Positions 1 to 64,000 of a DNA stretch of 64,000 nt are shown here, piece by piece. The stretch is from a phage. The DNA is taken from the NCBI GenBank assembly GCA_029742005.1, contig GCA_029742005.1_4113.1. One strand, given 5' to 3'. The notes beneath the pieces are model-generated. The model did not search any database. It was not told where the DNA came from and saw only the letters and a list, made by a program, of their open reading frames with translations. Position numbers and translations under genes: made by a program. Position 1 is the stretch's first letter. Every line of letters starts with the position of its first letter.

Positions 1-171
1 AAAATACTATGCTGATAGAATAAATTATTATCCCTTTTATATAAGATTAGATGCATTAATATCAAAAAAAGTTGTATATAAACGTTCTCAAGCTGAACTA
101 ACCAATATAGCATTCATTCTTGCAGTACTGTCTAAAATGGGATAATATTAAATTAAGATGGATATTAAGAG

Positions 172-348
172 ATGACACATGAAGAATGGTTAGATGAACT
201 AAAATTCAAACATAATCCTTTTGGTTTTGGTATACGCCAAGGTCATTATGATGTGTTAAAAGATAAACAACTTTTCAAATCATTTGTACTTGATGCGGAT
301 AGCAACCACTGGTTCATCTATGAGCTTGCAATTAGAGACAAAAAATAG
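172..348 (+). CDS. small hypothetical protein, MTHEEW-family paralog (58 aa)
   Basis: ATG..TAG ORF read manually (below the 60-aa track cutoff); N-terminus MTHEEWL shared with ORFs at 690, 1382 and 1543. Confidence 0.4.
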   Translation: MTHEEWLDELKFKHNPFGFGIRQGHYDVLKDKQLFKSFVLDADSNHWFIYELAIRDKK

Positions 349-353
349 TAAGA

Positions 354-452
<99 letters not shown>

Positions 453-472
453 TATAATAAAGGTGATTTAAT

Positions 473-688
473 ATGAAAGTCATTATCAATCCAGCAGGAA
501 ACTTTTTTGGTGAGGTTTTCGGTGCAGACTGTGTTGTGCAAAATTTTCCACGAATTGAAATTGACGGAATTGATGTTCAACAATATGGAAACCTGTACTA
601 TGTAGTTGATGAGACTGGTTCTATTGTTCATGACAGTGCTTTCTTTACAAAAGAAGAGATGAAGCACTTAATTGTACTGGATACATAA
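473..688 (+). CDS. hypothetical protein (71 aa)
   Basis: ORF track; AAGGTGA-like RBS upstream of ATG. Confidence 0.5.
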   Translation: MKVIINPAGNFFGEVFGADCVVQNFPRIEIDGIDVQQYGNLYYVVDETGSIVHDSAFFTKEEMKHLIVLDT

Positions 689-689
689 A

Positions 690-872
690 ATGACACACGA
701 AGAATGGATGTCCAAACAGTATAAAGAACATGACTGCTTTGGGAATGGTATTCGTCAGGTACATTATGATATTCTCAAAGATATAAATTTATTCATAAAA
801 TATGTTTTGGATGAAAATAAACATTGGTTTATATATGAGATTGCATATAGAAACTCAAATAAACAAAAATAA
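690..872 (+). CDS. small hypothetical protein, MTHEEW-family paralog
   Basis: Internal ATG of ORF 672..872 giving N-terminus MTHEEWM; paralogous to 172, 1382, 1543. Confidence 0.5.
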   Translation: MTHEEWMSKQYKEHDCFGNGIRQVHYDILKDINLFIKYVLDENKHWFIYEIAYRNSNKQK

Positions 873-886
873 ATAAGGAATATATT

Positions 887-1105
887 ATGGAAACAACGTT
901 ATTTGAAGTTATTCAAGCATTAAAAACTGGTGATGACATTCAAGTATTGCTACATGGTTATCGTTTAAAAGGCACTGTGGTTTTAGTTAATGACACAACG
1001 TTAGTTATTGCCGAAACAAATCCATATGATAGTAATCAAGTTGCTAATATCCATATTGATATTAAAAGCATTATTGGTGTAGGCGTAAATAAAAATCAAG
1101 AATAA
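887..1105 (+). CDS. hypothetical protein (72 aa)
   Basis: ORF track; AAGGAA RBS. Confidence 0.5.
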   Translation: METTLFEVIQALKTGDDIQVLLHGYRLKGTVVLVNDTTLVIAETNPYDSNQVANIHIDIKSIIGVGVNKNQE

Positions 1106-1184
1106 CAAATGTTTTTGAAAAAACCAGAAAATGAATGATTTTTTTTGGGACAACTCAAAAATATATGATATAATAATTAGTACA

Positions 1185-1274
<90 letters not shown>

Positions 1275-1278
1275 ATAT

Positions 1279-1379
<101 letters not shown>

Positions 1380-1381
1380 CC

Positions 1382-1546
1382 ATGACGCATAAAGAATGGA
1401 TGAATGACATTAATTTTAGATATGCAGGTTTCGGTAACTGGAGAAAGTATCATTGGGAAATCATGTCAGACCCAGCAGAATACGATAAACTTATAAACCA
1501 TGAAGCGTATCCGTGGTTCTTTATTGAAATAATGGTACGAACATGA
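1382..1546 (+). CDS. small hypothetical protein, MTHEEW-family paralog (54 aa)
   Basis: Manually read ORF, N-terminus MTHKEWM; stop overlaps next start (ATGA). Confidence 0.4.
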   Translation: MTHKEWMNDINFRYAGFGNWRKYHWEIMSDPAEYDKLINHEAYPWFFIEIMVRT

Positions 1547-1707
1547 CACATGAAGAGTGGATGAAACGCCAAAAATTAAAGTGGAATCCTTATTATCTCT
1601 CGTTAGAGCCGAGAATGTGGGATGTGATACGTGTTAAATGTATGTACAAATCATTTCTTTGTGATATAATGGATGTTGAAGTTCTGATGCATATTGTGTA
1701 CAGATGA
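1543..1707 (+). CDS. small hypothetical protein, MTHEEW-family paralog (54 aa)
   Basis: Manually read ORF, N-terminus MTHEEWM; translationally coupled to 1382..1546. Confidence 0.4.
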   Translation: MTHEEWMKRQKLKWNPYYLSLEPRMWDVIRVKCMYKSFLCDIMDVEVLMHIVYR

Positions 1708-1717
1708 TTAAAAAAAG

Positions 1718-2131
<414 letters not shown>

Positions 2132-2188
2132 CTAAATAATTCAGTACCAAGGAGATTAATATGTTTAAAGATGAACGTCCAGATTTGT

Positions 2189-2226
<38 letters not shown>

Positions 2227-2589
2227 GAATTCCACAATCAGACGTATATGGTGTAAGTTACGTCGATGCAATCCAGAACAAGATCTCTGGTACTCTAGGA
2301 AGTGGTGAATGTTAACCTAGACGGGTTTGATAATTGGACGATAGGCAATTATTACTTGACTAGCAGGTTTAAACTAGAGGTGATAGTCCTTCACCAAACT
2401 GGAAAACCGGATGGACTTTTATTTAAAAGGGTAAGGCGTGGAAATATGTTTACAGAAGTTGCTTTTAGTAGCCTGTACGCCCCACGTCAAGGTAGCCGAA
2501 AGGCAAGTTAAAACGGGTGGTTATAAAGCTGAATTAACAGCGGCGTTTAAAAGCGTCACCATCCATTTTTTTTAATTAAAGTTGGTGAT

Positions 2590-2979
<390 letters not shown>

Positions 2980-3004
2980 TATTCAGTACTGATATAATTA
3001 ATTT

Positions 3005-3241
<237 letters not shown>

Positions 3242-3314
3242 CTTTTTAATTTAAAAGTACTTTACTGTAGTGTTTAGTACCGTATAATGTAAACAAAAGG
3301 ATAAAATAAAACTC

Positions 3315-3839
<525 letters not shown>

Positions 3840-3861
3840 TTAAAAAATCAGTACTTTATTA

Positions 3862-4152
<291 letters not shown>

Positions 4153-4153
4153 T

Positions 4154-4246
<93 letters not shown>

Positions 4247-4263
4247 TTCACATGATATAGGGA

Positions 4264-4749
<486 letters not shown>

Positions 4750-4833
4750 AAGAACGAAATGTAGACGGTTGTATTCAGTACTGAATCACATGGGGAGGTT
4801 GTGATTCCCGATTCAGTAGCTTATAAAGCAATT

Positions 4834-4939
<106 letters not shown>

Positions 4940-4958
4940 AGAGGTACTTCGAGTATGC

Positions 4959-5084
<126 letters not shown>

Positions 5085-5086
5085 TA

Positions 5087-5173
<87 letters not shown>

Positions 5174-5228
5174 GACTGCCAAACAGCTTGAAGTACTTTG
5201 TAGTGCTGCACCTATGCCGACACTTGGC

Positions 5229-5338
<110 letters not shown>

Positions 5339-5342
5339 ATCT

Positions 5343-5413
5343 GGTTGATTAGTTAAATGGTATAACACGGATCTTGTAAGTCTGAGTCATTAGTTCGATT
5401 CTAATATTGACCA
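5343..5413 (+). tRNA. tRNA-Thr (anticodon TGT), CCA not encoded
   Basis: Manual fold: T arm ATTAG-TTCGATT-CTAAT, anticodon loop CTTGTAA, D stem GTTA/TAAC; several G-U pairs in acceptor. Confidence 0.6.
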
Positions 5414-5466
5414 CAAATATATTCTTAGAAATAACATTTTTCTTGAAAATAAATACTCCATACTAT

Positions 5467-5874
5467 ATGGAGAACTATATGAAAGAAAAACGTTATTGTG
5501 CATGTTGTAAAATTGAATTGGTTCGAAAGGGTCAAACAAAATATTGTAGTGTTGCATGTCAACAAGAGCTACAATATCAACAGAAAGTTGATAAATGGCT
5601 TAACGGTGAACATCCAGGATATAAAGGTATTACTATACAGTTATGTCCATTTGTGAGAAGATATCTACATGAAACACGCGGAACTGCATGTGAAGAGTGT
5701 GGATGGGATAAACGTCATCCAATAGATGGTGCAGTACTGACAGAAGTTGAGCACATTGATGGTGATGCTACAAATAATGACCTACCGAATTTAAAAATCC
5801 TTTGCCCTAATTGTCATTCGATGACACCAACATTCAGAGCGAGGAACAAGAACTCCGCAAGGAATCGTAAATAA
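5467..5874 (+). CDS. HNH endonuclease
   Basis: C-terminal HNH motif EVEHIDGDATNNDLPNLKILCPNCHS plus CxxC pairs; start set at internal ATG (MENYMKEK); directly downstream of tRNA-Thr. Confidence 0.7.
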   Translation: MENYMKEKRYCACCKIELVRKGQTKYCSVACQQELQYQQKVDKWLNGEHPGYKGITIQLCPFVRRYLHETRGTACEECGWDKRHPIDGAVLTEVEHIDGDATNNDLPNLKILCPNCHSMTPTFRARNKNSARNRK

Positions 5875-5891
5875 ATTTTTTAAGGTAAACT

Positions 5892-6308
5892 ATGAAATAC
5901 AACATTGTTAAAATGGTGAACTATGTATTAAAAAACAACAAATGGTCACTCCTGGATGAATATATAGATGATATTGGTGAAGTTAGAGTATTTTGCTATG
6001 ATCCATATTTGAATCAAACCACAGATTTGAGTAAATGTTTTAATATTTTTCTTGGTTATGAATTCAATAATCATTTTTATTCATTTGATGTGTATTTTGA
6101 AAAAGTTATATTCAGAAGTTATAAATGTGATAATCAAGATTATGATGAATCAATTGAATTGAATGTTAACGATATTGATACTGAAGAAAAATTCTTCCAG
6201 TACTGCCTCGTAAACGACCTACGTGGATTAACATTTGATGACATTAGTGCTATCCTTAAAGTTCAAAGATTGATTCCAGAAGAGGTATTAAATCCGTTAA
6301 ATGACTAG
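5892..6308 (+). CDS. hypothetical protein, C-terminal FFQYxLVNDLRGLT motif family
   Basis: ORF track; paralogous to 6301..6666 and others. Confidence 0.55.
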   Translation: MKYNIVKMVNYVLKNNKWSLLDEYIDDIGEVRVFCYDPYLNQTTDLSKCFNIFLGYEFNNHFYSFDVYFEKVIFRSYKCDNQDYDESIELNVNDIDTEEKFFQYCLVNDLRGLTFDDISAILKVQRLIPEEVLNPLND

Positions 6309-6666
6309 TCTAATAGTACGTATAATGCAAGATGTTTGTAATAACCTTTATACAGGCAATTTTGACGATCCGAACATAAAAATATTATGTTATGATGGTT
6401 TTACAATGGTACATCCAGCCTATTCAAATAATATCTACGTAGCATATACAGGTGAAAATCTATTATATCAATTTGATATATATAGTACAATGACAAAGAT
6501 AATTTTGGATGCATCTAAACCAGCAATCTTTATTGCTTCTCATGATTACCATTACACTGAAGAATCACTATTTCAGTACTCAATGATTAATGACATTGGT
6601 GGGTTGACATTGGATGAGGTTAATGCTATACTAGCTGTCTCACGTTTGGTTAAAACCCACAATTAG
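6301..6666 (+). CDS. hypothetical protein, same C-terminal motif family
   Basis: ORF track; C-terminus SLFQYSMINDIGGLTLDEVNAIL. Confidence 0.55.
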   Translation: MTSLIVRIMQDVCNNLYTGNFDDPNIKILCYDGFTMVHPAYSNNIYVAYTGENLLYQFDIYSTMTKIILDASKPAIFIASHDYHYTEESLFQYSMINDIGGLTLDEVNAILAVSRLVKTHN

Positions 6667-6675
6667 GAGATTCAT

Positions 6676-6867
6676 ATGTTCTGGAATTTATTATGCTTGT
6701 TTGGTCGTACATTGGTTCTTGCTATTATTCATACACCTGGTATTCGTAATTATGTTTCTTATGAATTTAAGAAAAATTATCACAACAATACTGAAGTTCG
6801 TACAACTAAGATGTGCAAAGACTTCAAGGTAGATGTTCCACCATTCAAGAAGTACGAGGATGAATAA
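6676..6867 (+). CDS. hypothetical protein (63 aa)
   Basis: ORF track; AGGAG RBS. Confidence 0.45.
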   Translation: MFWNLLCLFGRTLVLAIIHTPGIRNYVSYEFKKNYHNNTEVRTTKMCKDFKVDVPPFKKYEDE

Positions 6868-7151
6868 TGGAATTCATTGTTGCACCTGATGAACTTAAAA
6901 CATTCACGTTCAGAGATAATAACAATTATCCTTATACAAATCATTCATTGAATTCATTACATGTTATTGCAATCATTGCATCTGAATACAGGGATAATCC
7001 ATGTATTGATTTTAAAACCACTGATGGCGAATATACATGGGTGATCCCAAAAGATAAATATAGTTATCAAGGGGCAGTAGAAATTCGTGACTCGATTCTA
7101 AAACAAATCGAAGATGGAAATACTCATCCTAAACTAAACACTCAGTACTGA
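6867..7151 (+). CDS. hypothetical protein (94 aa)
   Basis: ORF track; start overlaps previous stop. Confidence 0.5.
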   Translation: MEFIVAPDELKTFTFRDNNNYPYTNHSLNSLHVIAIIASEYRDNPCIDFKTTDGEYTWVIPKDKYSYQGAVEIRDSILKQIEDGNTHPKLNTQY

Positions 7152-7340
7152 AATCGTTTAACCCGATAGCTTCTAGTCAGTACTGATTCCTCCTTATGTA
7201 TAGAAGCTATCACTTTTTTACGTATAATGATATTACCCTCAAATTCATTATATTCGTTACCCTCTAACAGTATCTTTTTATTCCTCTTGGATGCTGTAAT
7301 TTAGAAGTTGACTTTTTAACTTCTACTGTGTTATACTTAA

Positions 7341-7370
7341 GGCTGATTCGATGAATCGGCCTTTTTTCTT
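7341..7370 (+). terminator. rho-independent terminator
   Basis: Hairpin GGCTGATTC-GAT-GAATCGGCC followed by TTTTTTCTT. Confidence 0.6.
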
Positions 7371-7385
7371 ATATAGGTGAATGCA

Positions 7386-7805
7386 ATGAGTTATTTGTTT
7401 ACTTTAATTGATAAGTATGTTGACATTGTATACCGTCAAGTTTGTAGTGATACGTTTGAAACAAAAAACCCAATTAGAGATGGCATTTTTGATGTTGTCG
7501 TTGGATCATTTTTGAATGGATACACAGAGACATTATACAACAGTAATAATATTTTTATTTCAGTTCAATCCAGACATACATCAGACTATGCTGTTAGCAT
7601 TGATATTTGGGAAAATAATATAGAAATAGATATAACGGAACATACTAACATTCATGTTGATGATACATTTAATCAATTAACTGAAGAAATGTACTTGCAG
7701 TTGAATTTTGTACATGATCTTACAAATATCAGTTATGATACATTAAGGAAAATATGTTTTCTTAGTGGGGTGATCCGTAGTAATATGAGTAAGGATGGGA
7801 AGTGA
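7386..7805 (+). CDS. hypothetical protein, C-terminal motif family
   Basis: ORF track with start moved to ATG having AGGTGA RBS; C-terminus EEMYLQLNFVHDLTNISYDTLRKI. Confidence 0.5.
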   Translation: MSYLFTLIDKYVDIVYRQVCSDTFETKNPIRDGIFDVVVGSFLNGYTETLYNSNNIFISVQSRHTSDYAVSIDIWENNIEIDITEHTNIHVDDTFNQLTEEMYLQLNFVHDLTNISYDTLRKICFLSGVIRSNMSKDGK

Positions 7806-8223
7806 AATGTTAAAAATTCCACCTAAGTCGTTAACACATCTTATTGAATGTGGTGTAATATTTTCCGAAGGTGATACCTCATCATACACATTGGTCGATG
7901 AACCTTATAATTTTTCATACCAATCTTATAAAAATAATTCTAAAATTTCTTGTAGATATGCTGAAAACATATTAATAGATGTTTCGTTACATAATGTTCC
8001 GAAATTTTACATTGATATCTTTGGTGATTCTTTGACAATTCGAACATATGATTATTTTATTAATAAAGACCTCTTGAGTCTTCCAATTGAACATGATACT
8101 ATAGATTCAGAGATGTTCTTTCAGCTATCAACAGTTTACGATTTACAGGGTTTAACTGTTGAGCAGTTGAATGGAATATTTGAGATTTCACGAAACATAC
8201 GAAGCAGGAATAAAAATGTCTAA
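7795..8223 (+). CDS. hypothetical protein, C-terminal motif family
   Basis: ORF track; C-terminus SEMFFQLSTVYDLQGLTVEQLNGIFEISR. Confidence 0.5.
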   Translation: MGSEMLKIPPKSLTHLIECGVIFSEGDTSSYTLVDEPYNFSYQSYKNNSKISCRYAENILIDVSLHNVPKFYIDIFGDSLTIRTYDYFINKDLLSLPIEHDTIDSEMFFQLSTVYDLQGLTVEQLNGIFEISRNIRSRNKNV

Positions 8224-8626
8224 TATTTTAAATGAAAAAACAGTTGATGTTGTTATTGGTGTTCTTAACACCGCAACTTCATTTCAGAAGAAACACAGTG
8301 TTGTATACTTTGGTGAAGATTGTTGGCTGAACTATACTAATAATTCGTTTATAATTCGTGTAGAGGCTGATGATATTGGATTAACCGTTCAGGTAGGATG
8401 TGCCAAAACTGACAAACAAATCACTGTCATTGTTGATAAACTTACGTCTTCTTTTTATGATAGTATAGATGATTGTGAACACTATAGTTCAACATTTTAT
8501 GATACAGAAGAAGAACATTTTATGGAAAGTACTGTTCAAGAGTTAGCTATTCCATATAAGCTAATGAAAGCCGTGAGTGATTTAATTTTAAAATATAAAA
8601 AAATAGGAGTTACTAATGCAATTTAA
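8216..8626 (+). CDS. hypothetical protein, C-terminal motif family
   Basis: Internal ATG with AGGAATAAAA RBS; C-terminus EEEHFMESTVQELAIPY. Confidence 0.5.
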   Translation: MSNILNEKTVDVVIGVLNTATSFQKKHSVVYFGEDCWLNYTNNSFIIRVEADDIGLTVQVGCAKTDKQITVIVDKLTSSFYDSIDDCEHYSSTFYDTEEEHFMESTVQELAIPYKLMKAVSDLILKYKKIGVTNAI

Positions 8627-9062
8627 TGGTAAAGTTTCCAAAGTAGGTTTGGTTTTTGAAAACTGTGAATTTGTTGATATTGATGTAAAGAATGTTTTAT
8701 GGATGCATATTGCTGATGAGAAGACTCTTTGTAGCCGTTTTTCAAACGGACTGACAATTAGTACTGTTATCGGTGAGTTCGGTATTGCATTACGCAGCAA
8801 TACACCATCGGATTTCATGGACAACTCTACACTGTTAGACCGTTTAAAAATGCGTGACGTTACACACGTTTATCTATATGATACTAACGGTGTTGAACAG
8901 CGTTATGTAGTTGAATGGGCTAATTATAACCTTAGTGATCAATATTCAGTAAACCAGCGTGTTCAAATCACCCCTGGTGGTAATATTGTGTTTGTTAGTT
9001 CAACTGGTAAATTAATCAGTGTAGATGATAAAAATATTGATCTATTCACTGCATATAACTAA
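8616..9062 (+). CDS. hypothetical protein (148 aa)
   Basis: ORF track; AGGAG RBS. Confidence 0.55.
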   Translation: MQFNGKVSKVGLVFENCEFVDIDVKNVLWMHIADEKTLCSRFSNGLTISTVIGEFGIALRSNTPSDFMDNSTLLDRLKMRDVTHVYLYDTNGVEQRYVVEWANYNLSDQYSVNQRVQITPGGNIVFVSSTGKLISVDDKNIDLFTAYN

Positions 9063-9073
9063 CAAGAGCTTTT

Positions 9074-9493
9074 ATGAAAACAATCAAAGTGCATTTCAAA
9101 GACACATGGACAGAAGTGAGTACTGGTAATATTCAGGATATTTTATATAGTACTGAAACTATTCATGTTTATGATGAAGATACTGCTGCCGAGCAGTTAA
9201 AAGTTTTGCATCGTAGTGTTGGTGAGCACACTGAATATGGCATTAAACATACTCGTGAATTACTTAATACTAATCACATTGAAACCCGTAAAGCAAACTT
9301 ATCAAAAGAAGAAATGTTCGATTTCATCCTGAACCATAAAGTTCATATTGAGCCTGATGGGTCTATATGGGAGAACACTGCTGGACAAAAAGTGCTGAAA
9401 AAATATCATGTTTCAATTGATAATGTAAAAATGTCAGGGTATGATTTGGAAGATGCAATTAATGAATATGTATCTAGGCAGAGGGCAAATTGA
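9074..9493 (+). CDS. hypothetical protein (139 aa)
   Basis: ORF track. Confidence 0.5.
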   Translation: MKTIKVHFKDTWTEVSTGNIQDILYSTETIHVYDEDTAAEQLKVLHRSVGEHTEYGIKHTRELLNTNHIETRKANLSKEEMFDFILNHKVHIEPDGSIWENTAGQKVLKKYHVSIDNVKMSGYDLEDAINEYVSRQRAN

Positions 9494-9864
9494 TGAGCTT
9501 GATAACATTTACAATTATTTGTTGCATTACTATTGTACTTTGTCGCCTGATTCATGTATACTCATATCATAAAGCGTTGCGAATCGAACAAGAGATTTAC
9601 AACGAAAACCGAGAACCAGAACCAGTCAAGAAGCCACCATCACCTTATGGGTTGAAACGTGAGATGCATTCTCAAAGTAAAAAGTGGGGTTATGCAATTA
9701 CTAAAAATGGCTACATCTATACTGCAAGTAATGGTTATTTTCAAATTCACCACGAATTAGAAGTGGCAGTTCAAATTTTGTGGGAGATGGAGGACATTGG
9801 TGGTTATGAGCGTACTAAGTTTGAATTCATATCAAATGATCCAGGAACTTCACGAGAAACATGA
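9490..9864 (+). CDS. hypothetical protein with N-terminal TM helix
   Basis: ORF track; hydrophobic N-terminus LITFTIICCITIVLC. Confidence 0.5.
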   Translation: MMSLITFTIICCITIVLCRLIHVYSYHKALRIEQEIYNENREPEPVKKPPSPYGLKREMHSQSKKWGYAITKNGYIYTASNGYFQIHHELEVAVQILWEMEDIGGYERTKFEFISNDPGTSRET

Positions 9865-10009
9865 TATAATTGTTGATGTGGAGAAGAAGGAAGTCGTTAT
9901 GAAAAAGCAAGCATATAGAATTTTAGAAGACTTCCATCTAAAAGCATTTATAATGAAGTTCTGTACAGATGAACATCTTACCGGACGAGTAATACGTAAG
10001 GAGTTGTAA

Positions 10010-10351
10010 ATGAACTTAAGTTCAACAATTCAGTACTTGAGCAGTAACTTCGAGAAAATTATTTCTCGCGGTGGGATGATTGTACACCCAGAAACAGAGG
10101 AAATGTACATCATTGGATTTGATAAAAATTCTTATGATCAAGTACTTGTAATTTCCAAGTTAGAAAGTTATAATGAAGTTGTTCAGTTTTGCTGTACCGA
10201 ATTTGGTATCTATATTAAAGACGCTGAAACTAATACAATTTCGCATTATTTTTACCACACACTGATGGGTACTAAAGACTTCGGCTTGAAGTTCGATGAT
10301 TTAGTACAATGTCACTATATGTTTAAAACCTTCCCAGCTAGTGGGCATTAA
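10010..10351 (+). CDS. hypothetical protein (113 aa)
   Basis: ORF track. Confidence 0.5.
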   Translation: MNLSSTIQYLSSNFEKIISRGGMIVHPETEEMYIIGFDKNSYDQVLVISKLESYNEVVQFCCTEFGIYIKDAETNTISHYFYHTLMGTKDFGLKFDDLVQCHYMFKTFPASGH

Positions 10352-10364
10352 GGAGTATATCAAT

Positions 10365-11153
10365 ATGAGCAACATTTTCTTCAAAACTATTTCTTTCAAA
10401 AAAGCATCTTACTCCTACGCCTACGTTGATGGTAAAGTGCTTAATATTGTACTGGATGGTGTTGACGTACCAGTTGAATTTAAAACACATGAAGAAGCAG
10501 TTGAAGGTGCTAAAGAATTGAATTCAATTCTTAATGGTGAAGTAAGTCAAAAACAACATGTAAAATCTGATTTAGATGTACTTTTGGAAAAAATCAAAAC
10601 TGGTGAAGTATTAGAAATTTTAGACAACTGTAATGAAAAACTTCGTAATGTAGTTAATAATGTTCGTGACCAGATTCAAGAAAAAGCACTAGAGCAAGCA
10701 TTCAAACATGTATCCAAGAATGCTGAATCTCGTATTGACGGTATGGTTAAAAATCTTGATGATGTACTATCTCATCTCTTTACTAAAGAATACGAACAAG
10801 AAGTTGAAGAAGAACCAGTAAAAGAAACTAAAAAAGAAAAACGTAGCTTTGGCTCAGGTGATGATGTGTTTGGTTTTACGAATGTCCGAACAAGTGCAGA
10901 TGAACCAAAAGAAATTAGTGAGATGCTCATTGGTGACATGACAACTAAGCAGCTTCGTAATGAAATTGACAAGTTTGTAACTAGTTGTATCAAATCAGAA
11001 CGTGCACAAAGTATGTTTAAAAGCATTAGTGAGAACTTTGGTCCAGAAGCAACTGAGCAGGCACTAACTGCATTTAAAGAATTGATTTATAATGTAGCCA
11101 TTAGCAATCCAGATAAAACACTTGAAGAAGTTCTACGTGACAATTTCAAATAA
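10365..11153 (+). CDS. hypothetical acidic protein
   Basis: ORF track, start moved to ATG after AAGGAG RBS (MSNIFFK). Confidence 0.55.
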   Translation: MSNIFFKTISFKKASYSYAYVDGKVLNIVLDGVDVPVEFKTHEEAVEGAKELNSILNGEVSQKQHVKSDLDVLLEKIKTGEVLEILDNCNEKLRNVVNNVRDQIQEKALEQAFKHVSKNAESRIDGMVKNLDDVLSHLFTKEYEQEVEEEPVKETKKEKRSFGSGDDVFGFTNVRTSADEPKEISEMLIGDMTTKQLRNEIDKFVTSCIKSERAQSMFKSISENFGPEATEQALTAFKELIYNVAISNPDKTLEEVLRDNFK

Positions 11154-11167
11154 TTAGATAAAATTAA

Positions 11168-11193
11168 AGCCACTACAATGTAGTGGCTTTTTT
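11168..11193. terminator. bidirectional rho-independent terminator between convergent genes
   Basis: Perfect palindrome GCCACTACA-TGTAGTGGC flanked by A-run and T-run. Confidence 0.65.
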
Positions 11194-11195
11194 TA

Positions 11196-12350
11196 TTATG
11201 CGTTGTAACCAACTATTACGACTGAGCAGTCAAGCGGTTCTACTACTTTAAGAATTACATTATCATCTTCATCCACTTGTATTTCACTATGAACTACATG
11301 ATTGTCTGAAGAATATAATTGAACTTGTGGTAGTGCTTTACCATGTTCAGTTACTGGAACTGAGATAGAGTACATAGAGTCTTCACCGAGAACCCACTCA
11401 CTTAAAGTATATTCTTTATGGAAAGGAGTAGTATGCAGTGTTTTTCCGATTATACTCAAAGAAACAGGTAAATTATCAGTTTGATACACAGTAATATTAC
11501 CTTCTGCGTCTACAGAAAGATCTACACCAACTTGATATAAGTCACCACTGTATGCTTGAAGTGCTAAGTACTGTCCACGATCATGAACATCAAATGGAAC
11601 AACCGCAGAAAATACACCTTCCGAAACAGGTTCAAATTGGGATAGAAGAACTGATGTAACAAAATCAATATCCTCACCACTTTCAAGAACATCAAATTCC
11701 ACCACTTTAGTGTTATAATATGGAGAAGTGAGCGTAGCAGTACCTTTCCCTGATTGTGTGATAACATCAACTGGAATTGTAAATGCATCATTAACAAATT
11801 GGGTAGTAAAGTATTCTGTCCCGTCTGGTAATACGATTGTTATTACCATACCGTTAGTATCAATTTCTGAACCAGTGTTGAATAATTTACCACTAATTGA
11901 GTCATTACCAACAAATACTGGTGAAATGAGAATATTATCTATATCACGATCTATAATACCACATTCAGGTGTATACATATGATACAAGGTTTGTGAACTA
12001 CCTAAAATTGTTTTATGTAGCATAAATTTATATACAAATCCAGTATCAGTTTCTTGTGGCTCTTCAGAATATCCACGAACAAAGAAACAATTTTTATTAA
12101 TTTCACTTAATAGTTGGTCATTAGTTTTATTGTAATTTAATAGATAACCTTTATTATCTTTAGTTGTTATTTGTACTTTACGATATATTATATTAGTTCT
12201 TGGATCAATTAAATCATATAATCTATGGCTTCTTTGGCGATAGATTCTAATATTTTTTAGTCTAGTTCCATCGTTGAGGATTGCACCATCAACAACATAA
12301 CCACATTCACCAAACTTATAGTGTCCAGCCGCAGCAATTGACCTTGACAT
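11196..12350 (-). CDS. hypothetical protein (384 aa), only minus-strand gene in the first 42 kb
   Basis: Long ORF on minus strand bracketed by terminator and intergenic promoter region. Confidence 0.6.
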   Translation of the reverse strand: MSRSIAAAGHYKFGECGYVVDGAILNDGTRLKNIRIYRQRSHRLYDLIDPRTNIIYRKVQITTKDNKGYLLNYNKTNDQLLSEINKNCFFVRGYSEEPQETDTGFVYKFMLHKTILGSSQTLYHMYTPECGIIDRDIDNILISPVFVGNDSISGKLFNTGSEIDTNGMVITIVLPDGTEYFTTQFVNDAFTIPVDVITQSGKGTATLTSPYYNTKVVEFDVLESGEDIDFVTSVLLSQFEPVSEGVFSAVVPFDVHDRGQYLALQAYSGDLYQVGVDLSVDAEGNITVYQTDNLPVSLSIIGKTLHTTPFHKEYTLSEWVLGEDSMYSISVPVTEHGKALPQVQLYSSDNHVVHSEIQVDEDDNVILKVVEPLDCSVVIVGYNA

Positions 12351-12466
12351 TTATCCCTCCATTGGTATAATTATTATAACGTATTTATTATGAATATCCA
12401 AAAAATGAGCTTGACTGGTGTATGATTTGGTGTTATCATGTAGTGAATGAATAATGAGGTGTTTTT

Positions 12467-13051
12467 ATGAATGTTATTGATAATAGATTAGTACTGAAAA
12501 ATGGAAAAATGACTGTTAAGTTATATAAAGATGAAGCAGATTCTTTTATGGCAAAAGCGATTGAAAAATCAGAACGATATAAACTTTTGGCTCCAGCCAG
12601 TAAATCGCCATATGGTTTTAATCATGCACATAGTCATTTTGTTGGTATGGTATGTGAGCACGCATCTTTAGTACTTTTTAATGAAATTGAAAACAATACT
12701 GGTATTAAACTTAATATCGATCCAGCATTCCAAAATGAAGCACGTGACGGTGAATGTGATATTAAGGTAAACAACCTTCGTATTGAAGTAAAAGGTATCA
12801 AGTATAAATCATGGACTGACTTTGGACCATGTGTTAGTACTCGACAGTTAAAAAATATCCAGAAAAAAGCTGACGTAATACTATGGGTATTGTATAATGA
12901 GAAAAAACAAGAGTTCACGTTTGAGGGATTCAACTATGTAAAAGATATTAGTTCTATCCCAGTTATCCTCACTGGTGTACCAGGGCGACCAATGATTGAA
13001 AATCACCCAGTACTCGGTATTATGAAACCACTACAGGAGTTACCATTGTGA
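12467..13051 (+). CDS. hypothetical protein, possible PD-(D/E)xK-like nuclease
   Basis: ORF track; weak motif ARDGECDIKV...EVKG. Confidence 0.45.
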   Translation: MNVIDNRLVLKNGKMTVKLYKDEADSFMAKAIEKSERYKLLAPASKSPYGFNHAHSHFVGMVCEHASLVLFNEIENNTGIKLNIDPAFQNEARDGECDIKVNNLRIEVKGIKYKSWTDFGPCVSTRQLKNIQKKADVILWVLYNEKKQEFTFEGFNYVKDISSIPVILTGVPGRPMIENHPVLGIMKPLQELPL

Positions 13052-13275
13052 TTACTGCAACTGTATATCAAGATATCAATGAAGAATTTCATTCTAAAAT
13101 TGCGTTCTTATCATTTCCTGTACTCCCAGCAGTTGGGTCAACGTTGAATCTTACCATTTGTGGTTTTGAGAAATATTATAAAGTACTAGATATTGAGTAC
13201 TGTGCTGATGTATATTCATGTAATAGTGAAATTGCAATTCCAGTATCAATCGATATTATTGTAAAAGAGGTTTGA
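13048..13275 (+). CDS. hypothetical protein (75 aa)
   Basis: ORF track; coupled start. Confidence 0.45.
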   Translation: MITATVYQDINEEFHSKIAFLSFPVLPAVGSTLNLTICGFEKYYKVLDIEYCADVYSCNSEIAIPVSIDIIVKEV

Positions 13276-13277
13276 TT

Positions 13278-13733
13278 ATGTTTAAGAATTTTATGGTTAT
13301 CGTAGCAGTACTGTTTGGTACATCATGTTTCATTTCCCCAGTACACGCAGAAGAACAACGTCAAACTATTAAAACTATTGGGACTGGTAAAACTCCCCCT
13401 AAACGTACTGCTGAAGAATACATGCCTGAAATGCGTGAACGTTATCGTCAGACATACAGGGAAAAACATGCTAATGATAAACCCATCAAGAAGCATAAAT
13501 GGGAAGTTGTTAAATCTCCTTCATTTTGTGCTGGATATGCTAAAGTAAAGATTGAGCAGCACAAAAAACAGTACTATAAAGATATGTATTACTTCTATGA
13601 CTCCAGAATTTCTGACACAGATATGATGGCAGGGAAGGTTGATAAAGAAGAATTTCTACAAGGCTATGATATGATGGACGATGACAAAATCATGGAATGC
13701 GTTGAAGTGTATGAAAAATACAGAGGCTTCTGA
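13278..13733 (+). CDS. secreted hypothetical protein
   Basis: Signal-peptide-like N-terminus MFKNFMVIVAVLFGTSCFISPVHA. Confidence 0.55.
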   Translation: MFKNFMVIVAVLFGTSCFISPVHAEEQRQTIKTIGTGKTPPKRTAEEYMPEMRERYRQTYREKHANDKPIKKHKWEVVKSPSFCAGYAKVKIEQHKKQYYKDMYYFYDSRISDTDMMAGKVDKEEFLQGYDMMDDDKIMECVEVYEKYRGF

Positions 13734-14209
13734 TGTTAACAATAGTGTTGTTGGTAAGTCCATTTGTGTATTTTGTGCTGTATAATATTTTTAGTAATGC
13801 TAATCATTTTAAATATGCACAAACAATTGCAAAACATGAAGGATTTTGGAATTTTTTCCCAGCGTTACTATGCTCATATCTATACCATGAACGCTATTTC
13901 ATTTTCCCTGAATATAAAAATTATGGTTATGATTCTAAAGTAAATGGTATAATTGAGTACTGTATAAGAAATTATCTTAATAATAATGATAACGTCCAAG
14001 TAAGAATAGGAAATGGTAATATACCAAGAATAGTTTTCATACCTGATATACAAGACCCAATATACTTATATCCATATGATTATAGTATTAGTGTAGGTTG
14101 TTCGATACATGGTAGTAAATCTATGTACGATTACTTTATCTTACCACCAACACAAATTAGATTAATAGAAAAATATTTGATGGAAAAGTTTGACAACAAA
14201 GATTCTTAG
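13733..14209 (+). CDS. hypothetical protein with N-terminal TM segment
   Basis: ORF track. Confidence 0.5.
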   Translation: MLTIVLLVSPFVYFVLYNIFSNANHFKYAQTIAKHEGFWNFFPALLCSYLYHERYFIFPEYKNYGYDSKVNGIIEYCIRNYLNNNDNVQVRIGNGNIPRIVFIPDIQDPIYLYPYDYSISVGCSIHGSKSMYDYFILPPTQIRLIEKYLMEKFDNKDS

Positions 14210-14250
14210 TATTATAATTAACACACCAAGTAACCCAAGGGGGATGGAAA

Positions 14251-14709
14251 ATGGATGTATTAGCTACAAATTTCAAACGTAATGTTGAAGAGCGTGAAGG
14301 TTATTTTAGTATTAGTGAAGTTGTCGATGACAATTTTAAACAATACATTTTTAATAGTGCAATTAAATTAAAATGCACAAAGGATTCACCTGATCGTAGC
14401 TTTACTAAATGGATTGCATATTGGGAGGATTCACCAGTTGCAATTGAAATGACTGTGATTACAACAGTACTTGAAACTGGTTACATCAAAGCCATTATAG
14501 TTGATAAGAAAGTCCGTACTCTTGATGAAATTAATCCATATCCAGCCCGAAATTCTAAAGTTTTTGGTGTGTTGGTTGATGGTAAATTTATGATAGAAAA
14601 AGATGCAAAGGAATATGTAATTAATAAACTTCAAACTACATCAGAAAAAAAGGAAGTATTGGATCAAAACTCTGTTGATGCAATCAAAAAAGCATGGGGA
14701 CTAAAGTAA
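14251..14709 (+). CDS. hypothetical protein (152 aa)
   Basis: ORF track; GGGGGA RBS. Confidence 0.55.
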   Translation: MDVLATNFKRNVEEREGYFSISEVVDDNFKQYIFNSAIKLKCTKDSPDRSFTKWIAYWEDSPVAIEMTVITTVLETGYIKAIIVDKKVRTLDEINPYPARNSKVFGVLVDGKFMIEKDAKEYVINKLQTTSEKKEVLDQNSVDAIKKAWGLK

Positions 14710-14710
14710 T

Positions 14711-15133
14711 ATGTTCACACTAAGTAATGCAAAATATCTTTTTCTTATTAGTATTATTGGTTGGGTTATGGCTCCAGTGCTAAATGCACTGGGGTTTTCC
14801 GATGAACATAAACTTTTAAATGTTTCAGGTTTAATTCAGGGTATTTCATGGTATACATTAATTACATTTTCAGTGTGCATCAATACATTTGCCCGTGAAC
14901 ATCGACGTTTGTTATATCTGAAAGTATTTGGAACTACCCGATATAGTTTTGTTTACACTTTCATTTTAGTACCGTGTATGTTATATGCATTTGTATTTGA
15001 TTACTATACATATCTATGGGTATGTGGAACTATGTTTGTTATGTTGGAATACATCAGAACTGTTCAAAACTCATATGCCGATGAATTTCATGATCTAGAA
15101 GTTAAACGAAAATTAACGGAGCTAAACAAATGA
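14711..15133 (+). CDS. integral membrane protein
   Basis: ORF track; multiple hydrophobic segments. Confidence 0.5.
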   Translation: MFTLSNAKYLFLISIIGWVMAPVLNALGFSDEHKLLNVSGLIQGISWYTLITFSVCINTFAREHRRLLYLKVFGTTRYSFVYTFILVPCMLYAFVFDYYTYLWVCGTMFVMLEYIRTVQNSYADEFHDLEVKRKLTELNK

Positions 15134-15555
15134 GAGGTTATAATAAGATTTGTATTTTTGTATTTTTAGTTTGTGCATTCAATTCGTTTGGTTACTACTG
15201 TACAGAAAATAATATTTCATATGGTTTAAATCCTTTGTGGTTTACAATTTCTAATGTAGCACAAATTGGTATTGCTCTTATGTCTGCACTTATGTTCTGT
15301 CCAATTGTCACTATGGATACTGATCATGAAAGGCTTGGATTTCTCCGTGATACTGGAGACGAACCTTACAGTAGATTGATTGTGTTGTATCCATTTATTG
15401 TTATTTTAGGTACTAACATCCAACTTGGGTCATTATCTAATAGTGTTACATCAGCAGCTATTGCTATATTTGCATTCACATTTTTTATGGTACACAAATC
15501 AGTACTTAATTGGTATATCACAAAAATGGCAGAAGAAGGTACTAAAAATACTTGA
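15130..15555 (+). CDS. integral membrane protein
   Basis: ORF track; multiple hydrophobic segments. Confidence 0.5.
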   Translation: MRGYNKICIFVFLVCAFNSFGYYCTENNISYGLNPLWFTISNVAQIGIALMSALMFCPIVTMDTDHERLGFLRDTGDEPYSRLIVLYPFIVILGTNIQLGSLSNSVTSAAIAIFAFTFFMVHKSVLNWYITKMAEEGTKNT

Positions 15556-15580
15556 CATAATTTAGTATGTTATATATAAT
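15552..15580 (+). promoter_or_regulatory. sigma-70-like promoter
   Basis: TTGACA-N17-TATAAT. Confidence 0.5.
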
Positions 15581-15614
15581 TATTTTGTTAAAAACAAATT
15601 AGAGTAAGGAACTT

Positions 15615-15866
15615 ATGAACATCGATAAGGTCAAAGAACTTAGTGCTGCACTAATTAAGAATGAAGAAGTTTGTGAAGAACTTCGCAGTACTATCAAAGT
15701 TGAGTACGCACGACTCCAAGGTATGCTTCAAGAATCAGAATGGGTAGTAACTAAATCTATCGAAGCAATCTATAAGGATATCGAATCCCTTTTCAACAAG
15801 AAAAGTAAGATTGAATCTGATTCATATAACAAACGTAAAGAGTTATCTACTGCACTTGGTATCTAA
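15615..15866 (+). CDS. hypothetical protein (83 aa)
   Basis: ORF track; AAGGAA RBS. Confidence 0.5.
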   Translation: MNIDKVKELSAALIKNEEVCEELRSTIKVEYARLQGMLQESEWVVTKSIEAIYKDIESLFNKKSKIESDSYNKRKELSTALGI

Positions 15867-15940
15867 AAGTATTTGACATAACAAATAATATGGAGTACAA
15901 TGTGCTCCTAATTTAATTATCAGCTAAAAAGGAAAACATT

Positions 15941-16201
15941 ATGAAATCTATTCTCGTTGCAGTTAACCTGGTTGCTTCCCCATCTTTCAACTTCAAACAA
16001 GTTGTTGCTGATAATCTGAAGAAGATCTGTCCAAACGCTGAATTAACTTTCTGTGTGTTTGATTCAGAAAAAGTAACTAAAGTTGATCTAAACTATCTTT
16101 TGAACGAAGTAAAAAGCGTTTCTGGTGAAAGTAACTTAAAAGTTCTTCATGATATTGCTGATGATTATGATGATACACTTGTAATTTCGGAGAAATTCTA
16201 A
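15941..16201 (+). CDS. hypothetical protein (86 aa)
   Basis: ORF track; AAGGAAA RBS. Confidence 0.5.
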   Translation: MKSILVAVNLVASPSFNFKQVVADNLKKICPNAELTFCVFDSEKVTKVDLNYLLNEVKSVSGESNLKVLHDIADDYDDTLVISEKF

Positions 16202-16206
16202 ATAAA

Positions 16207-16626
16207 ATGTTTAGATTTCTTCAGTACTTAATCATTAAGTTCTTTGGTTATCATACGATTGAAGGAAAAGCTACACTTGCACATAAAATCTTTGTAGCAT
16301 TATGTACGGGTGATTATGACGTATTGAATAAGTACTGTAAATCGCAAGCATGTATTGATATAATGGCACTTCGTATCTATGAGTGCCAGTTCAATAGATA
16401 TAATTTTTACCAGTACAGATTTGATAAAGAAGAATTTGATAGCATCAAAATGCTAAAGAATTTATGTAACAATAAAAAGAATATGCATATATCAGAATTT
16501 GTTGCTTTGTATTTTTATTTAAAAAGTTCATTGTATATGAACACGATGCAAAGATTCGATACTAGAATTAATGTATTCACCGATAAAGAATTTTATATAT
16601 ACGATAAATTCTTAGATAAGGTTTAA
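16207..16626 (+). CDS. hypothetical protein (139 aa)
   Basis: ORF track. Confidence 0.5.
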   Translation: MFRFLQYLIIKFFGYHTIEGKATLAHKIFVALCTGDYDVLNKYCKSQACIDIMALRIYECQFNRYNFYQYRFDKEEFDSIKMLKNLCNNKKNMHISEFVALYFYLKSSLYMNTMQRFDTRINVFTDKEFYIYDKFLDKV

Positions 16627-16627
16627 T

Positions 16628-17125
16628 ATGACAACTGTTTATATTGATAAACGATTAAATTTATTGATTACCGATTCTAGAGTTACGTCAACTATACCAC
16701 GAAACTTATTTGGTTTTTTTCCACTAAGACCAAAATATCAATATGGAGTTGTTAATCAAAAAACTTTATATGTACATGACCGTTTATTCAGTGCTAGTGG
16801 GGCAGTAAGTGAAATTGATAAAGTACTGGATTGGTTAATTAATAAAGTACCAGTTATACCTGACAGAAAGTTAAGTTGCCATTGTGTGCTTCTTTCTAAA
16901 GATTATGTTATTCATATGATTTTAACTAAAGGAAAGTTTATTAAAAAACTTGAATATCTACATGAAGACTACACTTTCTTTATGGGAAGTGGTGGAGAAT
17001 ACATGGTAGATGCTGCTATTCATGAAGAACATACAACTTTATATGATAAAGTGTTTAGTACTTTCATGGATGTGCATAACCATGATTGCTTCACAGATGA
17101 TAATATTAATGTATATCGATTTTGA
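16628..17125 (+). CDS. hypothetical protein (165 aa)
   Basis: ORF track. Confidence 0.5.
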   Translation: MTTVYIDKRLNLLITDSRVTSTIPRNLFGFFPLRPKYQYGVVNQKTLYVHDRLFSASGAVSEIDKVLDWLINKVPVIPDRKLSCHCVLLSKDYVIHMILTKGKFIKKLEYLHEDYTFFMGSGGEYMVDAAIHEEHTTLYDKVFSTFMDVHNHDCFTDDNINVYRF

Positions 17126-17146
17126 TTTCGTCATTAGGAGATGTAA

Positions 17147-18112
17147 GTGAAAAAGCTTGATTTAAATACAATTGCCGAAGAAGTTCTGGATGAATGTTTT
17201 GCTAATGAAGAAGTCAACACACTAGAAGCCTTAGATTTCGTTGAAGATAAAGATGAAAATGAAGGTAAAGTACAAAGCAGTTTCAAATATAATATTACAC
17301 TTAAGCGACCACCAAATGTTTCCAATGAAGATCTAATTCGTGATATTCAAGCTGGTATCAATGTAAAGAAAAACACTGAACTGTTAGTTCGTTACAATTA
17401 TGGACTGATTATTGATGTAGCAAGTAAATGTACTTGTTATATCCCATTTGAAGATAAGATTTCATATGGTGTTGAGGGGTTCATGAGAGCACTAAAAACC
17501 TTTGATCTTAATAAGAATGTGAAGTTCATTACCTATGCTTCTTCTAGTATTTACATGACAGTTTATAACGAAAGTTCTGACGCTAACTATATGGTACACT
17601 TCCCACGTTATATGAGTGTTCATAAGATCAAAGTAAAAAGATTCTGCCAGGAATATATGCGTAAACATGGTGTTCGCCCAACTCCTGAAATAATCTCAGA
17701 GGGTACTGGGATTGAGATTCAGCATGTTAATAATTGTTTGTTATTTCAAAGCGAATACACTTCACTGGATGCACCATTAGACGGTGTTACAGATGGTACA
17801 CTAGGTGACATTATTCATTCACCTGCTTCTGATTTTAACCTCAATGTTGATAGTATTCGTGCACCTTTACGTTATGCTATCAATGAACTGACTAACGAAT
17901 TGAGTACTAAAGAACGTGAGATTATCCAGCGTGTTCATGGTCTAGGTGAATATGAACCTGAAACGCTTCGTGAGATTGCTGATAATGGTTTTGTTGATGA
18001 TAATGGAAAATATGTTAAATCCCGTTCATCAATACACCGAAAGTACAGTGAAGCTATGCAAAAGCTTAAGAAGCTAGTACTTGCAAAAGGGTACGAATAC
18101 GAAGATTTCTAA
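17147..18112 (+). CDS. sigma-70 family RNA polymerase sigma factor (GTG start)
   Basis: Region-2-like LVRYNYGLIIDVASK and FITYASSSIYMTVYN, region-4 HTH-like LSTKEREIIQRVHGLGEYEPETLREIADNGFV...KSRSSIHRKYSEAMQKLKK; RBS TAGGAG before GTG. Confidence 0.65.
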   Translation: MKKLDLNTIAEEVLDECFANEEVNTLEALDFVEDKDENEGKVQSSFKYNITLKRPPNVSNEDLIRDIQAGINVKKNTELLVRYNYGLIIDVASKCTCYIPFEDKISYGVEGFMRALKTFDLNKNVKFITYASSSIYMTVYNESSDANYMVHFPRYMSVHKIKVKRFCQEYMRKHGVRPTPEIISEGTGIEIQHVNNCLLFQSEYTSLDAPLDGVTDGTLGDIIHSPASDFNLNVDSIRAPLRYAINELTNELSTKEREIIQRVHGLGEYEPETLREIADNGFVDDNGKYVKSRSSIHRKYSEAMQKLKKLVLAKGYEYEDF

Positions 18113-18120
18113 AGAAAAAA

Positions 18121-18146
18121 GGTTGGCATAAGCCAACCTTTTTTTA
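18121..18146 (+). terminator. rho-independent terminator
   Basis: GGTTGGC-ATAA-GCCAACC followed by TTTTTTT. Confidence 0.7.
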
Positions 18147-18671
18147 TGGGATGAAGTAAAAGTTTGTGATATAATTATCTTGTACAATTCTGTTGGCATG
18201 ATATTCATGTACCTGATCCACTCGAAAACGTAGAGGGCAGTTGAGCAGTCCGACAGTGCGAACAGCAAAAGAAACCCGTTAGATGTGGGCATAGTTTGAA
18301 CCCCTCACGGCAATGCGGCTGTATAAAGAACCACGTTAGGATAGCTGGTGGTTCCTTGATAGACATATAAGGATAACACCTTACGAATTATCTAAGGGAG
18401 AGTTATCAAATTTTGTACAGGAAAGTTGCGTCCAGAATTTGAGTACTCACATTAAGTATTTGATTGCATAGATACTTAATGAAGATACACTATGTTTAAA
18501 AGTGTAGACCGTCATATGAAACTGAAGTAGAGAGAAACAGGATGACCCGCTTTCGCACTCGTTATGAGTAATCTTCAATGCAATAGCTCTGATACCATCA
18601 GCGTCAAATTTCCCTCCTTGTGGGGGGGGAAGAAAAATCCCTTCCTCAAATCCCGTCAATATTAAAAGTCC

Positions 18672-18700
18672 TTGACAGTTATTAATCATTCGCGTAGAAT
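18672..18700 (+). promoter_or_regulatory. sigma-70-like promoter
   Basis: TTGACA-N17-TAGAAT upstream of ORF 18765. Confidence 0.5.
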
Positions 18701-18764
18701 ACGTAGTATTAGAAGCGAACAGACATCTCTTCGAGATGGATGATTAACCATTAAGGAATATCAA

Positions 18765-18974
18765 ATGAATTCAGTAATCTTTTTAGTAGTCGCTTTCTCT
18801 GTTAATTCCGGTGTACAAATAACCCCAATGAATTCCATGAATCAATGCATAGCAGTACGTGATAGTACATACGAACAAGTAAACAAAGATATTTGGATTA
18901 CAGTTAATAAAGAACAAATGTGGTGTTACAATAGTAATACTAACACAAAGCTTATTGTAGGACAAACTCAATGA
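18765..18974 (+). CDS. secreted small protein
   Basis: ORF track; hydrophobic N-terminus MNSVIFLVVAFSVNS. Confidence 0.5.
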   Translation: MNSVIFLVVAFSVNSGVQITPMNSMNQCIAVRDSTYEQVNKDIWITVNKEQMWCYNSNTNTKLIVGQTQ

Positions 18975-19201
18975 GTTATGGTGTTCGTTTTGAGATTCGT
19001 TCTATTGTCATCGATGCAGAGAAACAAGTATCGTTAGATGGTGATATACGTGAAATTTATCTATCATGTATCCGTGCGAAATCTGAAGCAGATGCCTTAG
19101 TACAAATGTATAGTTTTAACTTTTCAAATGGATTCTATTTGGTACGAGTTGTTGAAGTTAAAAAAGTAATTCTTGGTTGTTGCATAGAAGGAATAATGTA
19201 A
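18971..19201 (+). CDS. hypothetical protein (76 aa)
   Basis: ORF track. Confidence 0.5.
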   Translation: MSYGVRFEIRSIVIDAEKQVSLDGDIREIYLSCIRAKSEADALVQMYSFNFSNGFYLVRVVEVKKVILGCCIEGIM

Positions 19202-19990
19202 ATGAGCACTATCGATGAACTGATTCAACGGAATTCAAAATATTACCAACCATCAGAAATTGTGGATAACATTACTAAATCTGAGTTTGGACCGAACACA
19301 CGCAAACTCATTCATGTAATGTCACGTGATGGCTTTAAATGTGATTGTTGTGGTGAATCAAATGTAGTATTCACTTTACACAAGCACAGTACTAAAGAAC
19401 GTTATAAATTCAGACATTATGTACTTAAAGGGAAACGTCTTGTACGCATGACGTTAGACCATAACGTACTGGACTGTCTTCAGGGCGGTAATGATAAAGA
19501 GAACATGACTGCACTGTGTGAAGATTGTAACGCATTACGCCAGCATAAGTTTGCTGAATACAGTGAGTTTAAACACTGGTATCATAACGCGGATCGTTCA
19601 ATCGAGCCTGACGTTAACTACTGCTTCATTGAGTACATTAAGAATGCAAAAGATACATACATTCTTAAATCAATGTCACCTATTACCGTGTTTCCTGAGA
19701 ACCTATTCACTACATTAAAGAATAGTTTTATTGTAGGTGATATTGATGCATTCAAGTATTTTGACAAAGGTGCAAAACATTTTGAAATTCAATGTCTTAG
19801 TACTGCACTATGTGAACTCATTAAAATTTACATAAAAGAGTATTTGGGTATTGACAATGTACGTGTACCAGAGTATACTTTTTCTATTGAATTCGATTGT
19901 GAATCAATCAAAGAGTTTGGAATTCTTTTCAATAAACAAATAGAACTTGCAATTCAAAACGAAATCAAGTACTATACTACTAACATTTAA
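19202..19990 (+). CDS. HNH endonuclease-like protein
   Basis: CDCCGE ... LDHNVLDCLQGGNDKENMTALCEDCNALR motif. Confidence 0.6.
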   Translation: MSTIDELIQRNSKYYQPSEIVDNITKSEFGPNTRKLIHVMSRDGFKCDCCGESNVVFTLHKHSTKERYKFRHYVLKGKRLVRMTLDHNVLDCLQGGNDKENMTALCEDCNALRQHKFAEYSEFKHWYHNADRSIEPDVNYCFIEYIKNAKDTYILKSMSPITVFPENLFTTLKNSFIVGDIDAFKYFDKGAKHFEIQCLSTALCELIKIYIKEYLGIDNVRVPEYTFSIEFDCESIKEFGILFNKQIELAIQNEIKYYTTNI

Positions 19991-20005
19991 TCAGAGGAAA
20001 TTATC

Positions 20006-20188
20006 ATGCAAATCATCATTCTTATCGTTGGTATCATGTTAGGTGTTTATGGTCACTCATGGATGAACGAGAAGTTTCCTAATACGCGTCCTGAATATTG
20101 CAGTACTAATGTATTCCAGAATGGTGAGAAACCAAAGGAAAGTATTGGTAAAAAGCTGGACAAAGTACTTGATGTAATCAACGAATAA
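20006..20188 (+). CDS. small membrane protein
   Basis: ORF track; N-terminal TM MQIIILIVGIMLGVYG. Confidence 0.45.
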   Translation: MQIIILIVGIMLGVYGHSWMNEKFPNTRPEYCSTNVFQNGEKPKESIGKKLDKVLDVINE

Positions 20189-20197
20189 GGGGAAAGT

Positions 20198-20398
20198 ATG
20201 TTTAAATCAAATTCGAATGTTGGTAAGAAGGTTCAATTACTTGAGGATGTATCCACTCTGAGTGGGATTTTCCCAAGAGGTCACATCATGACTATTATTG
20301 CCGAAACATCCCGTGGTTGGGACTTGGAAGATGCTGATGGTAATCGCATCCTTGAGGCTGGCTTCTATGGTCATCGTGAATATAAAATTATCGATTAA
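20198..20398 (+). CDS. hypothetical protein (66 aa)
   Basis: ORF track. Confidence 0.45.
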   Translation: MFKSNSNVGKKVQLLEDVSTLSGIFPRGHIMTIIAETSRGWDLEDADGNRILEAGFYGHREYKIID

Positions 20399-20494
20399 GG
20401 ATATAAAATGATGTTAGAGGCTATCGTTGGTATTGTTAGTTTTAGTCATCTGTGTTGCTTGCTTTGGGTATATGATGATTTTTGGTGATTAATA

Positions 20495-20522
20495 CTTGAC
20501 AGAAGATATCAGTACTGTATAA
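20495..20522 (+). promoter_or_regulatory. sigma-70-like early promoter (class A)
   Basis: TTGACAGAAGATATCAGTACTGTATAAT. Confidence 0.6.
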
Positions 20523-20568
20523 TGTTTATATCAAACGAAATCCACTTTAACAAATGATAGGAAATATT

Positions 20569-20847
20569 ATGTCTTTTTCTAAAGAAGAACGTGACCTTAT
20601 TAAAAAAGCAATTTGGTTTTATGCTAATGAAGGGAAGTGCGATGAAGAAAAAGCACGTGAACTGTGTAATATCCTTGAGAAGAAACAAGAACTGAAAGTG
20701 TTTCGTATCCGTGATTTGGATGAAGGGGATCGTATTGTCCTAGCTGAAACAAAAGAAGAAGCAGAACAAATCTTCACTGATAAAAACGAAAATCCACATT
20801 GGATGGAAGAAGTCTGTGATGTTAAAAAAGGTACTTATATCGATTGA
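20569..20847 (+). CDS. hypothetical protein
   Basis: ORF track with start moved to MSFSKEER. Confidence 0.5.
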   Translation: MSFSKEERDLIKKAIWFYANEGKCDEEKARELCNILEKKQELKVFRIRDLDEGDRIVLAETKEEAEQIFTDKNENPHWMEEVCDVKKGTYID

Positions 20848-20872
20848 CAGTACTGAATAATAGCAGTATAAT
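20844..20872 (+). promoter_or_regulatory. sigma-70-like early promoter (class A)
   Basis: TTGACAGTACTGAATAATAGCAGTATAAT, 17-bp spacer. Confidence 0.55.
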
Positions 20873-20965
20873 GTTTATATCAAAGGGAATGCAGTGAAAG
20901 GAAAGACAGCATAATCGTACTCGTCACTGCGTTCCCGCCCTTTTAAATTAAATGAGGAATTAACT

Positions 20966-21274
20966 ATGTTTCAAACTAACACTCAAGGTTTTGTAATCAT
21001 CGATTTGAATCAAAACAGCGGTTATTGGATGAAACCTACTGACGCATGTATGCAGTTTGATTTCTTAGGTTACAGAATTAGTGTAAGTACTGGTGCTTCT
21101 GTACTGAGAGGTGGTTGTATCGTTGAACATCTGGTAACTGATCCAGAAGGTCGTGAGTATGAAATCGCAGGTTCAGTACAAGATGCCATTATGTTTGTAT
21201 GTCAGCGTGAAATGAATGGTTCGAATTCAAATGCACTGACTCATGCTCTTTCTCAAGAAGTGGAGGTTCGTTAA
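20966..21274 (+). CDS. hypothetical protein (102 aa)
   Basis: ORF track; GAGGAA RBS. Confidence 0.5.
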   Translation: MFQTNTQGFVIIDLNQNSGYWMKPTDACMQFDFLGYRISVSTGASVLRGGCIVEHLVTDPEGREYEIAGSVQDAIMFVCQREMNGSNSNALTHALSQEVEVR

Positions 21275-21519
21275 TGAAATATATTGTAGCAGTACTAATC
21301 GCTTTTCTACTCACTGCATGTGATGCTTCTACCAAAGAACGTACAAGTGATTTTGTTCTACCTGCTGAATTAAAAGAAGCAGGGTGTAAGATTTATCGTA
21401 TGCAACAAGATGGTGCTGGTGCGACTTTGTACACTGTGTACTGTCCTAATGCAAACACTTCTACGTCGCATACGAGTGGGAAAATTCGTATGAATACATC
21501 AGTGGTTCATGGAGAATAA
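21274..21519 (+). CDS. putative lipoprotein
   Basis: Signal peptide plus lipobox-like LLTAC (MKYIVAVLIAFLLTACDAS). Confidence 0.55.
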   Translation: MKYIVAVLIAFLLTACDASTKERTSDFVLPAELKEAGCKIYRMQQDGAGATLYTVYCPNANTSTSHTSGKIRMNTSVVHGE

Positions 21520-21521
21520 CA

Positions 21522-21890
21522 ATGAGTCTTGATACAACTCGTGCAGCAAATATCTTAGAACGTTTGAATGATGAAGAATATCTTGCTAATGCAAAATATC
21601 AGCTTGAAAAACTCATTCGAAATGTAAAATATGTTGATATCACTACACAGCTTCCACTAGATGAATATCATAAGCTAAACGAAAATATTGTATATCACCC
21701 AAATGAAATTTGGATTGAGTGGGAATCATGGACCCATTCGGTTCTCCGTATCGAGGGCTATTGTGTGAAATATGAAAGTTCACCAGGTGATTTTACAAAA
21801 AAACTGTCGATATTGTGCACTGACACACATGAAATAGTTGAGGTGAATTTGAATCATATGAAGGGTTGCCGTTGGGGAGATCTTAAATGA
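21522..21890 (+). CDS. hypothetical protein (122 aa)
   Basis: ORF track. Confidence 0.5.
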   Translation: MSLDTTRAANILERLNDEEYLANAKYQLEKLIRNVKYVDITTQLPLDEYHKLNENIVYHPNEIWIEWESWTHSVLRIEGYCVKYESSPGDFTKKLSILCTDTHEIVEVNLNHMKGCRWGDLK

Positions 21891-22162
21891 TTAAAAAACT
21901 ATTGACTGTGTTTGTTGTATTCTGTACAATGTTTCTTACAGCATGTAATGATGACGGCAGGTTTAGTGCAAAAGACTTAGTTCGTCAGGATTGTACATTC
22001 ACAGGCAAGTCTTTTATTAACGAGTATGAAATATGTACACAATCAGGTCGTATCTGTGGTGGTTGGGAAAAACGTCAGGAGCGATTGTATGTATATGAAT
22101 GCCCTGGACATCACAACAAAGTACTAAGCACACACAAACTTGTTTATGATAAGGTTGAATAA
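21887..22162 (+). CDS. putative lipoprotein
   Basis: Signal peptide plus lipobox-like FLTAC (MIKKLLTVFVVFCTMFLTACNDD). Confidence 0.55.
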   Translation: MIKKLLTVFVVFCTMFLTACNDDGRFSAKDLVRQDCTFTGKSFINEYEICTQSGRICGGWEKRQERLYVYECPGHHNKVLSTHKLVYDKVE

Positions 22163-22377
22163 TGACTACCAATGAAATGATGCAGGTTATTTGGGATAAA
22201 GGTTGTGATATTAAAATCACTAGTACTGATGTTCGTGTATTCAAAACTGAATATATGGAGTACTTGGATCTTGATACTTATAATAATATTGTATCAATCG
22301 AACACAAAGGTGCAGTACTGGAAACGATTGATGTAGTACTCAAGAAAGCTACCGACCTATTAGGAGTGGCAGTGTGA
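22162..22377 (+). CDS. hypothetical protein (71 aa)
   Basis: ORF track. Confidence 0.5.
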   Translation: MTTNEMMQVIWDKGCDIKITSTDVRVFKTEYMEYLDLDTYNNIVSIEHKGAVLETIDVVLKKATDLLGVAV

Positions 22378-22531
22378 ATAACAAAGAGTGGGAAGATTAC
22401 CGCAAGAAGTGCCGAGAGTTTGATAAAGAACTCACAGGTGCAGTGAACGCGGTAATGTGGGTATCTGCAATTATTGCAGTACTTGGTTTGGGTGCTATTA
22501 TTATTATTAATAAATTATTGTAAGGACTAAT

Positions 22532-22732
22532 ATGTTTACTTTATATCTTGCAGTAGTACTAACTAATGGTGAAATCACTCGCACCGTTGGTGAAGGTGTA
22601 TATAAAACACCTGAGCAGTGTTACTCTGCAACTCATTGGCCTCGTGATGCTGGTGATGAATCTCGCACTGAATACAAATGTATGAAGGTTAAAGGTGATT
22701 TTGTAAATCTAAAGGTTATTGAGACTAAGTAA
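22532..22732 (+). CDS. secreted small protein
   Basis: ORF track; hydrophobic N-terminus. Confidence 0.45.
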   Translation: MFTLYLAVVLTNGEITRTVGEGVYKTPEQCYSATHWPRDAGDESRTEYKCMKVKGDFVNLKVIETK

Positions 22733-23250
22733 TGGATATTAATGAGTTGTTGAAATTAGTGTTTAATCGTGAACGCCGCGATACAAGACCAATTGAATAT
22801 CAAGATGTGATACGCATTGAAACTGATTTCTGTTATGGTAAAACAACTCATGACCTTTTGAATCTCTCTGGAAAACGCTATGCTGATGTTTGTTTTTCAG
22901 AGAGAAGTGATGGTTCAGAAATAACGAGTACTGATATTGTTTGTTACGCACGCAGTGCTGATAAATCTTATGAAATAGAACTTATATATTCCCCTAGTTC
23001 TAAAACAAATCATCACCGCCATATTTTATATGATGTTTACACACCACCTGGTATTGCTGAATATTTTGTTATTGATTATAGTACTGAAGAAAATGTGTTT
23101 CAACAAAGTTTGATTCATAACTTTGAGGTGAATGATCCATTAGTACCAAAGTTGTTCAAACTACTTGACACCATAGATGTTGATTTTGAATTTGTTATGT
23201 GCATTAGAACTTCTTTATTCAATGAATTCATGGAACTTTTTAATATATGA
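22732..23250 (+). CDS. hypothetical protein (172 aa)
   Basis: ORF track. Confidence 0.5.
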   Translation: MDINELLKLVFNRERRDTRPIEYQDVIRIETDFCYGKTTHDLLNLSGKRYADVCFSERSDGSEITSTDIVCYARSADKSYEIELIYSPSSKTNHHRHILYDVYTPPGIAEYFVIDYSTEENVFQQSLIHNFEVNDPLVPKLFKLLDTIDVDFEFVMCIRTSLFNEFMELFNI

Positions 23251-23468
23251 ATAGATACTATGTTGTGTATGAACACGTCTCTGAATTTAATAACATACGC
23301 GGGTTTTCCAGAGTAGTCACCAAGATGGATGTATTCATTCGTGCTCTTAGTGAAGTAGATGCACTGTTTAAATTGTTTGATGAAATTACAAAGTATAACA
23401 CACCTAAAACACACCGCTATGTGGAAACTGTACATAGCATTATGCTAACTGAAAGTGATGAGGAATGA
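23247..23468 (+). CDS. hypothetical protein (73 aa)
   Basis: ORF track; coupled start. Confidence 0.5.
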   Translation: MNRYYVVYEHVSEFNNIRGFSRVVTKMDVFIRALSEVDALFKLFDEITKYNTPKTHRYVETVHSIMLTESDEE

Positions 23469-23471
23469 TAA

Positions 23472-23690
23472 ATGAATTTATATCTAGTTGAAGGTTTAGT
23501 ACAAGTCTATAAACCAGAAGGTGAAGGTCAACGTTTTTCACACGTAGAAGAATTTAAGTACGTTGTACAGGCTGATGGTCAGTACGATGCGGAAATTCAA
23601 GTAGATGAATCATTCCGTAAGAAAAATGAAATTGGTAAATTTCAATACCAGAACTTACAATATAAAGTATGGCCTAGTATAAATGACTAA
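23472..23690 (+). CDS. hypothetical protein (72 aa)
   Basis: ORF track. Confidence 0.5.
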   Translation: MNLYLVEGLVQVYKPEGEGQRFSHVEEFKYVVQADGQYDAEIQVDESFRKKNEIGKFQYQNLQYKVWPSIND

Positions 23691-23898
23691 GATGTGGTGG
23701 TGTCATGGTGTATATAACGTGTATGTAAATGGTAGATATAAAATGTCTAGTACCTATACAAGACGTGTTAATGCGAACAACCAAGTTGATGCTGCTTGTG
23801 AGATCATTGAGTGGTATGCTGAGTTCAATGCACCTGACTATATGTACGAAATAGTTACAATAAATGTTGTACAAATCGATACATCTTTGATACAATAA
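23683..23898 (+). CDS. hypothetical protein (71 aa)
   Basis: ORF track. Confidence 0.45.
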   Translation: MTKMWWCHGVYNVYVNGRYKMSSTYTRRVNANNQVDAACEIIEWYAEFNAPDYMYEIVTINVVQIDTSLIQ

Positions 23899-23929
23899 CC
23901 ACATCAAAAAATTGCATCTGAGGATACTT

Positions 23930-24592
23930 ATGTTAGTTAATCTTAATTTCATCACTTCACCTGACTGGGCATTACGTGGGGTTTCTTTAAACTTCAAGGA
24001 AACTATGTTTGATTACATTGGTGAGTGTACATTGGTAAATGCAACTTTTGACCCAAATCATCCGTTCTGGGCTGAAATTCATGATCCAACTGTAAACAAC
24101 AATACATCTGTTATGACTATTGTCCAGACTAAACATGCAGGTATCCTTGCAGGTTATCGATCTGCACATGCAATTGAACACTTCACTGATTACGATGTCG
24201 TGGATGAATACCCAATGATCCATGAAGATGGAAGTCTATACACATCTGAAGACTTCCGTGCTATCTTTAATAGTACTGATGATATTCTACCAAGTGGACG
24301 TCCACGTCCTGAGTCTTATCTTATGCATCCATCTTATGGTGTAGCAGATACGCTTGAACAGATTATGAATAAGTACAAGAACCTAATTGAAGGTCCAGAA
24401 GAAATTGTCCTGTGCTATCACCCAGTACTGAAGTCTGAACAACCAAAGGATGGTGGATGGCGTTGGCATAAGAATGGTGAGTATATCGGTACTAAACGAA
24501 GTAAAGAACGTTTTGAGTACTTGTATGATGAGCCAGATGTTGATGTGGTTTTGTGTTATAATTTTATTAAGGTGAAAAAGAAATGTATCTAG
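23930..24592 (+). CDS. hypothetical protein
   Basis: ORF track, start moved to MLVNLN with AGGATA RBS. Confidence 0.5.
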   Translation: MLVNLNFITSPDWALRGVSLNFKETMFDYIGECTLVNATFDPNHPFWAEIHDPTVNNNTSVMTIVQTKHAGILAGYRSAHAIEHFTDYDVVDEYPMIHEDGSLYTSEDFRAIFNSTDDILPSGRPRPESYLMHPSYGVADTLEQIMNKYKNLIEGPEEIVLCYHPVLKSEQPKDGGWRWHKNGEYIGTKRSKERFEYLYDEPDVDVVLCYNFIKVKKKCI

Positions 24593-24825
24593 TACTAAGT
24601 TTTGTTGTTGCACTATTGTTTATGTTTTATCCTACACTAGTAGCATTAGCCACTAAACGACCGATTGTAGATATCACTACTGTATTCTTGCTAAACGTGG
24701 CATTAGTACTGGTGTCTATTATCATTCCAGTGAGCTTTACAGTTATTGATATTATTTCGGTATTACTCTTCGTGTTAAGTTATCTTATGCTTATTGAAGA
24801 AACAAATGTTGACAAACGTTCGTAG
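24583..24825 (+). CDS. small integral membrane protein
   Basis: ORF track; two hydrophobic helices. Confidence 0.5.
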   Translation: MYLVLSFVVALLFMFYPTLVALATKRPIVDITTVFLLNVALVLVSIIIPVSFTVIDIISVLLFVLSYLMLIEETNVDKRS

Positions 24826-24836
24826 TACTGTATAAT
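24809..24836 (+). promoter_or_regulatory. sigma-70-like promoter (class A-like)
   Basis: TTGACAAACGTTCGTAGTACTGTATAAT. Confidence 0.5.
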
Positions 24837-24882
24837 GGTTCCTGTAGTCTGAAACTTAACACTTAAACTTGAGGTAAAAAAT

Positions 24883-25209
24883 ATGCTATCAGTACTAATT
24901 TCAATTCCGTCTTTAATTCTGATTTGGCTTCTGGTTTACGAATGCTTTATTACTGATGATAATGATAAAAAAGAGTTCTCTGAGTTGTTTATGCTTGATT
25001 CACCAATTGTACGTATTTTCTATACAGTCGTTGTGGTTTCAGTAATTGTATGGGTTTTGAGTTTTATCTTCCCACTCGGTGCAGTAGTTAAAACTTTGGA
25101 TTTGGTTGAGAACTTTGTTGCAATTATGTGGCTAATTAAAGCACTATTTGCAGGAAATGTTAAAATTTGGATTGATATTATCAAATTCAAGTTCACGAAT
25201 AAGATGTAA
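24883..25209 (+). CDS. integral membrane protein
   Basis: ORF track; hydrophobic segments. Confidence 0.5.
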   Translation: MLSVLISIPSLILIWLLVYECFITDDNDKKEFSELFMLDSPIVRIFYTVVVVSVIVWVLSFIFPLGAVVKTLDLVENFVAIMWLIKALFAGNVKIWIDIIKFKFTNKM

Positions 25210-25287
25210 CAGTCAAAATACCTCTATAGTATTAAATACTTCTGTACATATATATAGTACAGAAGTATTTCTCGTTAGAGGTTTGTT

Positions 25288-25647
25288 ATGAAAAGTTATA
25301 TAAAATTAATAGCACTTGTGTGTGCATTATTTTCATGTTTTAGTTATGGTGCAGCAGCAGAAACATATTGTCGTAGTACTAAGGGAACGTGGCATGTATT
25401 GACTAACGACCCTAGAAATGGTAAAAATATAGTTGTTGATGGTGTGATTTATCGTTTTAAAGTAGAAAGTATTATCGGTAATAAAAAAATCTCGACTTAT
25501 AGAGATGATTCTGGTACATTAGCAAACGTAATATTAATTGTAGACCCAAGAACTGGTAATGGTGATATCTATATAGTAATTTACTTGGACTCATCGGTAC
25601 GCCGTGACCTAGATATAGATAAATTGAACTTACACTGTGAAATATAG
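25288..25647 (+). CDS. secreted protein, paralog of 26039..26389
   Basis: Signal peptide MKSYIKLIALVCALFSCFSYGAAAE. Confidence 0.55.
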   Translation: MKSYIKLIALVCALFSCFSYGAAAETYCRSTKGTWHVLTNDPRNGKNIVVDGVIYRFKVESIIGNKKISTYRDDSGTLANVILIVDPRTGNGDIYIVIYLDSSVRRDLDIDKLNLHCEI

Positions 25648-25658
25648 GACTTAAAAAA

Positions 25659-26036
25659 ATGGTAAACACTATTTTACTTTTGTTGTTGAATATTCCAATT
25701 ATTCTGTCTTTTTTAATTTCTATTTTTATGGCAGGATATTGTTTAGTTGCAGTAATTCATTTCATTTTAACAAACAAATATGTCCTAATTTCTAAGCTTG
25801 ATTCTATTTTTGCTTGCGATTCGATTGCTTATAACTTGTGGTTAATTTGTTCTTGCATTATGGGAGTAACTTTCCTTCTGTATGTATTTGATGTCCTTGA
25901 CCAAAAGTTCGTATATATCAGTACTGGATTGGCTCTTTATCCTGCTACGTGGTACTTGATTTACGTTGGTGATATATGGTATAGTACTTATAAAGAATAT
26001 CAGTACAAGAAATCACTTAACGTTGGAGGAAAATAA
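25659..26036 (+). CDS. integral membrane protein
   Basis: ORF track; hydrophobic segments. Confidence 0.5.
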   Translation: MVNTILLLLLNIPIILSFLISIFMAGYCLVAVIHFILTNKYVLISKLDSIFACDSIAYNLWLICSCIMGVTFLLYVFDVLDQKFVYISTGLALYPATWYLIYVGDIWYSTYKEYQYKKSLNVGGK

Positions 26037-26038
26037 TC

Positions 26039-26389
26039 ATGAAAATTATTTTATTTTTTGTATGTATGTTAATGTGTGGATTGTCATATGCTGAACCATT
26101 GGAAGGTTTAGTTTGTACAGATGGTAATATTAAACATATCTATCAAGGTGATAGTGACGATCGAGATATTGTATATATTGATGGACAATCATATACGTTT
26201 GTTAAAGAGCATACAGTAGGCGACATTAGCTTCACTGAGTTTTCTAACGACACAGACCCTAACTTCTTAGCGTTTATTGAAGTAGATGTATATGAAGATA
26301 GTAATGGCACACAATATGCTAAATTAGTTATGATGCGTCGTGGTGCTAAAGAAACTAGTTTTGGTGGCTTGTGTAAATATAAGGATTGA
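26039..26389 (+). CDS. secreted protein, paralog of 25288..25647
   Basis: Signal peptide MKIILFFVCMLMCGLSYAEP. Confidence 0.55.
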   Translation: MKIILFFVCMLMCGLSYAEPLEGLVCTDGNIKHIYQGDSDDRDIVYIDGQSYTFVKEHTVGDISFTEFSNDTDPNFLAFIEVDVYEDSNGTQYAKLVMMRRGAKETSFGGLCKYKD

Positions 26390-26393
26390 TATT

Positions 26394-26585
26394 ATGTTGA
26401 TTTATCAAAGTGATAATATTCGTGTTATGCAGCATCCCTACTTACAAATCTTTGATGTGCAGCAGTATATGGAAGGTGATGACCCAAGAACCTATGGTCG
26501 TAAGTATGATTACTTCACTGTAAAGCAGTGTAAAAATATTAACGAAGTACGACAATTAGTTCAAGAACTTCAAAACAAAGGTTGA
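26394..26585 (+). CDS. hypothetical protein
   Basis: Internal ATG after AAGGA RBS (MLIYQSDN). Confidence 0.45.
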   Translation: MLIYQSDNIRVMQHPYLQIFDVQQYMEGDDPRTYGRKYDYFTVKQCKNINEVRQLVQELQNKG

Positions 26586-26611
26586 CTTCGGTCAGCCTTT
26601 TTTGTTATAAT
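26580..26611 (+). promoter_or_regulatory. combined terminator-like stem-loop and sigma-70-like promoter (class B cassette)
   Basis: GGTTGAC-TTCG-GTCAGCC hairpin plus T-run; TTGACT inside the stem, TATAAT 17 bp downstream. Confidence 0.6.
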
Positions 26612-26639
26612 TCTCTTAATAAATTAGAGGATTTTAATT

Positions 26640-27080
26640 ATGTATGTATATCGTTTTGAACTTAAATTTAGTTACATTGAACCTAACTTAGATCCTGCAC
26701 GAACTGTAGGTCCGTTTGCACGGTATTCAACCAGATACAGTACTAAAAATGGATTTGACCGTTTGCTCATGACTACACCTTCTCAATTCCAACCTGAACC
26801 AACTGAGGATGGGATCTATTCAATCAAAAGTGGATGGGTATTTGGCTGTCAAAGTTTGAAAGATTTGTTCAGATTCTTCACTATGGACTTAGGTAAATTG
26901 CATCGTGCTGGGTTTGCTATATCTGTATATGAAGTTCCAGACCACCATGTAGACATTGGTCGTAATCAGGTTCAGTACTATTGCGGTAGTGCTAAATTAG
27001 TTCGTATCATGTCAGTTAAGGAAGCAAAGGATGAGTTCCGACAAAGTAAAAGAGAAACAAATGAGGTAATATATGGATAA
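26640..27080 (+). CDS. hypothetical protein (146 aa)
   Basis: ORF track; AGAGGA RBS. Confidence 0.55.
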   Translation: MYVYRFELKFSYIEPNLDPARTVGPFARYSTRYSTKNGFDRLLMTTPSQFQPEPTEDGIYSIKSGWVFGCQSLKDLFRFFTMDLGKLHRAGFAISVYEVPDHHVDIGRNQVQYYCGSAKLVRIMSVKEAKDEFRQSKRETNEVIYG

Positions 27081-27417
27081 AACTCAAATAGAATTAAAGA
27101 AATTTGTTTCATTCTATCTTCCTGATGACCCACGTAATTCACAAAAAGATATTGAATATTATAATATCCTATCTAAACAGTTAATGAGAAAGTTTCAACA
27201 GTGTTTAACAATATTCAATACAGATGGAAGACGTAGATACCGAATCGTTTCAATGAATGATGAAAACGCAAATTTCTTTGATTACGATGTGGTTTTTAGA
27301 GCATATAATGATGATCGTATAAAATTAAATTATGATCAAATTATACTTGACCTGAATGTTATATGTGTTATAATCACTCACGTAGCCGAACTTAATGGTT
27401 TTAAAGAATGGTATTGA
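27073..27417 (+). CDS. hypothetical protein (114 aa)
   Basis: ORF track. Confidence 0.5.
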   Translation: MDKTQIELKKFVSFYLPDDPRNSQKDIEYYNILSKQLMRKFQQCLTIFNTDGRRRYRIVSMNDENANFFDYDVVFRAYNDDRIKLNYDQIILDLNVICVIITHVAELNGFKEWY

Positions 27418-27431
27418 ATAGAGGATAACAT

Positions 27432-27698
27432 ATGAAGCTTAAATTACAATATAATGGATTTACTTTACGTAATGATACTGAATTTATTAATCGTTCTCCT
27501 GGTGCTGAACTGTTTTTACGAGAGATGAACATTCCTTTCATCATTACTACAGTGGGCGACCGTGAAGTTCTACAATACGCAGAGCATCCGATCATTGATG
27601 TTCCTTGGTACTCTGAGCATATGTACATGGATATGGCACGTCGCTACAACTGTAAGTTCGTAGTTGAAGGTGATAAAATTACAGTCGAATTTAAATAA
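27432..27698 (+). CDS. hypothetical protein (88 aa)
   Basis: ORF track; AGAGGA RBS. Confidence 0.5.
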   Translation: MKLKLQYNGFTLRNDTEFINRSPGAELFLREMNIPFIITTVGDREVLQYAEHPIIDVPWYSEHMYMDMARRYNCKFVVEGDKITVEFK

Positions 27699-27709
27699 GG
27701 TAAATTAAA

Positions 27710-28003
27710 ATGATCAGTACTTCAGTTAATGAAAGCATCGTCGCTGACGTAGAAATGGTTAAAGAATGTGCAGATGAAACTCTTCGTGATATGTACATTA
27801 ATGATTTAATTACTGAATACGGTAGTCGTGGTGTACACGAATTTATTCGTTTAAGTGGAGAGTTGATGAAAAATCGAATTCGTATGAAGCTTAACGTACA
27901 TCCAAAAGCATGGGCATTTACATTAAAATACGCAGAAGATATTGTGAATTTGCGTCGAACTGAAGTATATGAACGTTTGCACAATGGTATGTTAGATAAA
28001 TGA
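27710..28003 (+). CDS. hypothetical protein (97 aa)
   Basis: ORF track. Confidence 0.5.
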   Translation: MISTSVNESIVADVEMVKECADETLRDMYINDLITEYGSRGVHEFIRLSGELMKNRIRMKLNVHPKAWAFTLKYAEDIVNLRRTEVYERLHNGMLDK

Positions 28004-28055
28004 TTGTAAAATAGGAATTCTTAAATGAATTCCTTTTTGTTTATAAGGTATAGTA

Positions 28056-28277
28056 ATGAAATATATAGTACTTGTACTGATATTATTCAGTACTGTTGTA
28101 AGTGCTAAACAAAAAGAATATGTTAAATGTATAAATTATGAAGAGAAATATGTTGAAACATATAAAAAAAGTATAATTAAAAACGTTTCGATTACTAACA
28201 GAGCAACAATCATTGTACTTAAAAATGGGTTAATTATGCTATATAAACCACACGTTAAATGTGAAATTATTAATTGA
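28056..28277 (+). CDS. secreted small protein
   Basis: Signal peptide MKYIVLVLILFSTVVSA. Confidence 0.5.
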   Translation: MKYIVLVLILFSTVVSAKQKEYVKCINYEEKYVETYKKSIIKNVSITNRATIIVLKNGLIMLYKPHVKCEIIN

Positions 28278-28284
28278 GGAAATT

Positions 28285-28857
28285 ATGAATCGTAAAGGTC
28301 GTTTTAAAGTATCAAAAAAGAACAAAAGTTCTAGGTTTAAACCTATTGTTTTAACAGTTAAATCTAACAAAGATTTAACTGCACTTAGTAAAAAGATAAT
28401 TTCATCTAAGATTGAAGTATCATACGTAAATTCATTAAAATATATGAATGTCAAACCACTGGACCAACTCATTTCACTTATATTTGAACGTAATGATTTT
28501 GAGATATCAGTAGATGATTATAGAGCCTATAATGCTGGTTTCATTAATGTTACTTGTAATAAAAAACTAACTGAGTTGGAAAATTTGTCATGTATAATAA
28601 ATCTAGATAAAGGTGTTGTGAAGTACCATTTTGTACATTTCACTAATATCAATAATGGAATGGGTGTACAATCCAGACCTATAGTGCCTACATGTGATGT
28701 TACTAAATTAGCAAAGCTCAATGATGAAGAATATTTTCAAGAAAGTATTGTGACTGAGCATTTAGATGATATAATAGCTACTTACAAAGAGTGCATATGG
28801 GTTTTGAATTCTATAAAGCCTAAATTGTGTTTAATGAATATTGTTCGTGATTTATGA
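28285..28857 (+). CDS. hypothetical protein, C-terminal EEYFQESIVTEHL motif family
   Basis: Internal ATG after GAGGAA RBS. Confidence 0.5.
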   Translation: MNRKGRFKVSKKNKSSRFKPIVLTVKSNKDLTALSKKIISSKIEVSYVNSLKYMNVKPLDQLISLIFERNDFEISVDDYRAYNAGFINVTCNKKLTELENLSCIINLDKGVVKYHFVHFTNINNGMGVQSRPIVPTCDVTKLAKLNDEEYFQESIVTEHLDDIIATYKECIWVLNSIKPKLCLMNIVRDL

Positions 28858-28870
28858 ATGGGGAATCGTA

Positions 28871-29314
28871 ATGAGTTGGGTAAATGTTAATAGTATTGAA
28901 CTTAACGAACAAGATATTTTTGCATTTGTAAATTTAACCAATAATACAGTACTAAAAGGGCGTTTGTTCAGTGCGAGTGATGGATATAAATGGATCTCTT
29001 TGATGGATGATAGTGGTGTGATTTATAATGTAATGCAATTACCCCAATGGGTATATAGTAACACTGCCGACGATGTTCTTGCCGCAGTTATGCGTGAGTT
29101 TGAAAAACTCCCAGGTGGTGATATCAAAAACAAAGTTTTTAATGCAGAACGGAAAAATTATACAGCACAGCAGTTGGAATCCCTTGCCATTGCTGCTTAT
29201 CAAGCTGCTATTAAGAAGCCAGAGTGCGTTATTCTTAAGTATGTACCAGACTTAAAACTTACGTTGGAAGACATGGATGCATTCATTTTTACATCTGAAC
29301 TTGATCAGTACTAA
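28871..29314 (+). CDS. hypothetical protein
   Basis: Internal ATG (MSWVNVN). Confidence 0.5.
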   Translation: MSWVNVNSIELNEQDIFAFVNLTNNTVLKGRLFSASDGYKWISLMDDSGVIYNVMQLPQWVYSNTADDVLAAVMREFEKLPGGDIKNKVFNAERKNYTAQQLESLAIAAYQAAIKKPECVILKYVPDLKLTLEDMDAFIFTSELDQY

Positions 29315-29429
29315 TTTAACTTTGGGACAACCATTCTTATTATGATATAATGTTTTATGTCATTCGATATAAATGACAACGGAACTATAAATATTATAGT
29401 AAAATTTATCTCTTATAGGAGTTATAAAA

Positions 29430-29813
29430 ATGGTTGATAAATGGAATAAGAAAGATCCATCACATGATGTTGATATTTCTGGTCTAGACAATGCACATAA
29501 GCACAAGTATCTAGATTCACTAGGTCTTCTAAAACCAGACCAAAGTCTTGCACATGATCGTCCATCCCGTGAAAAAGCATTTAGCCTAGAATCACTAGGT
29601 CATGAGCTTAATCGTGTGTTTGAGGATCACCCAATCTATGTACGTGATATTATCGAGAAACTTAAAGTAACTCCTAAAGAGCACTTTAAAGCAACTGTAC
29701 ACTCTGCATTCCGTGCATTACATGAATCTCTAAAGAAAACTCACAATCTTCGTAAAATTCATGATGAAATCGTGAATGCAATCGAAAGTGAAAAACATAA
29801 GTTCAAGAAGTAA
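29430..29813 (+). CDS. hypothetical protein, shares LGLL N-terminal motif with 31120..32364
   Basis: ORF track; AGGAG RBS. Confidence 0.55.
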   Translation: MVDKWNKKDPSHDVDISGLDNAHKHKYLDSLGLLKPDQSLAHDRPSREKAFSLESLGHELNRVFEDHPIYVRDIIEKLKVTPKEHFKATVHSAFRALHESLKKTHNLRKIHDEIVNAIESEKHKFKK

Positions 29814-29821
29814 TAAAAAGG

Positions 29822-29858
29822 GGTTGACTTCGGTCGGCCTTTTTTTATATAGTAAATA
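29822..29858 (+). promoter_or_regulatory. terminator-like stem-loop with embedded TTGACT (class B cassette, weaker -10)
   Basis: GGTTGAC-TTCG-GTCGGCC plus T-run, then TATATA. Confidence 0.5.
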
Positions 29859-29891
29859 TATGAAATAATAAAGATTCAGGGATTATATTTC

Positions 29892-31076
29892 ATGGCTAGT
29901 GGGATACGATTAACACAAGAAGAAGCTGAAAAATTAGTAGCGAATAGATGTTTAGAAGAAAATTATACATATAAACCTTTCACTTATATTAACACTAAAA
30001 CAATATTAGAACTTAAATGTGATAACTTTGAACATGAAGAATGGAAATGTAAATTTAGTAAATTCATTTACAAAAGAACTGGGTGTCCAGAATGTAAAGG
30101 AAGAAATTCTTTAAAAGAAAAAACAGCAAGAACTAAAGTTCATGAAATATGTGAATTAAAAGGATATACTTATGAACCATTTGATTTTAACGGTGCTATA
30201 GGAACAAAAATAATAATTCATTGTGGAGTTGACTCTCATAAACCACATGAAACTAATTATAATTCTTTAGTTAATAAGAAAAATGGATGTATTGAATGTG
30301 GTGGAAAGTTAAAATTAACCCAACAACAAGCAGAATTAAATGTAATTAACATATGTAATACTACTGGATATACTTATAAACCTTTTGAATATAAAAATAA
30401 TAGAACTAAAATTACATTAAAATGTTGCAATCCCGACCATGATGAATTTAGTTTAAGTTATGATAAATTTGTATATCAAGGTAATGGGTGTGTAAAATGT
30501 GGAAATCAATCTACAGCTAGAAAACTTTGTCTTTCGCAAGATGAATCAATTAAAAGGCTTAATGAAATTTGTACATCTAAAGGATATACTTATAAACCAT
30601 TTATATATAAAAATGTACATACATTAATTACATTAAAATGTTCAGAATGTGAACATCCTGAATGGACAACTCGATATCAAAATATTGTTCAAAAGCAACG
30701 AGGTTGTCCAAGTTGTAGTCGAGGTGGATATGACCCAAATAAACCTGGTTATTTTTATATACATCGAGTTCTAGGTAATGGTAGGATATATTATAAATTT
30801 GGTATAACAAACAATTATATATACAGATTTGAACAATATAATAAGAATTTATTTAGAACTGAAAAATATAAAACATATTACAGTACTAATGGTATTTTAA
30901 TCAAAGAACTTGAATATTTTATTAAACATATGAGTGGCATAAAAAGAAAAGTTATTGATAAAATAAATTATTTAGATGGGTATACTGAAACAATCAATGA
31001 ATCAGAATATGAAAAATTAATAAAAATAATTGAATCATATAATGTACAAGAACTTGATGTGAACAGTATTAAGTAG
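29892..31076 (+). CDS. protein with four tandem zinc-ribbon repeats and C-terminal T5orf172/GIY-YIG-like domain
   Basis: Four ~65-aa repeats each with GYTYKPF and CxxC pairs; C-terminal GYFYIHRV...YYKFGITNN. Confidence 0.6.
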   Translation: MASGIRLTQEEAEKLVANRCLEENYTYKPFTYINTKTILELKCDNFEHEEWKCKFSKFIYKRTGCPECKGRNSLKEKTARTKVHEICELKGYTYEPFDFNGAIGTKIIIHCGVDSHKPHETNYNSLVNKKNGCIECGGKLKLTQQQAELNVINICNTTGYTYKPFEYKNNRTKITLKCCNPDHDEFSLSYDKFVYQGNGCVKCGNQSTARKLCLSQDESIKRLNEICTSKGYTYKPFIYKNVHTLITLKCSECEHPEWTTRYQNIVQKQRGCPSCSRGGYDPNKPGYFYIHRVLGNGRIYYKFGITNNYIYRFEQYNKNLFRTEKYKTYYSTNGILIKELEYFIKHMSGIKRKVIDKINYLDGYTETINESEYEKLIKIIESYNVQELDVNSIK

Positions 31077-31119
31077 TATAATAAATAATAATATATTTTA
31101 TGCTAAAGGAGGGCACACG

Positions 31120-32364
31120 ATGCCTAGTGATTATAATAATGGTGATATGAAGCACAGAAATGGTGCAATTGTTCAACATTCAAAACGCAAGTCGGAGTAC
31201 CGCCCTGCTGGAAACTATCATAGTGGTAGAAAAATGAGTCGTAACCAAAGCACTGGTGCACAAGGTGTAGAAAATGCAAAGCCGGGTGAAGTAACAGATA
31301 CTTCCAAAATGAATCAACATGAAAAATTAAAATACATGAATGCTTTGGGATTACTTAATGCTCATCAAAAAGAGCAACTAGCTGCAATGGATAAAGCACA
31401 AGAACGTCCAGAAGCAGCAGAAGCCCCCGCACAATCAAAAGCGACTAACCCTGTCAAAGAACTGTCTGATAAGTTAGGTAAGATTTTTGCTAATAAACCA
31501 CAACTTATCCAAGGTATTGTGAAAGAATTGCAATCTGTACCTAAAGAAGAATTAAAAGTCAAAGCACAAGCTGTACTTGATGCAATGAGTGGAAATACCA
31601 GTACTGAACCAACTGAAGTATTCAGTACTATAATGCGTGCACTTGAAGGTACGCAACAAGGTGATGTGCCTGCACAAGAGGAAGTAAGTCTTGAAAGCGT
31701 ACTTAAAACATTTGATAGTATTGGTAAAGAAGACCGTGCTAATGCTCAACAAGTTAAGAATGTACTAGCTAAGTTAGAAAACCGTCTGGAAGGTAAAGAC
31801 GATAAGATTAAATTAGTATCTGATGCAGTTAACGATGCACTTAAATCTTATGTACAAGGTGAAAAGAGTCGTTTTGTAACTGCAATGGATGCTGCATTCA
31901 ATACTATGAAAAAGTATGAAGCTGATCATGGTGAGAAGGTTACACGAGATGGTTATCTGATGCGTGATGATGAAGAAGGTGCAGTAGAACAGAATGATGT
32001 TCATTCAGACGAAGAAATTGATGACATGGAAGCTGAACTGTCACAAGACCGCCAAATGACTGAAAAATCCCATAACGAACTACAGAAATTAATGCAATGG
32101 GTTGCAGATGTTGGTGAAAAAGCTGGTGCTGATAAGAAGAGTATAAACCGAAATCTTAGTTGGATTAAAGATAAAGTTGGTAACAACGCTCGTAAACTAC
32201 AAAAAGCGTGGACTGATGTAGTGAATGGTGCTGTTGACATTGATGTTGAATCCGGTGAGGCATATGATTATGCATTGACTACACTTGATGACTCTTTCCG
32301 TGATTACGAAAATGGAAATGTAACTCCTTGGGAAAAGGATATCATGAGCAAATACGGTAAATGA
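31120..32364 (+). CDS. hypothetical acidic protein (414 aa)
   Basis: ORF track; AAGGAGGG RBS. Confidence 0.6.
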   Translation: MPSDYNNGDMKHRNGAIVQHSKRKSEYRPAGNYHSGRKMSRNQSTGAQGVENAKPGEVTDTSKMNQHEKLKYMNALGLLNAHQKEQLAAMDKAQERPEAAEAPAQSKATNPVKELSDKLGKIFANKPQLIQGIVKELQSVPKEELKVKAQAVLDAMSGNTSTEPTEVFSTIMRALEGTQQGDVPAQEEVSLESVLKTFDSIGKEDRANAQQVKNVLAKLENRLEGKDDKIKLVSDAVNDALKSYVQGEKSRFVTAMDAAFNTMKKYEADHGEKVTRDGYLMRDDEEGAVEQNDVHSDEEIDDMEAELSQDRQMTEKSHNELQKLMQWVADVGEKAGADKKSINRNLSWIKDKVGNNARKLQKAWTDVVNGAVDIDVESGEAYDYALTTLDDSFRDYENGNVTPWEKDIMSKYGK

Positions 32365-32374
32365 TAAAACAAAA

Positions 32375-32406
32375 GGTTGACTTCGGTCAGCCTTTTTTTT
32401 GTAAAT
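32375..32406 (+). promoter_or_regulatory. terminator-like stem-loop with embedded TTGACT (class B cassette)
   Basis: GGTTGAC-TTCG-GTCAGCC plus T8. Confidence 0.55.
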
Positions 32407-32436
32407 ACAAAAGAGGAATTAAGAAGAGGGATTACA

Positions 32437-32688
32437 ATGAAAAAATATATTATATTTGGAATTGTATTATTTTCCAGTACTACTTATGGTGCAGATTATC
32501 ATTGCTCCGTAGCAAGGCAGGATTTCAGAAATGGGGAGTTCTATACTACCTCATACACAAAAGGAATAATACACGACACCGACAGAACTATTGGATTTAA
32601 TGCGTTTGACAACAAAGATTCATATACTTCAGGTATACTATCTGAGCGTAAGACGGATGTACTCGGAATAGAAAAAGAGTTTCGGTGA
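32437..32688 (+). CDS. secreted small protein
   Basis: Signal peptide MKKYIIFGIVLFSSTTYGA; internal ATG after AGAGGG RBS. Confidence 0.5.
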   Translation: MKKYIIFGIVLFSSTTYGADYHCSVARQDFRNGEFYTTSYTKGIIHDTDRTIGFNAFDNKDSYTSGILSERKTDVLGIEKEFR

Positions 32689-32698
32689 TTCCGTGGCA

Positions 32699-33022
32699 AT
32701 GTGTAATGACATTGAAAGTACTAAAAAAATTTATTATAATAATGAAATAAATTATCGTTTTCATAATTTAACCACAAATAAAAGTTTACTATTTTACAAT
32801 TGTAAAGAAGTAAAATTCCCACCAGACAATAGCTGTACTCCAACTAATCAACCCCCAGCACAATGTAATACTCCCTCTGAACCTGATAAAAATAAAAAAG
32901 ACAAAGATAAAGATAAAAAAGAAGACAAAAAACCTTTAAAAGATAAAAAGAAAGATAAAAAACCTAATCCGTTTAAAAATAATAAACCAGCACAACCCGA
33001 TATGACGTGTAAAATAAAATAA
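32699..33022 (+). CDS. hypothetical Lys/Asp-rich low-complexity protein
   Basis: ORF track; KDKDKDKKEDKKPLKDKKKDKKPNP tract; start uncertain. Confidence 0.4.
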   Translation: MCNDIESTKKIYYNNEINYRFHNLTTNKSLLFYNCKEVKFPPDNSCTPTNQPPAQCNTPSEPDKNKKDKDKDKKEDKKPLKDKKKDKKPNPFKNNKPAQPDMTCKIK

Positions 33023-33031
33023 GGATATAAA

Positions 33032-33451
33032 ATGAAAAAGATTTTTTTAAGTATTATTTTAGTACTTTTTAGTTTTAATGTATATGCAGCAGATGCTAAA
33101 CAGGTTGCTAATACAGTAAAAGATGTTATAGTAGACAATGCTCCTACCTTAGAGGAAATTGGGGTAAAAACTTGTGATATTGTAATATATAATTTAGTTA
33201 ATGATGAACGAGTTATGTTGAATACGTATGAACAAGTAGTCCCATTGGTTGAATCTGGTGCTGCTTTTAGCTTTACATATAAAGTTAAATTAACAGGAGG
33301 GGTTGAAGTTAATCTTGACATTGATACCGCTTCAGTACTAAAAGATAAACTAGGATATGTGTTCAATCGTATTCGTGAAGAAGGTCATCTTAAGTATGTT
33401 TATGAAAGTAAAATACTAAAACGTGCAATAGTTATAGAAAACTGTAAATGA
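33032..33451 (+). CDS. secreted protein
   Basis: Signal peptide MKKIFLSIILVLFSFNVYAADA. Confidence 0.55.
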   Translation: MKKIFLSIILVLFSFNVYAADAKQVANTVKDVIVDNAPTLEEIGVKTCDIVIYNLVNDERVMLNTYEQVVPLVESGAAFSFTYKVKLTGGVEVNLDIDTASVLKDKLGYVFNRIREEGHLKYVYESKILKRAIVIENCK

Positions 33452-33460
33452 TAATAAAAG

Positions 33461-33492
33461 GGTTGACTTCGGTCAGCCTTTTTTGTTATGAT
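33461..33492 (+). promoter_or_regulatory. terminator-like stem-loop with embedded sigma-70-like promoter (class B cassette)
   Basis: GGTTGAC-TTCG-GTCAGCC-TTTTTTG-TTATGAT. Confidence 0.55.
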
Positions 33493-33520
33493 GTTGATAT
33501 TAACTACAGAGGATAAAGTA

Positions 33521-34162
33521 ATGACTAAGCAAGAAATATTCAAAACTTTAATTGACATTTTGCGTCCATCAAAAACTCGTTGTGCGATGGAGTTTGATAT
33601 TCCTTATGCTGAACGCGTAATCTTTCCACAAGTTAAAGCTGCTGGACTTACTTTGCTTGGAATGGGGATGTACTCTGTAGTAGTTGAACATAAAAACTAT
33701 CCTGGGCGTGCATTTAAAGTAACCACTTCACGCTGGGATGGTTTTCGTGCTTATGCAATGTACTGCATTGAAAACGCAGGAACCAAGTTTCTTCCAGTGA
33801 TCTACAGTGCAAACGAACAAGGAAACTTTGGATGGTATGAGATGGACAAGTACTATCCTATAATTAAACAAAAAAATAATTATGATGACTTTGTTAGTAC
33901 TAAAATTGGAGATTTATATTCTTATGCACATGCTGGTCAGTATGCTACTTCAGTGAATGATATGCGTGGAAATTCTGAAGAGATTGCTATTGCGACGGTC
34001 GCTGCTAACATCATGAAAGAGTTTCACGGGCGTTTTGTACCAGACATTCATTCCAGTAATGTCATGATGGATAAAGATGGCAATGTATTCATTACTGATC
34101 CTCTTTCGTGTGATGTACGTAGAGAAATACCAGTTACTGAAGAAGATCCAGTTTTTTATTGA
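33521..34162 (+). CDS. protein kinase-like fold protein
   Basis: Catalytic-loop-like DIHSSNVMMDKDGNVFITDP; start at internal ATG after AGAGGATAAAG. Confidence 0.5.
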   Translation: MTKQEIFKTLIDILRPSKTRCAMEFDIPYAERVIFPQVKAAGLTLLGMGMYSVVVEHKNYPGRAFKVTTSRWDGFRAYAMYCIENAGTKFLPVIYSANEQGNFGWYEMDKYYPIIKQKNNYDDFVSTKIGDLYSYAHAGQYATSVNDMRGNSEEIAIATVAANIMKEFHGRFVPDIHSSNVMMDKDGNVFITDPLSCDVRREIPVTEEDPVFY

Positions 34163-34224
34163 CAGAACTGATGTAATGAGGTATTCTTAATAAACCATTA
34201 AAAAGTGCGGTAAAGGATAAAATC

Positions 34225-34506
34225 ATGCGTTCATTTGAAAACTTAATAGGTAAGAATCTTTTATCTGAAATTGATGCAGACGTTAAAGAATTATCCAAAT
34301 CAAAAAGTTACATTCATTTGGATGAACTATTTGTTAAGTACGGTGAGATTGGTTTTAAGTCATTATTTGTTTTTACTATGAAAGTACATAGTTTAAAGTA
34401 CTTCGATTTGAGTGCTAAAGATGGTGAACCGAATCTATATTACATGTATTACCTTAAGAACAAAGATGAAGCTAATACATTACTCTCTGAATATATATTG
34501 GGGTAA
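34225..34506 (+). CDS. hypothetical protein (93 aa)
   Basis: ORF track; AAAGGA RBS. Confidence 0.5.
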   Translation: MRSFENLIGKNLLSEIDADVKELSKSKSYIHLDELFVKYGEIGFKSLFVFTMKVHSLKYFDLSAKDGEPNLYYMYYLKNKDEANTLLSEYILG

Positions 34507-34508
34507 AA

Positions 34509-34847
34509 ATGGAACAATATTTTGAATTAATAAACAAAGTATCATTTTATGTAGTATCTTTGGTTTGGGTGTATTATATGTTTTGCTACATTATTGCATT
34601 CTTCCGATACACTACTTTATATGAACGTATCTACTATGATGCCCCAATTTCATTCTTGATGTTTTGTGCATGTACGTGGGGAATATTAGAAGTACTGATA
34701 TGTGGGTATAGTACTGATGAATTAAATCTGGTATCGGTGTTGACTGGGTTTTCATTTGTTGTTATGATAGCTGCCGTTCCAGTATGGTTGTTCTTTGGAC
34801 TAGTTCATCGCATTGATATATGGCGTTCTAATATCCCTGAAAAGTAA
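34509..34847 (+). CDS. small 3-TM membrane protein, array member
   Basis: Three hydrophobic helices; C-terminal RSNIPEK. Confidence 0.55.
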   Translation: MEQYFELINKVSFYVVSLVWVYYMFCYIIAFFRYTTLYERIYYDAPISFLMFCACTWGILEVLICGYSTDELNLVSVLTGFSFVVMIAAVPVWLFFGLVHRIDIWRSNIPEK

Positions 34848-34850
34848 GGA

Positions 34851-35198
34851 TTGGTAATGATTTATTACACTAACATGTTTGCCTATGCTGTTGCTTGCAT
34901 TTACATTGTTTACTTCTTATTCGGTGGAGTACTGTGCTTCTTTAAGTACAAAACGTTGTTCAACCGAATGTACCCAAATCATCCAATTGTAGTTGTACTT
35001 TTGATTCTTTCAGTTTCTCAAATAATCGTTGAAACTACAATGGGTATCAGTAGTGTACATTATAGTTTTGGTACTATAGTAATTATTACTATGCTTATTG
35101 CATACATTTTAGTACTTGGATATGGTATCTTTGGTAATATTGGTATGAAAATGTATCATCGAATTAAAACATTACGTGATAATCTACCGGAGCGTTGA
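34851..35198 (+). CDS. small 3-TM membrane protein, array member
   Basis: Paralog; C-terminal RDNLPER. Confidence 0.55.
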   Translation: MVMIYYTNMFAYAVACIYIVYFLFGGVLCFFKYKTLFNRMYPNHPIVVVLLILSVSQIIVETTMGISSVHYSFGTIVIITMLIAYILVLGYGIFGNIGMKMYHRIKTLRDNLPER

Positions 35199-35199
35199 T

Positions 35200-35544
35200 A
35201 TGTATAATTTGAACCTAATCTCATATATTATAACAACACTGTTTACATTCTATGCCTTTGTTGGTATAATCCTACTGTACTTTAAATTTTATAAAGTGTT
35301 TAACCGTTTCTATCCTTCAATGGAGAATGAGTTTTTCTTTGTGTTGTACGTATGTTACACATTCATGGCTACATGTTTCACTGTAGTCGATGGTGTCATC
35401 GGCATTAAAACTGCTGCACCAAATGGTAGTACGCTGGTTGCATTTATTCTTACCGGATTCCTTGCAACTTATATTGCCTTCATTGCAACATGGTCAGTGG
35501 TTGAATTTCTCTTGCGACTACGAAAGAATATGCCGAATCGATAG
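35200..35544 (+). CDS. small 3-TM membrane protein, array member
   Basis: Paralog; C-terminal RKNMPNR. Confidence 0.55.
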   Translation: MYNLNLISYIITTLFTFYAFVGIILLYFKFYKVFNRFYPSMENEFFFVLYVCYTFMATCFTVVDGVIGIKTAAPNGSTLVAFILTGFLATYIAFIATWSVVEFLLRLRKNMPNR

Positions 35545-35553
35545 GAGACATAT

Positions 35554-35808
35554 ATGTTTGCATTGCGTAACAAAAACACTAAAGAAATATTATGTTTAGA
35601 TACCGTATGGGATTGTGCGGGATCAACTACAGTTCTTGAAGAAGGAACTGGATATTGCGTGTTTGTTGTACATGATAGGAATGAACTCGAATTATTACTT
35701 GCTGAGTTCAATGCTGGTGGTAATCCTAACAGTACTGAATACCCTGAGATTATCAATCCAGCACCACCAGGCTCTTATGAAATTCTACAACTGTGGGAGT
35801 TGAAGTAA
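35554..35808 (+). CDS. hypothetical protein (84 aa)
   Basis: ORF track; GGAGA RBS. Confidence 0.5.
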   Translation: MFALRNKNTKEILCLDTVWDCAGSTTVLEEGTGYCVFVVHDRNELELLLAEFNAGGNPNSTEYPEIINPAPPGSYEILQLWELK

Positions 35809-36188
35809 TGCGTCAAATGCACAAAGTAACCGAGCTAAACAAGCGTCTGGTTAAACAATCAATGTTCGAGGATAAAGAGTCTTATTATAACTTTAAACGT
35901 GCAGTAGAGGCTGCTATCCACATTCAGAAGCTTAAAGAACGTGGTTGTATTATTCTGGAAAATGGTTCGGAAGTTGTAACGGATGACTTTAGTGTAGCGT
36001 TTGATGTTTCACCTGACGGGACGCTATCAATGCCCCGCTTAGGAACTGGAAACATGACTGTTTGGGTTGGCTTCACTATGGGGAATGTACCTGGTACTGT
36101 GTACGTAGATGATGCGGAATTGAAAGACAGTTTCAAAAACTTATCTTATCTTGAACCACAATACGCACATGAAATGAATTTATTTTGA
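35808..36188 (+). CDS. hypothetical protein
   Basis: ATG overlaps previous stop (TAATG). Confidence 0.5.
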   Translation: MRQMHKVTELNKRLVKQSMFEDKESYYNFKRAVEAAIHIQKLKERGCIILENGSEVVTDDFSVAFDVSPDGTLSMPRLGTGNMTVWVGFTMGNVPGTVYVDDAELKDSFKNLSYLEPQYAHEMNLF

Positions 36189-36189
36189 G

Positions 36190-36217
36190 TTGACAAACAC
36201 ATTCAGTACTGTATAAT
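36190..36217 (+). promoter_or_regulatory. sigma-70-like early promoter (class A)
   Basis: TTGACAAACACATTCAGTACTGTATAAT. Confidence 0.6.
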
Positions 36218-36264
36218 GCTTATCAAGGGGATGAATTTCTCATCCCTACAATCGAGGAACTACC

Positions 36265-36819
36265 ATGATTACTTTTAAGAAAACTGCTAACCACATCCAT
36301 GAAATCTACATTAACGGTCACAAAGCTGGCCTTCTTCGTTTACTCGCCCATCATCCTGATGTTACCGTATCTGATAATGAACCTAAAGATTGGCGTGTAT
36401 TTTTCTTTGGAAAGTACAGTGATTTTCAAGTATCAAACCTGAAGAACATTCGTTCAGTATGCACGTTAACTGAAATTAAAGAAAAGTTAGAAAAAGCATT
36501 GAAAACTAATCCAGATGGTGTTCTTCCACCTGATAACTTTGTAGAGAAAGGTTATGCATTAGCTCATTTCAAAGATGGTACTATTCAATCTATCAGTACT
36601 GAATATGAATATCAATGGACTGAGTACTTCACTTATGGATCGCGTAATACATTGATGGCTTCACGTAGTAAATTGGAAGAAGTACTGACTCGTATGAATG
36701 AACGCGAACGTCAATTTTATGACAAACCAGAAATGTGGAGTTCAACTTACATTGACCGTATTGACTATGTTATTATGACTCCAATCTTTGACACTGCTTA
36801 CTATGATTCTTTGAAATAA
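36265..36819 (+). CDS. hypothetical protein (184 aa)
   Basis: ORF track; GAGGAA RBS. Confidence 0.55.
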   Translation: MITFKKTANHIHEIYINGHKAGLLRLLAHHPDVTVSDNEPKDWRVFFFGKYSDFQVSNLKNIRSVCTLTEIKEKLEKALKTNPDGVLPPDNFVEKGYALAHFKDGTIQSISTEYEYQWTEYFTYGSRNTLMASRSKLEEVLTRMNERERQFYDKPEMWSSTYIDRIDYVIMTPIFDTAYYDSLK

Positions 36820-36830
36820 GGATAACTTAT

Positions 36831-37007
36831 ATGAAACTACGTACTCGTAATCGACTGATGGATGCACTGTACCATGAACAGCTTTCACTGAATGAAGTGA
36901 AGCGACAGTTAATGTACACATATCTGTTACCCGCTCGCATTGCAAAACAACGTGCTAAAGAATTGCTGAAAGAAGCAATCGAGTACTGGGAATCTGATTC
37001 GTACTAA
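36831..37007 (+). CDS. small basic hypothetical protein (58 aa)
   Basis: Manually read ORF below track cutoff; AAGGA RBS. Confidence 0.4.
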   Translation: MKLRTRNRLMDALYHEQLSLNEVKRQLMYTYLLPARIAKQRAKELLKEAIEYWESDSY

Positions 37008-37035
37008 TTGTCACGTTAATTAAGTGAGGCGATAA

Positions 37036-37287
37036 ATGAAAATTTTATTAGTTCTAATACTACTAATTGTTTTACCATTTACGTTAGTATCCCCTGGACT
37101 TGCATGGAATGTGTTTGTGTACTTAGTATGTACTATTGTAGTAAATGGTATCTTGTTCTTAGTTCTATTCATAAATGGAATAGGACACGGTGGAGGATGG
37201 ACCAGTACTGCTGATATTGTACATAAAACCACTATGTCTTTATTTGTAGTGTGGAATTTATTCTGGACTTGGTTTGTGTTCTTCTAA
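37036..37287 (+). CDS. small integral membrane protein
   Basis: ORF track; hydrophobic throughout. Confidence 0.5.
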   Translation: MKILLVLILLIVLPFTLVSPGLAWNVFVYLVCTIVVNGILFLVLFINGIGHGGGWTSTADIVHKTTMSLFVVWNLFWTWFVFF

Positions 37288-37299
37288 TTAAAAAAAAAT

Positions 37300-37671
37300 A
37301 TGAATATAGATTTGAAAGGTGCAACCCGAACTGTCATACTCATTGGGGAATATGCTATCAAGATTCCAACCTTTAAAAGTTGGAAGCTATTCTTAACAGG
37401 GATGATAGCTAACCTCAATGAACGTTCTTGGATGCAGTACTCCAAGCGTAGTGATAGTGGTATCTGCCCTACGTTGTGGTCATCATGTACTGGACTAGTA
37501 ACTGTACAGAAACGTTGTAAGCCAGTACAACATAGGGGTTTATTTTGGGTGGAGTTGTGTGCTTTAGCATTGAATTCAGAGTTAAGTACTGACTTCTTCT
37601 ATTCAGATGCGAAGCCAGAAAACTTTGGGTATCTGGGTGGTAAGTTAGTTAAACTTGATTATGGAGATTAA
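37300..37671 (+). CDS. minimal protein-kinase-like protein (123 aa)
   Basis: Ordered kinase-like motifs: G-rich LKGATRTVILIG, YAIKIP, DAKPENFGY, KLDYGD. Confidence 0.45.
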   Translation: MNIDLKGATRTVILIGEYAIKIPTFKSWKLFLTGMIANLNERSWMQYSKRSDSGICPTLWSSCTGLVTVQKRCKPVQHRGLFWVELCALALNSELSTDFFYSDAKPENFGYLGGKLVKLDYGD

Positions 37672-37672
37672 T

Positions 37673-38095
37673 ATGTACGCACTGTATAATAAAGAAAAGA
37701 AACAATTTGCTAAGGTTGAAAAATCGATTGATACATTTGGCATGTTTAAGTACTGTATTGTGACGGACCCATATGCTAACTTGTATTACGTTCTTGATGA
37801 CGTATCAGTACTGCAACGATTGCTTGAACGTTCCAAAAGCCAATGCCAAGGTATCCATGATGGTTCAACTTATGAAACACCTGAGTGTTCCTATGGCTAT
37901 CTGGATGGGTATGAGATTGTGAAGTTGGGTGCATTGTTGATTAATGAGGAATTTATGAAACTATGTACATGTGATGATTGTGGTAAACAAATACCAGAAA
38001 GTGAAGTATATCGTAATGAAACTGCATTCGGTGATGATGGTGACTACTGCCAGGATTGTTTTTACGAGAACCATTATGATTTTGGCGATGATTAA
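37673..38095 (+). CDS. hypothetical protein with C-terminal zinc-ribbon
   Basis: CTCDDCGKQ ... YCQDCFYENHYDF; internal ATG after GGAGA RBS. Confidence 0.5.
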   Translation: MYALYNKEKKQFAKVEKSIDTFGMFKYCIVTDPYANLYYVLDDVSVLQRLLERSKSQCQGIHDGSTYETPECSYGYLDGYEIVKLGALLINEEFMKLCTCDDCGKQIPESEVYRNETAFGDDGDYCQDCFYENHYDFGDD

Positions 38096-38101
38096 AACAA
38101 A

Positions 38102-38134
38102 GGGTTGACTTCGGTCAGCCCTTTTTGTTATAAT
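38102..38134 (+). promoter_or_regulatory. terminator-like stem-loop with embedded sigma-70-like promoter (class B cassette)
   Basis: GGGTTGAC-TTCG-GTCAGCCC, T-run, TATAAT. Confidence 0.6.
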
Positions 38135-38162
38135 CATTTCATCGAAACGAGAGGATGAATAC

Positions 38163-38678
38163 ATGACACGCATTAACTTAGTACACGTTAAAGAACTTGC
38201 TGACCAACATCTGATGGCTGAATATCGTGAACTCCCACGTGTATTTGGTGCTGTACAAAAACACGTTCAAGCACGTAAGCGTGTACGTGATTTCAAAATT
38301 AACAGTACTTACCTGTTAGGTTCAGGTCATGTAACATTCTTCTACAACAAGTTATTGTACTTACAGAAGCGTCATATTGATATTGTTAACGAATGTTTGC
38401 GTCGTGGTATGAAGATTCAAAACACTGAAGTAAACGACATTAGCGGATTCCCTGCTGAGTTTTGTAATGACTACGTACCATCGGAGTCAGAGATTAAAAT
38501 GTCTCGTGAGCGTTTGATTGAGAAGCTACAGATGAAGCCTACGTGGTATAAATTTACTGACGTTGAACGCCCACAGTATGTTAAAGATATGCAGGACGTA
38601 AGTAGTAATATAGAATCTAGTACTGATTTGTTCGACGAAATTGAAGAACAAATCAAAGATGAAATGAATAATTATTAA
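38163..38678 (+). CDS. denV: endonuclease V, pyrimidine-dimer DNA glycosylase
   Basis: N-terminal two-thirds closely matches T4 DenV as recalled from memory (MTRINL...[18 protein letters not shown]...KRVRDFKI...GHVTFFY); extra acidic C-terminal tail. Confidence 0.85.
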
Positions 38679-38685
38679 AGAAAAG

Positions 38686-38718
38686 GGTTGACTTCGGTCA
38701 GCCCTTTTTGCTATAATT
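38686..38718 (+). promoter_or_regulatory. terminator-like stem-loop with embedded sigma-70-like promoter (class B cassette)
   Basis: GGGTTGAC-TTCG-GTCAGCCC, TTTTTG, CTATAAT. Confidence 0.6.
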
Positions 38719-38745
38719 ATTTCATCAACTGATGAGGATAACGAA

Positions 38746-39516
38746 ATGACCAGAGAAGCACGTAGCATTCAAATCCAGAAAAACTTCAACTCCATGATGG
38801 TTGCTCTTGAGTGTTTGCTCGATGATAGCAGTACTGTAAAAAGTATGGTTGTCAGCGGTGCACCTGGTGTTGGTAAGACTTACACCCTGTCACAACGCCT
38901 CCAGAAAGCTCATGACGCAGCAGAATGGAACGTAGCTACTATCAGTGGTAAGATGACTACTCTTGCTCTGTATGAAGTTCTGTACAAGAATCGTCACAGC
39001 ACTAACGTATTAGTACTGGATGATATGGACAGCATCTTTGATTCAGAAGACGGTATGAACCTGCTCAAAGCAGTACTGGACAGCGGTAAACGTACTGTGT
39101 CTTACATGACTAGCTCTAAGTACTTAACTACCAACGGTATCCCTAACAGCTTTGATTTTAACGGTCGTATCGTATTCATTACTAACAAAGATTTAGCACT
39201 GAATGCTAAAGCTAAAACCAAAATGTCTGCTCACTATGCTGCTCTTATGTCTCGCTCTGTGTATGTTGACTTACAGATCCAGACTAAAAGCGATATCATG
39301 ATTCACATTGAAAACGTAATGAACAAGACCAACATCCTGTCAACTAAAGGTGTTAATAGTAATGGTAGTAAAGCAATCCTGAATTGGATGCTGAAACATG
39401 AAGATGCACTTCGTGCCCCTTCACTGCGTATGCCTCTGTTGATTTCAGCAGTATACAACAACAACCCGTATGATTGGGAAGAGCAGTGCGAAAACTTGTT
39501 CCTTGAGAAAATTTAA
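38746..39516 (+). CDS. P-loop NTPase (Walker A GAPGVGKT)
   Basis: Walker A motif VVSGAPGVGKTYT and Walker B-like VLVLDDMD. Confidence 0.6.
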   Translation: MTREARSIQIQKNFNSMMVALECLLDDSSTVKSMVVSGAPGVGKTYTLSQRLQKAHDAAEWNVATISGKMTTLALYEVLYKNRHSTNVLVLDDMDSIFDSEDGMNLLKAVLDSGKRTVSYMTSSKYLTTNGIPNSFDFNGRIVFITNKDLALNAKAKTKMSAHYAALMSRSVYVDLQIQTKSDIMIHIENVMNKTNILSTKGVNSNGSKAILNWMLKHEDALRAPSLRMPLLISAVYNNNPYDWEEQCENLFLEKI

Positions 39517-39583
39517 TTACATGTATTGACAGTACTACACTATGGTAGTACTATAACTTAATATTCACCACCGGAGATACGAT

Positions 39584-39922
39584 ATGCTTGAGTTTTTTAA
39601 TTCAGATACAATGCTTAGTATTACTTTGATTTATCTGTTTGGTTTTTTCTTTTATCATGCACTAGTTGTAGTACTATGGTATTTTAAAAAGAAAATCGTT
39701 TTCAAACTGTATCCTGATGGAAACATTTCACTACTTCTTTTCACTATTATCCAAGGTATGTTTGCAATTGTTGGTCTTATCGCACACTTAATTTATTGTG
39801 CTAATCCACAGTTGAACTCAATATCACAATATATTGTATTCCTTGGATTACTAATTTGGGTGCTGATATACTTGTTTAATCTCATCATTAATGGTAGAGC
39901 AAAAATTCGTGGGGACTTCTAA
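39584..39922 (+). CDS. small 3-TM membrane protein, array member
   Basis: Paralog of 34509-35544 family. Confidence 0.55.
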   Translation: MLEFFNSDTMLSITLIYLFGFFFYHALVVVLWYFKKKIVFKLYPDGNISLLLFTIIQGMFAIVGLIAHLIYCANPQLNSISQYIVFLGLLIWVLIYLFNLIINGRAKIRGDF

Positions 39923-40269
39923 TGTTTGAATCTTATCTTGAGTTTTTAAAGAGTAGTTCTGTTGCACATTCAATTGCAGGGATTATTCTAACAGGTTATG
40001 TAACATTTTGGGTAGTTATGTTTCTAGGATGGTATTTTAAACGACAATTCTATAAGCGTAATGGTGAAGATTTTATGAATTCTTTCATTAATCAATCGTT
40101 GTTTGCATCAACATTGATAGCATGTATTGTAGCAACACTCACAGGAAAGGTACTGCCAGCATTCTCCGCAGTTTACGGTACATTGGGTATGATATGTGTA
40201 GTTTTTTACTTGACCATTAAACTTTGTTGTGTTATGATTGAACTTCGAAACAAGATACCGGAGGAATGA
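39922..40269 (+). CDS. small 3-TM membrane protein, array member
   Basis: Coupled start; C-terminal RNKIPEE. Confidence 0.55.
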   Translation: MFESYLEFLKSSSVAHSIAGIILTGYVTFWVVMFLGWYFKRQFYKRNGEDFMNSFINQSLFASTLIACIVATLTGKVLPAFSAVYGTLGMICVVFYLTIKLCCVMIELRNKIPEE

Positions 40270-40604
40270 TGGAATATTTTTTACACTTACTGCCGTGGTA
40301 TATGAAAGTTAGTACTATGTACTATATTCTTAGTGCTGGATTCTACTTTCTGATGTGGTTCTTCAAACGACCAATTTCAGTATTCATCTCTGATAACATG
40401 CTGCAATTAAAATTACACGCATGGTTTTTTATGGCGATGTTTATGCCTATTATTCACTACTCAATGATTAGTAGAGGTTTACGTTCTAATGGTGAACCAA
40501 TTATATTAGTATTCTATTGGGGTTCAACTATTGCATATGTAAGTTTGTTGTTGATCCCAGCCGTTCATAAATTACGTGCTAAAGTTCCTGATGTGAGGTA
40601 CTAA
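40266..40604 (+). CDS. small 3-TM membrane protein, array member
   Basis: Overlapping ATGA junction. Confidence 0.55.
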   Translation: MMEYFLHLLPWYMKVSTMYYILSAGFYFLMWFFKRPISVFISDNMLQLKLHAWFFMAMFMPIIHYSMISRGLRSNGEPIILVFYWGSTIAYVSLLLIPAVHKLRAKVPDVRY

Positions 40605-40918
40605 TGGATATCTTAACATTGATTTACACGTTGTATTCATTCTATTTTATTATGTGTTGGGTTGGATTTTTATTTGTACTGAAGATGTTTGATTATGTTG
40701 AAAAACAGATAAAAGAATTTTGTATTCCTTTTATTGGGTCAACCATTATTAGTATTACTTGTTTGTATTATTTGGTATGTGATCCACCTGATGATACAGC
40801 TATGATTGATTTCATGTTATTGCCAACAACTGTTATTTTTTTATGTAGTCTGATGCCACCGATTAGCCGTGGACTAACTGAATTTAGACGCAATCAAAAG
40901 CGTAAACGAGGGATGTGA
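40604..40918 (+). CDS. small 3-TM membrane protein, array member
   Basis: Coupled start. Confidence 0.55.
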   Translation: MDILTLIYTLYSFYFIMCWVGFLFVLKMFDYVEKQIKEFCIPFIGSTIISITCLYYLVCDPPDDTAMIDFMLLPTTVIFLCSLMPPISRGLTEFRRNQKRKRGM

Positions 40919-41286
40919 TGGAAATTGCACTTATTATATTAACTGCTATGTTGTTTATTAGTACAATTGTTATTATTGGCAAGTTCTTCTGTGTATCCTT
41001 CTTGGAAACCGTATACGATGAAATTGCTGATGATTATGAATTACATGCGGGATTTTTTACTACGTATTGGATTAGTTTATTACTACTTATCACTGTATGG
41101 ATTTTACATATATTCAAATGGGGTATGGTAGATGGTGATCCAGTACTGGCAATTATCTGTGTAGTGTTTGGTCTACTCGGTGGTGCTGTCCATAATCTGA
41201 TGGTAATTTGGCAAACCGTACAATATGTATTAGTTCCACATTTTCAGAGAATGCACCAAAGCATCAAATACCGCAAACGAGGATAA
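40915..41286 (+). CDS. small 3-TM membrane protein, array member
   Basis: Overlapping junction. Confidence 0.55.
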   Translation: MMEIALIILTAMLFISTIVIIGKFFCVSFLETVYDEIADDYELHAGFFTTYWISLLLLITVWILHIFKWGMVDGDPVLAIICVVFGLLGGAVHNLMVIWQTVQYVLVPHFQRMHQSIKYRKRG

Positions 41287-41287
41287 C

Positions 41288-41650
41288 ATGAATAATATTG
41301 AATTATCTTTTATTGGTCAATTAATGGTAATGGCGTATACATTTATCTTCTCACTGAATGCATTCGTGTGCATTGGGAAGTACTTCCATAAGCGACCATT
41401 ATCAAATATATATGATGTAATCCAAAAGAGATATAGTCCAGCATATACTGTGTTGGGTACAGTATTCAATTTTGGTTTTATTGTATTAATAATTGGACTG
41501 TTCACATCCTCTTTGAATACAATAACCTTCGGTCTTATGATATGTTCATTGGTATTAGCCGTAATTATATGTTGTTTAGTACTACACCTTGTGATACTAT
41601 TATATATAAAGATCTCTGAAATCCACCAACGTTTGGGTATGAGGAAATAA
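41288..41650 (+). CDS. small 3-TM membrane protein, array member
   Basis: Coupled start. Confidence 0.55.
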   Translation: MNNIELSFIGQLMVMAYTFIFSLNAFVCIGKYFHKRPLSNIYDVIQKRYSPAYTVLGTVFNFGFIVLIIGLFTSSLNTITFGLMICSLVLAVIICCLVLHLVILLYIKISEIHQRLGMRK

Positions 41651-41651
41651 T

Positions 41652-42023
41652 ATGAGTTACCGTGAGATATTTTCCATTATTTCAATTATTATGTTCAGTA
41701 CTGGAACACTGGTATGGTTATTATATTTCTTCTGTATTAATCCAGTGTATAATATGTTATGTAATATTAAATCAAGTGCCGGATATATCACTTTTATGGT
41801 CTTTATGGGATATTATTGTCTAAGCATTTTAGGTGTTGTTTTGGTTGTTATATTTGATGTGGGGCCAAATAGTGATGGTATGGAAATACATGAATTAATA
41901 ACCATGTTTGGATGTATGATACCAACAGCACTACTGTTTGTAGCTACTGGTAGTGGATTGATAAAATTATATAATTATTTAAAATCCATTCATAATTCCA
42001 TTCATAATAAGCGTATGTCATAA
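41652..42023 (+). CDS. small 3-TM membrane protein, array member
   Basis: Coupled start. Confidence 0.55.
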   Translation: MSYREIFSIISIIMFSTGTLVWLLYFFCINPVYNMLCNIKSSAGYITFMVFMGYYCLSILGVVLVVIFDVGPNSDGMEIHELITMFGCMIPTALLFVATGSGLIKLYNYLKSIHNSIHNKRMS

Positions 42024-42065
42024 TAAAAAATCCAGTACTATTAAGTACTGGATGTATAAGGAGTT

Positions 42066-42728
42066 ATGATGAAATCAAAATTAGGTTTGTTTTATAAAAA
42101 CTATTTTGTTAAACAACGTAAATTTATAAAAAAATATTTCTCTGGTGAGAAGTCTAGTCCTATAATTTTTAAAAGACCAAGTTATAATACTTACTTAGCT
42201 GGTGCTAAACAGTCTAAGAAATTTATTACTCTTTTAAATAAAAACAAAATTAAAGCTTCTTATGTTGAAACGAGAAGAAACTCATCAATAACTCCTGGTG
42301 ATTTTATTGAGTACGGATGTTTCAATATTAAGTATAATGATAATACATACTTTATGGATATTGATTGTAATACATCCAATCTTTTTAACATTGTAGTAAA
42401 TCCATTAAAACAATATAATGTTTATGGTGATTCTATTATCAAATTAATAAAAAACAAAGATGGCTTTGATTTTGAAATAAATGTTTTAGATGATAATTTT
42501 GACGAAGTACCCGTAAACCCTGAAATCTGTGATATTTTAAACAGTTTAAAAGGTAGTACCTACAATATATCATCTGATTTAATGTTTCAGTACTCATTAA
42601 TCCATAAAGATATTGAAAAGTATATTGAATGCTCCAGAATTTTGAATTTTCTCTATGATGAATTTAAAAAGAGTTCTAAAATAACTGCATACACTTTGTA
42701 CAATATTCCTAAAATGGTGAATCTTTAA
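42066..42728 (+). CDS. hypothetical protein (220 aa)
   Basis: ORF track; AAGGAG RBS; last plus-strand gene before strand switch. Confidence 0.55.
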   Translation: MMKSKLGLFYKNYFVKQRKFIKKYFSGEKSSPIIFKRPSYNTYLAGAKQSKKFITLLNKNKIKASYVETRRNSSITPGDFIEYGCFNIKYNDNTYFMDIDCNTSNLFNIVVNPLKQYNVYGDSIIKLIKNKDGFDFEINVLDDNFDEVPVNPEICDILNSLKGSTYNISSDLMFQYSLIHKDIEKYIECSRILNFLYDEFKKSSKITAYTLYNIPKMVNL

Positions 42729-43132
42729 CAAATACAGTACTGGCAACTCCACCGTCTGTAATATATTGTCCAGTACTGTAAATTTGTATACCATCGGTTA
42801 AGTAAGTTCTGTATAAAGTTGCTGTAACATATACGTTATTCATATTCATCTCTATTGGTAGTACACATTTGGTATAGGCCGACACATCTGTTTGTGTACC
42901 TATACCCAATTGACCTGCGTTATCGCCTGTGTTATTACCAGTTGCGTAAACACCCAATGAAGTTATAATATGATTAGAAAAATATGAATAACCCAAACTC
43001 TTGAGATTCTCTACTGTACAACGTACCATCTGACATAAGGGCAAAAACTGTTGTATCAGATGAAGCTATTTTTGTTACAGAAGGTTGTATGTTCTGTTTT
43101 GATGATGTGATAATTCTTCGAAAGGGTAGCAT
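42709..43132 (-). pseudogene. truncated and frameshifted RCC1-like paralog
   Basis: N-terminus MLPFRRI in one frame (42974..43198) continues in another frame (42709..43044) carrying GNNTGDNAGQLGIGTQTD. Confidence 0.5.
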
Positions 43133-43203
43133 TGTATCCTCCAAATGTAAATCGTTATTATATTTAGGACAAAAAATGCCAGTACAAGGCACTGGCATAA
43201 AAT

Positions 43204-44373
43204 CTAAGCAGAAGGCATATCCTTCATCTTAATAAATGAAAATTGTGTACCAGTATTTGTGGTTTGATCAGTAAAATATGAATTACTACCAGCCCAGTAC
43301 AATTCATTATTAACTATACAATATATAACAGAACTCGAACTCTGTGAATACACACGACTTATATTTGATGGTTCTACTCCAGTACTGAACTGAACCGAAC
43401 CCAACTGTGAACTTGGTATCACATCAGTTGGTCTACCTAAACCATTAACACCAGCCCCACCACCACATGTATATACCCCAGTACTATCAGTTGATATATT
43501 AACATAACCATTCCCGGCATTTTCAAATAGTATTTCACTGGGAGCAACACCAAATCCTGTAAGATCTATTTTCCTGAATGTAGTGTAAACAGTAGAACCA
43601 CCAACACCTCTTCCACCATAATCATTAGAACCAGCCATATAGATACTATATCCAGAACTTCCTAAACATAATAACTGTACGTTGTCATATAATATTTGCA
43701 TAGATATAACGTTATCAGGAATACTCAATACCGTAAAAGTAGTTAAAGAAGAACTTCCAATATTACTACCAACCGATGTTCCACATCTGTAGTACTTACC
43801 GCCTTTTATATAATGGAACGATGAACCCCCTAACTTATGTGCTCCTATTGCACTTACCTCAGTATCTATGAGAATGGGAGATACAACTTTGTTATTAACA
43901 CCTAACTCAGATCTACTGTTCATACCGAACCCATATAAACGACCATCTAACATCAATATTAGTGTACTACCGGAAGTACCCGCTGACGTAAATTCTATAT
44001 TCTTTATTTGCGACACGTCAATACCTACAAATAATGAAGTTACTTCAGTCCAGTTAACATATGAACCACTAGCCCCAAAATATCCACCCATGTATAGACC
44101 TGCACAATATAATTTATTATCAACAGTCTTTATTAATGTACCGGATACACACGCCCAAAAATCATCAACTTCATAGGGTACATGTACCCAACCACCTAAT
44201 ACATCACTAGCATCCCCTGTACCTAATTTATAGTTCGAACCAGAACCACGCATGTACATATTCCCTGTACTATAAAGTAATCCGACATGTAATTGACTAC
44301 CATCCAATTTCTTTATTTCGGGAAGAGTTGGTTTAATATTTCCGTACTTTAACATTCTTCCAAAAGGTAACAT
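43204..44373 (-). CDS. RCC1-like beta-propeller repeat protein, array member 1
   Basis: Start at MLPFGRMLKYGN after AAGGAGG RBS; repeated Y-x-x-G-x-N-x-x-G-x-L/G-G motifs. Confidence 0.7.
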   Translation of the reverse strand: MLPFGRMLKYGNIKPTLPEIKKLDGSQLHVGLLYSTGNMYMRGSGSNYKLGTGDASDVLGGWVHVPYEVDDFWACVSGTLIKTVDNKLYCAGLYMGGYFGASGSYVNWTEVTSLFVGIDVSQIKNIEFTSAGTSGSTLILMLDGRLYGFGMNSRSELGVNNKVVSPILIDTEVSAIGAHKLGGSSFHYIKGGKYYRCGTSVGSNIGSSSLTTFTVLSIPDNVISMQILYDNVQLLCLGSSGYSIYMAGSNDYGGRGVGGSTVYTTFRKIDLTGFGVAPSEILFENAGNGYVNISTDSTGVYTCGGGAGVNGLGRPTDVIPSSQLGSVQFSTGVEPSNISRVYSQSSSSVIYCIVNNELYWAGSNSYFTDQTTNTGTQFSFIKMKDMPSA

Positions 44374-44444
44374 AATTCCTCCTTTATTCATTATACTATA
44401 TTTAATACAAAAAGAAAAGCCAGTACAGAGTACTGGCCTATATT

Positions 44445-45164
44445 TTAGACTGAATTGTTAGGATAATATCTCCCACGTCCCCATATTATTCGCACAGCAC
44501 CACCACCAGCAGCCGTATAAGAAAAATTATCCCATATACTACCACCACCACCATACATCTTACCAGCACCACCACTACCAGCACCACCATTATATGAACC
44601 ATCGTATCTACCGCCAATACCATTAGCACCTTGAACAATGATACCAGTACCACCACCCGTACCAATGAACGAGGTATTATAGAATGCACCACCACCGCCG
44701 CCGCCGCCAGCACCATTTTCACCAGTGATTGCATCTCCGTTACCACCTTTACCAGTGTAGCCACCAGCACCACCACCAATGACTGCACCACCACTTACAC
44801 CAGCGTTGCCCCCATTACCACCACCATCATTAATAGCGTTAGCAGCTTTCCCACCTAGTCCACCAACCCTATATTCACCAGTGAAGCTAACACATAGTTT
44901 TTCAGTTCCACGATATAAACCGTTTTCAACTGGTGTAGTAGTGTTGGGATGTGTAAGAGAAACACTTAAGTACTCACCACTAGTAACCGGAATATTATTA
45001 CGCCACGATAAGCCGCCACCAGCACCACGTTGACCACCCGGCGAAATAACACATACTGATATTTCGGTAACGCCAGCAGGAACTGTAAATTGTGTTGTTC
45101 CTATTGTCGTGATTAATTGTTCACCATGTGGCTTATATTCAATTTTATTCCCTCCTTTATTCAT
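44445..45164 (-). CDS. glycine-rich repeat protein (start codon uncertain)
   Basis: ~100-aa N-terminal domain then GGxGG-rich tract ending GGGAVRIIWG; same upstream cassette as RCC1-like genes. Confidence 0.55.
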   Translation of the reverse strand: MNKGGNKIEYKPHGEQLITTIGTTQFTVPAGVTEISVCVISPGGQRGAGGGLSWRNNIPVTSGEYLSVSLTHPNTTTPVENGLYRGTEKLCVSFTGEYRVGGLGGKAANAINDGGGNGGNAGVSGGAVIGGGAGGYTGKGGNGDAITGENGAGGGGGGGAFYNTSFIGTGGGTGIIVQGANGIGGRYDGSYNGGAGSGGAGKMYGGGGSIWDNFSYTAAGGGAVRIIWGRGRYYPNNSV

Positions 45165-45218
45165 TATAATATATTTAATACAAAAAAGAAAAGCCAGTAC
45201 TCTGTACTGGCTTTTACA

Positions 45219-46409
45219 TTACAATTGTCTAGGTGTATCCAGTACATATCTATTTGTACGAGGACCACCATCATCATGCGTTCCGGTTGAATATATATTT
45301 TTCATATCAGCAGTTAGGAAAGTACGATACGAACCGCGATATATTTTAATTTTATCATACATAGAATATGTTATTCCTGACGGCAATGGACATGCAGTAA
45401 ATTTACCAATGGTAACATTAGAACCAACACCTAATGTACCAGCATAACCACTCGCATTTAAACCAGTTGCATATACACCTGTACTCGTAACTAGTATACT
45501 AGATTGTGATGCATATCCAGTATGGATTGAATAATAAGTTCCTGATGGTAATGTAGTACTATTATTCCCTAATACTGCTAGTGCTGTACTATTCGTAGTG
45601 TTATTACCCCATGCCCCATTATTAGCTAATCCACCAACTAGAAACTGACGTGCTCCTGTATTTGGATTCTCCACTAAAGCACTGACAGCACCAAATGAAC
45701 AAACAGTATATTGTAATGTTTTTGTATATGTGGTACTTGGCTTATACAAAGTATATTCATTAAATGGTGTCCATGTGGTACTAGTACTTATGCCAGATGT
45801 ACTACCACCAATATATAAATTATTTTGTGTATCAAAAAACATTGCACAGTAATTTGTTGACTGTATTTGTGCAATATCTACATCTGGTGTTACCGCTTTA
45901 ACAAATGAACCATCTGATATTTGATAAGTAGTTCCTGTACCATCTGCGAATTGTCTAGCACTATTCCACCCTGTACTCCATATTGTATTATTATCCATTA
46001 AGAAAGTAAACCATGTAGTACCTGCATACATCTGTTTAATTGAAGTACTTGAACTTTGTTTGTACAATTTTTCAATATATTGGTTATAACTTAAAAATGA
46101 TGTAGTACTAGTTTCTAAACCAATATGACTACCATATCCACAATAAAAATAATTTAAGTCCTTATCTTGAACTAACAAAGTTCCTTGTGTCATCCAGCAA
46201 TCTTTGACATTTTCTCTAATTAATGTCCACGACCTTACTGCATTATTATTTCCTCTACCAAACTTCCCAAAACTATTACTGCCTCGTGCGTATAGTTGAC
46301 CGTCGGTATAAAGTACAACAACCTCAGTATCAGTTGGTATTATTTTCTTAATTTGAAGAGGTTCAGGTGTGATATTCCCATAATCAAACATTCTAACAAA
46401 AGGTAACAT
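45219..46409 (-). CDS. RCC1-like beta-propeller repeat protein, array member 2
   Basis: N-terminus MLPFVRMFDYGN. Confidence 0.7.
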   Translation of the reverse strand: MLPFVRMFDYGNITPEPLQIKKIIPTDTEVVVLYTDGQLYARGSNSFGKFGRGNNNAVRSWTLIRENVKDCWMTQGTLLVQDKDLNYFYCGYGSHIGLETSTTSFLSYNQYIEKLYKQSSSTSIKQMYAGTTWFTFLMDNNTIWSTGWNSARQFADGTGTTYQISDGSFVKAVTPDVDIAQIQSTNYCAMFFDTQNNLYIGGSTSGISTSTTWTPFNEYTLYKPSTTYTKTLQYTVCSFGAVSALVENPNTGARQFLVGGLANNGAWGNNTTNSTALAVLGNNSTTLPSGTYYSIHTGYASQSSILVTSTGVYATGLNASGYAGTLGVGSNVTIGKFTACPLPSGITYSMYDKIKIYRGSYRTFLTADMKNIYSTGTHDDGGPRTNRYVLDTPRQL

Positions 46410-46478
46410 ATTTCCTCCTTATTCATTATACTATATTTAATACAAATAAGAATGCCAGTATCAAGTACTGGCATTATG

Positions 46479-47588
46479 TTATTTTGGTAAATCAATTTTA
46501 GTAAAGACTGCAACATCCTCGATTGCACCTGGAATGGCGTAATACGATCCAGTACTATACACATCTCCATTTTTGGTTAATATCGATGTCAAACCATCAC
46601 TAAAAAGAACATCCCTAATCTCACTAACTTCAACGGGTAATTGTAAATTGGTAGCACTATATATAGCACCAGTTTGAGAATTGTTTAATCCCAAACCACG
46701 GTTCGCCCCAACACCCTTCTGATATGTACTAGTAATTACCATTTGTGTAGCAGTATTTAAGGCAGGTGAATTCGTCATAAACAACGGAGAACTATTAGGC
46801 AAAGTACTTACAGGAACGGCACGGAATGTAGTCGTGCCTGAACTAAGAAAGTTTGGAGTTTGACCACATACGAAATATGATGTACCATTATAGTAATTGA
46901 ATGCATTACCACCAATGGCTGCATCGATTACACCAGAACTACGCAATCCCCAAGTGTTAATTTGTGTTTGGTTCCCCGTACCATGCTGTCCACTACTATT
47001 CCATCCAGAACTATATAGCTTATTATCTAATGTAAGATACATACTATCATTCGCATTGGTCATTACTTTACGAACGTTCGTAGCACATTGAGTTAATGTG
47101 TAAATTGATGAGGAACCAATACCCAAAGAACCACGATATCCATTATCTCCTGCACCATAGAGTACTGAATTAGTGCTAAGTACAAATATTAAACCATTTG
47201 TACATACAATATTAGCAATTTCACTTACTGGTATAGCATTGGTAAACCAATTAGTCCTTTCAACTAATACAGTACTGTAAGAAGTAGTTGTAGAAGATGA
47301 GAACCAGTACGTTTGACCTGATGTCCATATCGTATTATCATTTTTAATAATAACAAGTGTACGATCACCCACGAAAAAATTAGAAACATCTGCACTTACT
47401 AATATCCATGAAGATACCGTGTTGGTATTACCATTTCCAGATTCACCACCTTGATTTCTACCTATGTAATATAAATCATGTGAATCAGTCAATAAGAATT
47501 GACCTTGTGTAGAAGCACCAACTTTAATTATATTTTTAGGACCAGGTACAATATTTCCGTACTTAACCATTCTTGCAAAAGGTAACAT
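46479..47588 (-). CDS. RCC1-like beta-propeller repeat protein, array member 3
   Basis: N-terminus MLPFARMVKYGN; C-terminus FTKIDLPK. Confidence 0.7.
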   Translation of the reverse strand: MLPFARMVKYGNIVPGPKNIIKVGASTQGQFLLTDSHDLYYIGRNQGGESGNGNTNTVSSWILVSADVSNFFVGDRTLVIIKNDNTIWTSGQTYWFSSSTTTSYSTVLVERTNWFTNAIPVSEIANIVCTNGLIFVLSTNSVLYGAGDNGYRGSLGIGSSSIYTLTQCATNVRKVMTNANDSMYLTLDNKLYSSGWNSSGQHGTGNQTQINTWGLRSSGVIDAAIGGNAFNYYNGTSYFVCGQTPNFLSSGTTTFRAVPVSTLPNSSPLFMTNSPALNTATQMVITSTYQKGVGANRGLGLNNSQTGAIYSATNLQLPVEVSEIRDVLFSDGLTSILTKNGDVYSTGSYYAIPGAIEDVAVFTKIDLPK

Positions 47589-47598
47589 AATTCTCTCC

Positions 47599-48729
47599 TT
47601 AATTTAATAATGCCCCTGGCAAATCCACTTTGACGAATTGTGCATATGCTGAGGAATTTTGATCAAAGTTTGGTCCCAATCCATAAAATGAGCTAATGCC
47701 GTCTTCATTTGTGTATATGATATAAACGTTCTTTACATCATTTCCGCATATAAATCGAATGTCTTTCGTTTGTGTTCCCGCTGGAACATTACGAAGGTTC
47801 ACAACGCCATTACTTGCATTGTTATCAGCCGACGCAATTGGTAATTGATTTTGACCATATTGACCACGCATATTTTTTGCATCTAAACCAAACACAGTAT
47901 TTGATACCGCACCAACTTTCAAAAATGAACCAAAACTATTATTGAATGACTTTGGAAATGTACCACTATAAACACTTCTCCCATCTGATAATACCGCTGA
48001 ACTGAATTTCCCGTTATTCGATATGGCAAATTCATTGTAAGGAAGTGTACCCATTTTGGTATATACAGAATATGAATTAGTGGAAGTATTATCAATAATC
48101 TTATTACCATTATATCCAATACCATACTGGTATCCGTCTGCATCTTGAACTATACACAAAGGACCACTTGGGGTTTGTGTCAACGAAACAACACGTTCAA
48201 CTTGTATATCACCAAATGTATTTCTTCGCCATGTTCTATCTATTATAGTACTAGTATTACCCAAAGATAATTCCACACTATATAATAGATTGTTTTCAGT
48301 AAAAATGGCAACATAATATGCGTGGTTAATAACTTGCTTCATCCCAGCATCAATAACTTCCTGTGGAATATGATCAGTAACATCCAACCAATCAAGGTTA
48401 GATGATGCAATATCTGGAGTACTGAATTTGTCAAATCTAGTTGAGCCACAAACTAGCACTCTATCATCATTTGTCAAAGCCACTGTGCTAGTCTGCATAT
48501 TAGAACTGAATGATTTAACATTACTAATGTTAGACTTGTACCAACCCTTATCAGCAGCACCCACCGTGAATCCGGTTCCCATTGATCCACTTGTACTTGT
48601 ACCATAAGCCCACATCTCACCACTATATGTTAGTGCCATACAGTGGCTTCCATTTGCTTGGAAATCCTTTATACCAGTGGGAGCAACCACTGTATTCCCA
48701 TAATCAAACATTCTAACAAAAGGTAACAT
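47599..48729 (-). CDS. RCC1-like beta-propeller repeat protein, array member 4
   Basis: Start at MLPFVRMFDYGN; C-terminus FVKVDLPG. Confidence 0.7.
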   Translation of the reverse strand: MLPFVRMFDYGNTVVAPTGIKDFQANGSHCMALTYSGEMWAYGTSTSGSMGTGFTVGAADKGWYKSNISNVKSFSSNMQTSTVALTNDDRVLVCGSTRFDKFSTPDIASSNLDWLDVTDHIPQEVIDAGMKQVINHAYYVAIFTENNLLYSVELSLGNTSTIIDRTWRRNTFGDIQVERVVSLTQTPSGPLCIVQDADGYQYGIGYNGNKIIDNTSTNSYSVYTKMGTLPYNEFAISNNGKFSSAVLSDGRSVYSGTFPKSFNNSFGSFLKVGAVSNTVFGLDAKNMRGQYGQNQLPIASADNNASNGVVNLRNVPAGTQTKDIRFICGNDVKNVYIIYTNEDGISSFYGLGPNFDQNSSAYAQFVKVDLPGALLN

Positions 48730-48804
48730 AACTAAAATCTCCATATAATAATTATAATGTATTTACAAAAAAATACCAGTACATATTTCAGTACTGGCAT
48801 TTTG

Positions 48805-49932
48805 TTAAAATGGTAAATCTATTTGTTTAGTAAATGTCATACTTAGTGGTATTGAACACATTGACGCATTTCTCCCATTTAAATTGGACGGAGGCTGTCC
48901 GTTCATCCATATATTGGTATCGTCGTAAAAAGTACTCCACCACGTAGAACCTTCCGTATGAAGATTAATATTAAAATCAGGGAATTGACATTCTTGAAAA
49001 ACATCAAAAAACGGGATAGATGATACACTACTACCAGTAAATGGAGTGTAGCCTGTTGACATTAATTTATTAGTATCCGAATTTACCAAAAAGATAACAG
49101 AACCAGTATTGAATGGTGAATATTTTGGATACAAATTACTCATATCACCGATAGTGAAGTTGATATCAAATATTTTACTATGCTTACCAGTTCCTGAAAG
49201 TGTAGTACCAGTTACATATATTTTATTATCAGTTGTTCCCATGACAAACCCAATTCCAAATCCCACACAAAATGTTATGTCATATGGTATATTATCAAAG
49301 AGTGGGACAAACGTTGTGGCATCACCAGTAGTAGCTTTTATTTGATAGCTATTATTTGCCCCAGCACCCCAAACAGTACCATTTGATTTCACTTTGAATA
49401 TACTATCTCCTATGTAGTGACCGTATATACTATCAACTTCAGTATCAAGTTTTGTCCATTGTGATACAAAGTTTTTATGCCCTAAACCTAAACAACCATT
49501 GCGGTTTAGTCCCCTGCCGTATAGTGTACCATCATTCATCAGTACAAATGTTGTGTATCCACAAAGCATTTTTTTGATTTGTGTAACATCAATACCAGCA
49601 AAAAAACCACTCCAATCAGTATATCCTTGTTGGATTGCGTTTGATTTGGTGAATGACATAGTTGGTCCTGAACCATATATTTTACCATCTTTTATAATCA
49701 CTGAATAAGAACCTAACCATACATCTTGAACATTCTCACTAATTGTTTTCAATTCACCATATGCAGAGAATGGAGTACTTTGCCCTGCACTATATGATGA
49801 ATCTTCACCGTGTGCATATAATGTTCCATTTTCTGTTAGAATCATTTCCAAATATACACAATTGACAATTTTCTTTATTTTATTAACTTCTATTTTATTT
49901 CCGTACGCTAACATCCTTGCAAAAGGTAACAT
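48805..49932 (-). CDS. RCC1-like beta-propeller repeat protein, array member 5
   Basis: Start at MLPFARMLAYGN; C-terminus FTKQIDLPF. Confidence 0.7.
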   Translation of the reverse strand: MLPFARMLAYGNKIEVNKIKKIVNCVYLEMILTENGTLYAHGEDSSYSAGQSTPFSAYGELKTISENVQDVWLGSYSVIIKDGKIYGSGPTMSFTKSNAIQQGYTDWSGFFAGIDVTQIKKMLCGYTTFVLMNDGTLYGRGLNRNGCLGLGHKNFVSQWTKLDTEVDSIYGHYIGDSIFKVKSNGTVWGAGANNSYQIKATTGDATTFVPLFDNIPYDITFCVGFGIGFVMGTTDNKIYVTGTTLSGTGKHSKIFDINFTIGDMSNLYPKYSPFNTGSVIFLVNSDTNKLMSTGYTPFTGSSVSSIPFFDVFQECQFPDFNINLHTEGSTWWSTFYDDTNIWMNGQPPSNLNGRNASMCSIPLSMTFTKQIDLPF

Positions 49933-50007
49933 AACTAAAATCTCCATATAATAATTATAATGTATTTACAAAAAAATACCAGCACATATTTCAGTACTGG
50001 TATAATG

Positions 50008-51180
50008 TTATGGTAAAATAATAGCTTGTAACGAACTCATACCCAATGTTGGAACACTCGCCTGTGGTGCTGGTGCATTCACTTTTGGTGATGAAACCGC
50101 ATAAGTCATTCCTGTACCCAAATCTGGATCAAAAACTACAGAACAATAATCCCCATTGTATATAAGTCCATTAGTATATCCTTGTACACTTTGAATGCAT
50201 TTCGTGAACGTACCAATGTCAGTAGTGGCATTTATTAAGTTCCTCCCACGGTAGCCACATGTGTATATGAAATTATCATCACCTATGTACATACTCGCAT
50301 TCCCAGAAGAACTACATAGATAAGACATATAAGCACGCATGTTTTTAGGAGCAACTGACAATGTACCAGCATAGAATTTATTATTCATACCCGAAATATC
50401 ACCATCACCCAAAGCACCAAAACTCCCCCAACCAGTACCATAATATCTCTTATCACTCAAGAATATAATACAGTTGTTATTACACATCTTGACTTGATAT
50501 ATCAATGAAGGATCAACCCCAGGGAATGATTCAGTGTATGTTAGAACAGCCAGATCAGTACTGGCATTACATTGATGATATGTATTAGTACCAGCGGACA
50601 ATATTGTACCATCAACTAATAGAATCCTCGAAGTGCCAGTACCAGCAATACAAGCAACAGCATTACCTGTATATATTTTTCTGAAAGTAAAGAAACCAAC
50701 AGTCTTACTCCCCTGTCCACTCCAACCAGTATTATCAACACCACATGCCCATACTGAACCATCTTGCATGATCATCATTACACCATAGCGTTCTATCGAA
50801 ATATAGACAATCTTCGTAGTATCAACTGCACTAAATCTAGAAGTTATATCAGTCCAAACCTTTACACTCACCGCCGTCGCACCGAAAGTAGGATCTTCCC
50901 CTGCTATCATTATCCTACCATTGTTAGTCAGATACATTGTCTGACTATAACCAGTACTACAAAACTTAACACTATCAGTCTCTGGAACTTTTAACCACTC
51001 GTTGTAACGTGTTACGTTAGTGTTATTATCTAACTGATAATAGTTATTCATCCCAGATACATATAACACACCATCCTTTATTAAACTATAAGTCGCACTA
51101 TAGTCACTACAGGTATAACGTGTACCCACAGGTCGCTCAACGACGTTCCCATATTCTAACATCCTTACAAAAGGCAACAT
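50008..51180 (-). CDS. RCC1-like beta-propeller repeat protein, array member 6
   Basis: Start at MLPFVRMLEYGN. Confidence 0.7.
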   Translation of the reverse strand: MLPFVRMLEYGNVVERPVGTRYTCSDYSATYSLIKDGVLYVSGMNNYYQLDNNTNVTRYNEWLKVPETDSVKFCSTGYSQTMYLTNNGRIMIAGEDPTFGATAVSVKVWTDITSRFSAVDTTKIVYISIERYGVMMIMQDGSVWACGVDNTGWSGQGSKTVGFFTFRKIYTGNAVACIAGTGTSRILLVDGTILSAGTNTYHQCNASTDLAVLTYTESFPGVDPSLIYQVKMCNNNCIIFLSDKRYYGTGWGSFGALGDGDISGMNNKFYAGTLSVAPKNMRAYMSYLCSSSGNASMYIGDDNFIYTCGYRGRNLINATTDIGTFTKCIQSVQGYTNGLIYNGDYCSVVFDPDLGTGMTYAVSSPKVNAPAPQASVPTLGMSSLQAIILP

Positions 51181-51221
51181 AACTAAATACCAGAACATAT
51201 TTCAGTACTGGTATCGTAGCG

Positions 51222-52364
51222 TTAAAATGGCATCTTAACCTCTTTATATACTAATATATCACCGGATAAACCAGGAAACGCAGAACCATTACCACATGCA
51301 TATATAGTACTGTCATTCCACGCCGCTTGATGGTAATTACCTATAGTACATTTATAATTCGATAAATCAGTCACACCAGGTGTTAGTACATAATATACTG
51401 GTCCACTAGGTAAATTAAAATCAAATCTACCAAAGTAGTTCAAACCAGATGAATAGGACTTGTCATTAGCAAATATTACAGTACCATCTTCTGTAAAAGA
51501 ACTGTGAGAAATGTCTTTGAGATTGTTCACAACACCAGACGGTATTGATGTATTCAACGTAAAGGACGTCAATGGTGCTGCACTCGGTGTGTTGTTCGCC
51601 GTGTAACCATAATATGCATAACCAGCTACATATACACTCGAATCTGAACAAAATAAAAATGCACTCCTATAACCCAACCTAATACTCTCTATAGTCTTAC
51701 TAAAAGTAACTTTAGTAAAGGTAGGAACTAAACCACTATATCCTACCCCACATGTACCAAAATCATTCTTCCCAGTACTGTACAATTCGTTATTATTTGT
51801 AAGGTAAAATGACGCAGCAGCACCGCTATCTAAAGTACTGTAAACGTCTTTTACATTACTCGCAATCAATTTAAATGCACTCAATACGGTAGCCGAACCA
51901 TTGTTAGACAGCGTTGTTGAATCCGTGCCTTGTCCTATTGTATATAAATCTCCAGTACTAGTCAAAACAAATATACCATTAGTCGCCATAACAATTCTGT
52001 CATTCTTTAAATTAAATGAACTAAAAAGTGTACTTATATCAGTAAAGGTAGTATAACGCCCACTCTGCCCTATACTCGATAAATTCCCACTCAAATAAAC
52101 CTTATTATCATTACCAACAGCTACATAACAACCCCACCCAGCATATATCTGATCAATGCCTTGTATCGGTATTTGTAACCATTCACTACCAGTTACCGAA
52201 GCAGTACTTCCAGTTCCAAGTTCACCAGAGTTATTAGCTCCGAATACATATAAATTCCCACTATCCGATAAAACAACTGTATTACCAACTCCAGTTTTTA
52301 TATCCTTGATACCATTCTTAGGAGCAACATTCCCATAATCAAACATTCTAACAAAAGGTAACAT
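51222..52364 (-). CDS. RCC1-like beta-propeller repeat protein, array member 7
   Basis: N-terminus MLPFVRMFDYGN; C-terminus YKEVKMPF. Confidence 0.7.
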   Translation of the reverse strand: MLPFVRMFDYGNVAPKNGIKDIKTGVGNTVVLSDSGNLYVFGANNSGELGTGSTASVTGSEWLQIPIQGIDQIYAGWGCYVAVGNDNKVYLSGNLSSIGQSGRYTTFTDISTLFSSFNLKNDRIVMATNGIFVLTSTGDLYTIGQGTDSTTLSNNGSATVLSAFKLIASNVKDVYSTLDSGAAASFYLTNNNELYSTGKNDFGTCGVGYSGLVPTFTKVTFSKTIESIRLGYRSAFLFCSDSSVYVAGYAYYGYTANNTPSAAPLTSFTLNTSIPSGVVNNLKDISHSSFTEDGTVIFANDKSYSSGLNYFGRFDFNLPSGPVYYVLTPGVTDLSNYKCTIGNYHQAAWNDSTIYACGNGSAFPGLSGDILVYKEVKMPF

Positions 52365-52436
52365 ATTTCCCTCCTTTATTCATTATACTATATTTAATCA
52401 AAAATAAAAGCCAGTACTTGAGTACTGGCATAGTAT

Positions 52437-53564
52437 TCAAAAAGGTAAATCAATTTGCTTAGTAATAATAGTATCTAACGGTATTGAACACAATGAGAAA
52501 TTCTTTCCACCCGTATTTTCAGGATTATATCCATTCATCCATACATTATTACCTTCGTAAAATGTATTCCAGTATAAAGCCCCACTATATCGTGTATTCG
52601 AATTGAACGATGGAAAGTTGAATTCTTGGAATGATGTAAAATATGGAATGGAACTTGAACTACTTCCCGTAAATGGGGTATACCCAGTTGCTATTAGTTT
52701 GTTTGTATCTGCATTAATTAAAAATACAACACTAGTCGAATAGTCCAACGAATCAGGATGATATATATTACTCATATCACCTATAGTAAAACCAACATCA
52801 AAAACTTTACTATGTGCACCACTACCAGCAAAAGTAGTTCCAGTTGCATATATTTTATTATCAGATGTTATCATTACAAAACCAACACCAGAAACAAAAC
52901 TGCATTTTATATCATAAGATATATCATCAAACAACGGAACAAATGTGGTTGCATCACCCGATGTTGCTTTAACTTGAAAGCTGTTATTTGAACCTGAACC
53001 ATATACAGTTCCATCGTTTTTAATCTTAAACAATGTATCGCCAAGGTAACCGCCAAATATATTATCCACATTAGTGTCAAGTACAGTCCACGCTGAAACA
53101 TAATTTTTATGTCCTAAACCTAATGCACCACTTCGATTCCATCCTCTTCCATAAAGTGTTCCGTCTTTCATTAATATAAATGCTGTATAACCACATAACA
53201 TTTTTTTAATTTGGGTAACATCTATACCAGTGAAATACACAGCCCAGTCAGTATATCCTTGTTGGAAAGTATCAGAATTCGTGAATGCATATGTTGGACC
53301 TGAACCATATATTTTATCACCTTTAATAACAACGGAAAACAATCCTAACCATAAGTCATCAACTTCAGTTGTGATTTGTTGAACTGCTCCTAACGATACA
53401 AACTTTGTACTTAAACCCGCATTATAGTTTGAATCTTCACCGTGTGCATATACAGTGCCATCTTGCATTAGAAACATTTCAAGAGTGCCACTAACAACAC
53501 TTTTCTTTATATTATTAACTTCGATTATATTCCCATAATCAAACATTCTAACAAAAGGTAACAT
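52437..53564 (-). CDS. RCC1-like beta-propeller repeat protein, array member 8 (close paralog of member 5)
   Basis: N-terminus MLPFVRMFDYGN; C-terminus ITKQIDLPF. Confidence 0.7.
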   Translation of the reverse strand: MLPFVRMFDYGNIIEVNNIKKSVVSGTLEMFLMQDGTVYAHGEDSNYNAGLSTKFVSLGAVQQITTEVDDLWLGLFSVVIKGDKIYGSGPTYAFTNSDTFQQGYTDWAVYFTGIDVTQIKKMLCGYTAFILMKDGTLYGRGWNRSGALGLGHKNYVSAWTVLDTNVDNIFGGYLGDTLFKIKNDGTVYGSGSNNSFQVKATSGDATTFVPLFDDISYDIKCSFVSGVGFVMITSDNKIYATGTTFAGSGAHSKVFDVGFTIGDMSNIYHPDSLDYSTSVVFLINADTNKLIATGYTPFTGSSSSSIPYFTSFQEFNFPSFNSNTRYSGALYWNTFYEGNNVWMNGYNPENTGGKNFSLCSIPLDTIITKQIDLPF

Positions 53565-53636
53565 AATTCCCTCCTTTATTCATTATACTTTATTTAATAC
53601 AAATAAGAATTCCTGTATCGAGTACTGGCATTCAAT

Positions 53637-54785
53637 TTATTGTAAAAAGGACATATCTACTTCTGTATAACTAAGAATGTTTTGACCAGCAATTCCACCC
53701 ATTACTACTATTGCATACCCACAATAATATAATTTCCCAGTGTCCGTAAGTATAAGTGAACCAGAAGGTGTTCTTACCAAATTACACGAACTATTAAAAG
53801 AAGTATACGAAGGAGTATAGGAGTACTGATTAATATTATTACCAACACCTAATTGACCACCCCTATTCGAACCAGATGCATAAAGTACTTCATCTGCTTT
53901 GACAATATGTGATGCCATGTTAGCAACACATGCATATACACCATATACCCCTGTACTCAATAATGTAGGAGTCTTGTATTGAATATCAGTACTAGTAGAT
54001 GTTCCACCTGTGCCAAATTCATTACCATATTGTGCTCCGTACTGCTTCCCACATGCGTACAAATTATTATCCGATTTGATAAAAAATGTACTCTGATAAC
54101 TTACATCAAAATCTATAACATCCGAAGAAATCATCGTTACCCCAGTAATCGAAGTTTGATTACCAGTACCCAACTGGTAGTAATAGTTAAAACCACAACC
54201 CCATAAAGTATTATCTTCTTTTAGGTATATGTTACCAACTGCCTTTTTAACCGAAGTTATAGTATCTACCCTTTTGAATGTGTTAAAAGAATTAATGTTT
54301 GTACCATCACCAAATGATGATAGGTTCGAGTTATTGTTAACTCCACAACAATACAACGTACCATCGTTTGTTATCAAATTCACCTTCATATCATTAAAAC
54401 TACTCATGTATTTTATATCAGAAACATTAATACCACCTGATGTTATCCATGTAGTACAGTCCGTCCATAACGTCTTCCTATCAGTTACCCCAGTAAATGC
54501 CTTCGTGTTACCAGTGATAAACACTTTACCAGTACCCTTTTCTTCATACAATTGACAATCACTACTGTTATCTTCCAATAAAACCCTCTGTACATTCTCT
54601 GCACAAAGAATAAATTTACTCGATGCTACACCTGTTCCAGTACCCCAATTCGTCGCAGAAGATGCATACAACTTATGTGTTAGTGTATCATGCAAATACA
54701 TAGAACCACTAGAATATATTTTAAAACGCCCAGAGTTGGTAGGTGCTTCATTCCCATAATCAAACATTCTAACAAAAGGTAACAT
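53637..54785 (-). CDS. RCC1-like beta-propeller repeat protein, array member 9
   Basis: Start at MLPFVRMFDYGN; C-terminus YTEVDMSF. Confidence 0.7.
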   Translation of the reverse strand: MLPFVRMFDYGNEAPTNSGRFKIYSSGSMYLHDTLTHKLYASSATNWGTGTGVASSKFILCAENVQRVLLEDNSSDCQLYEEKGTGKVFITGNTKAFTGVTDRKTLWTDCTTWITSGGINVSDIKYMSSFNDMKVNLITNDGTLYCCGVNNNSNLSSFGDGTNINSFNTFKRVDTITSVKKAVGNIYLKEDNTLWGCGFNYYYQLGTGNQTSITGVTMISSDVIDFDVSYQSTFFIKSDNNLYACGKQYGAQYGNEFGTGGTSTSTDIQYKTPTLLSTGVYGVYACVANMASHIVKADEVLYASGSNRGGQLGVGNNINQYSYTPSYTSFNSSCNLVRTPSGSLILTDTGKLYYCGYAIVVMGGIAGQNILSYTEVDMSFLQ

Positions 54786-54827
54786 ATTTCCTCCTTTATT
54801 CATTATATCATATTTACCCCATAACCC

Positions 54828-54856
54828 TTGACATCCTTTCAGTACTGGTGTACTAT
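54828..54856 (+). promoter_or_regulatory. sigma-70-like promoter at strand-switch, driving the plus-strand small-gene array
   Basis: TTGACATCCTTTCAGTACTGGTGTACTAT. Confidence 0.5.
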
Positions 54857-54881
54857 AGAAGGAATATAAGGAGAACTACAC

Positions 54882-55109
54882 ATGACAGCTACACTTAAGT
54901 ACTACATTAATACTCTAAATGAACTAGAGTACGGTAAGTTTCTCGCGGATTGTTCGTGGCTAATAGAGCTAAAAACACATAACAGTACTGGATGTAACCT
55001 TATGCTGAACAATGCACTTGATACCCTTGTAGTGAGTATTTTACACAGCAACATCTGCGGGAATAGCAATAAACAATTATCAAAAATCTTAGTACTGGTA
55101 GCTATATGA
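54882..55109 (+). CDS. small hypothetical protein, first gene of small-paralog array
   Basis: ORF track; AAGGAGAA RBS. Confidence 0.5.
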   Translation: MTATLKYYINTLNELEYGKFLADCSWLIELKTHNSTGCNLMLNNALDTLVVSILHSNICGNSNKQLSKILVLVAI

Positions 55110-55318
55110 ACACTATGAACATTAAACAGTACTACATCGATGCACTACCAACAAAAGGTCTACGAGAAAGCCTACTGTATACACAAAATAATTTTATACA
55201 CTACAAACGTTATCCTAAACTCCTGAACTCGTACAGGAATAATAACATAAGAAATGCTTTACAAGGGGTAGAAAGTATGCAATACTATTACATCCTTACC
55301 CTTTTAATCGAGTACTAA
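55106..55318 (+). CDS. small paralog-array protein (YY-N-term, LLIEY C-term)
   Basis: ORF track; coupled start. Confidence 0.5.
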   Translation: MNTMNIKQYYIDALPTKGLRESLLYTQNNFIHYKRYPKLLNSYRNNNIRNALQGVESMQYYYILTLLIEY

Positions 55319-55319
55319 T

Positions 55320-55505
55320 ATGTATAAAGAATTCTACTGTAGTAAGCTGCACAAGCAATACCGAGATTCATTCCCCAATGAACCTATGGACATGAATAGT
55401 CCATTTTATAAATTTGACTTCAGACTGGAGACACGTTATGCAATAGAACATCAATTTCCTGAAACTAAGTACTTATCTATCATGAACCTCATCTTTAAGT
55501 TCTAA
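55320..55505 (+). CDS. small paralog-array protein
   Basis: ORF track. Confidence 0.5.
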   Translation: MYKEFYCSKLHKQYRDSFPNEPMDMNSPFYKFDFRLETRYAIEHQFPETKYLSIMNLIFKF

Positions 55506-55516
55506 AAGAGTACTAT

Positions 55517-55729
55517 ATGAAAACTATGAACATTCATCAGTACTACTTAGATATTCTCCCTAAAGATGTGCAGAACATCCTTAAACAAGAATTCAGTACT
55601 TTAAAAAACCTTAAAAGATCCGCACCGAATGTACTCATCCTGCACCAAATAAATGTAGTTGATAATATTCTACAAGGTGTACCAGGAACCGAGTACTTTA
55701 ATATAGTAAGGCTAATTACATTACAATGA
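55517..55729 (+). CDS. small paralog-array protein
   Basis: ORF track; similar to 55106..55318. Confidence 0.5.
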   Translation: MKTMNIHQYYLDILPKDVQNILKQEFSTLKNLKRSAPNVLILHQINVVDNILQGVPGTEYFNIVRLITLQ

Positions 55730-55911
55730 ATCATATAAGCTACTATTACCAAAAACTATCCGACCGAGACAAGTACAGCCACAACTCCCATGTATGGTAC
55801 TACAAACGCGGTAGTATAAGGGACAAACAACATTACTTCTGTACTGCTATAAAAGAAAAACTAACAACTAAGTACACGTACAGAGCAGTACTGAAACTTA
55901 TTGATATGTAA
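55726..55911 (+). CDS. small paralog-array protein
   Basis: C-terminus KYTYRAVLKLIDM. Confidence 0.5.
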   Translation: MNHISYYYQKLSDRDKYSHNSHVWYYKRGSIRDKQHYFCTAIKEKLTTKYTYRAVLKLIDM

Positions 55912-55921
55912 AGAGAATACT

Positions 55922-56107
55922 ATGAATACATTTGAGTACTATACAAATAAACTATCTATGCCAGAAAGATCTCATCTCTATGTGTGGAGAAATGCGTATA
56001 AAAGCGGCAATAAACTTATACAAAGAAATTCCCTTACAGTGTGTACAAATTTAATTAAAGCAGAGTACCGCACATATATTGAAGTACTGAAACTAATCTC
56101 TATCTAA
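55922..56107 (+). CDS. small paralog-array protein
   Basis: Internal ATG (MNTFEYY); C-terminus YIEVLKLISI. Confidence 0.5.
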   Translation: MNTFEYYTNKLSMPERSHLYVWRNAYKSGNKLIQRNSLTVCTNLIKAEYRTYIEVLKLISI

Positions 56108-56115
56108 GGTACTCT

Positions 56116-56295
56116 ATGCAAGAATTCTATATCTATAAACTTCAGCACAAAGATAGATACAACTATAATAAATTCCAAAGGTACTACACAGTCGGGAACA
56201 AAAGAGATAAAAAACGATACTTTCTATCATGTACAGTAGAAGCACAAAACGAAAAGTACACGTACAGAGAAGTACTGAAACTCATCTCAATCTAA
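56116..56295 (+). CDS. small paralog-array protein (59 aa)
   Basis: Manually read ORF below track cutoff; C-terminus KYTYREVLKLISI. Confidence 0.45.
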   Translation: MQEFYIYKLQHKDRYNYNKFQRYYTVGNKRDKKRYFLSCTVEAQNEKYTYREVLKLISI

Positions 56296-56303
56296 GGAAT
56301 AAT

Positions 56304-56483
56304 ATGCAAGAATACTATATAGAACACATAAGCATTAAAGACCGTTTCATGTACGACACCTTCGTGAAGTACTACAACCTGGCAACTAACAGTACTAAAA
56401 ATATTAATCTCAATAGCTGCATTCATCAGGCACTAACAAAAGATAATCCCTTCAGGGAAATCCTCGCTCTCGCATCTGTATAA
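56304..56483 (+). CDS. small paralog-array protein
   Basis: Internal ATG (MQEYYIEH) after AAGGAA RBS. Confidence 0.5.
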   Translation: MQEYYIEHISIKDRFMYDTFVKYYNLATNSTKNINLNSCIHQALTKDNPFREILALASV

Positions 56484-56494
56484 AGGAATCTAAT

Positions 56495-57154
56495 ATGAAA
56501 CTTAATGCACACAGTAAACAATACCTTAAGCACTTTAAGTACCTCAACAGTATTCAAGCAGAATCTTTTACACCAACATATACTTACGACCCGTGTGTAC
56601 TAAAGAAACGAAATAAAAAGAAAAAATCCAGAAATGTTCTCGTATCTAAGAACCTCAAATCGTACTTGAAGAAAAATAATATAGCTCTTGCTTTTATTAA
56701 TATCTATAATACTGATTTAAAAGTATTGAGTACTAATACCAGCACAAAAGCACTAAAGAATGCATCTATCTATATACACATGGATAATATCCCGTGTACT
56801 ATAATTCTATCTTTCGGGAATGTATACTTCTTCGGGAATTGTAATAGCACCCATGATATCAGTACTGCACAATTCCAAATCGGCGATATGTACTGCATGG
56901 GTTCAGAAAAAATACACGATAACATGCACTTCTTCCAAAAGCAACGTACTAACGAAACTGATACAGTACTGCAATTCCTCAAAGAATTACAAGGCAAAGA
57001 ATTATCAGAAGAAGATCTATTCATGTACAGTACTGTAATCGATAATCCAGAACTCTATAAAAACGCGTACAATCTAACAAAACATGTACAGGAACTTATC
57101 AGTACTGATAAGAAATTTCATCACCTCATTACGTATATTTCAAACTATGTATAA
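56495..57154 (+). CDS. hypothetical protein (219 aa) embedded in small-paralog array
   Basis: ORF track; AAAGGAA RBS. Confidence 0.55.
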   Translation: MKLNAHSKQYLKHFKYLNSIQAESFTPTYTYDPCVLKKRNKKKKSRNVLVSKNLKSYLKKNNIALAFINIYNTDLKVLSTNTSTKALKNASIYIHMDNIPCTIILSFGNVYFFGNCNSTHDISTAQFQIGDMYCMGSEKIHDNMHFFQKQRTNETDTVLQFLKELQGKELSEEDLFMYSTVIDNPELYKNAYNLTKHVQELISTDKKFHHLITYISNYV

Positions 57155-57329
57155 AGAATACTACAAAGATAAAATCCCAATGCATCTACAACACCATATA
57201 CCAAACGTTGCATTGGGTATCAAAGATCACGCAAAGATAATGTTCCAACAATGTACTAAGTACACGCTCATATACGATGATAATCCATATATGCTGTACT
57301 ACGTAGTAATGCTAACATTCAGGTACTAA
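57147..57329 (+). CDS. small paralog-array protein
   Basis: Internal ATG (MYKEYYKDK) overlapping previous stop; C-terminus VVMLTFRY. Confidence 0.5.
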   Translation: MYKEYYKDKIPMHLQHHIPNVALGIKDHAKIMFQQCTKYTLIYDDNPYMLYYVVMLTFRY

Positions 57330-57330
57330 T

Positions 57331-57510
57331 ATGAATACTTATAAAGAATTCTACCTCTCGTACCTTAATTCCGATATAGTAACATCCAATACATTCAGTA
57401 CTAAAATTATCTATAATGAATTAATGAAAGAATGTATTAACGGTGCTATTAACCCTAAAGATACGTATGACTTGTACTATGCAGTACTAACCCTTGTTTT
57501 CACGAAATAA
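57331..57510 (+). CDS. small paralog-array protein (59 aa)
   Basis: Manually read ORF below track cutoff (MNTYKEFY...); TAATATG junction. Confidence 0.45.
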   Translation: MNTYKEFYLSYLNSDIVTSNTFSTKIIYNELMKECINGAINPKDTYDLYYAVLTLVFTK

Positions 57511-57518
57511 CACATAAT

Positions 57519-57710
57519 ATGAATAACCACAAAGAATACTACATAGAGAAACTCCCAATGTATCTCCAACACCTTGTACCAACAGAACCATTGGGTATAG
57601 AAAAAAACTACGAAAAAGACTACTTCATTCAGTGCACTAAATCCTCGATATATATTGAAGACTATAATCGAGTACTGTATCACATCCTTTTACTAATATA
57701 TAGGTACTAA
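57519..57710 (+). CDS. small paralog-array protein
   Basis: MNNHKEYYIEKLP ... LLLIYRY. Confidence 0.5.
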   Translation: MNNHKEYYIEKLPMYLQHLVPTEPLGIEKNYEKDYFIQCTKSSIYIEDYNRVLYHILLLIYRY

Positions 57711-57711
57711 T

Positions 57712-57894
57712 ATGCACAAAGAATACTACACACAATTTCTCCCCAGCATTTTTGAACACTACGCCAGATACAAAGTCCCTATGGATAACGATTTGGCAGT
57801 ACTGGGATTCAATAACTGCATAGAACGAAGTATAGAAAATAGTAGTAGTTATGACCAGCTATATAACACTATCCTACTTATATTCAGGTACTAA
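57712..57894 (+). CDS. small paralog-array protein
   Basis: MHKEYYTQFLP ... ILLIFRY. Confidence 0.5.
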   Translation: MHKEYYTQFLPSIFEHYARYKVPMDNDLAVLGFNNCIERSIENSSSYDQLYNTILLIFRY

Positions 57895-57895
57895 T

Positions 57896-58081
57896 ATGCA
57901 TAAAGAATACTACACACAATTTGTTAAAGGGAACTACAAACATGCCGTACCCAGAACCCCTTTAAATTCTCATGACCCAAGTACTATATTCTTGTTTAAT
58001 GACGCAATACGTACAGTACTCAATACTAAAGATGAAGATGTGCAGTACGTATTCTTACTATTACTTATATACAGACACTAA
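57896..58081 (+). CDS. small paralog-array protein
   Basis: Internal ATG (MHKEYYTQFVKG); C-terminus LLLLIYRH. Confidence 0.5.
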   Translation: MHKEYYTQFVKGNYKHAVPRTPLNSHDPSTIFLFNDAIRTVLNTKDEDVQYVFLLLLIYRH

Positions 58082-58086
58082 CTAAT

Positions 58087-58296
58087 ATGAATAAAGAACA
58101 TAAAGAATTCTACTCCAAATACATAAGCCCCTCAGAACAAATGTTTCTAAGGACTACTCCACCTTTAAGTACTAATACATTTTTCGGCAGAGTATGCTAC
58201 AATAATTGTATTCAAATGACTTTAAACGCAAACGAAGATGGTAACAGTACTAACCTGTACTCAGGTATCATAGGTATACTATTCCTGTATGAATAA
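58087..58296 (+). CDS. small paralog-array protein
   Basis: MNKEHKEFYSKY ... Confidence 0.5.
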   Translation: MNKEHKEFYSKYISPSEQMFLRTTPPLSTNTFFGRVCYNNCIQMTLNANEDGNSTNLYSGIIGILFLYE

Positions 58297-58477
58297 TTAC
58301 AAAGACTTCTATTTGAATACACTACCTACTGTACTTTCTCTAAGTGCTCAATGTAAAATCCCGCTGGATAATGCTTACGCCAGATATAGCTATTCCATAA
58401 CTGTTAATCGATGTATAGAGAATCATTGCAGTACTAACCAGTACTATAACATAATCCTACTTATATTCAGGTACTAA
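58289..58477 (+). CDS. small paralog-array protein
   Basis: MNNYKDFYLNTLP ... ILLIFRY. Confidence 0.5.
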   Translation: MNNYKDFYLNTLPTVLSLSAQCKIPLDNAYARYSYSITVNRCIENHCSTNQYYNIILLIFRY

Positions 58478-58478
58478 T

Positions 58479-58625
58479 ATGAATAAAGAACATAAAGAAT
58501 TCTATATACGAAAACTAACATTCGTCCCCGTAAGAATATATAAAGAATGCGACCCAAGATTATACCTATGGCACTTCAATGAGTGCATAAAAGATTCTAT
58601 ATACCATAAGAACTATAAAGAATAA
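58479..58625 (+). CDS. small paralog-array protein, short variant (48 aa)
   Basis: Manually read ORF (MNKEHKEFYIRKL...); may be a truncated copy. Confidence 0.35.
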   Translation: MNKEHKEFYIRKLTFVPVRIYKECDPRLYLWHFNECIKDSIYHKNYKE

Positions 58626-58676
58626 TTGTGCTCAGTACTAACACTAGTACTATCATATTAATTAATAGAGAATACT

Positions 58677-58868
58677 ATGTATAAAAACTTCTATATAAGT
58701 AAACTAAAAGAAAATGAACAAGTATGGATTAGATCTATAATTCCACTGGCATTTAATAGATATGCATTTAACAGATGTACCGAGATTGCTATAGACCCTT
58801 ATAATATTAAAGAGAATGTACAGTATAATCAGTACTACTATATCTTAATGCTTATATATAGAAAGTAA
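58677..58868 (+). CDS. small paralog-array protein, last member
   Basis: MYKNFYISKL ... ILMLIYRK. Confidence 0.5.
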   Translation: MYKNFYISKLKENEQVWIRSIIPLAFNRYAFNRCTEIAIDPYNIKENVQYNQYYYILMLIYRK

Positions 58869-59506
58869 TTAAACACAAGTAGACAGGGGAAGCTCCTAGT
58901 GAACAACCTTTATGTACAGGCGAATTGTTAAAATTCAGCCTGGACAAATGCGATCACTAGGATTCTCCCCAGGCTAAACCCCGTAATCATAGGTAGTCAT
59001 AAGTAATCATATATAAACATTTATATGAGCACCGTAGAATCACAGAATGATTATATATGATTCAGTACTGATTAGTATAGACAAGATTGCTCAAGAATGC
59101 ACGGAAATGTGTGTGAATGATTCAGTACTGATATCCCACTAAGTAGGCAGAGGAAGTCTGCCGTACTTTTTAGTTTCCAAGCTCCTTTTCCATTTTTCAA
59201 ATTACATCAAATGTAATCAAAAGTAATCACGCAATGATTAGTACTGAATTATTACTTTCACCTTAATTTCAATGACCCCTTTACCCTTCGGGGTAAAATT
59301 CCATTACCCCTTGAGGCTCCAGCAAAAAGTTGGTTAGTACTCCATCCTAAATCTCGATCCTAAAAATTTTGGAGTACCTATGAAATAAAAGTTGGATCTT
59401 CGAAAGTTGAAATTTACGTTGGGACGTTTATGATTTGTGGGATATAATGATGTTTGTAGTCGGGTAGTTCTCAAGAATATCAGTACTGAATAATGAAAGA
59501 AAGCTA

Positions 59507-59533
59507 TTGACATTATGATTCAGTACTGTATAA
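59507..59533 (+). promoter_or_regulatory. sigma-70-like promoter inside the ORF-free region
   Basis: TTGACATTATGATTCAGTACTGTATAAT; no ORF downstream. Confidence 0.5.
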
Positions 59534-59920
59534 TGTTCTACATAGCTTCAAGGGGTGATGAGTTGCTGCGAACAATTCATTTACTCTACCTCCTGTCGTG
59601 AGACAGTACAGAAAAGATAGTTCCTCCTGTGGTGGTACATCTTTTTGAACCTCATATGAAAATCGTAATAACAGTACTGATATTAACAGAATGGTGTCAG
59701 TACTGATTTTAATCTAAAGCATTATGCCACCAGCACAAGCTGGTGGATTCCCTCTAACAGTATTCAGTACTACATGATAGTCTTCATCCTCCTAGGGTAA
59801 CATAGTGAGGGCTATGATGGCAGTACTGAATACTCCCTTTCAAAAGATAGATCTATGGTATAGTACTGACGGATTTTGGGCGTAGTTACCCTGGATGGAT
59901 TTTGGACGTAGATATGTCTA

Positions 59921-60060
59921 GCCCTCCAGAAGTCTGGAAGTAAAGATGGCTATCCATCTAGACGGCTAAACGGCTAGATTTCTGGATGGCTGGATGGCTA
60001 GACGTTTGGACGGCTAAACGGCTAGATGGTTACACGTCTGGAAGTATAGACGGCTAAATC
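59921..60060. repeat. cluster of short direct repeats (iteron-like)
   Basis: GACGGCTAAACGGCTAGAT x2, GTCTGGAAGTA x2, multiple GGATGGCT copies. Confidence 0.6.
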
Positions 60061-60220
60061 AAAATTTTATTTTGTTTTTTCCAATAGTTCCCCTACCGCG
60101 TGGGGATAGTTTCCCCGCAGTATCTGGAGTTAGATTTTTCTGAATCTGGAATCATTATCTTATAAACTGGGGGCAATGTCAACCGCCTGGACGGATATTT
60201 TTAAAAATTTTTTCAGTACT

Positions 60221-60295
60221 GAATTTTGGGCGTAACTATGCACCCGGTGGGCTATAGTCTTTCTCGACTTGATGGAACTATTATACAGTACTGAA
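60221..60295. repeat. ~70-bp repeated element, copy 1
   Basis: GAATTTTGGGCGTAACTATGCACCCGGTGGG...; related copies at 60436 and 63774. Confidence 0.5.
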
Positions 60296-60435
60296 AAAAT
60301 AAAGCAATACCCTGGAAGCAAAAAAGTTTTAATTAATTTGCTTGCCATCCTGGGCCGTACTATGGTACTATATTTCAGTACTGAGAAAGTGCGTTTACCT
60401 GCTAGGGTGCGGGAGTGTATCCTTTTTTTATATCT

Positions 60436-60505
60436 TGAATTTTGGGCGTAATTCCGCACCCTCTGGGGTTTCCGCTTTCTCGCGTCTATGTAGTAATTAT
60501 ACGCT
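60436..60505. repeat. ~70-bp repeated element, copy 2
   Basis: GAATTTTGGGCGTAATTCCGCACCCTCTGGGG...TAGTAATTATACGC. Confidence 0.5.
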
Positions 60506-60816
60506 TTTTCAGGATCAAGTCAATACCTAAAAACAAAATAATTGAAAATAATTTAACGCGTTTAAACGGCCCGTAACGCCCTGGAATGATTGGAATGGTG
60601 CAAATGTATAGCTTAGGTGTATTAATGCGTTAGAATGCGTCTGAGGCCGTTTTACGGGGTATGGGGATGATTTAGTGGATTGATTCAGTACTGAATGATA
60701 GTACTACTATATAGAAAGATAGTTCCCCTGGATGGTTGCAGTACTGAATGATAGTACTGAATAATAGTTCCCCTATATAGAAAGAAAACTATTTTAAAAG
60801 TATTTGTAGAAAGTAC

Positions 60817-60876
60817 TTGCAAACTATGTTTAACGGCGTATAATGTTTTACATCGAGAGCGGGAACACTTCCCGCT
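60817..60876 (+). promoter_or_regulatory. class C cassette: sigma-70-like promoter plus GC-rich leader hairpin
   Basis: TTGCAA-N16-TATAAT then hairpin GCGGGAAC...TTCCCGC. Confidence 0.6.
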
Positions 60877-60899
60877 ACACTTTAAGAGAGATTAATACG

Positions 60900-61262
60900 A
60901 TGGCGACTCAAATCACTAAAATCATGCTTAACCTGGTAAACTTCCGCGATGAGATGAAAGGTCTTCCGGCTGAAACTGTAAAAATTCACATTGCAGCTTA
61001 TCGGGAACTTATTGCAATGTTGCCGCTTAAGCGTGAACAATACGCCGCTACTTTGATGCTTGATTCAATGATCCATATAATGATCTCAAATGATTTAACG
61101 ATGGTTTATCAGTATATGGGTGAATTGTTCGCGGTGTATAGTAAACCAGTACCAGGAATGGAAAGTACAGAAGTATTACACGGTTTAAATTTAAAACAAG
61201 ATGCATGGGATAATATGCCTCGTTTCCTGGTATGGGCTGACAGTGGCAAGATTTACGAATAA
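60900..61262 (+). CDS. hypothetical protein
   Basis: Internal ATG (MATQITKIM) downstream of leader hairpin. Confidence 0.55.
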   Translation: MATQITKIMLNLVNFRDEMKGLPAETVKIHIAAYRELIAMLPLKREQYAATLMLDSMIHIMISNDLTMVYQYMGELFAVYSKPVPGMESTEVLHGLNLKQDAWDNMPRFLVWADSGKIYE

Positions 61263-61276
61263 GTTTTAGAAAGTAC

Positions 61277-61335
61277 TTGCAAACTAAGTTTAAAAGCGTA
61301 TAATGTTTTACATCAGGTGGGGAATAGTTCCCCAC
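61277..61335 (+). promoter_or_regulatory. class C cassette: promoter plus leader hairpin
   Basis: TTGCAA-N16-TATAAT then GTGGGGAA-TAG-TTCCCCAC. Confidence 0.6.
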
Positions 61336-61355
61336 TATATAAGAGGATTAAAAAA

Positions 61356-61595
61356 ATGGCTAAATCAAAAATGTTCTTGGGTCACAAAAACAAAACTCAT
61401 TGGAATGTAAGCCTTTGGATTAATAACGATGAGTCATTGTACCGGTTGGCCCAGGACTTTATTGCCGCCAATACTAATCGCAATGATGCGGCCCGTCATA
61501 TGATGTTATTTTTAGAACAGACTGGACAATATAAAACACCGGACGGATTCAAATATAGCACTACTGCGATCCGTGCGGCGATGGTTGGAATGTAA
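61356..61595 (+). CDS. hypothetical protein
   Basis: ATG after AGAGGA RBS (MAKSKMFLG). Confidence 0.55.
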   Translation: MAKSKMFLGHKNKTHWNVSLWINNDESLYRLAQDFIAANTNRNDAARHMMLFLEQTGQYKTPDGFKYSTTAIRAAMVGM

Positions 61596-61680
61596 TAGAA
61601 TTTATTTAAAGTACTATCGCAAAAAATGATAGTACTTTATAATAGTGTTTTATTCATACACCAACGATAAGGGCAACAGC

Positions 61681-61947
61681 ATGAATATTAAGTATTTTGC
61701 GACGCGTGAACAAGCTCGGATCGCCGCACGCCAGGACGGGGCAACGTTTAAAGATATGGGCGTACAATCGGAACGTGGTAAACGTTGGGCCATTATAAAG
61801 CGTAGTACCGCCAGATCATTACAGTACTGGCTATCTGCTTTAAAGCGTCCTGATAGTGTATCGCGTCGCGTGGTAGAAATAAAGCACGACCGCAAGGGCA
61901 ACCGCGTTACTGTGTACAGTACTAAAAAGATAGCAGTACTTGAATAA
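61681..61947 (+). CDS. hypothetical basic protein
   Basis: ATG after AAGGGCAA (MNIKYFATREQ). Confidence 0.5.
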   Translation: MNIKYFATREQARIAARQDGATFKDMGVQSERGKRWAIIKRSTARSLQYWLSALKRPDSVSRRVVEIKHDRKGNRVTVYSTKKIAVLE

Positions 61948-61953
61948 AAGTAC

Positions 61954-62022
61954 TTGCATACTATGTTTAAAGGCGTATAATGTTTTACATCAGGACGGGG
62001 AACGAAATAAGTAACTTCCCGT
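61954..62022 (+). promoter_or_regulatory. class C cassette: promoter plus leader hairpin
   Basis: TTGCAT-N16-TATAAT then ACGGGGAAC...CTTCCCGT. Confidence 0.55.
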
Positions 62023-62071
62023 TAAGTAGCCCAGGAGTAAGGCACACGAAAAACTCCCCTGATAAAATAGT

Positions 62072-62099
62072 TTGACAAATGTTTTTAAAAGCGTATAAT
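62072..62099 (+). promoter_or_regulatory. sigma-70-like promoter
   Basis: TTGACA-N16-TATAAT upstream of ORF 62132. Confidence 0.55.
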
Positions 62100-62131
62100 A
62101 CTTACATCAACTACTGAATGAGGGTTACAAA

Positions 62132-62743
62132 ATGAAAACTATCACTACTACTACTTTCGTTATGGCTTTTTCTGAATTGAACGCAGAACAACAAACGTCA
62201 GCTATCGAACTGGTTCGGGATCGGGAACGTTCAAGCGGTGATGATTTCTTTTCTGAGTCAGTGATCGAGTACTATAAAGAAACAGTACTACCAGAATATG
62301 GAATTGATGACGCTGATTTGCAATTCAGTGGTTTTTGGTCGCAGGGTGACGGTGCATCAATCAGTACTGACCACGTTGACGCAGTGAAGTTTTTACGCAA
62401 GATTAAAGCATTAACTAAGTATCGTTCTATCCGTCACCTGCTGAATGAAGATGATTTGGCGATGAGTGTAAAGCGTTCTCACTCCCACTACTCGCATGAA
62501 AACACTGTAAGCGGGTACATTGAATCGGGGTACACTGATTTAACCGCAAAACAAGAAACGTTAGTTAATGAGCTTGAGGAACTACTCACTGAAACTATTC
62601 GTGAATTATCCCGCAAGTTGTACCGTGATTTAGAGAATGCATATGAGGATCAATTCACTACTGAAAACATTACGGCACTGATTGAGGGTAACGAATATCA
62701 ATTCAATGTTATTGATGGCGTAGTAGAATCTATCGAATATTAA
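62132..62743 (+). CDS. hypothetical acidic protein (203 aa)
   Basis: ORF track; GAGGG RBS. Confidence 0.6.
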   Translation: MKTITTTTFVMAFSELNAEQQTSAIELVRDRERSSGDDFFSESVIEYYKETVLPEYGIDDADLQFSGFWSQGDGASISTDHVDAVKFLRKIKALTKYRSIRHLLNEDDLAMSVKRSHSHYSHENTVSGYIESGYTDLTAKQETLVNELEELLTETIRELSRKLYRDLENAYEDQFTTENITALIEGNEYQFNVIDGVVESIEY

Positions 62744-62799
62744 TTCAGTACTGAATCAATGGCGGGAGTGGTTCCCGCCTATAACCAGGAGTAAGCATC

Positions 62800-63033
62800 A
62801 TGTTCGAACAAATTCAAACGACCACAAGCCGGAGCGGAACGAAAGTACATTACATCGCTGATACTGATAAAGGTGTACCCTATTGTGCTGTACACGTAAA
62901 TACTGACGGTGACTATTGGTTAACTGTATACGGGCGTTACTCGTTTGCTTTTAGTGCACATTGTAAGATCCTGGAAGTAGTGAAGCCTACCGGTAAGAAT
63001 ATCACGCCGGGAAAATGTTTTACTAAGCACTAA
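62800..63033 (+). CDS. hypothetical protein, paralog of partial ORF at 63955
   Basis: N-terminus MFEQIQTTTSRSG vs MLEQIKSTSSNVTG. Confidence 0.55.
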   Translation: MFEQIQTTTSRSGTKVHYIADTDKGVPYCAVHVNTDGDYWLTVYGRYSFAFSAHCKILEVVKPTGKNITPGKCFTKH

Positions 63034-63040
63034 AAAGTAC

Positions 63041-63101
63041 TTGCATACTAAGTTTAAAAGCGTATAATACTTTATATCGAGGCGGGGGAATGGTTCCCGC
63101 C
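63041..63101 (+). promoter_or_regulatory. class C cassette: promoter plus leader hairpin
   Basis: TTGCAT-N16-TATAAT then GGCGGGGGAA-TGG-TTCCCGCC. Confidence 0.6.
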
Positions 63102-63119
63102 TTTACTGAGGATTATCTA

Positions 63120-63407
63120 ATGAGCAAAGTAATTAACTATACAGTACTAAGCAAGTCATTATCTATTAGCCAGTGCACCGATGGTTTTTGGCTGTACGAT
63201 GAAACGCGTGGCATGAATTTAGCTATGCGGGAGAAAACTGCTGAGGCGGCGTATTTACAAGCCCTGGAATACTACCAGGAACGTTTAAAGGAAGTAGAAA
63301 ACAATTATCAAAATTTAAAAGAGAAAGTAGATAATTTCGTTGGTCAATTCGTTGACGATGACGAGGAAGACGGGCACTACTGCAACCGTTGCGGATCTTA
63401 CAATTAA
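63120..63407 (+). CDS. hypothetical protein with C-terminal CxxC
   Basis: ATG after GAGGA RBS (MSKVINYT). Confidence 0.55.
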   Translation: MSKVINYTVLSKSLSISQCTDGFWLYDETRGMNLAMREKTAEAAYLQALEYYQERLKEVENNYQNLKEKVDNFVGQFVDDDEEDGHYCNRCGSYN

Positions 63408-63411
63408 GTAC

Positions 63412-63471
63412 TTGCAATTAGTTTTCAGTACTGTATAATGGTTTACATCAAAGGGAGAAATGGTTCTCCCT
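63412..63471 (+). promoter_or_regulatory. class C cassette: promoter plus leader hairpin
   Basis: TTGCAA-N16-TATAAT (spacer has CAGTACTG) then AGGGAGAA-ATGG-TTCTCCCT. Confidence 0.6.
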
Positions 63472-63489
63472 GGTAATGAGGAAAATAAA

Positions 63490-63711
63490 ATGGCTAATAT
63501 CACTACTCTTTCCCAACTGGAAGCACTGGTTAAATCTATGCGGGAACATGCCGACAAAATCGGCGTACAAGATCCAGCCGTTTGCTTTTGCGACGAATTG
63601 AATGATGATACCCTGGTAATAGCAGAAGTCCAGGACGTTTCTAACTATTCCTCGCGTTACACTGGCGGCGTAGCAAATAAAGGTGACTTCTGTTTATACC
63701 TTACAAAATAA
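63490..63711 (+). CDS. hypothetical protein
   Basis: ATG after GAGGAA RBS (MANITTLSQ). Confidence 0.55.
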   Translation: MANITTLSQLEALVKSMREHADKIGVQDPAVCFCDELNDDTLVIAEVQDVSNYSSRYTGGVANKGDFCLYLTK

Positions 63712-63773
63712 CAACGCGGGGAGATAATAACTCCCCGTTACTTTTTCAGTACTGAATCATTTAATAGACGGAT

Positions 63774-63826
63774 CTATGCACCCGGTGGGTTAGTGACTGT
63801 TTCGTCTTGATGTAGTAATTATGCCA
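63774..63826. repeat. ~70-bp repeated element, copy 3
   Basis: TCTATGCACCCGGTGGGTTAGTGACTGTTTCGTCTTGATGTAGTAATTATGCC. Confidence 0.45.
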
Positions 63827-63879
63827 GTACTGGATGCACTTGTCAACAATTATTTTTCAAATACTTTTTATTAAAATAC

Positions 63880-63933
63880 TTGCAATTAGTTTTTAAACGC
63901 GTATAATGTTTTGCATAGGGGGAGCGGTTCCCC
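63880..63933 (+). promoter_or_regulatory. class C cassette: promoter plus leader hairpin
   Basis: TTGCAA-N16-TATAAT then GGGGGA-GCGG-TTCCCC. Confidence 0.6.
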
Positions 63934-63954
63934 TGGTAACTAAGGAATAATAAA

Positions 63955-64000
63955 ATGCTTGAACAAATCAAATCAACGTCTTCGAATGTAACGGGAACGG
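63955..64000 (+). CDS. hypothetical protein, 5' partial at window edge
   Basis: ATG after AAGGAA RBS; ORF runs off the window. Confidence 0.4.
   Translation, partial: MLEQIKSTSSNVTGT

Follow-up and report, generated by a model that had tools for sequence, protein, structure and literature searches.

Predicted promoter and leader-hairpin cassettes resembling PeSLs are arrayed in the direct terminal repeat of an Asteriusvirus jumbo coliphage

We analyzed a 64,000-nucleotide stretch of phage DNA (GCA_029742005.1, contig GCA_029742005.1_4113.1; hereafter the window), near the end of which a unit of about 90 nt, comprising a predicted sigma70-type promoter, a hairpin and a Shine-Dalgarno site, recurs before small genes. 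We consider it fairly probable that this cassette is a mobile early-expression unit with a transcribed leader hairpin, similar to the promoter-early stem-loop (PeSL) of T4-like phages, and arrayed in the direct terminal repeat (DTR) of an Asteriusvirus. The cassettes are a variant form of the PeSL, not a novel type of system.

The end of the window matches the start of the terminal repeat

By megablast, Asteriusvirus genomes showed 92-95% identity to the window, and the closest records are classified as Caudoviricetes; Asteriusvirus. Judged by this homology, the source is an Asteriusvirus (PBECO4/121Q/phAPEC6-like) jumbo coliphage with E. coli as host. Position 59142 aligns with position 1 of both vB_Ec-M-J and fEgEco12 at 95-97% identity. 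The DTR of vB_Ec-M-J is annotated at 1-21525, and the ends of fEgEco12 were verified using PhageTerm as well as restriction digests (PMC13070987). According to these alignments, the final ~5 kb of the window is the beginning of a DTR of ~21 kb, and 59142 would be the left physical genome end, where the DTR starts.

The composition changes at the same place. GC content is 0.324 upstream of 59142 and 0.388-0.399 downstream; for 59142-64000 as a whole it is 0.395 versus 0.339 in the rest of the window, where no 4.9-kb stretch exceeds 0.375. GC3 of the genes is 0.405 in the DTR part and 0.257 in the rest (p=4.6e-8). CTG, CGC, GGC, CCG and ATC are used more in the DTR genes, and AGA, ATA, GGA and ACA less. 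The phage-encoded tRNAs include Gly-UCC, Thr-UGU and a CAU tRNA, and DTR codon usage is more host-like, moving away from the codons that phage tRNAs serve. The first-pass annotation had noted a GC content and codon choice different from the rest, which these figures bear out. It had located the shift in the last 3 kb; the shift is real, but starts at about 59142 rather than 60817.

Promoter copies and leader hairpins in the window

A repeat search found seven copies of a 47-nt sigma70-type promoter unit between 60807 and 63916 (Table 1). The architecture is TTGCAA or TTGACA, 16-17 nt and TATAAT, with AAAAGTAC upstream; in the cassette, an A-rich upstream tract ends in AGTAC, and the -10 element is a perfect TATAAT followed by a conserved discriminator/start region, gTTTtaCAT. 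Four copies match the consensus given in the first-pass annotation with 0-2 mismatches over 32 nt (expected, 0). In the copies at 63402 and 63870 the -35, -10 and discriminator are retained and the spacer is different; the copy at 62062 is a TTGACA variant. The six copies counted previously are recovered if both spacer variants are included, and the copy at 62062 makes a seventh. From their consensus, the repeated units are predicted to be strong host-type promoters, in activity as in start site. A putative promoter of another class at 61609 lacks a leader hairpin, folding there giving -2.7 kcal/mol (z +0.4).

A hairpin had been claimed within ~15 nt after each of the six copies counted previously. 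It is present at six of the seven copies, with the stem starting 13-14 nt past the -10 box in most, and is missing at 62062. The stem of 7-9 bp, a G-run followed by a C-run, begins at about +6 to +8 of the predicted transcript, which leaves a predicted unpaired 5' tail of 5-7 nt if transcription starts 7-8 nt past the -10 box. Between hairpin and ATG are 10-24 unpaired A-rich nt including the Shine-Dalgarno site, and both this site and the AUG are unpaired in all folds of the leaders. RNA folding gave leader hairpin energies of -10 to -16 kcal/mol. Six of 8 promoter-like sites in 60.8-64 kb carry a leader hairpin, versus 1 of 25 elsewhere in the window (Fisher p=1.7e-4). Over the whole 64 kb, a covariance model of the hairpin matched only at 60852, 61311, 62755, 63077 and 63446, and the Rfam 15 covariance models gave no match at E<=1 on either strand of 58800-64000. 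Hairpin 3 and the next ~40 nt form a conserved non-coding spacer separating two tandem promoters; this two-promoter module (as at 61944/62062) occurs twice per DTR in relatives and also in phage outra.

Similar hairpins without a promoter had been reported at two places. The one at 62761-62779 is indeed a family member. At 63716-63745 a hairpin is present, folding at 63716-63738, but it is of a different, terminator-like kind with a T-run; it has no covariance-model match and falls outside the leader-hairpin family. The terminator scan picked out this hairpin alone; no leader hairpin was flagged or has a U-run, and the class of Rho-independent terminators was rejected for them.

Table 1. Positions of predicted promoters, hairpins and the terminal repeat in the window
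Feature	Position	Strand	Details
First 4.9 kb of DTR, by homology	59142..64000	+	homology to two phages with mapped ends
Predicted promoter copy 1	60807..60853	+	-35 TTGCAA 60817-60822, -10 TATAAT 60839-60844
Leader hairpin 1	60858..60876	+	AGCGGGAA-cac-TTCCCGCT; covariance model 33.5 bits; -12.5 kcal/mol, z -3.1; next gene 60900-61262
Predicted promoter copy 2	61267..61313	+	-35 61277-61282, -10 61299-61304
Leader hairpin 2	61316..61336	+	GGTGGGGAA-tag-TTCCCCACT; covariance model 38.6 bits; next gene 61356-61595 (DUF7249)
Putative promoter, other class	61609..61643	+	inverted repeat AAAGTACTATC...GATAGTACTTT ending in TATAAT 61638-61643; next gene 61681-61947
Predicted promoter copy 3	61944..61990	+	-35 61954-61959, -10 61976-61981
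Leader hairpin 3, long-loop variant	61994..62023	+	ACGGGGAAC...GTAACTTCCCGT
Predicted promoter copy 4, no hairpin	62062..62108	+	consensus TTGACA 62072-62077, TATAAT 62094-62099; 12/12 match; next gene 62132-62743
Family hairpin without promoter	62761..62779	+	GGCGGGA-gtggt-TCCCGCC; 24.4 bits, E 1.5e-5; 21 nt upstream of gene 62800-63033
Predicted promoter copy 5	63031..63077	+	-35 63041-63046, -10 63063-63068
Leader hairpin 5	63079..63103	+	covariance model 19.2 bits; -15.8 kcal/mol; next gene 63120-63407
Predicted promoter copy 6	63402..63448	+	CAGTACTG in spacer; -35 63412-63417, -10 63434-63439
Leader hairpin 6	63452..63471	+	AGGGAGAA-atgg-TTCTCCCT; covariance model 21.3 bits; next gene 63490-63711
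Terminator-like hairpin with T-run	63716..63738	.	flagged on both strands; -15.1 kcal/mol, z -4.2
Predicted promoter copy 7	63870..63916	+	-35 63880-63885, -10 63902-63907
Leader hairpin 7	63916..63935	+	GGGGGAGC-GGTTCCCC type; -11.4 kcal/mol; next gene from 63955, runs past window end

The hairpin is most likely selected as RNA

Covariation was tested in a gapless alignment of 36 distinct hairpin copies, in which 98.6% of cells pair and five of the eight pairs show double changes. The covariation score was 0.48, compared with 0.16 for shuffles (0 of 500 reached 0.48) and at most 0.19 for the slid alignment; like the breakpoint counts given below, it derives from paralogous copies in related genomes and does not count independent events. 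Helix interiors contain 35 G·T but 1 A·C. In 64 of 78 leaders, folding the sense strand gives a more stable structure than folding the antisense strand (p=2e-8), and only stems with G·U contribute to this difference (-3.15 vs +0.51 kcal/mol). Single hairpins exceed shuffles in stability only modestly (z -1.1 to -3.4), because G-runs and C-runs fold readily. Since compensatory changes occur and G·U is tolerated where A·C is not, the hairpin is under selection on the sense strand, most probably as RNA, and the earlier description of these hairpins as RNA elements gains support.

Within the stem, the G, AA, TT and C positions do not vary, and on its 3' side the loop favours GG. The loops vary (TAG, ATGG, TGG, ACGG, CAC, ATATC and others), with 3 to 5 nt and up to 14 nt. 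One could take the inverted repeat for a double-stranded DNA operator at +7 to +27, through which a dimeric repressor would block the early promoters later in infection, as the palindromic core G-N2-AA-N3/4-TT-N2-C is invariant and inside the polymerase footprint. However, the stems change by compensatory substitution instead of conserving their bases, the variable loop length alters half-site spacing, and the 35-to-1 excess of G·T over A·C is meaningless in duplex DNA. An operator is very improbable.

Another role would be that of a shared tag on all DTR mRNAs, giving coordinate post-transcriptional control by a specific protein, which could be a translational repressor or an endoribonuclease of the phage, or else a factor sparing phage mRNAs during host mRNA decay. 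The hairpin keeps one position and one orientation, the G-run lying 5' and the C-run 3' in 46 of 46 distinct hairpins. The invariant stem positions and GG-biased loop also fit a tag, as does the retention of the hairpin across three phage lineages and, at 62761, without a promoter. Such widely varying loops and stems differing at five of eight pairs are nevertheless loose for a sequence-specific binder, and the invariant positions may merely reflect common descent. No candidate binder is found among the seven local proteins, all of which match only unknown-function families. We find a protein tag rather doubtful.

The role first proposed for PeSL stem-loops was that of an attenuator or terminator (PMC2839356), and the leader hairpin might likewise damp upstream read-through and its own strong promoter to a tolerable level. 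According to Arbiol et al. (PMC2839356), a PeSL stem-loop reduced the expression of downstream lacZ as a strong terminator would, and native PeSL promoters could not be cloned because of their strength. Selection on the sense strand suits an RNA hairpin acting on polymerase, and hairpin-only copies sit directly past a stop codon (62761; vB_Ec-M-J 4889 and 15787). On the other hand, the leader hairpins have no U-run, and the T-run hairpin at 63716 belongs to another sequence family. Moreover, the predicted start of the promoter lies upstream of its hairpin, so a strong terminator there would shut down the very gene it precedes. In the Krischvirus PeSL examined, the stem covers part of the -10 box and so affects only transcripts arriving from upstream, a layout absent here. 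Taking both sides into account, we hold attenuation to be unlikely.

Cassettes are confined to the DTR and border exchanged genes

We surveyed phAPEC6, vB_Ec-M-J, TH47, EC22.5-2 and 121Q for cassettes. Each of these five relatives has 17-28 promoters with a hairpin, none of them farther than ~21 kb from the DTR start; the 17-18 kb upstream and the 5-10 kb downstream of the DTR contain none. In vB_Ec-M-J, every covariance-model match is below position 20678 of a DTR of 21525 bp. The cassettes are confined to the DTR. Spacers between DTR genes are ~85 nt, whereas the genes just beyond the DTR overlap each other and have no intergenic promoters. The suggestion of a separately regulated module is supported by this arrangement, in which single-gene units, each with its own predicted host-type promoter, begin at the DTR start.

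Close relatives differ in their gene content at the borders of cassettes. Three indels or replacements distinguish the window from vB_Ec-M-J, each bordered by cassettes. Synteny-block ends lie in cassettes in 229 of 575 cases (40%) versus 69 expected (12%), although breakpoints would cluster in intergenic DNA even if cassettes played no role. Gene 61356-61595 and its leader share 80-88% nucleotide identity with rV5-like and phi92-like coliphages, and the promoter-hairpin-Shine-Dalgarno layout also occurs in Phapecoctavirus phiWec188 and Justusliebigvirus outra. One DTR gene has a homologue in Krischvirus (RB49 group), located behind a classical PeSL, and the phAPEC6 annotation lists rV5, Felix O1, RB49 and JS98 relatives for several genes.

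If the last 3-5 kb were a foreign island of recent origin, this might account for the step in GC and GC3, and the relatives of gene 61356-61595 and of the phAPEC6 genes among other phages would accord with it. Yet the module has the same place and composition in all Asteriusvirus genomes examined and coincides with the DTR, a structural feature of the genome. The shift toward host-preferred codons and away from phage-tRNA codons is also explained by early expression. We judge such an island improbable. The horizontal acquisition proposed in the first-pass annotation holds for single genes with their leaders, which resemble those of unrelated phages and vary at the borders, but not for the module as a whole.

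Comparison with PeSLs and other early regions

PeSL cassettes are known from RB49/phi1, T4/PST and KVP40/nt-1 (Arbiol et al. 2010, PMC2839356; Comeau et al. 2014, PMC4122927). In common with these, the cassettes have a sigma70-like early promoter (predicted here) preceded by an A/T-rich tract, next to it a stable stem-loop in which a C-run follows a G-run, and, at the 3' end, a Shine-Dalgarno site plus the start codon of a small orphan gene. Both repeat across the intergenic spaces of a variable region rich in small orphan genes and bound indels and replacements between close relatives. The -35 TTGCAA agrees with the nt-1/KVP40 consensus TTGYVH, and the Krischvirus homologue behind a classical PeSL is a further link.

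The differences are also clear. The carrier is a Rak2-like jumbo phage, not one of the Straboviridae, and Rak2-like phages are only distant T4 relatives (PMC5259590). PeSLs fall into five subclasses, with the stem between or over -35 and -10, upstream of -35, or just before the start site (PMC2839356). Most PeSL stems lie between or over -35 and -10, as in ECD7, whereas here the stem is wholly past the -10 and transcribed at a fixed +6 to +8; the nearest subclass is that 'downstream of -10, just before initiation'. Three other promoters in the window, at 26582, 38105 and 38688, fit classical PeSL subclasses. Unlike PeSLs, which occupy scattered hyperplastic regions, the array is co-extensive with the 21-kb DTR and has its own GC and codon signature, and the cassette type is common to several phage families.

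In the Rak2-like jumbo phages vB_PcaM_CBB and GAP32, RpoD-like early promoters were predicted, 18 of them found by MEME (PMC5259590). They are likewise of sigma70 type with UP-like elements and are concentrated in front of short hypothetical genes, and the CBB terminal repeat contains three of them; that account says nothing of a leader hairpin, an array spanning the repeat, a difference in codons or gene shuffling bounded by cassettes (PMC5259590).

The DTR can also be compared with early regions of other large virulent phages. We note first its likeness to the SPO1 terminal redundancy and the T5 pre-early first-step-transfer region, which are clusters of early or host-takeover genes: small genes of mostly unknown function with many strong host-polymerase promoters, in one direction, in a first-entering terminal repeat. 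There is no sequence relationship, and the early timing of the DTR genes here is predicted. To our knowledge, the SPO1 and T5 modules have not been described as carrying one uniform leader hairpin on almost all of their units.

Known mRNA-stabilising 5' stem-loops include the E. coli ompA leader and the T7 phi10 leader GGGAGACCACAACGGTTTCCC. In them too, a short hairpin rich in G/C lies close to the 5' end, and the ribosome-binding region behind it is unstructured and A-rich; some of the cassette copies read ...GGGGAAACGGTTTCCCC..., near the T7 phi10 stem. The differences are the longer predicted 5' tail of 5-7 nt and the occurrence of the element without a promoter between genes. In the ompA work, an unpaired tail of 2-4 nt was reportedly compatible with full protection from RNase E; the predicted tail exceeds this, which counts against full protection.

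Proposed mode of action and implications

The DTR may be an array of about 25-30 single-gene early units, all directed inward from the left genome end, whose promoters host RNA polymerase would fire once the leading DNA end enters the cell. The transcribed hairpin would act as a 5'-proximal mRNA stabiliser and insulator, so that every gene inserted would obtain an identical protected leader with an open ribosome site. The conserved cassette may in turn supply homology for exchanging genes, both among members of the genus and with other families of coliphages; the same role was proposed for the PeSLs of T4-like phages (PMC2839356, PMC4122927). More speculatively, and with a low probability, the hairpin could be a self-marker sparing immediate-early phage mRNAs (about 30 transcripts; jumbo, rV5-like and phi92-like phages) from a phage-accelerated, RNase E-dependent destruction of host mRNA, or a handle by which one phage factor later shuts off the whole DTR set.

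Jumbo phages of the Asteriusvirus group are under development for therapy, and >80% of their genes, including all early genes, are without known function. The 21-kb DTR can be read as a uniform expression platform of promoter, structured leader, ribosome site and swappable gene, which maps the likely immediate-early set and offers a defined element for testing. The compact promoter-hairpin-Shine-Dalgarno unit could also serve as a strong, insulated E. coli expression part. Gene shuffling of the PeSL type is apparently not limited to T4-like phages but includes a cassette common to unrelated coliphage families, which suggests a common marketplace of host-takeover genes.

Promoter-hairpin cassettes in 60807-63935

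In a repeat search, a 47-nt promoter unit turned up seven times in this interval. Four of the copies match the consensus proposed in the first-pass annotation almost exactly, where none would be expected by chance; two differ in the spacer but retain the −35 region AGTAC-TTGCAA, the TATAAT and the gTTTtaCAT of the start region, and the remaining one is a variant with TTGACA. A hairpin of −10 to −16 kcal/mol, with a G-run in the 5′ arm and a C-run in the 3′ arm, follows six of these promoters, and in most copies the stem starts 13-14 nt past the −10 box. Beyond the hairpin come 10-24 unpaired nt containing a Shine-Dalgarno (SD) site, and then the ATG of a small gene. Promoters with a hairpin make up 6 of 8 here versus 1 of 25 elsewhere in the window (p = 1.7e-4). 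When the whole window was scanned with a covariance model of the hairpin, five sites were found in 60.8-63.5 kb and zero in the remaining 60 kb.

Two promoterless hairpins had also been claimed for this interval. The one at 62761-62779 is a genuine family member, while that at 63716-63745 folds over a shorter span, is terminator-like with a T-run and does not belong to the same family. The leader region had no match in Rfam, and Pfam and PHROGs searches with the local proteins returned only families of unknown function.

Features and their positions in the window
Feature	Coordinates	Strand	Basis or remark
Promoter copies, 47 nt	60807, 61267, 61944, 62062, 63031, 63402, 63870	+	repeat search
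Terminator-like hairpin	63716-63738		bidirectional
Predicted start of terminal repeat	59142-64000		alignment to end-mapped relatives
First terminal-repeat promoter	59507-59543		TTGACA-16-TATAAT, perfect
Iteron-like repeats	59896-60055		8-bp period
Short paralogous ORFs	57150-58870		about 9, tandem
Structured spacer	61994-62061		between promoters 61954 and 62072
Shared gene	61356-61595
tRNA cluster	376-5414		7 genes
Palindrome CAGTACTG, examples	1733, 2212, 20510, 36204, 59063-60739 (14 copies), 62746, 63426, 63747
54-nt element	63769-63846, 60231-60307, 60447-60523	−	3 copies
Long paralogous genes	43204-54803	−	10, tandem
239-aa ORF among them	44445-45164
Composite terminator-promoters	26582-26620, 38105-38143, 38688-38726

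The array lies at the start of the terminal repeat

Jumbo coliphages of the genus Asteriusvirus, about 350 kb long and including phAPEC6, PBECO4 and 121Q, share 92-95% identity with the window. In the relative vB_Ec-M-J the direct terminal repeat is annotated as 21,525 bp long, and for fEgEco12 a repeat of 20,993 bp was verified with PhageTerm and by restriction digestion (PMC13070987). Since position 1 of both end-mapped relatives aligns with window position 59142, the sequence from there onward is predicted to be the initial 4.9 kb of the terminal repeat. Its leading 1.7 kb is non-coding, and the cassette array runs from 60.8 kb, oriented inward.

The first promoter of the repeat lies 366 bp from the inferred end and is conserved in relatives. 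Downstream come a longer hairpin of a different kind and about 1.3 kb without a credible ORF (to about 60800), and the promoter may give rise to a long non-coding early transcript. The iteron-like run (GGATGGCT / AGACGGCT / AAACGGCT) lies inside the non-coding head, at a distance of 750-900 bp from the inferred end of the genome, and may serve as a site for packaging or replication. Directly before the repeat boundary, the short paralogous ORFs (roughly 48-76 aa; MNKEHKEFY..., MYKNFY...) each finish near ...LLIFRY/IYRK.

Five relatives (phAPEC6, vB_Ec-M-J, TH47, EC22.5-2 and 121Q) carry 17-28 promoters with a hairpin per genome, all at most about 21 kb from the repeat start; none was found in the 17-18 kb upstream or 5-10 kb downstream examined. 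Inside the repeat, intergenic spacers of about 85 nt house the cassette; immediately beyond its end, genes overlap by 1-35 nt, without intergenic promoters. A few cassettes of this type also occur in the terminal repeat of a Klebsiella jumbo phage that is more distantly related.

Composition and codon use

GC content is 0.324 immediately before 59142 and 0.388-0.399 beyond it, and exceeds 0.375 in no other 4.9-kb stretch of the window. GC3 is 0.405 in terminal-repeat genes versus 0.257 in the other genes of the window (p = 4.6e-8), and in vB_Ec-M-J gene GC is 0.398 in the repeat (53 genes) versus 0.322 in the 39 genes just past it (p = 4.6e-12). The compositional shift reported in the first-pass annotation is therefore real in both GC and codon use, but its start was misplaced: the true step is 1.7 kb further upstream and coincides with a structural genome boundary, the terminal-repeat start.

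Terminal-repeat genes use more CTG, CGC, GGC, CCG and ATC and less AGA, ATA, GGA and ACA, a shift toward the preferred codons of E. coli and also away from the codons of the phage tRNAs Gly-UCC, Thr-UGU and a CAU tRNA. The clustered tRNA genes are Gly-UCC, Ser-UGA, Ser-GCU, Ser-ACU, Met/Ile-CAU, Asn-GUU and Thr-UGU; several of them read codons that are frequent in bulk phage genes and avoided in terminal-repeat genes.

Gene shuffling and sharing between phages

Compared with vB_Ec-M-J (about 95% identical), the window shows three gene-content differences in less than 5 kb, each bounded by cassettes: vB_Ec-M-J has an additional gene after gene 1, flanked by two identical hairpins, another after gene 3, and a different gene in place of gene 5. 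Of 575 synteny-block ends in six genomes, 229 lie within cassette intervals versus 69 expected, although some enrichment would be expected from intergenic location alone.

Counterparts of the shared gene in Phapecoctavirus, Vequintavirinae and Justusliebigvirus are 80-88% identical to it, −10 box and leader included, and those phages have the same promoter, hairpin and SD layout. Krischvirus has homologues, 38% identical, of one terminal-repeat gene; there they are preceded by a classical PeSL (the promoter-early stem-loop cassette of T4-like phages) whose stem overlaps the −10 box. Krischvirus is the RB49 group, from which the first PeSLs were reported. The module is conserved throughout Asteriusvirus, which led us to reject a recent foreign island as its full explanation.

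The spacer between the tandem promoters 61954 and 62072 is conserved, structured and non-coding. Relatives carry this two-promoter module two times in each terminal repeat, and the Justusliebigvirus phage outra has it at 88% identity.

Other repeated elements

The palindrome CAGTACTG occurs 63 times in 64 kb, with about 0.6 expected from base composition, and AGTACT, the top over-represented hexamer (O/E 11), occurs 236 times with 21 expected under a dinucleotide model. The AGTACT motif occurs in every reading frame, at about double the density outside ORFs. In many promoter spacers it stands directly before TATAAT; it also abuts the −35 box on the 5′ side (AGTACTTGCA), flanks −35 boxes as inverted pairs, and lies within terminator stems (GCCAGTAC...GTACTGGC). 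It looks like a DNA-level signal, e.g., a binding or modification site; a literature search for CAGTACTG and AGTACT returned no relevant description.

Each 54-nt element has a sigma70-like promoter ahead of it. The predicted leftward transcripts start with AT(C/A)(A/G)A... and fold into a pair of small hairpins, the first with a GAGAAA or GAAACA loop and the second of the form CCC-N3/4-GGG, with seemingly compensatory stem differences among copies. The element has no match in Rfam and is conserved in five Asteriusvirus genomes and fENko-Kae01, and the copies are candidate small RNAs; the transcript of the 63846 copy would stop at the bidirectional terminator.

The long paralogous genes encode about 370-396 aa, some being RCC1-like according to the phAPEC6 annotation, and are separated by terminator hairpins with CAGTAC/GTACTG.

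The leader hairpin is maintained on the sense strand

A MAFFT alignment of 81 full leaders mixed 3-nt and 4-nt loops, which shifted the 5′ arm by one column, and RNAalifold gave a poor consensus on it (−3.2 kcal/mol). In its place we used per-sequence helix tallies and a gapless alignment restricted to leaders with 3-nt loops. In the 36 distinct copies, which are paralogues from related genomes so that covariation and pair counts are non-independent events, pairing was kept in 98.6% of cells, two-sided changes occurred in five of eight pairs (43 cells), and the covariation score was 0.48 versus 0.16 when shuffled (0/500 reach 0.48) and at most 0.19 with slid partners. Non-Watson-Crick pairs within the helices of 36 distinct stems were 35 G·T versus 1 A·C. 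A duplex palindrome under neutral decay would yield equal counts of the two, and given this asymmetry a double-stranded DNA operator was judged unlikely and rejected. The sense fold beat the antisense fold in 64 of 78 leaders (p = 2e-8), picked by a folding cut-off that practically every TTGCA-type promoter of the repeats satisfies; the difference was limited to stems with G·U. Taken together, the covariation, the G·T/A·C asymmetry and the sense-fold advantage indicate maintenance of the helix on the sense strand, RNA being the simplest reading.

Relation to known cassettes and probable role of the hairpin

The closest known concept is the PeSL of T4-like phages (PMC2839356, PMC4122927), which likewise combines a promoter, a G-run/C-run stem-loop and an SD site with orphan genes and cassette-bounded indels. 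Unlike in the PeSL, the stem here is transcribed in full at a constant leader position; the array extends through the direct terminal repeat and shows a codon signature of its own, the phage that carries it is not of the T4 type, and the cassette type spans phage families. Papers on this phage group report terminal repeats and, for CBB, RpoD-like promoters (PMC5259590); none of those searched mentions a leader hairpin or cassette array, and literature searches on Asteriusvirus and rV5-like phages gave no prior description of PeSL-like elements, promoters or hairpins. On these likenesses, differences and the lack of earlier mention in the searched literature, we rate the array as a variant of the known PeSL kind, not seen described for these phages.

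The classical PeSL layout does occur in the window outside the terminal repeat, in the composite terminator-promoters. There the −35 TTGACT lies within the 5′ arm of a hairpin (GGGTTGAC-TTCG-GTCAGCCC), and the following T-run is the spacer ahead of TATAAT. This element is also present in Klebsiella phage fENko-Kae01.

In every leader fold the ribosome site is unpaired, and the hairpin keeps a constant distance from the predicted start; promoterless intergenic copies also occur. The predicted unpaired tail of 5-7 nt exceeds that of classic ompA-type stabilisers. A terminator scan flags none of the leader hairpins, which have no U-run. The main rival to a stabilising role is an attenuator or terminator, which we retain on the precedent of the PeSL stem-loop, found by Arbiol et al. 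to decrease downstream expression (PMC2839356), and do not adopt as the main reading because the T-run is absent. A recognition tag for a dedicated factor is a less likely alternative. We infer instead that the hairpin acts as a 5′-proximal stabiliser and insulator, giving each early mRNA the same protected leader.
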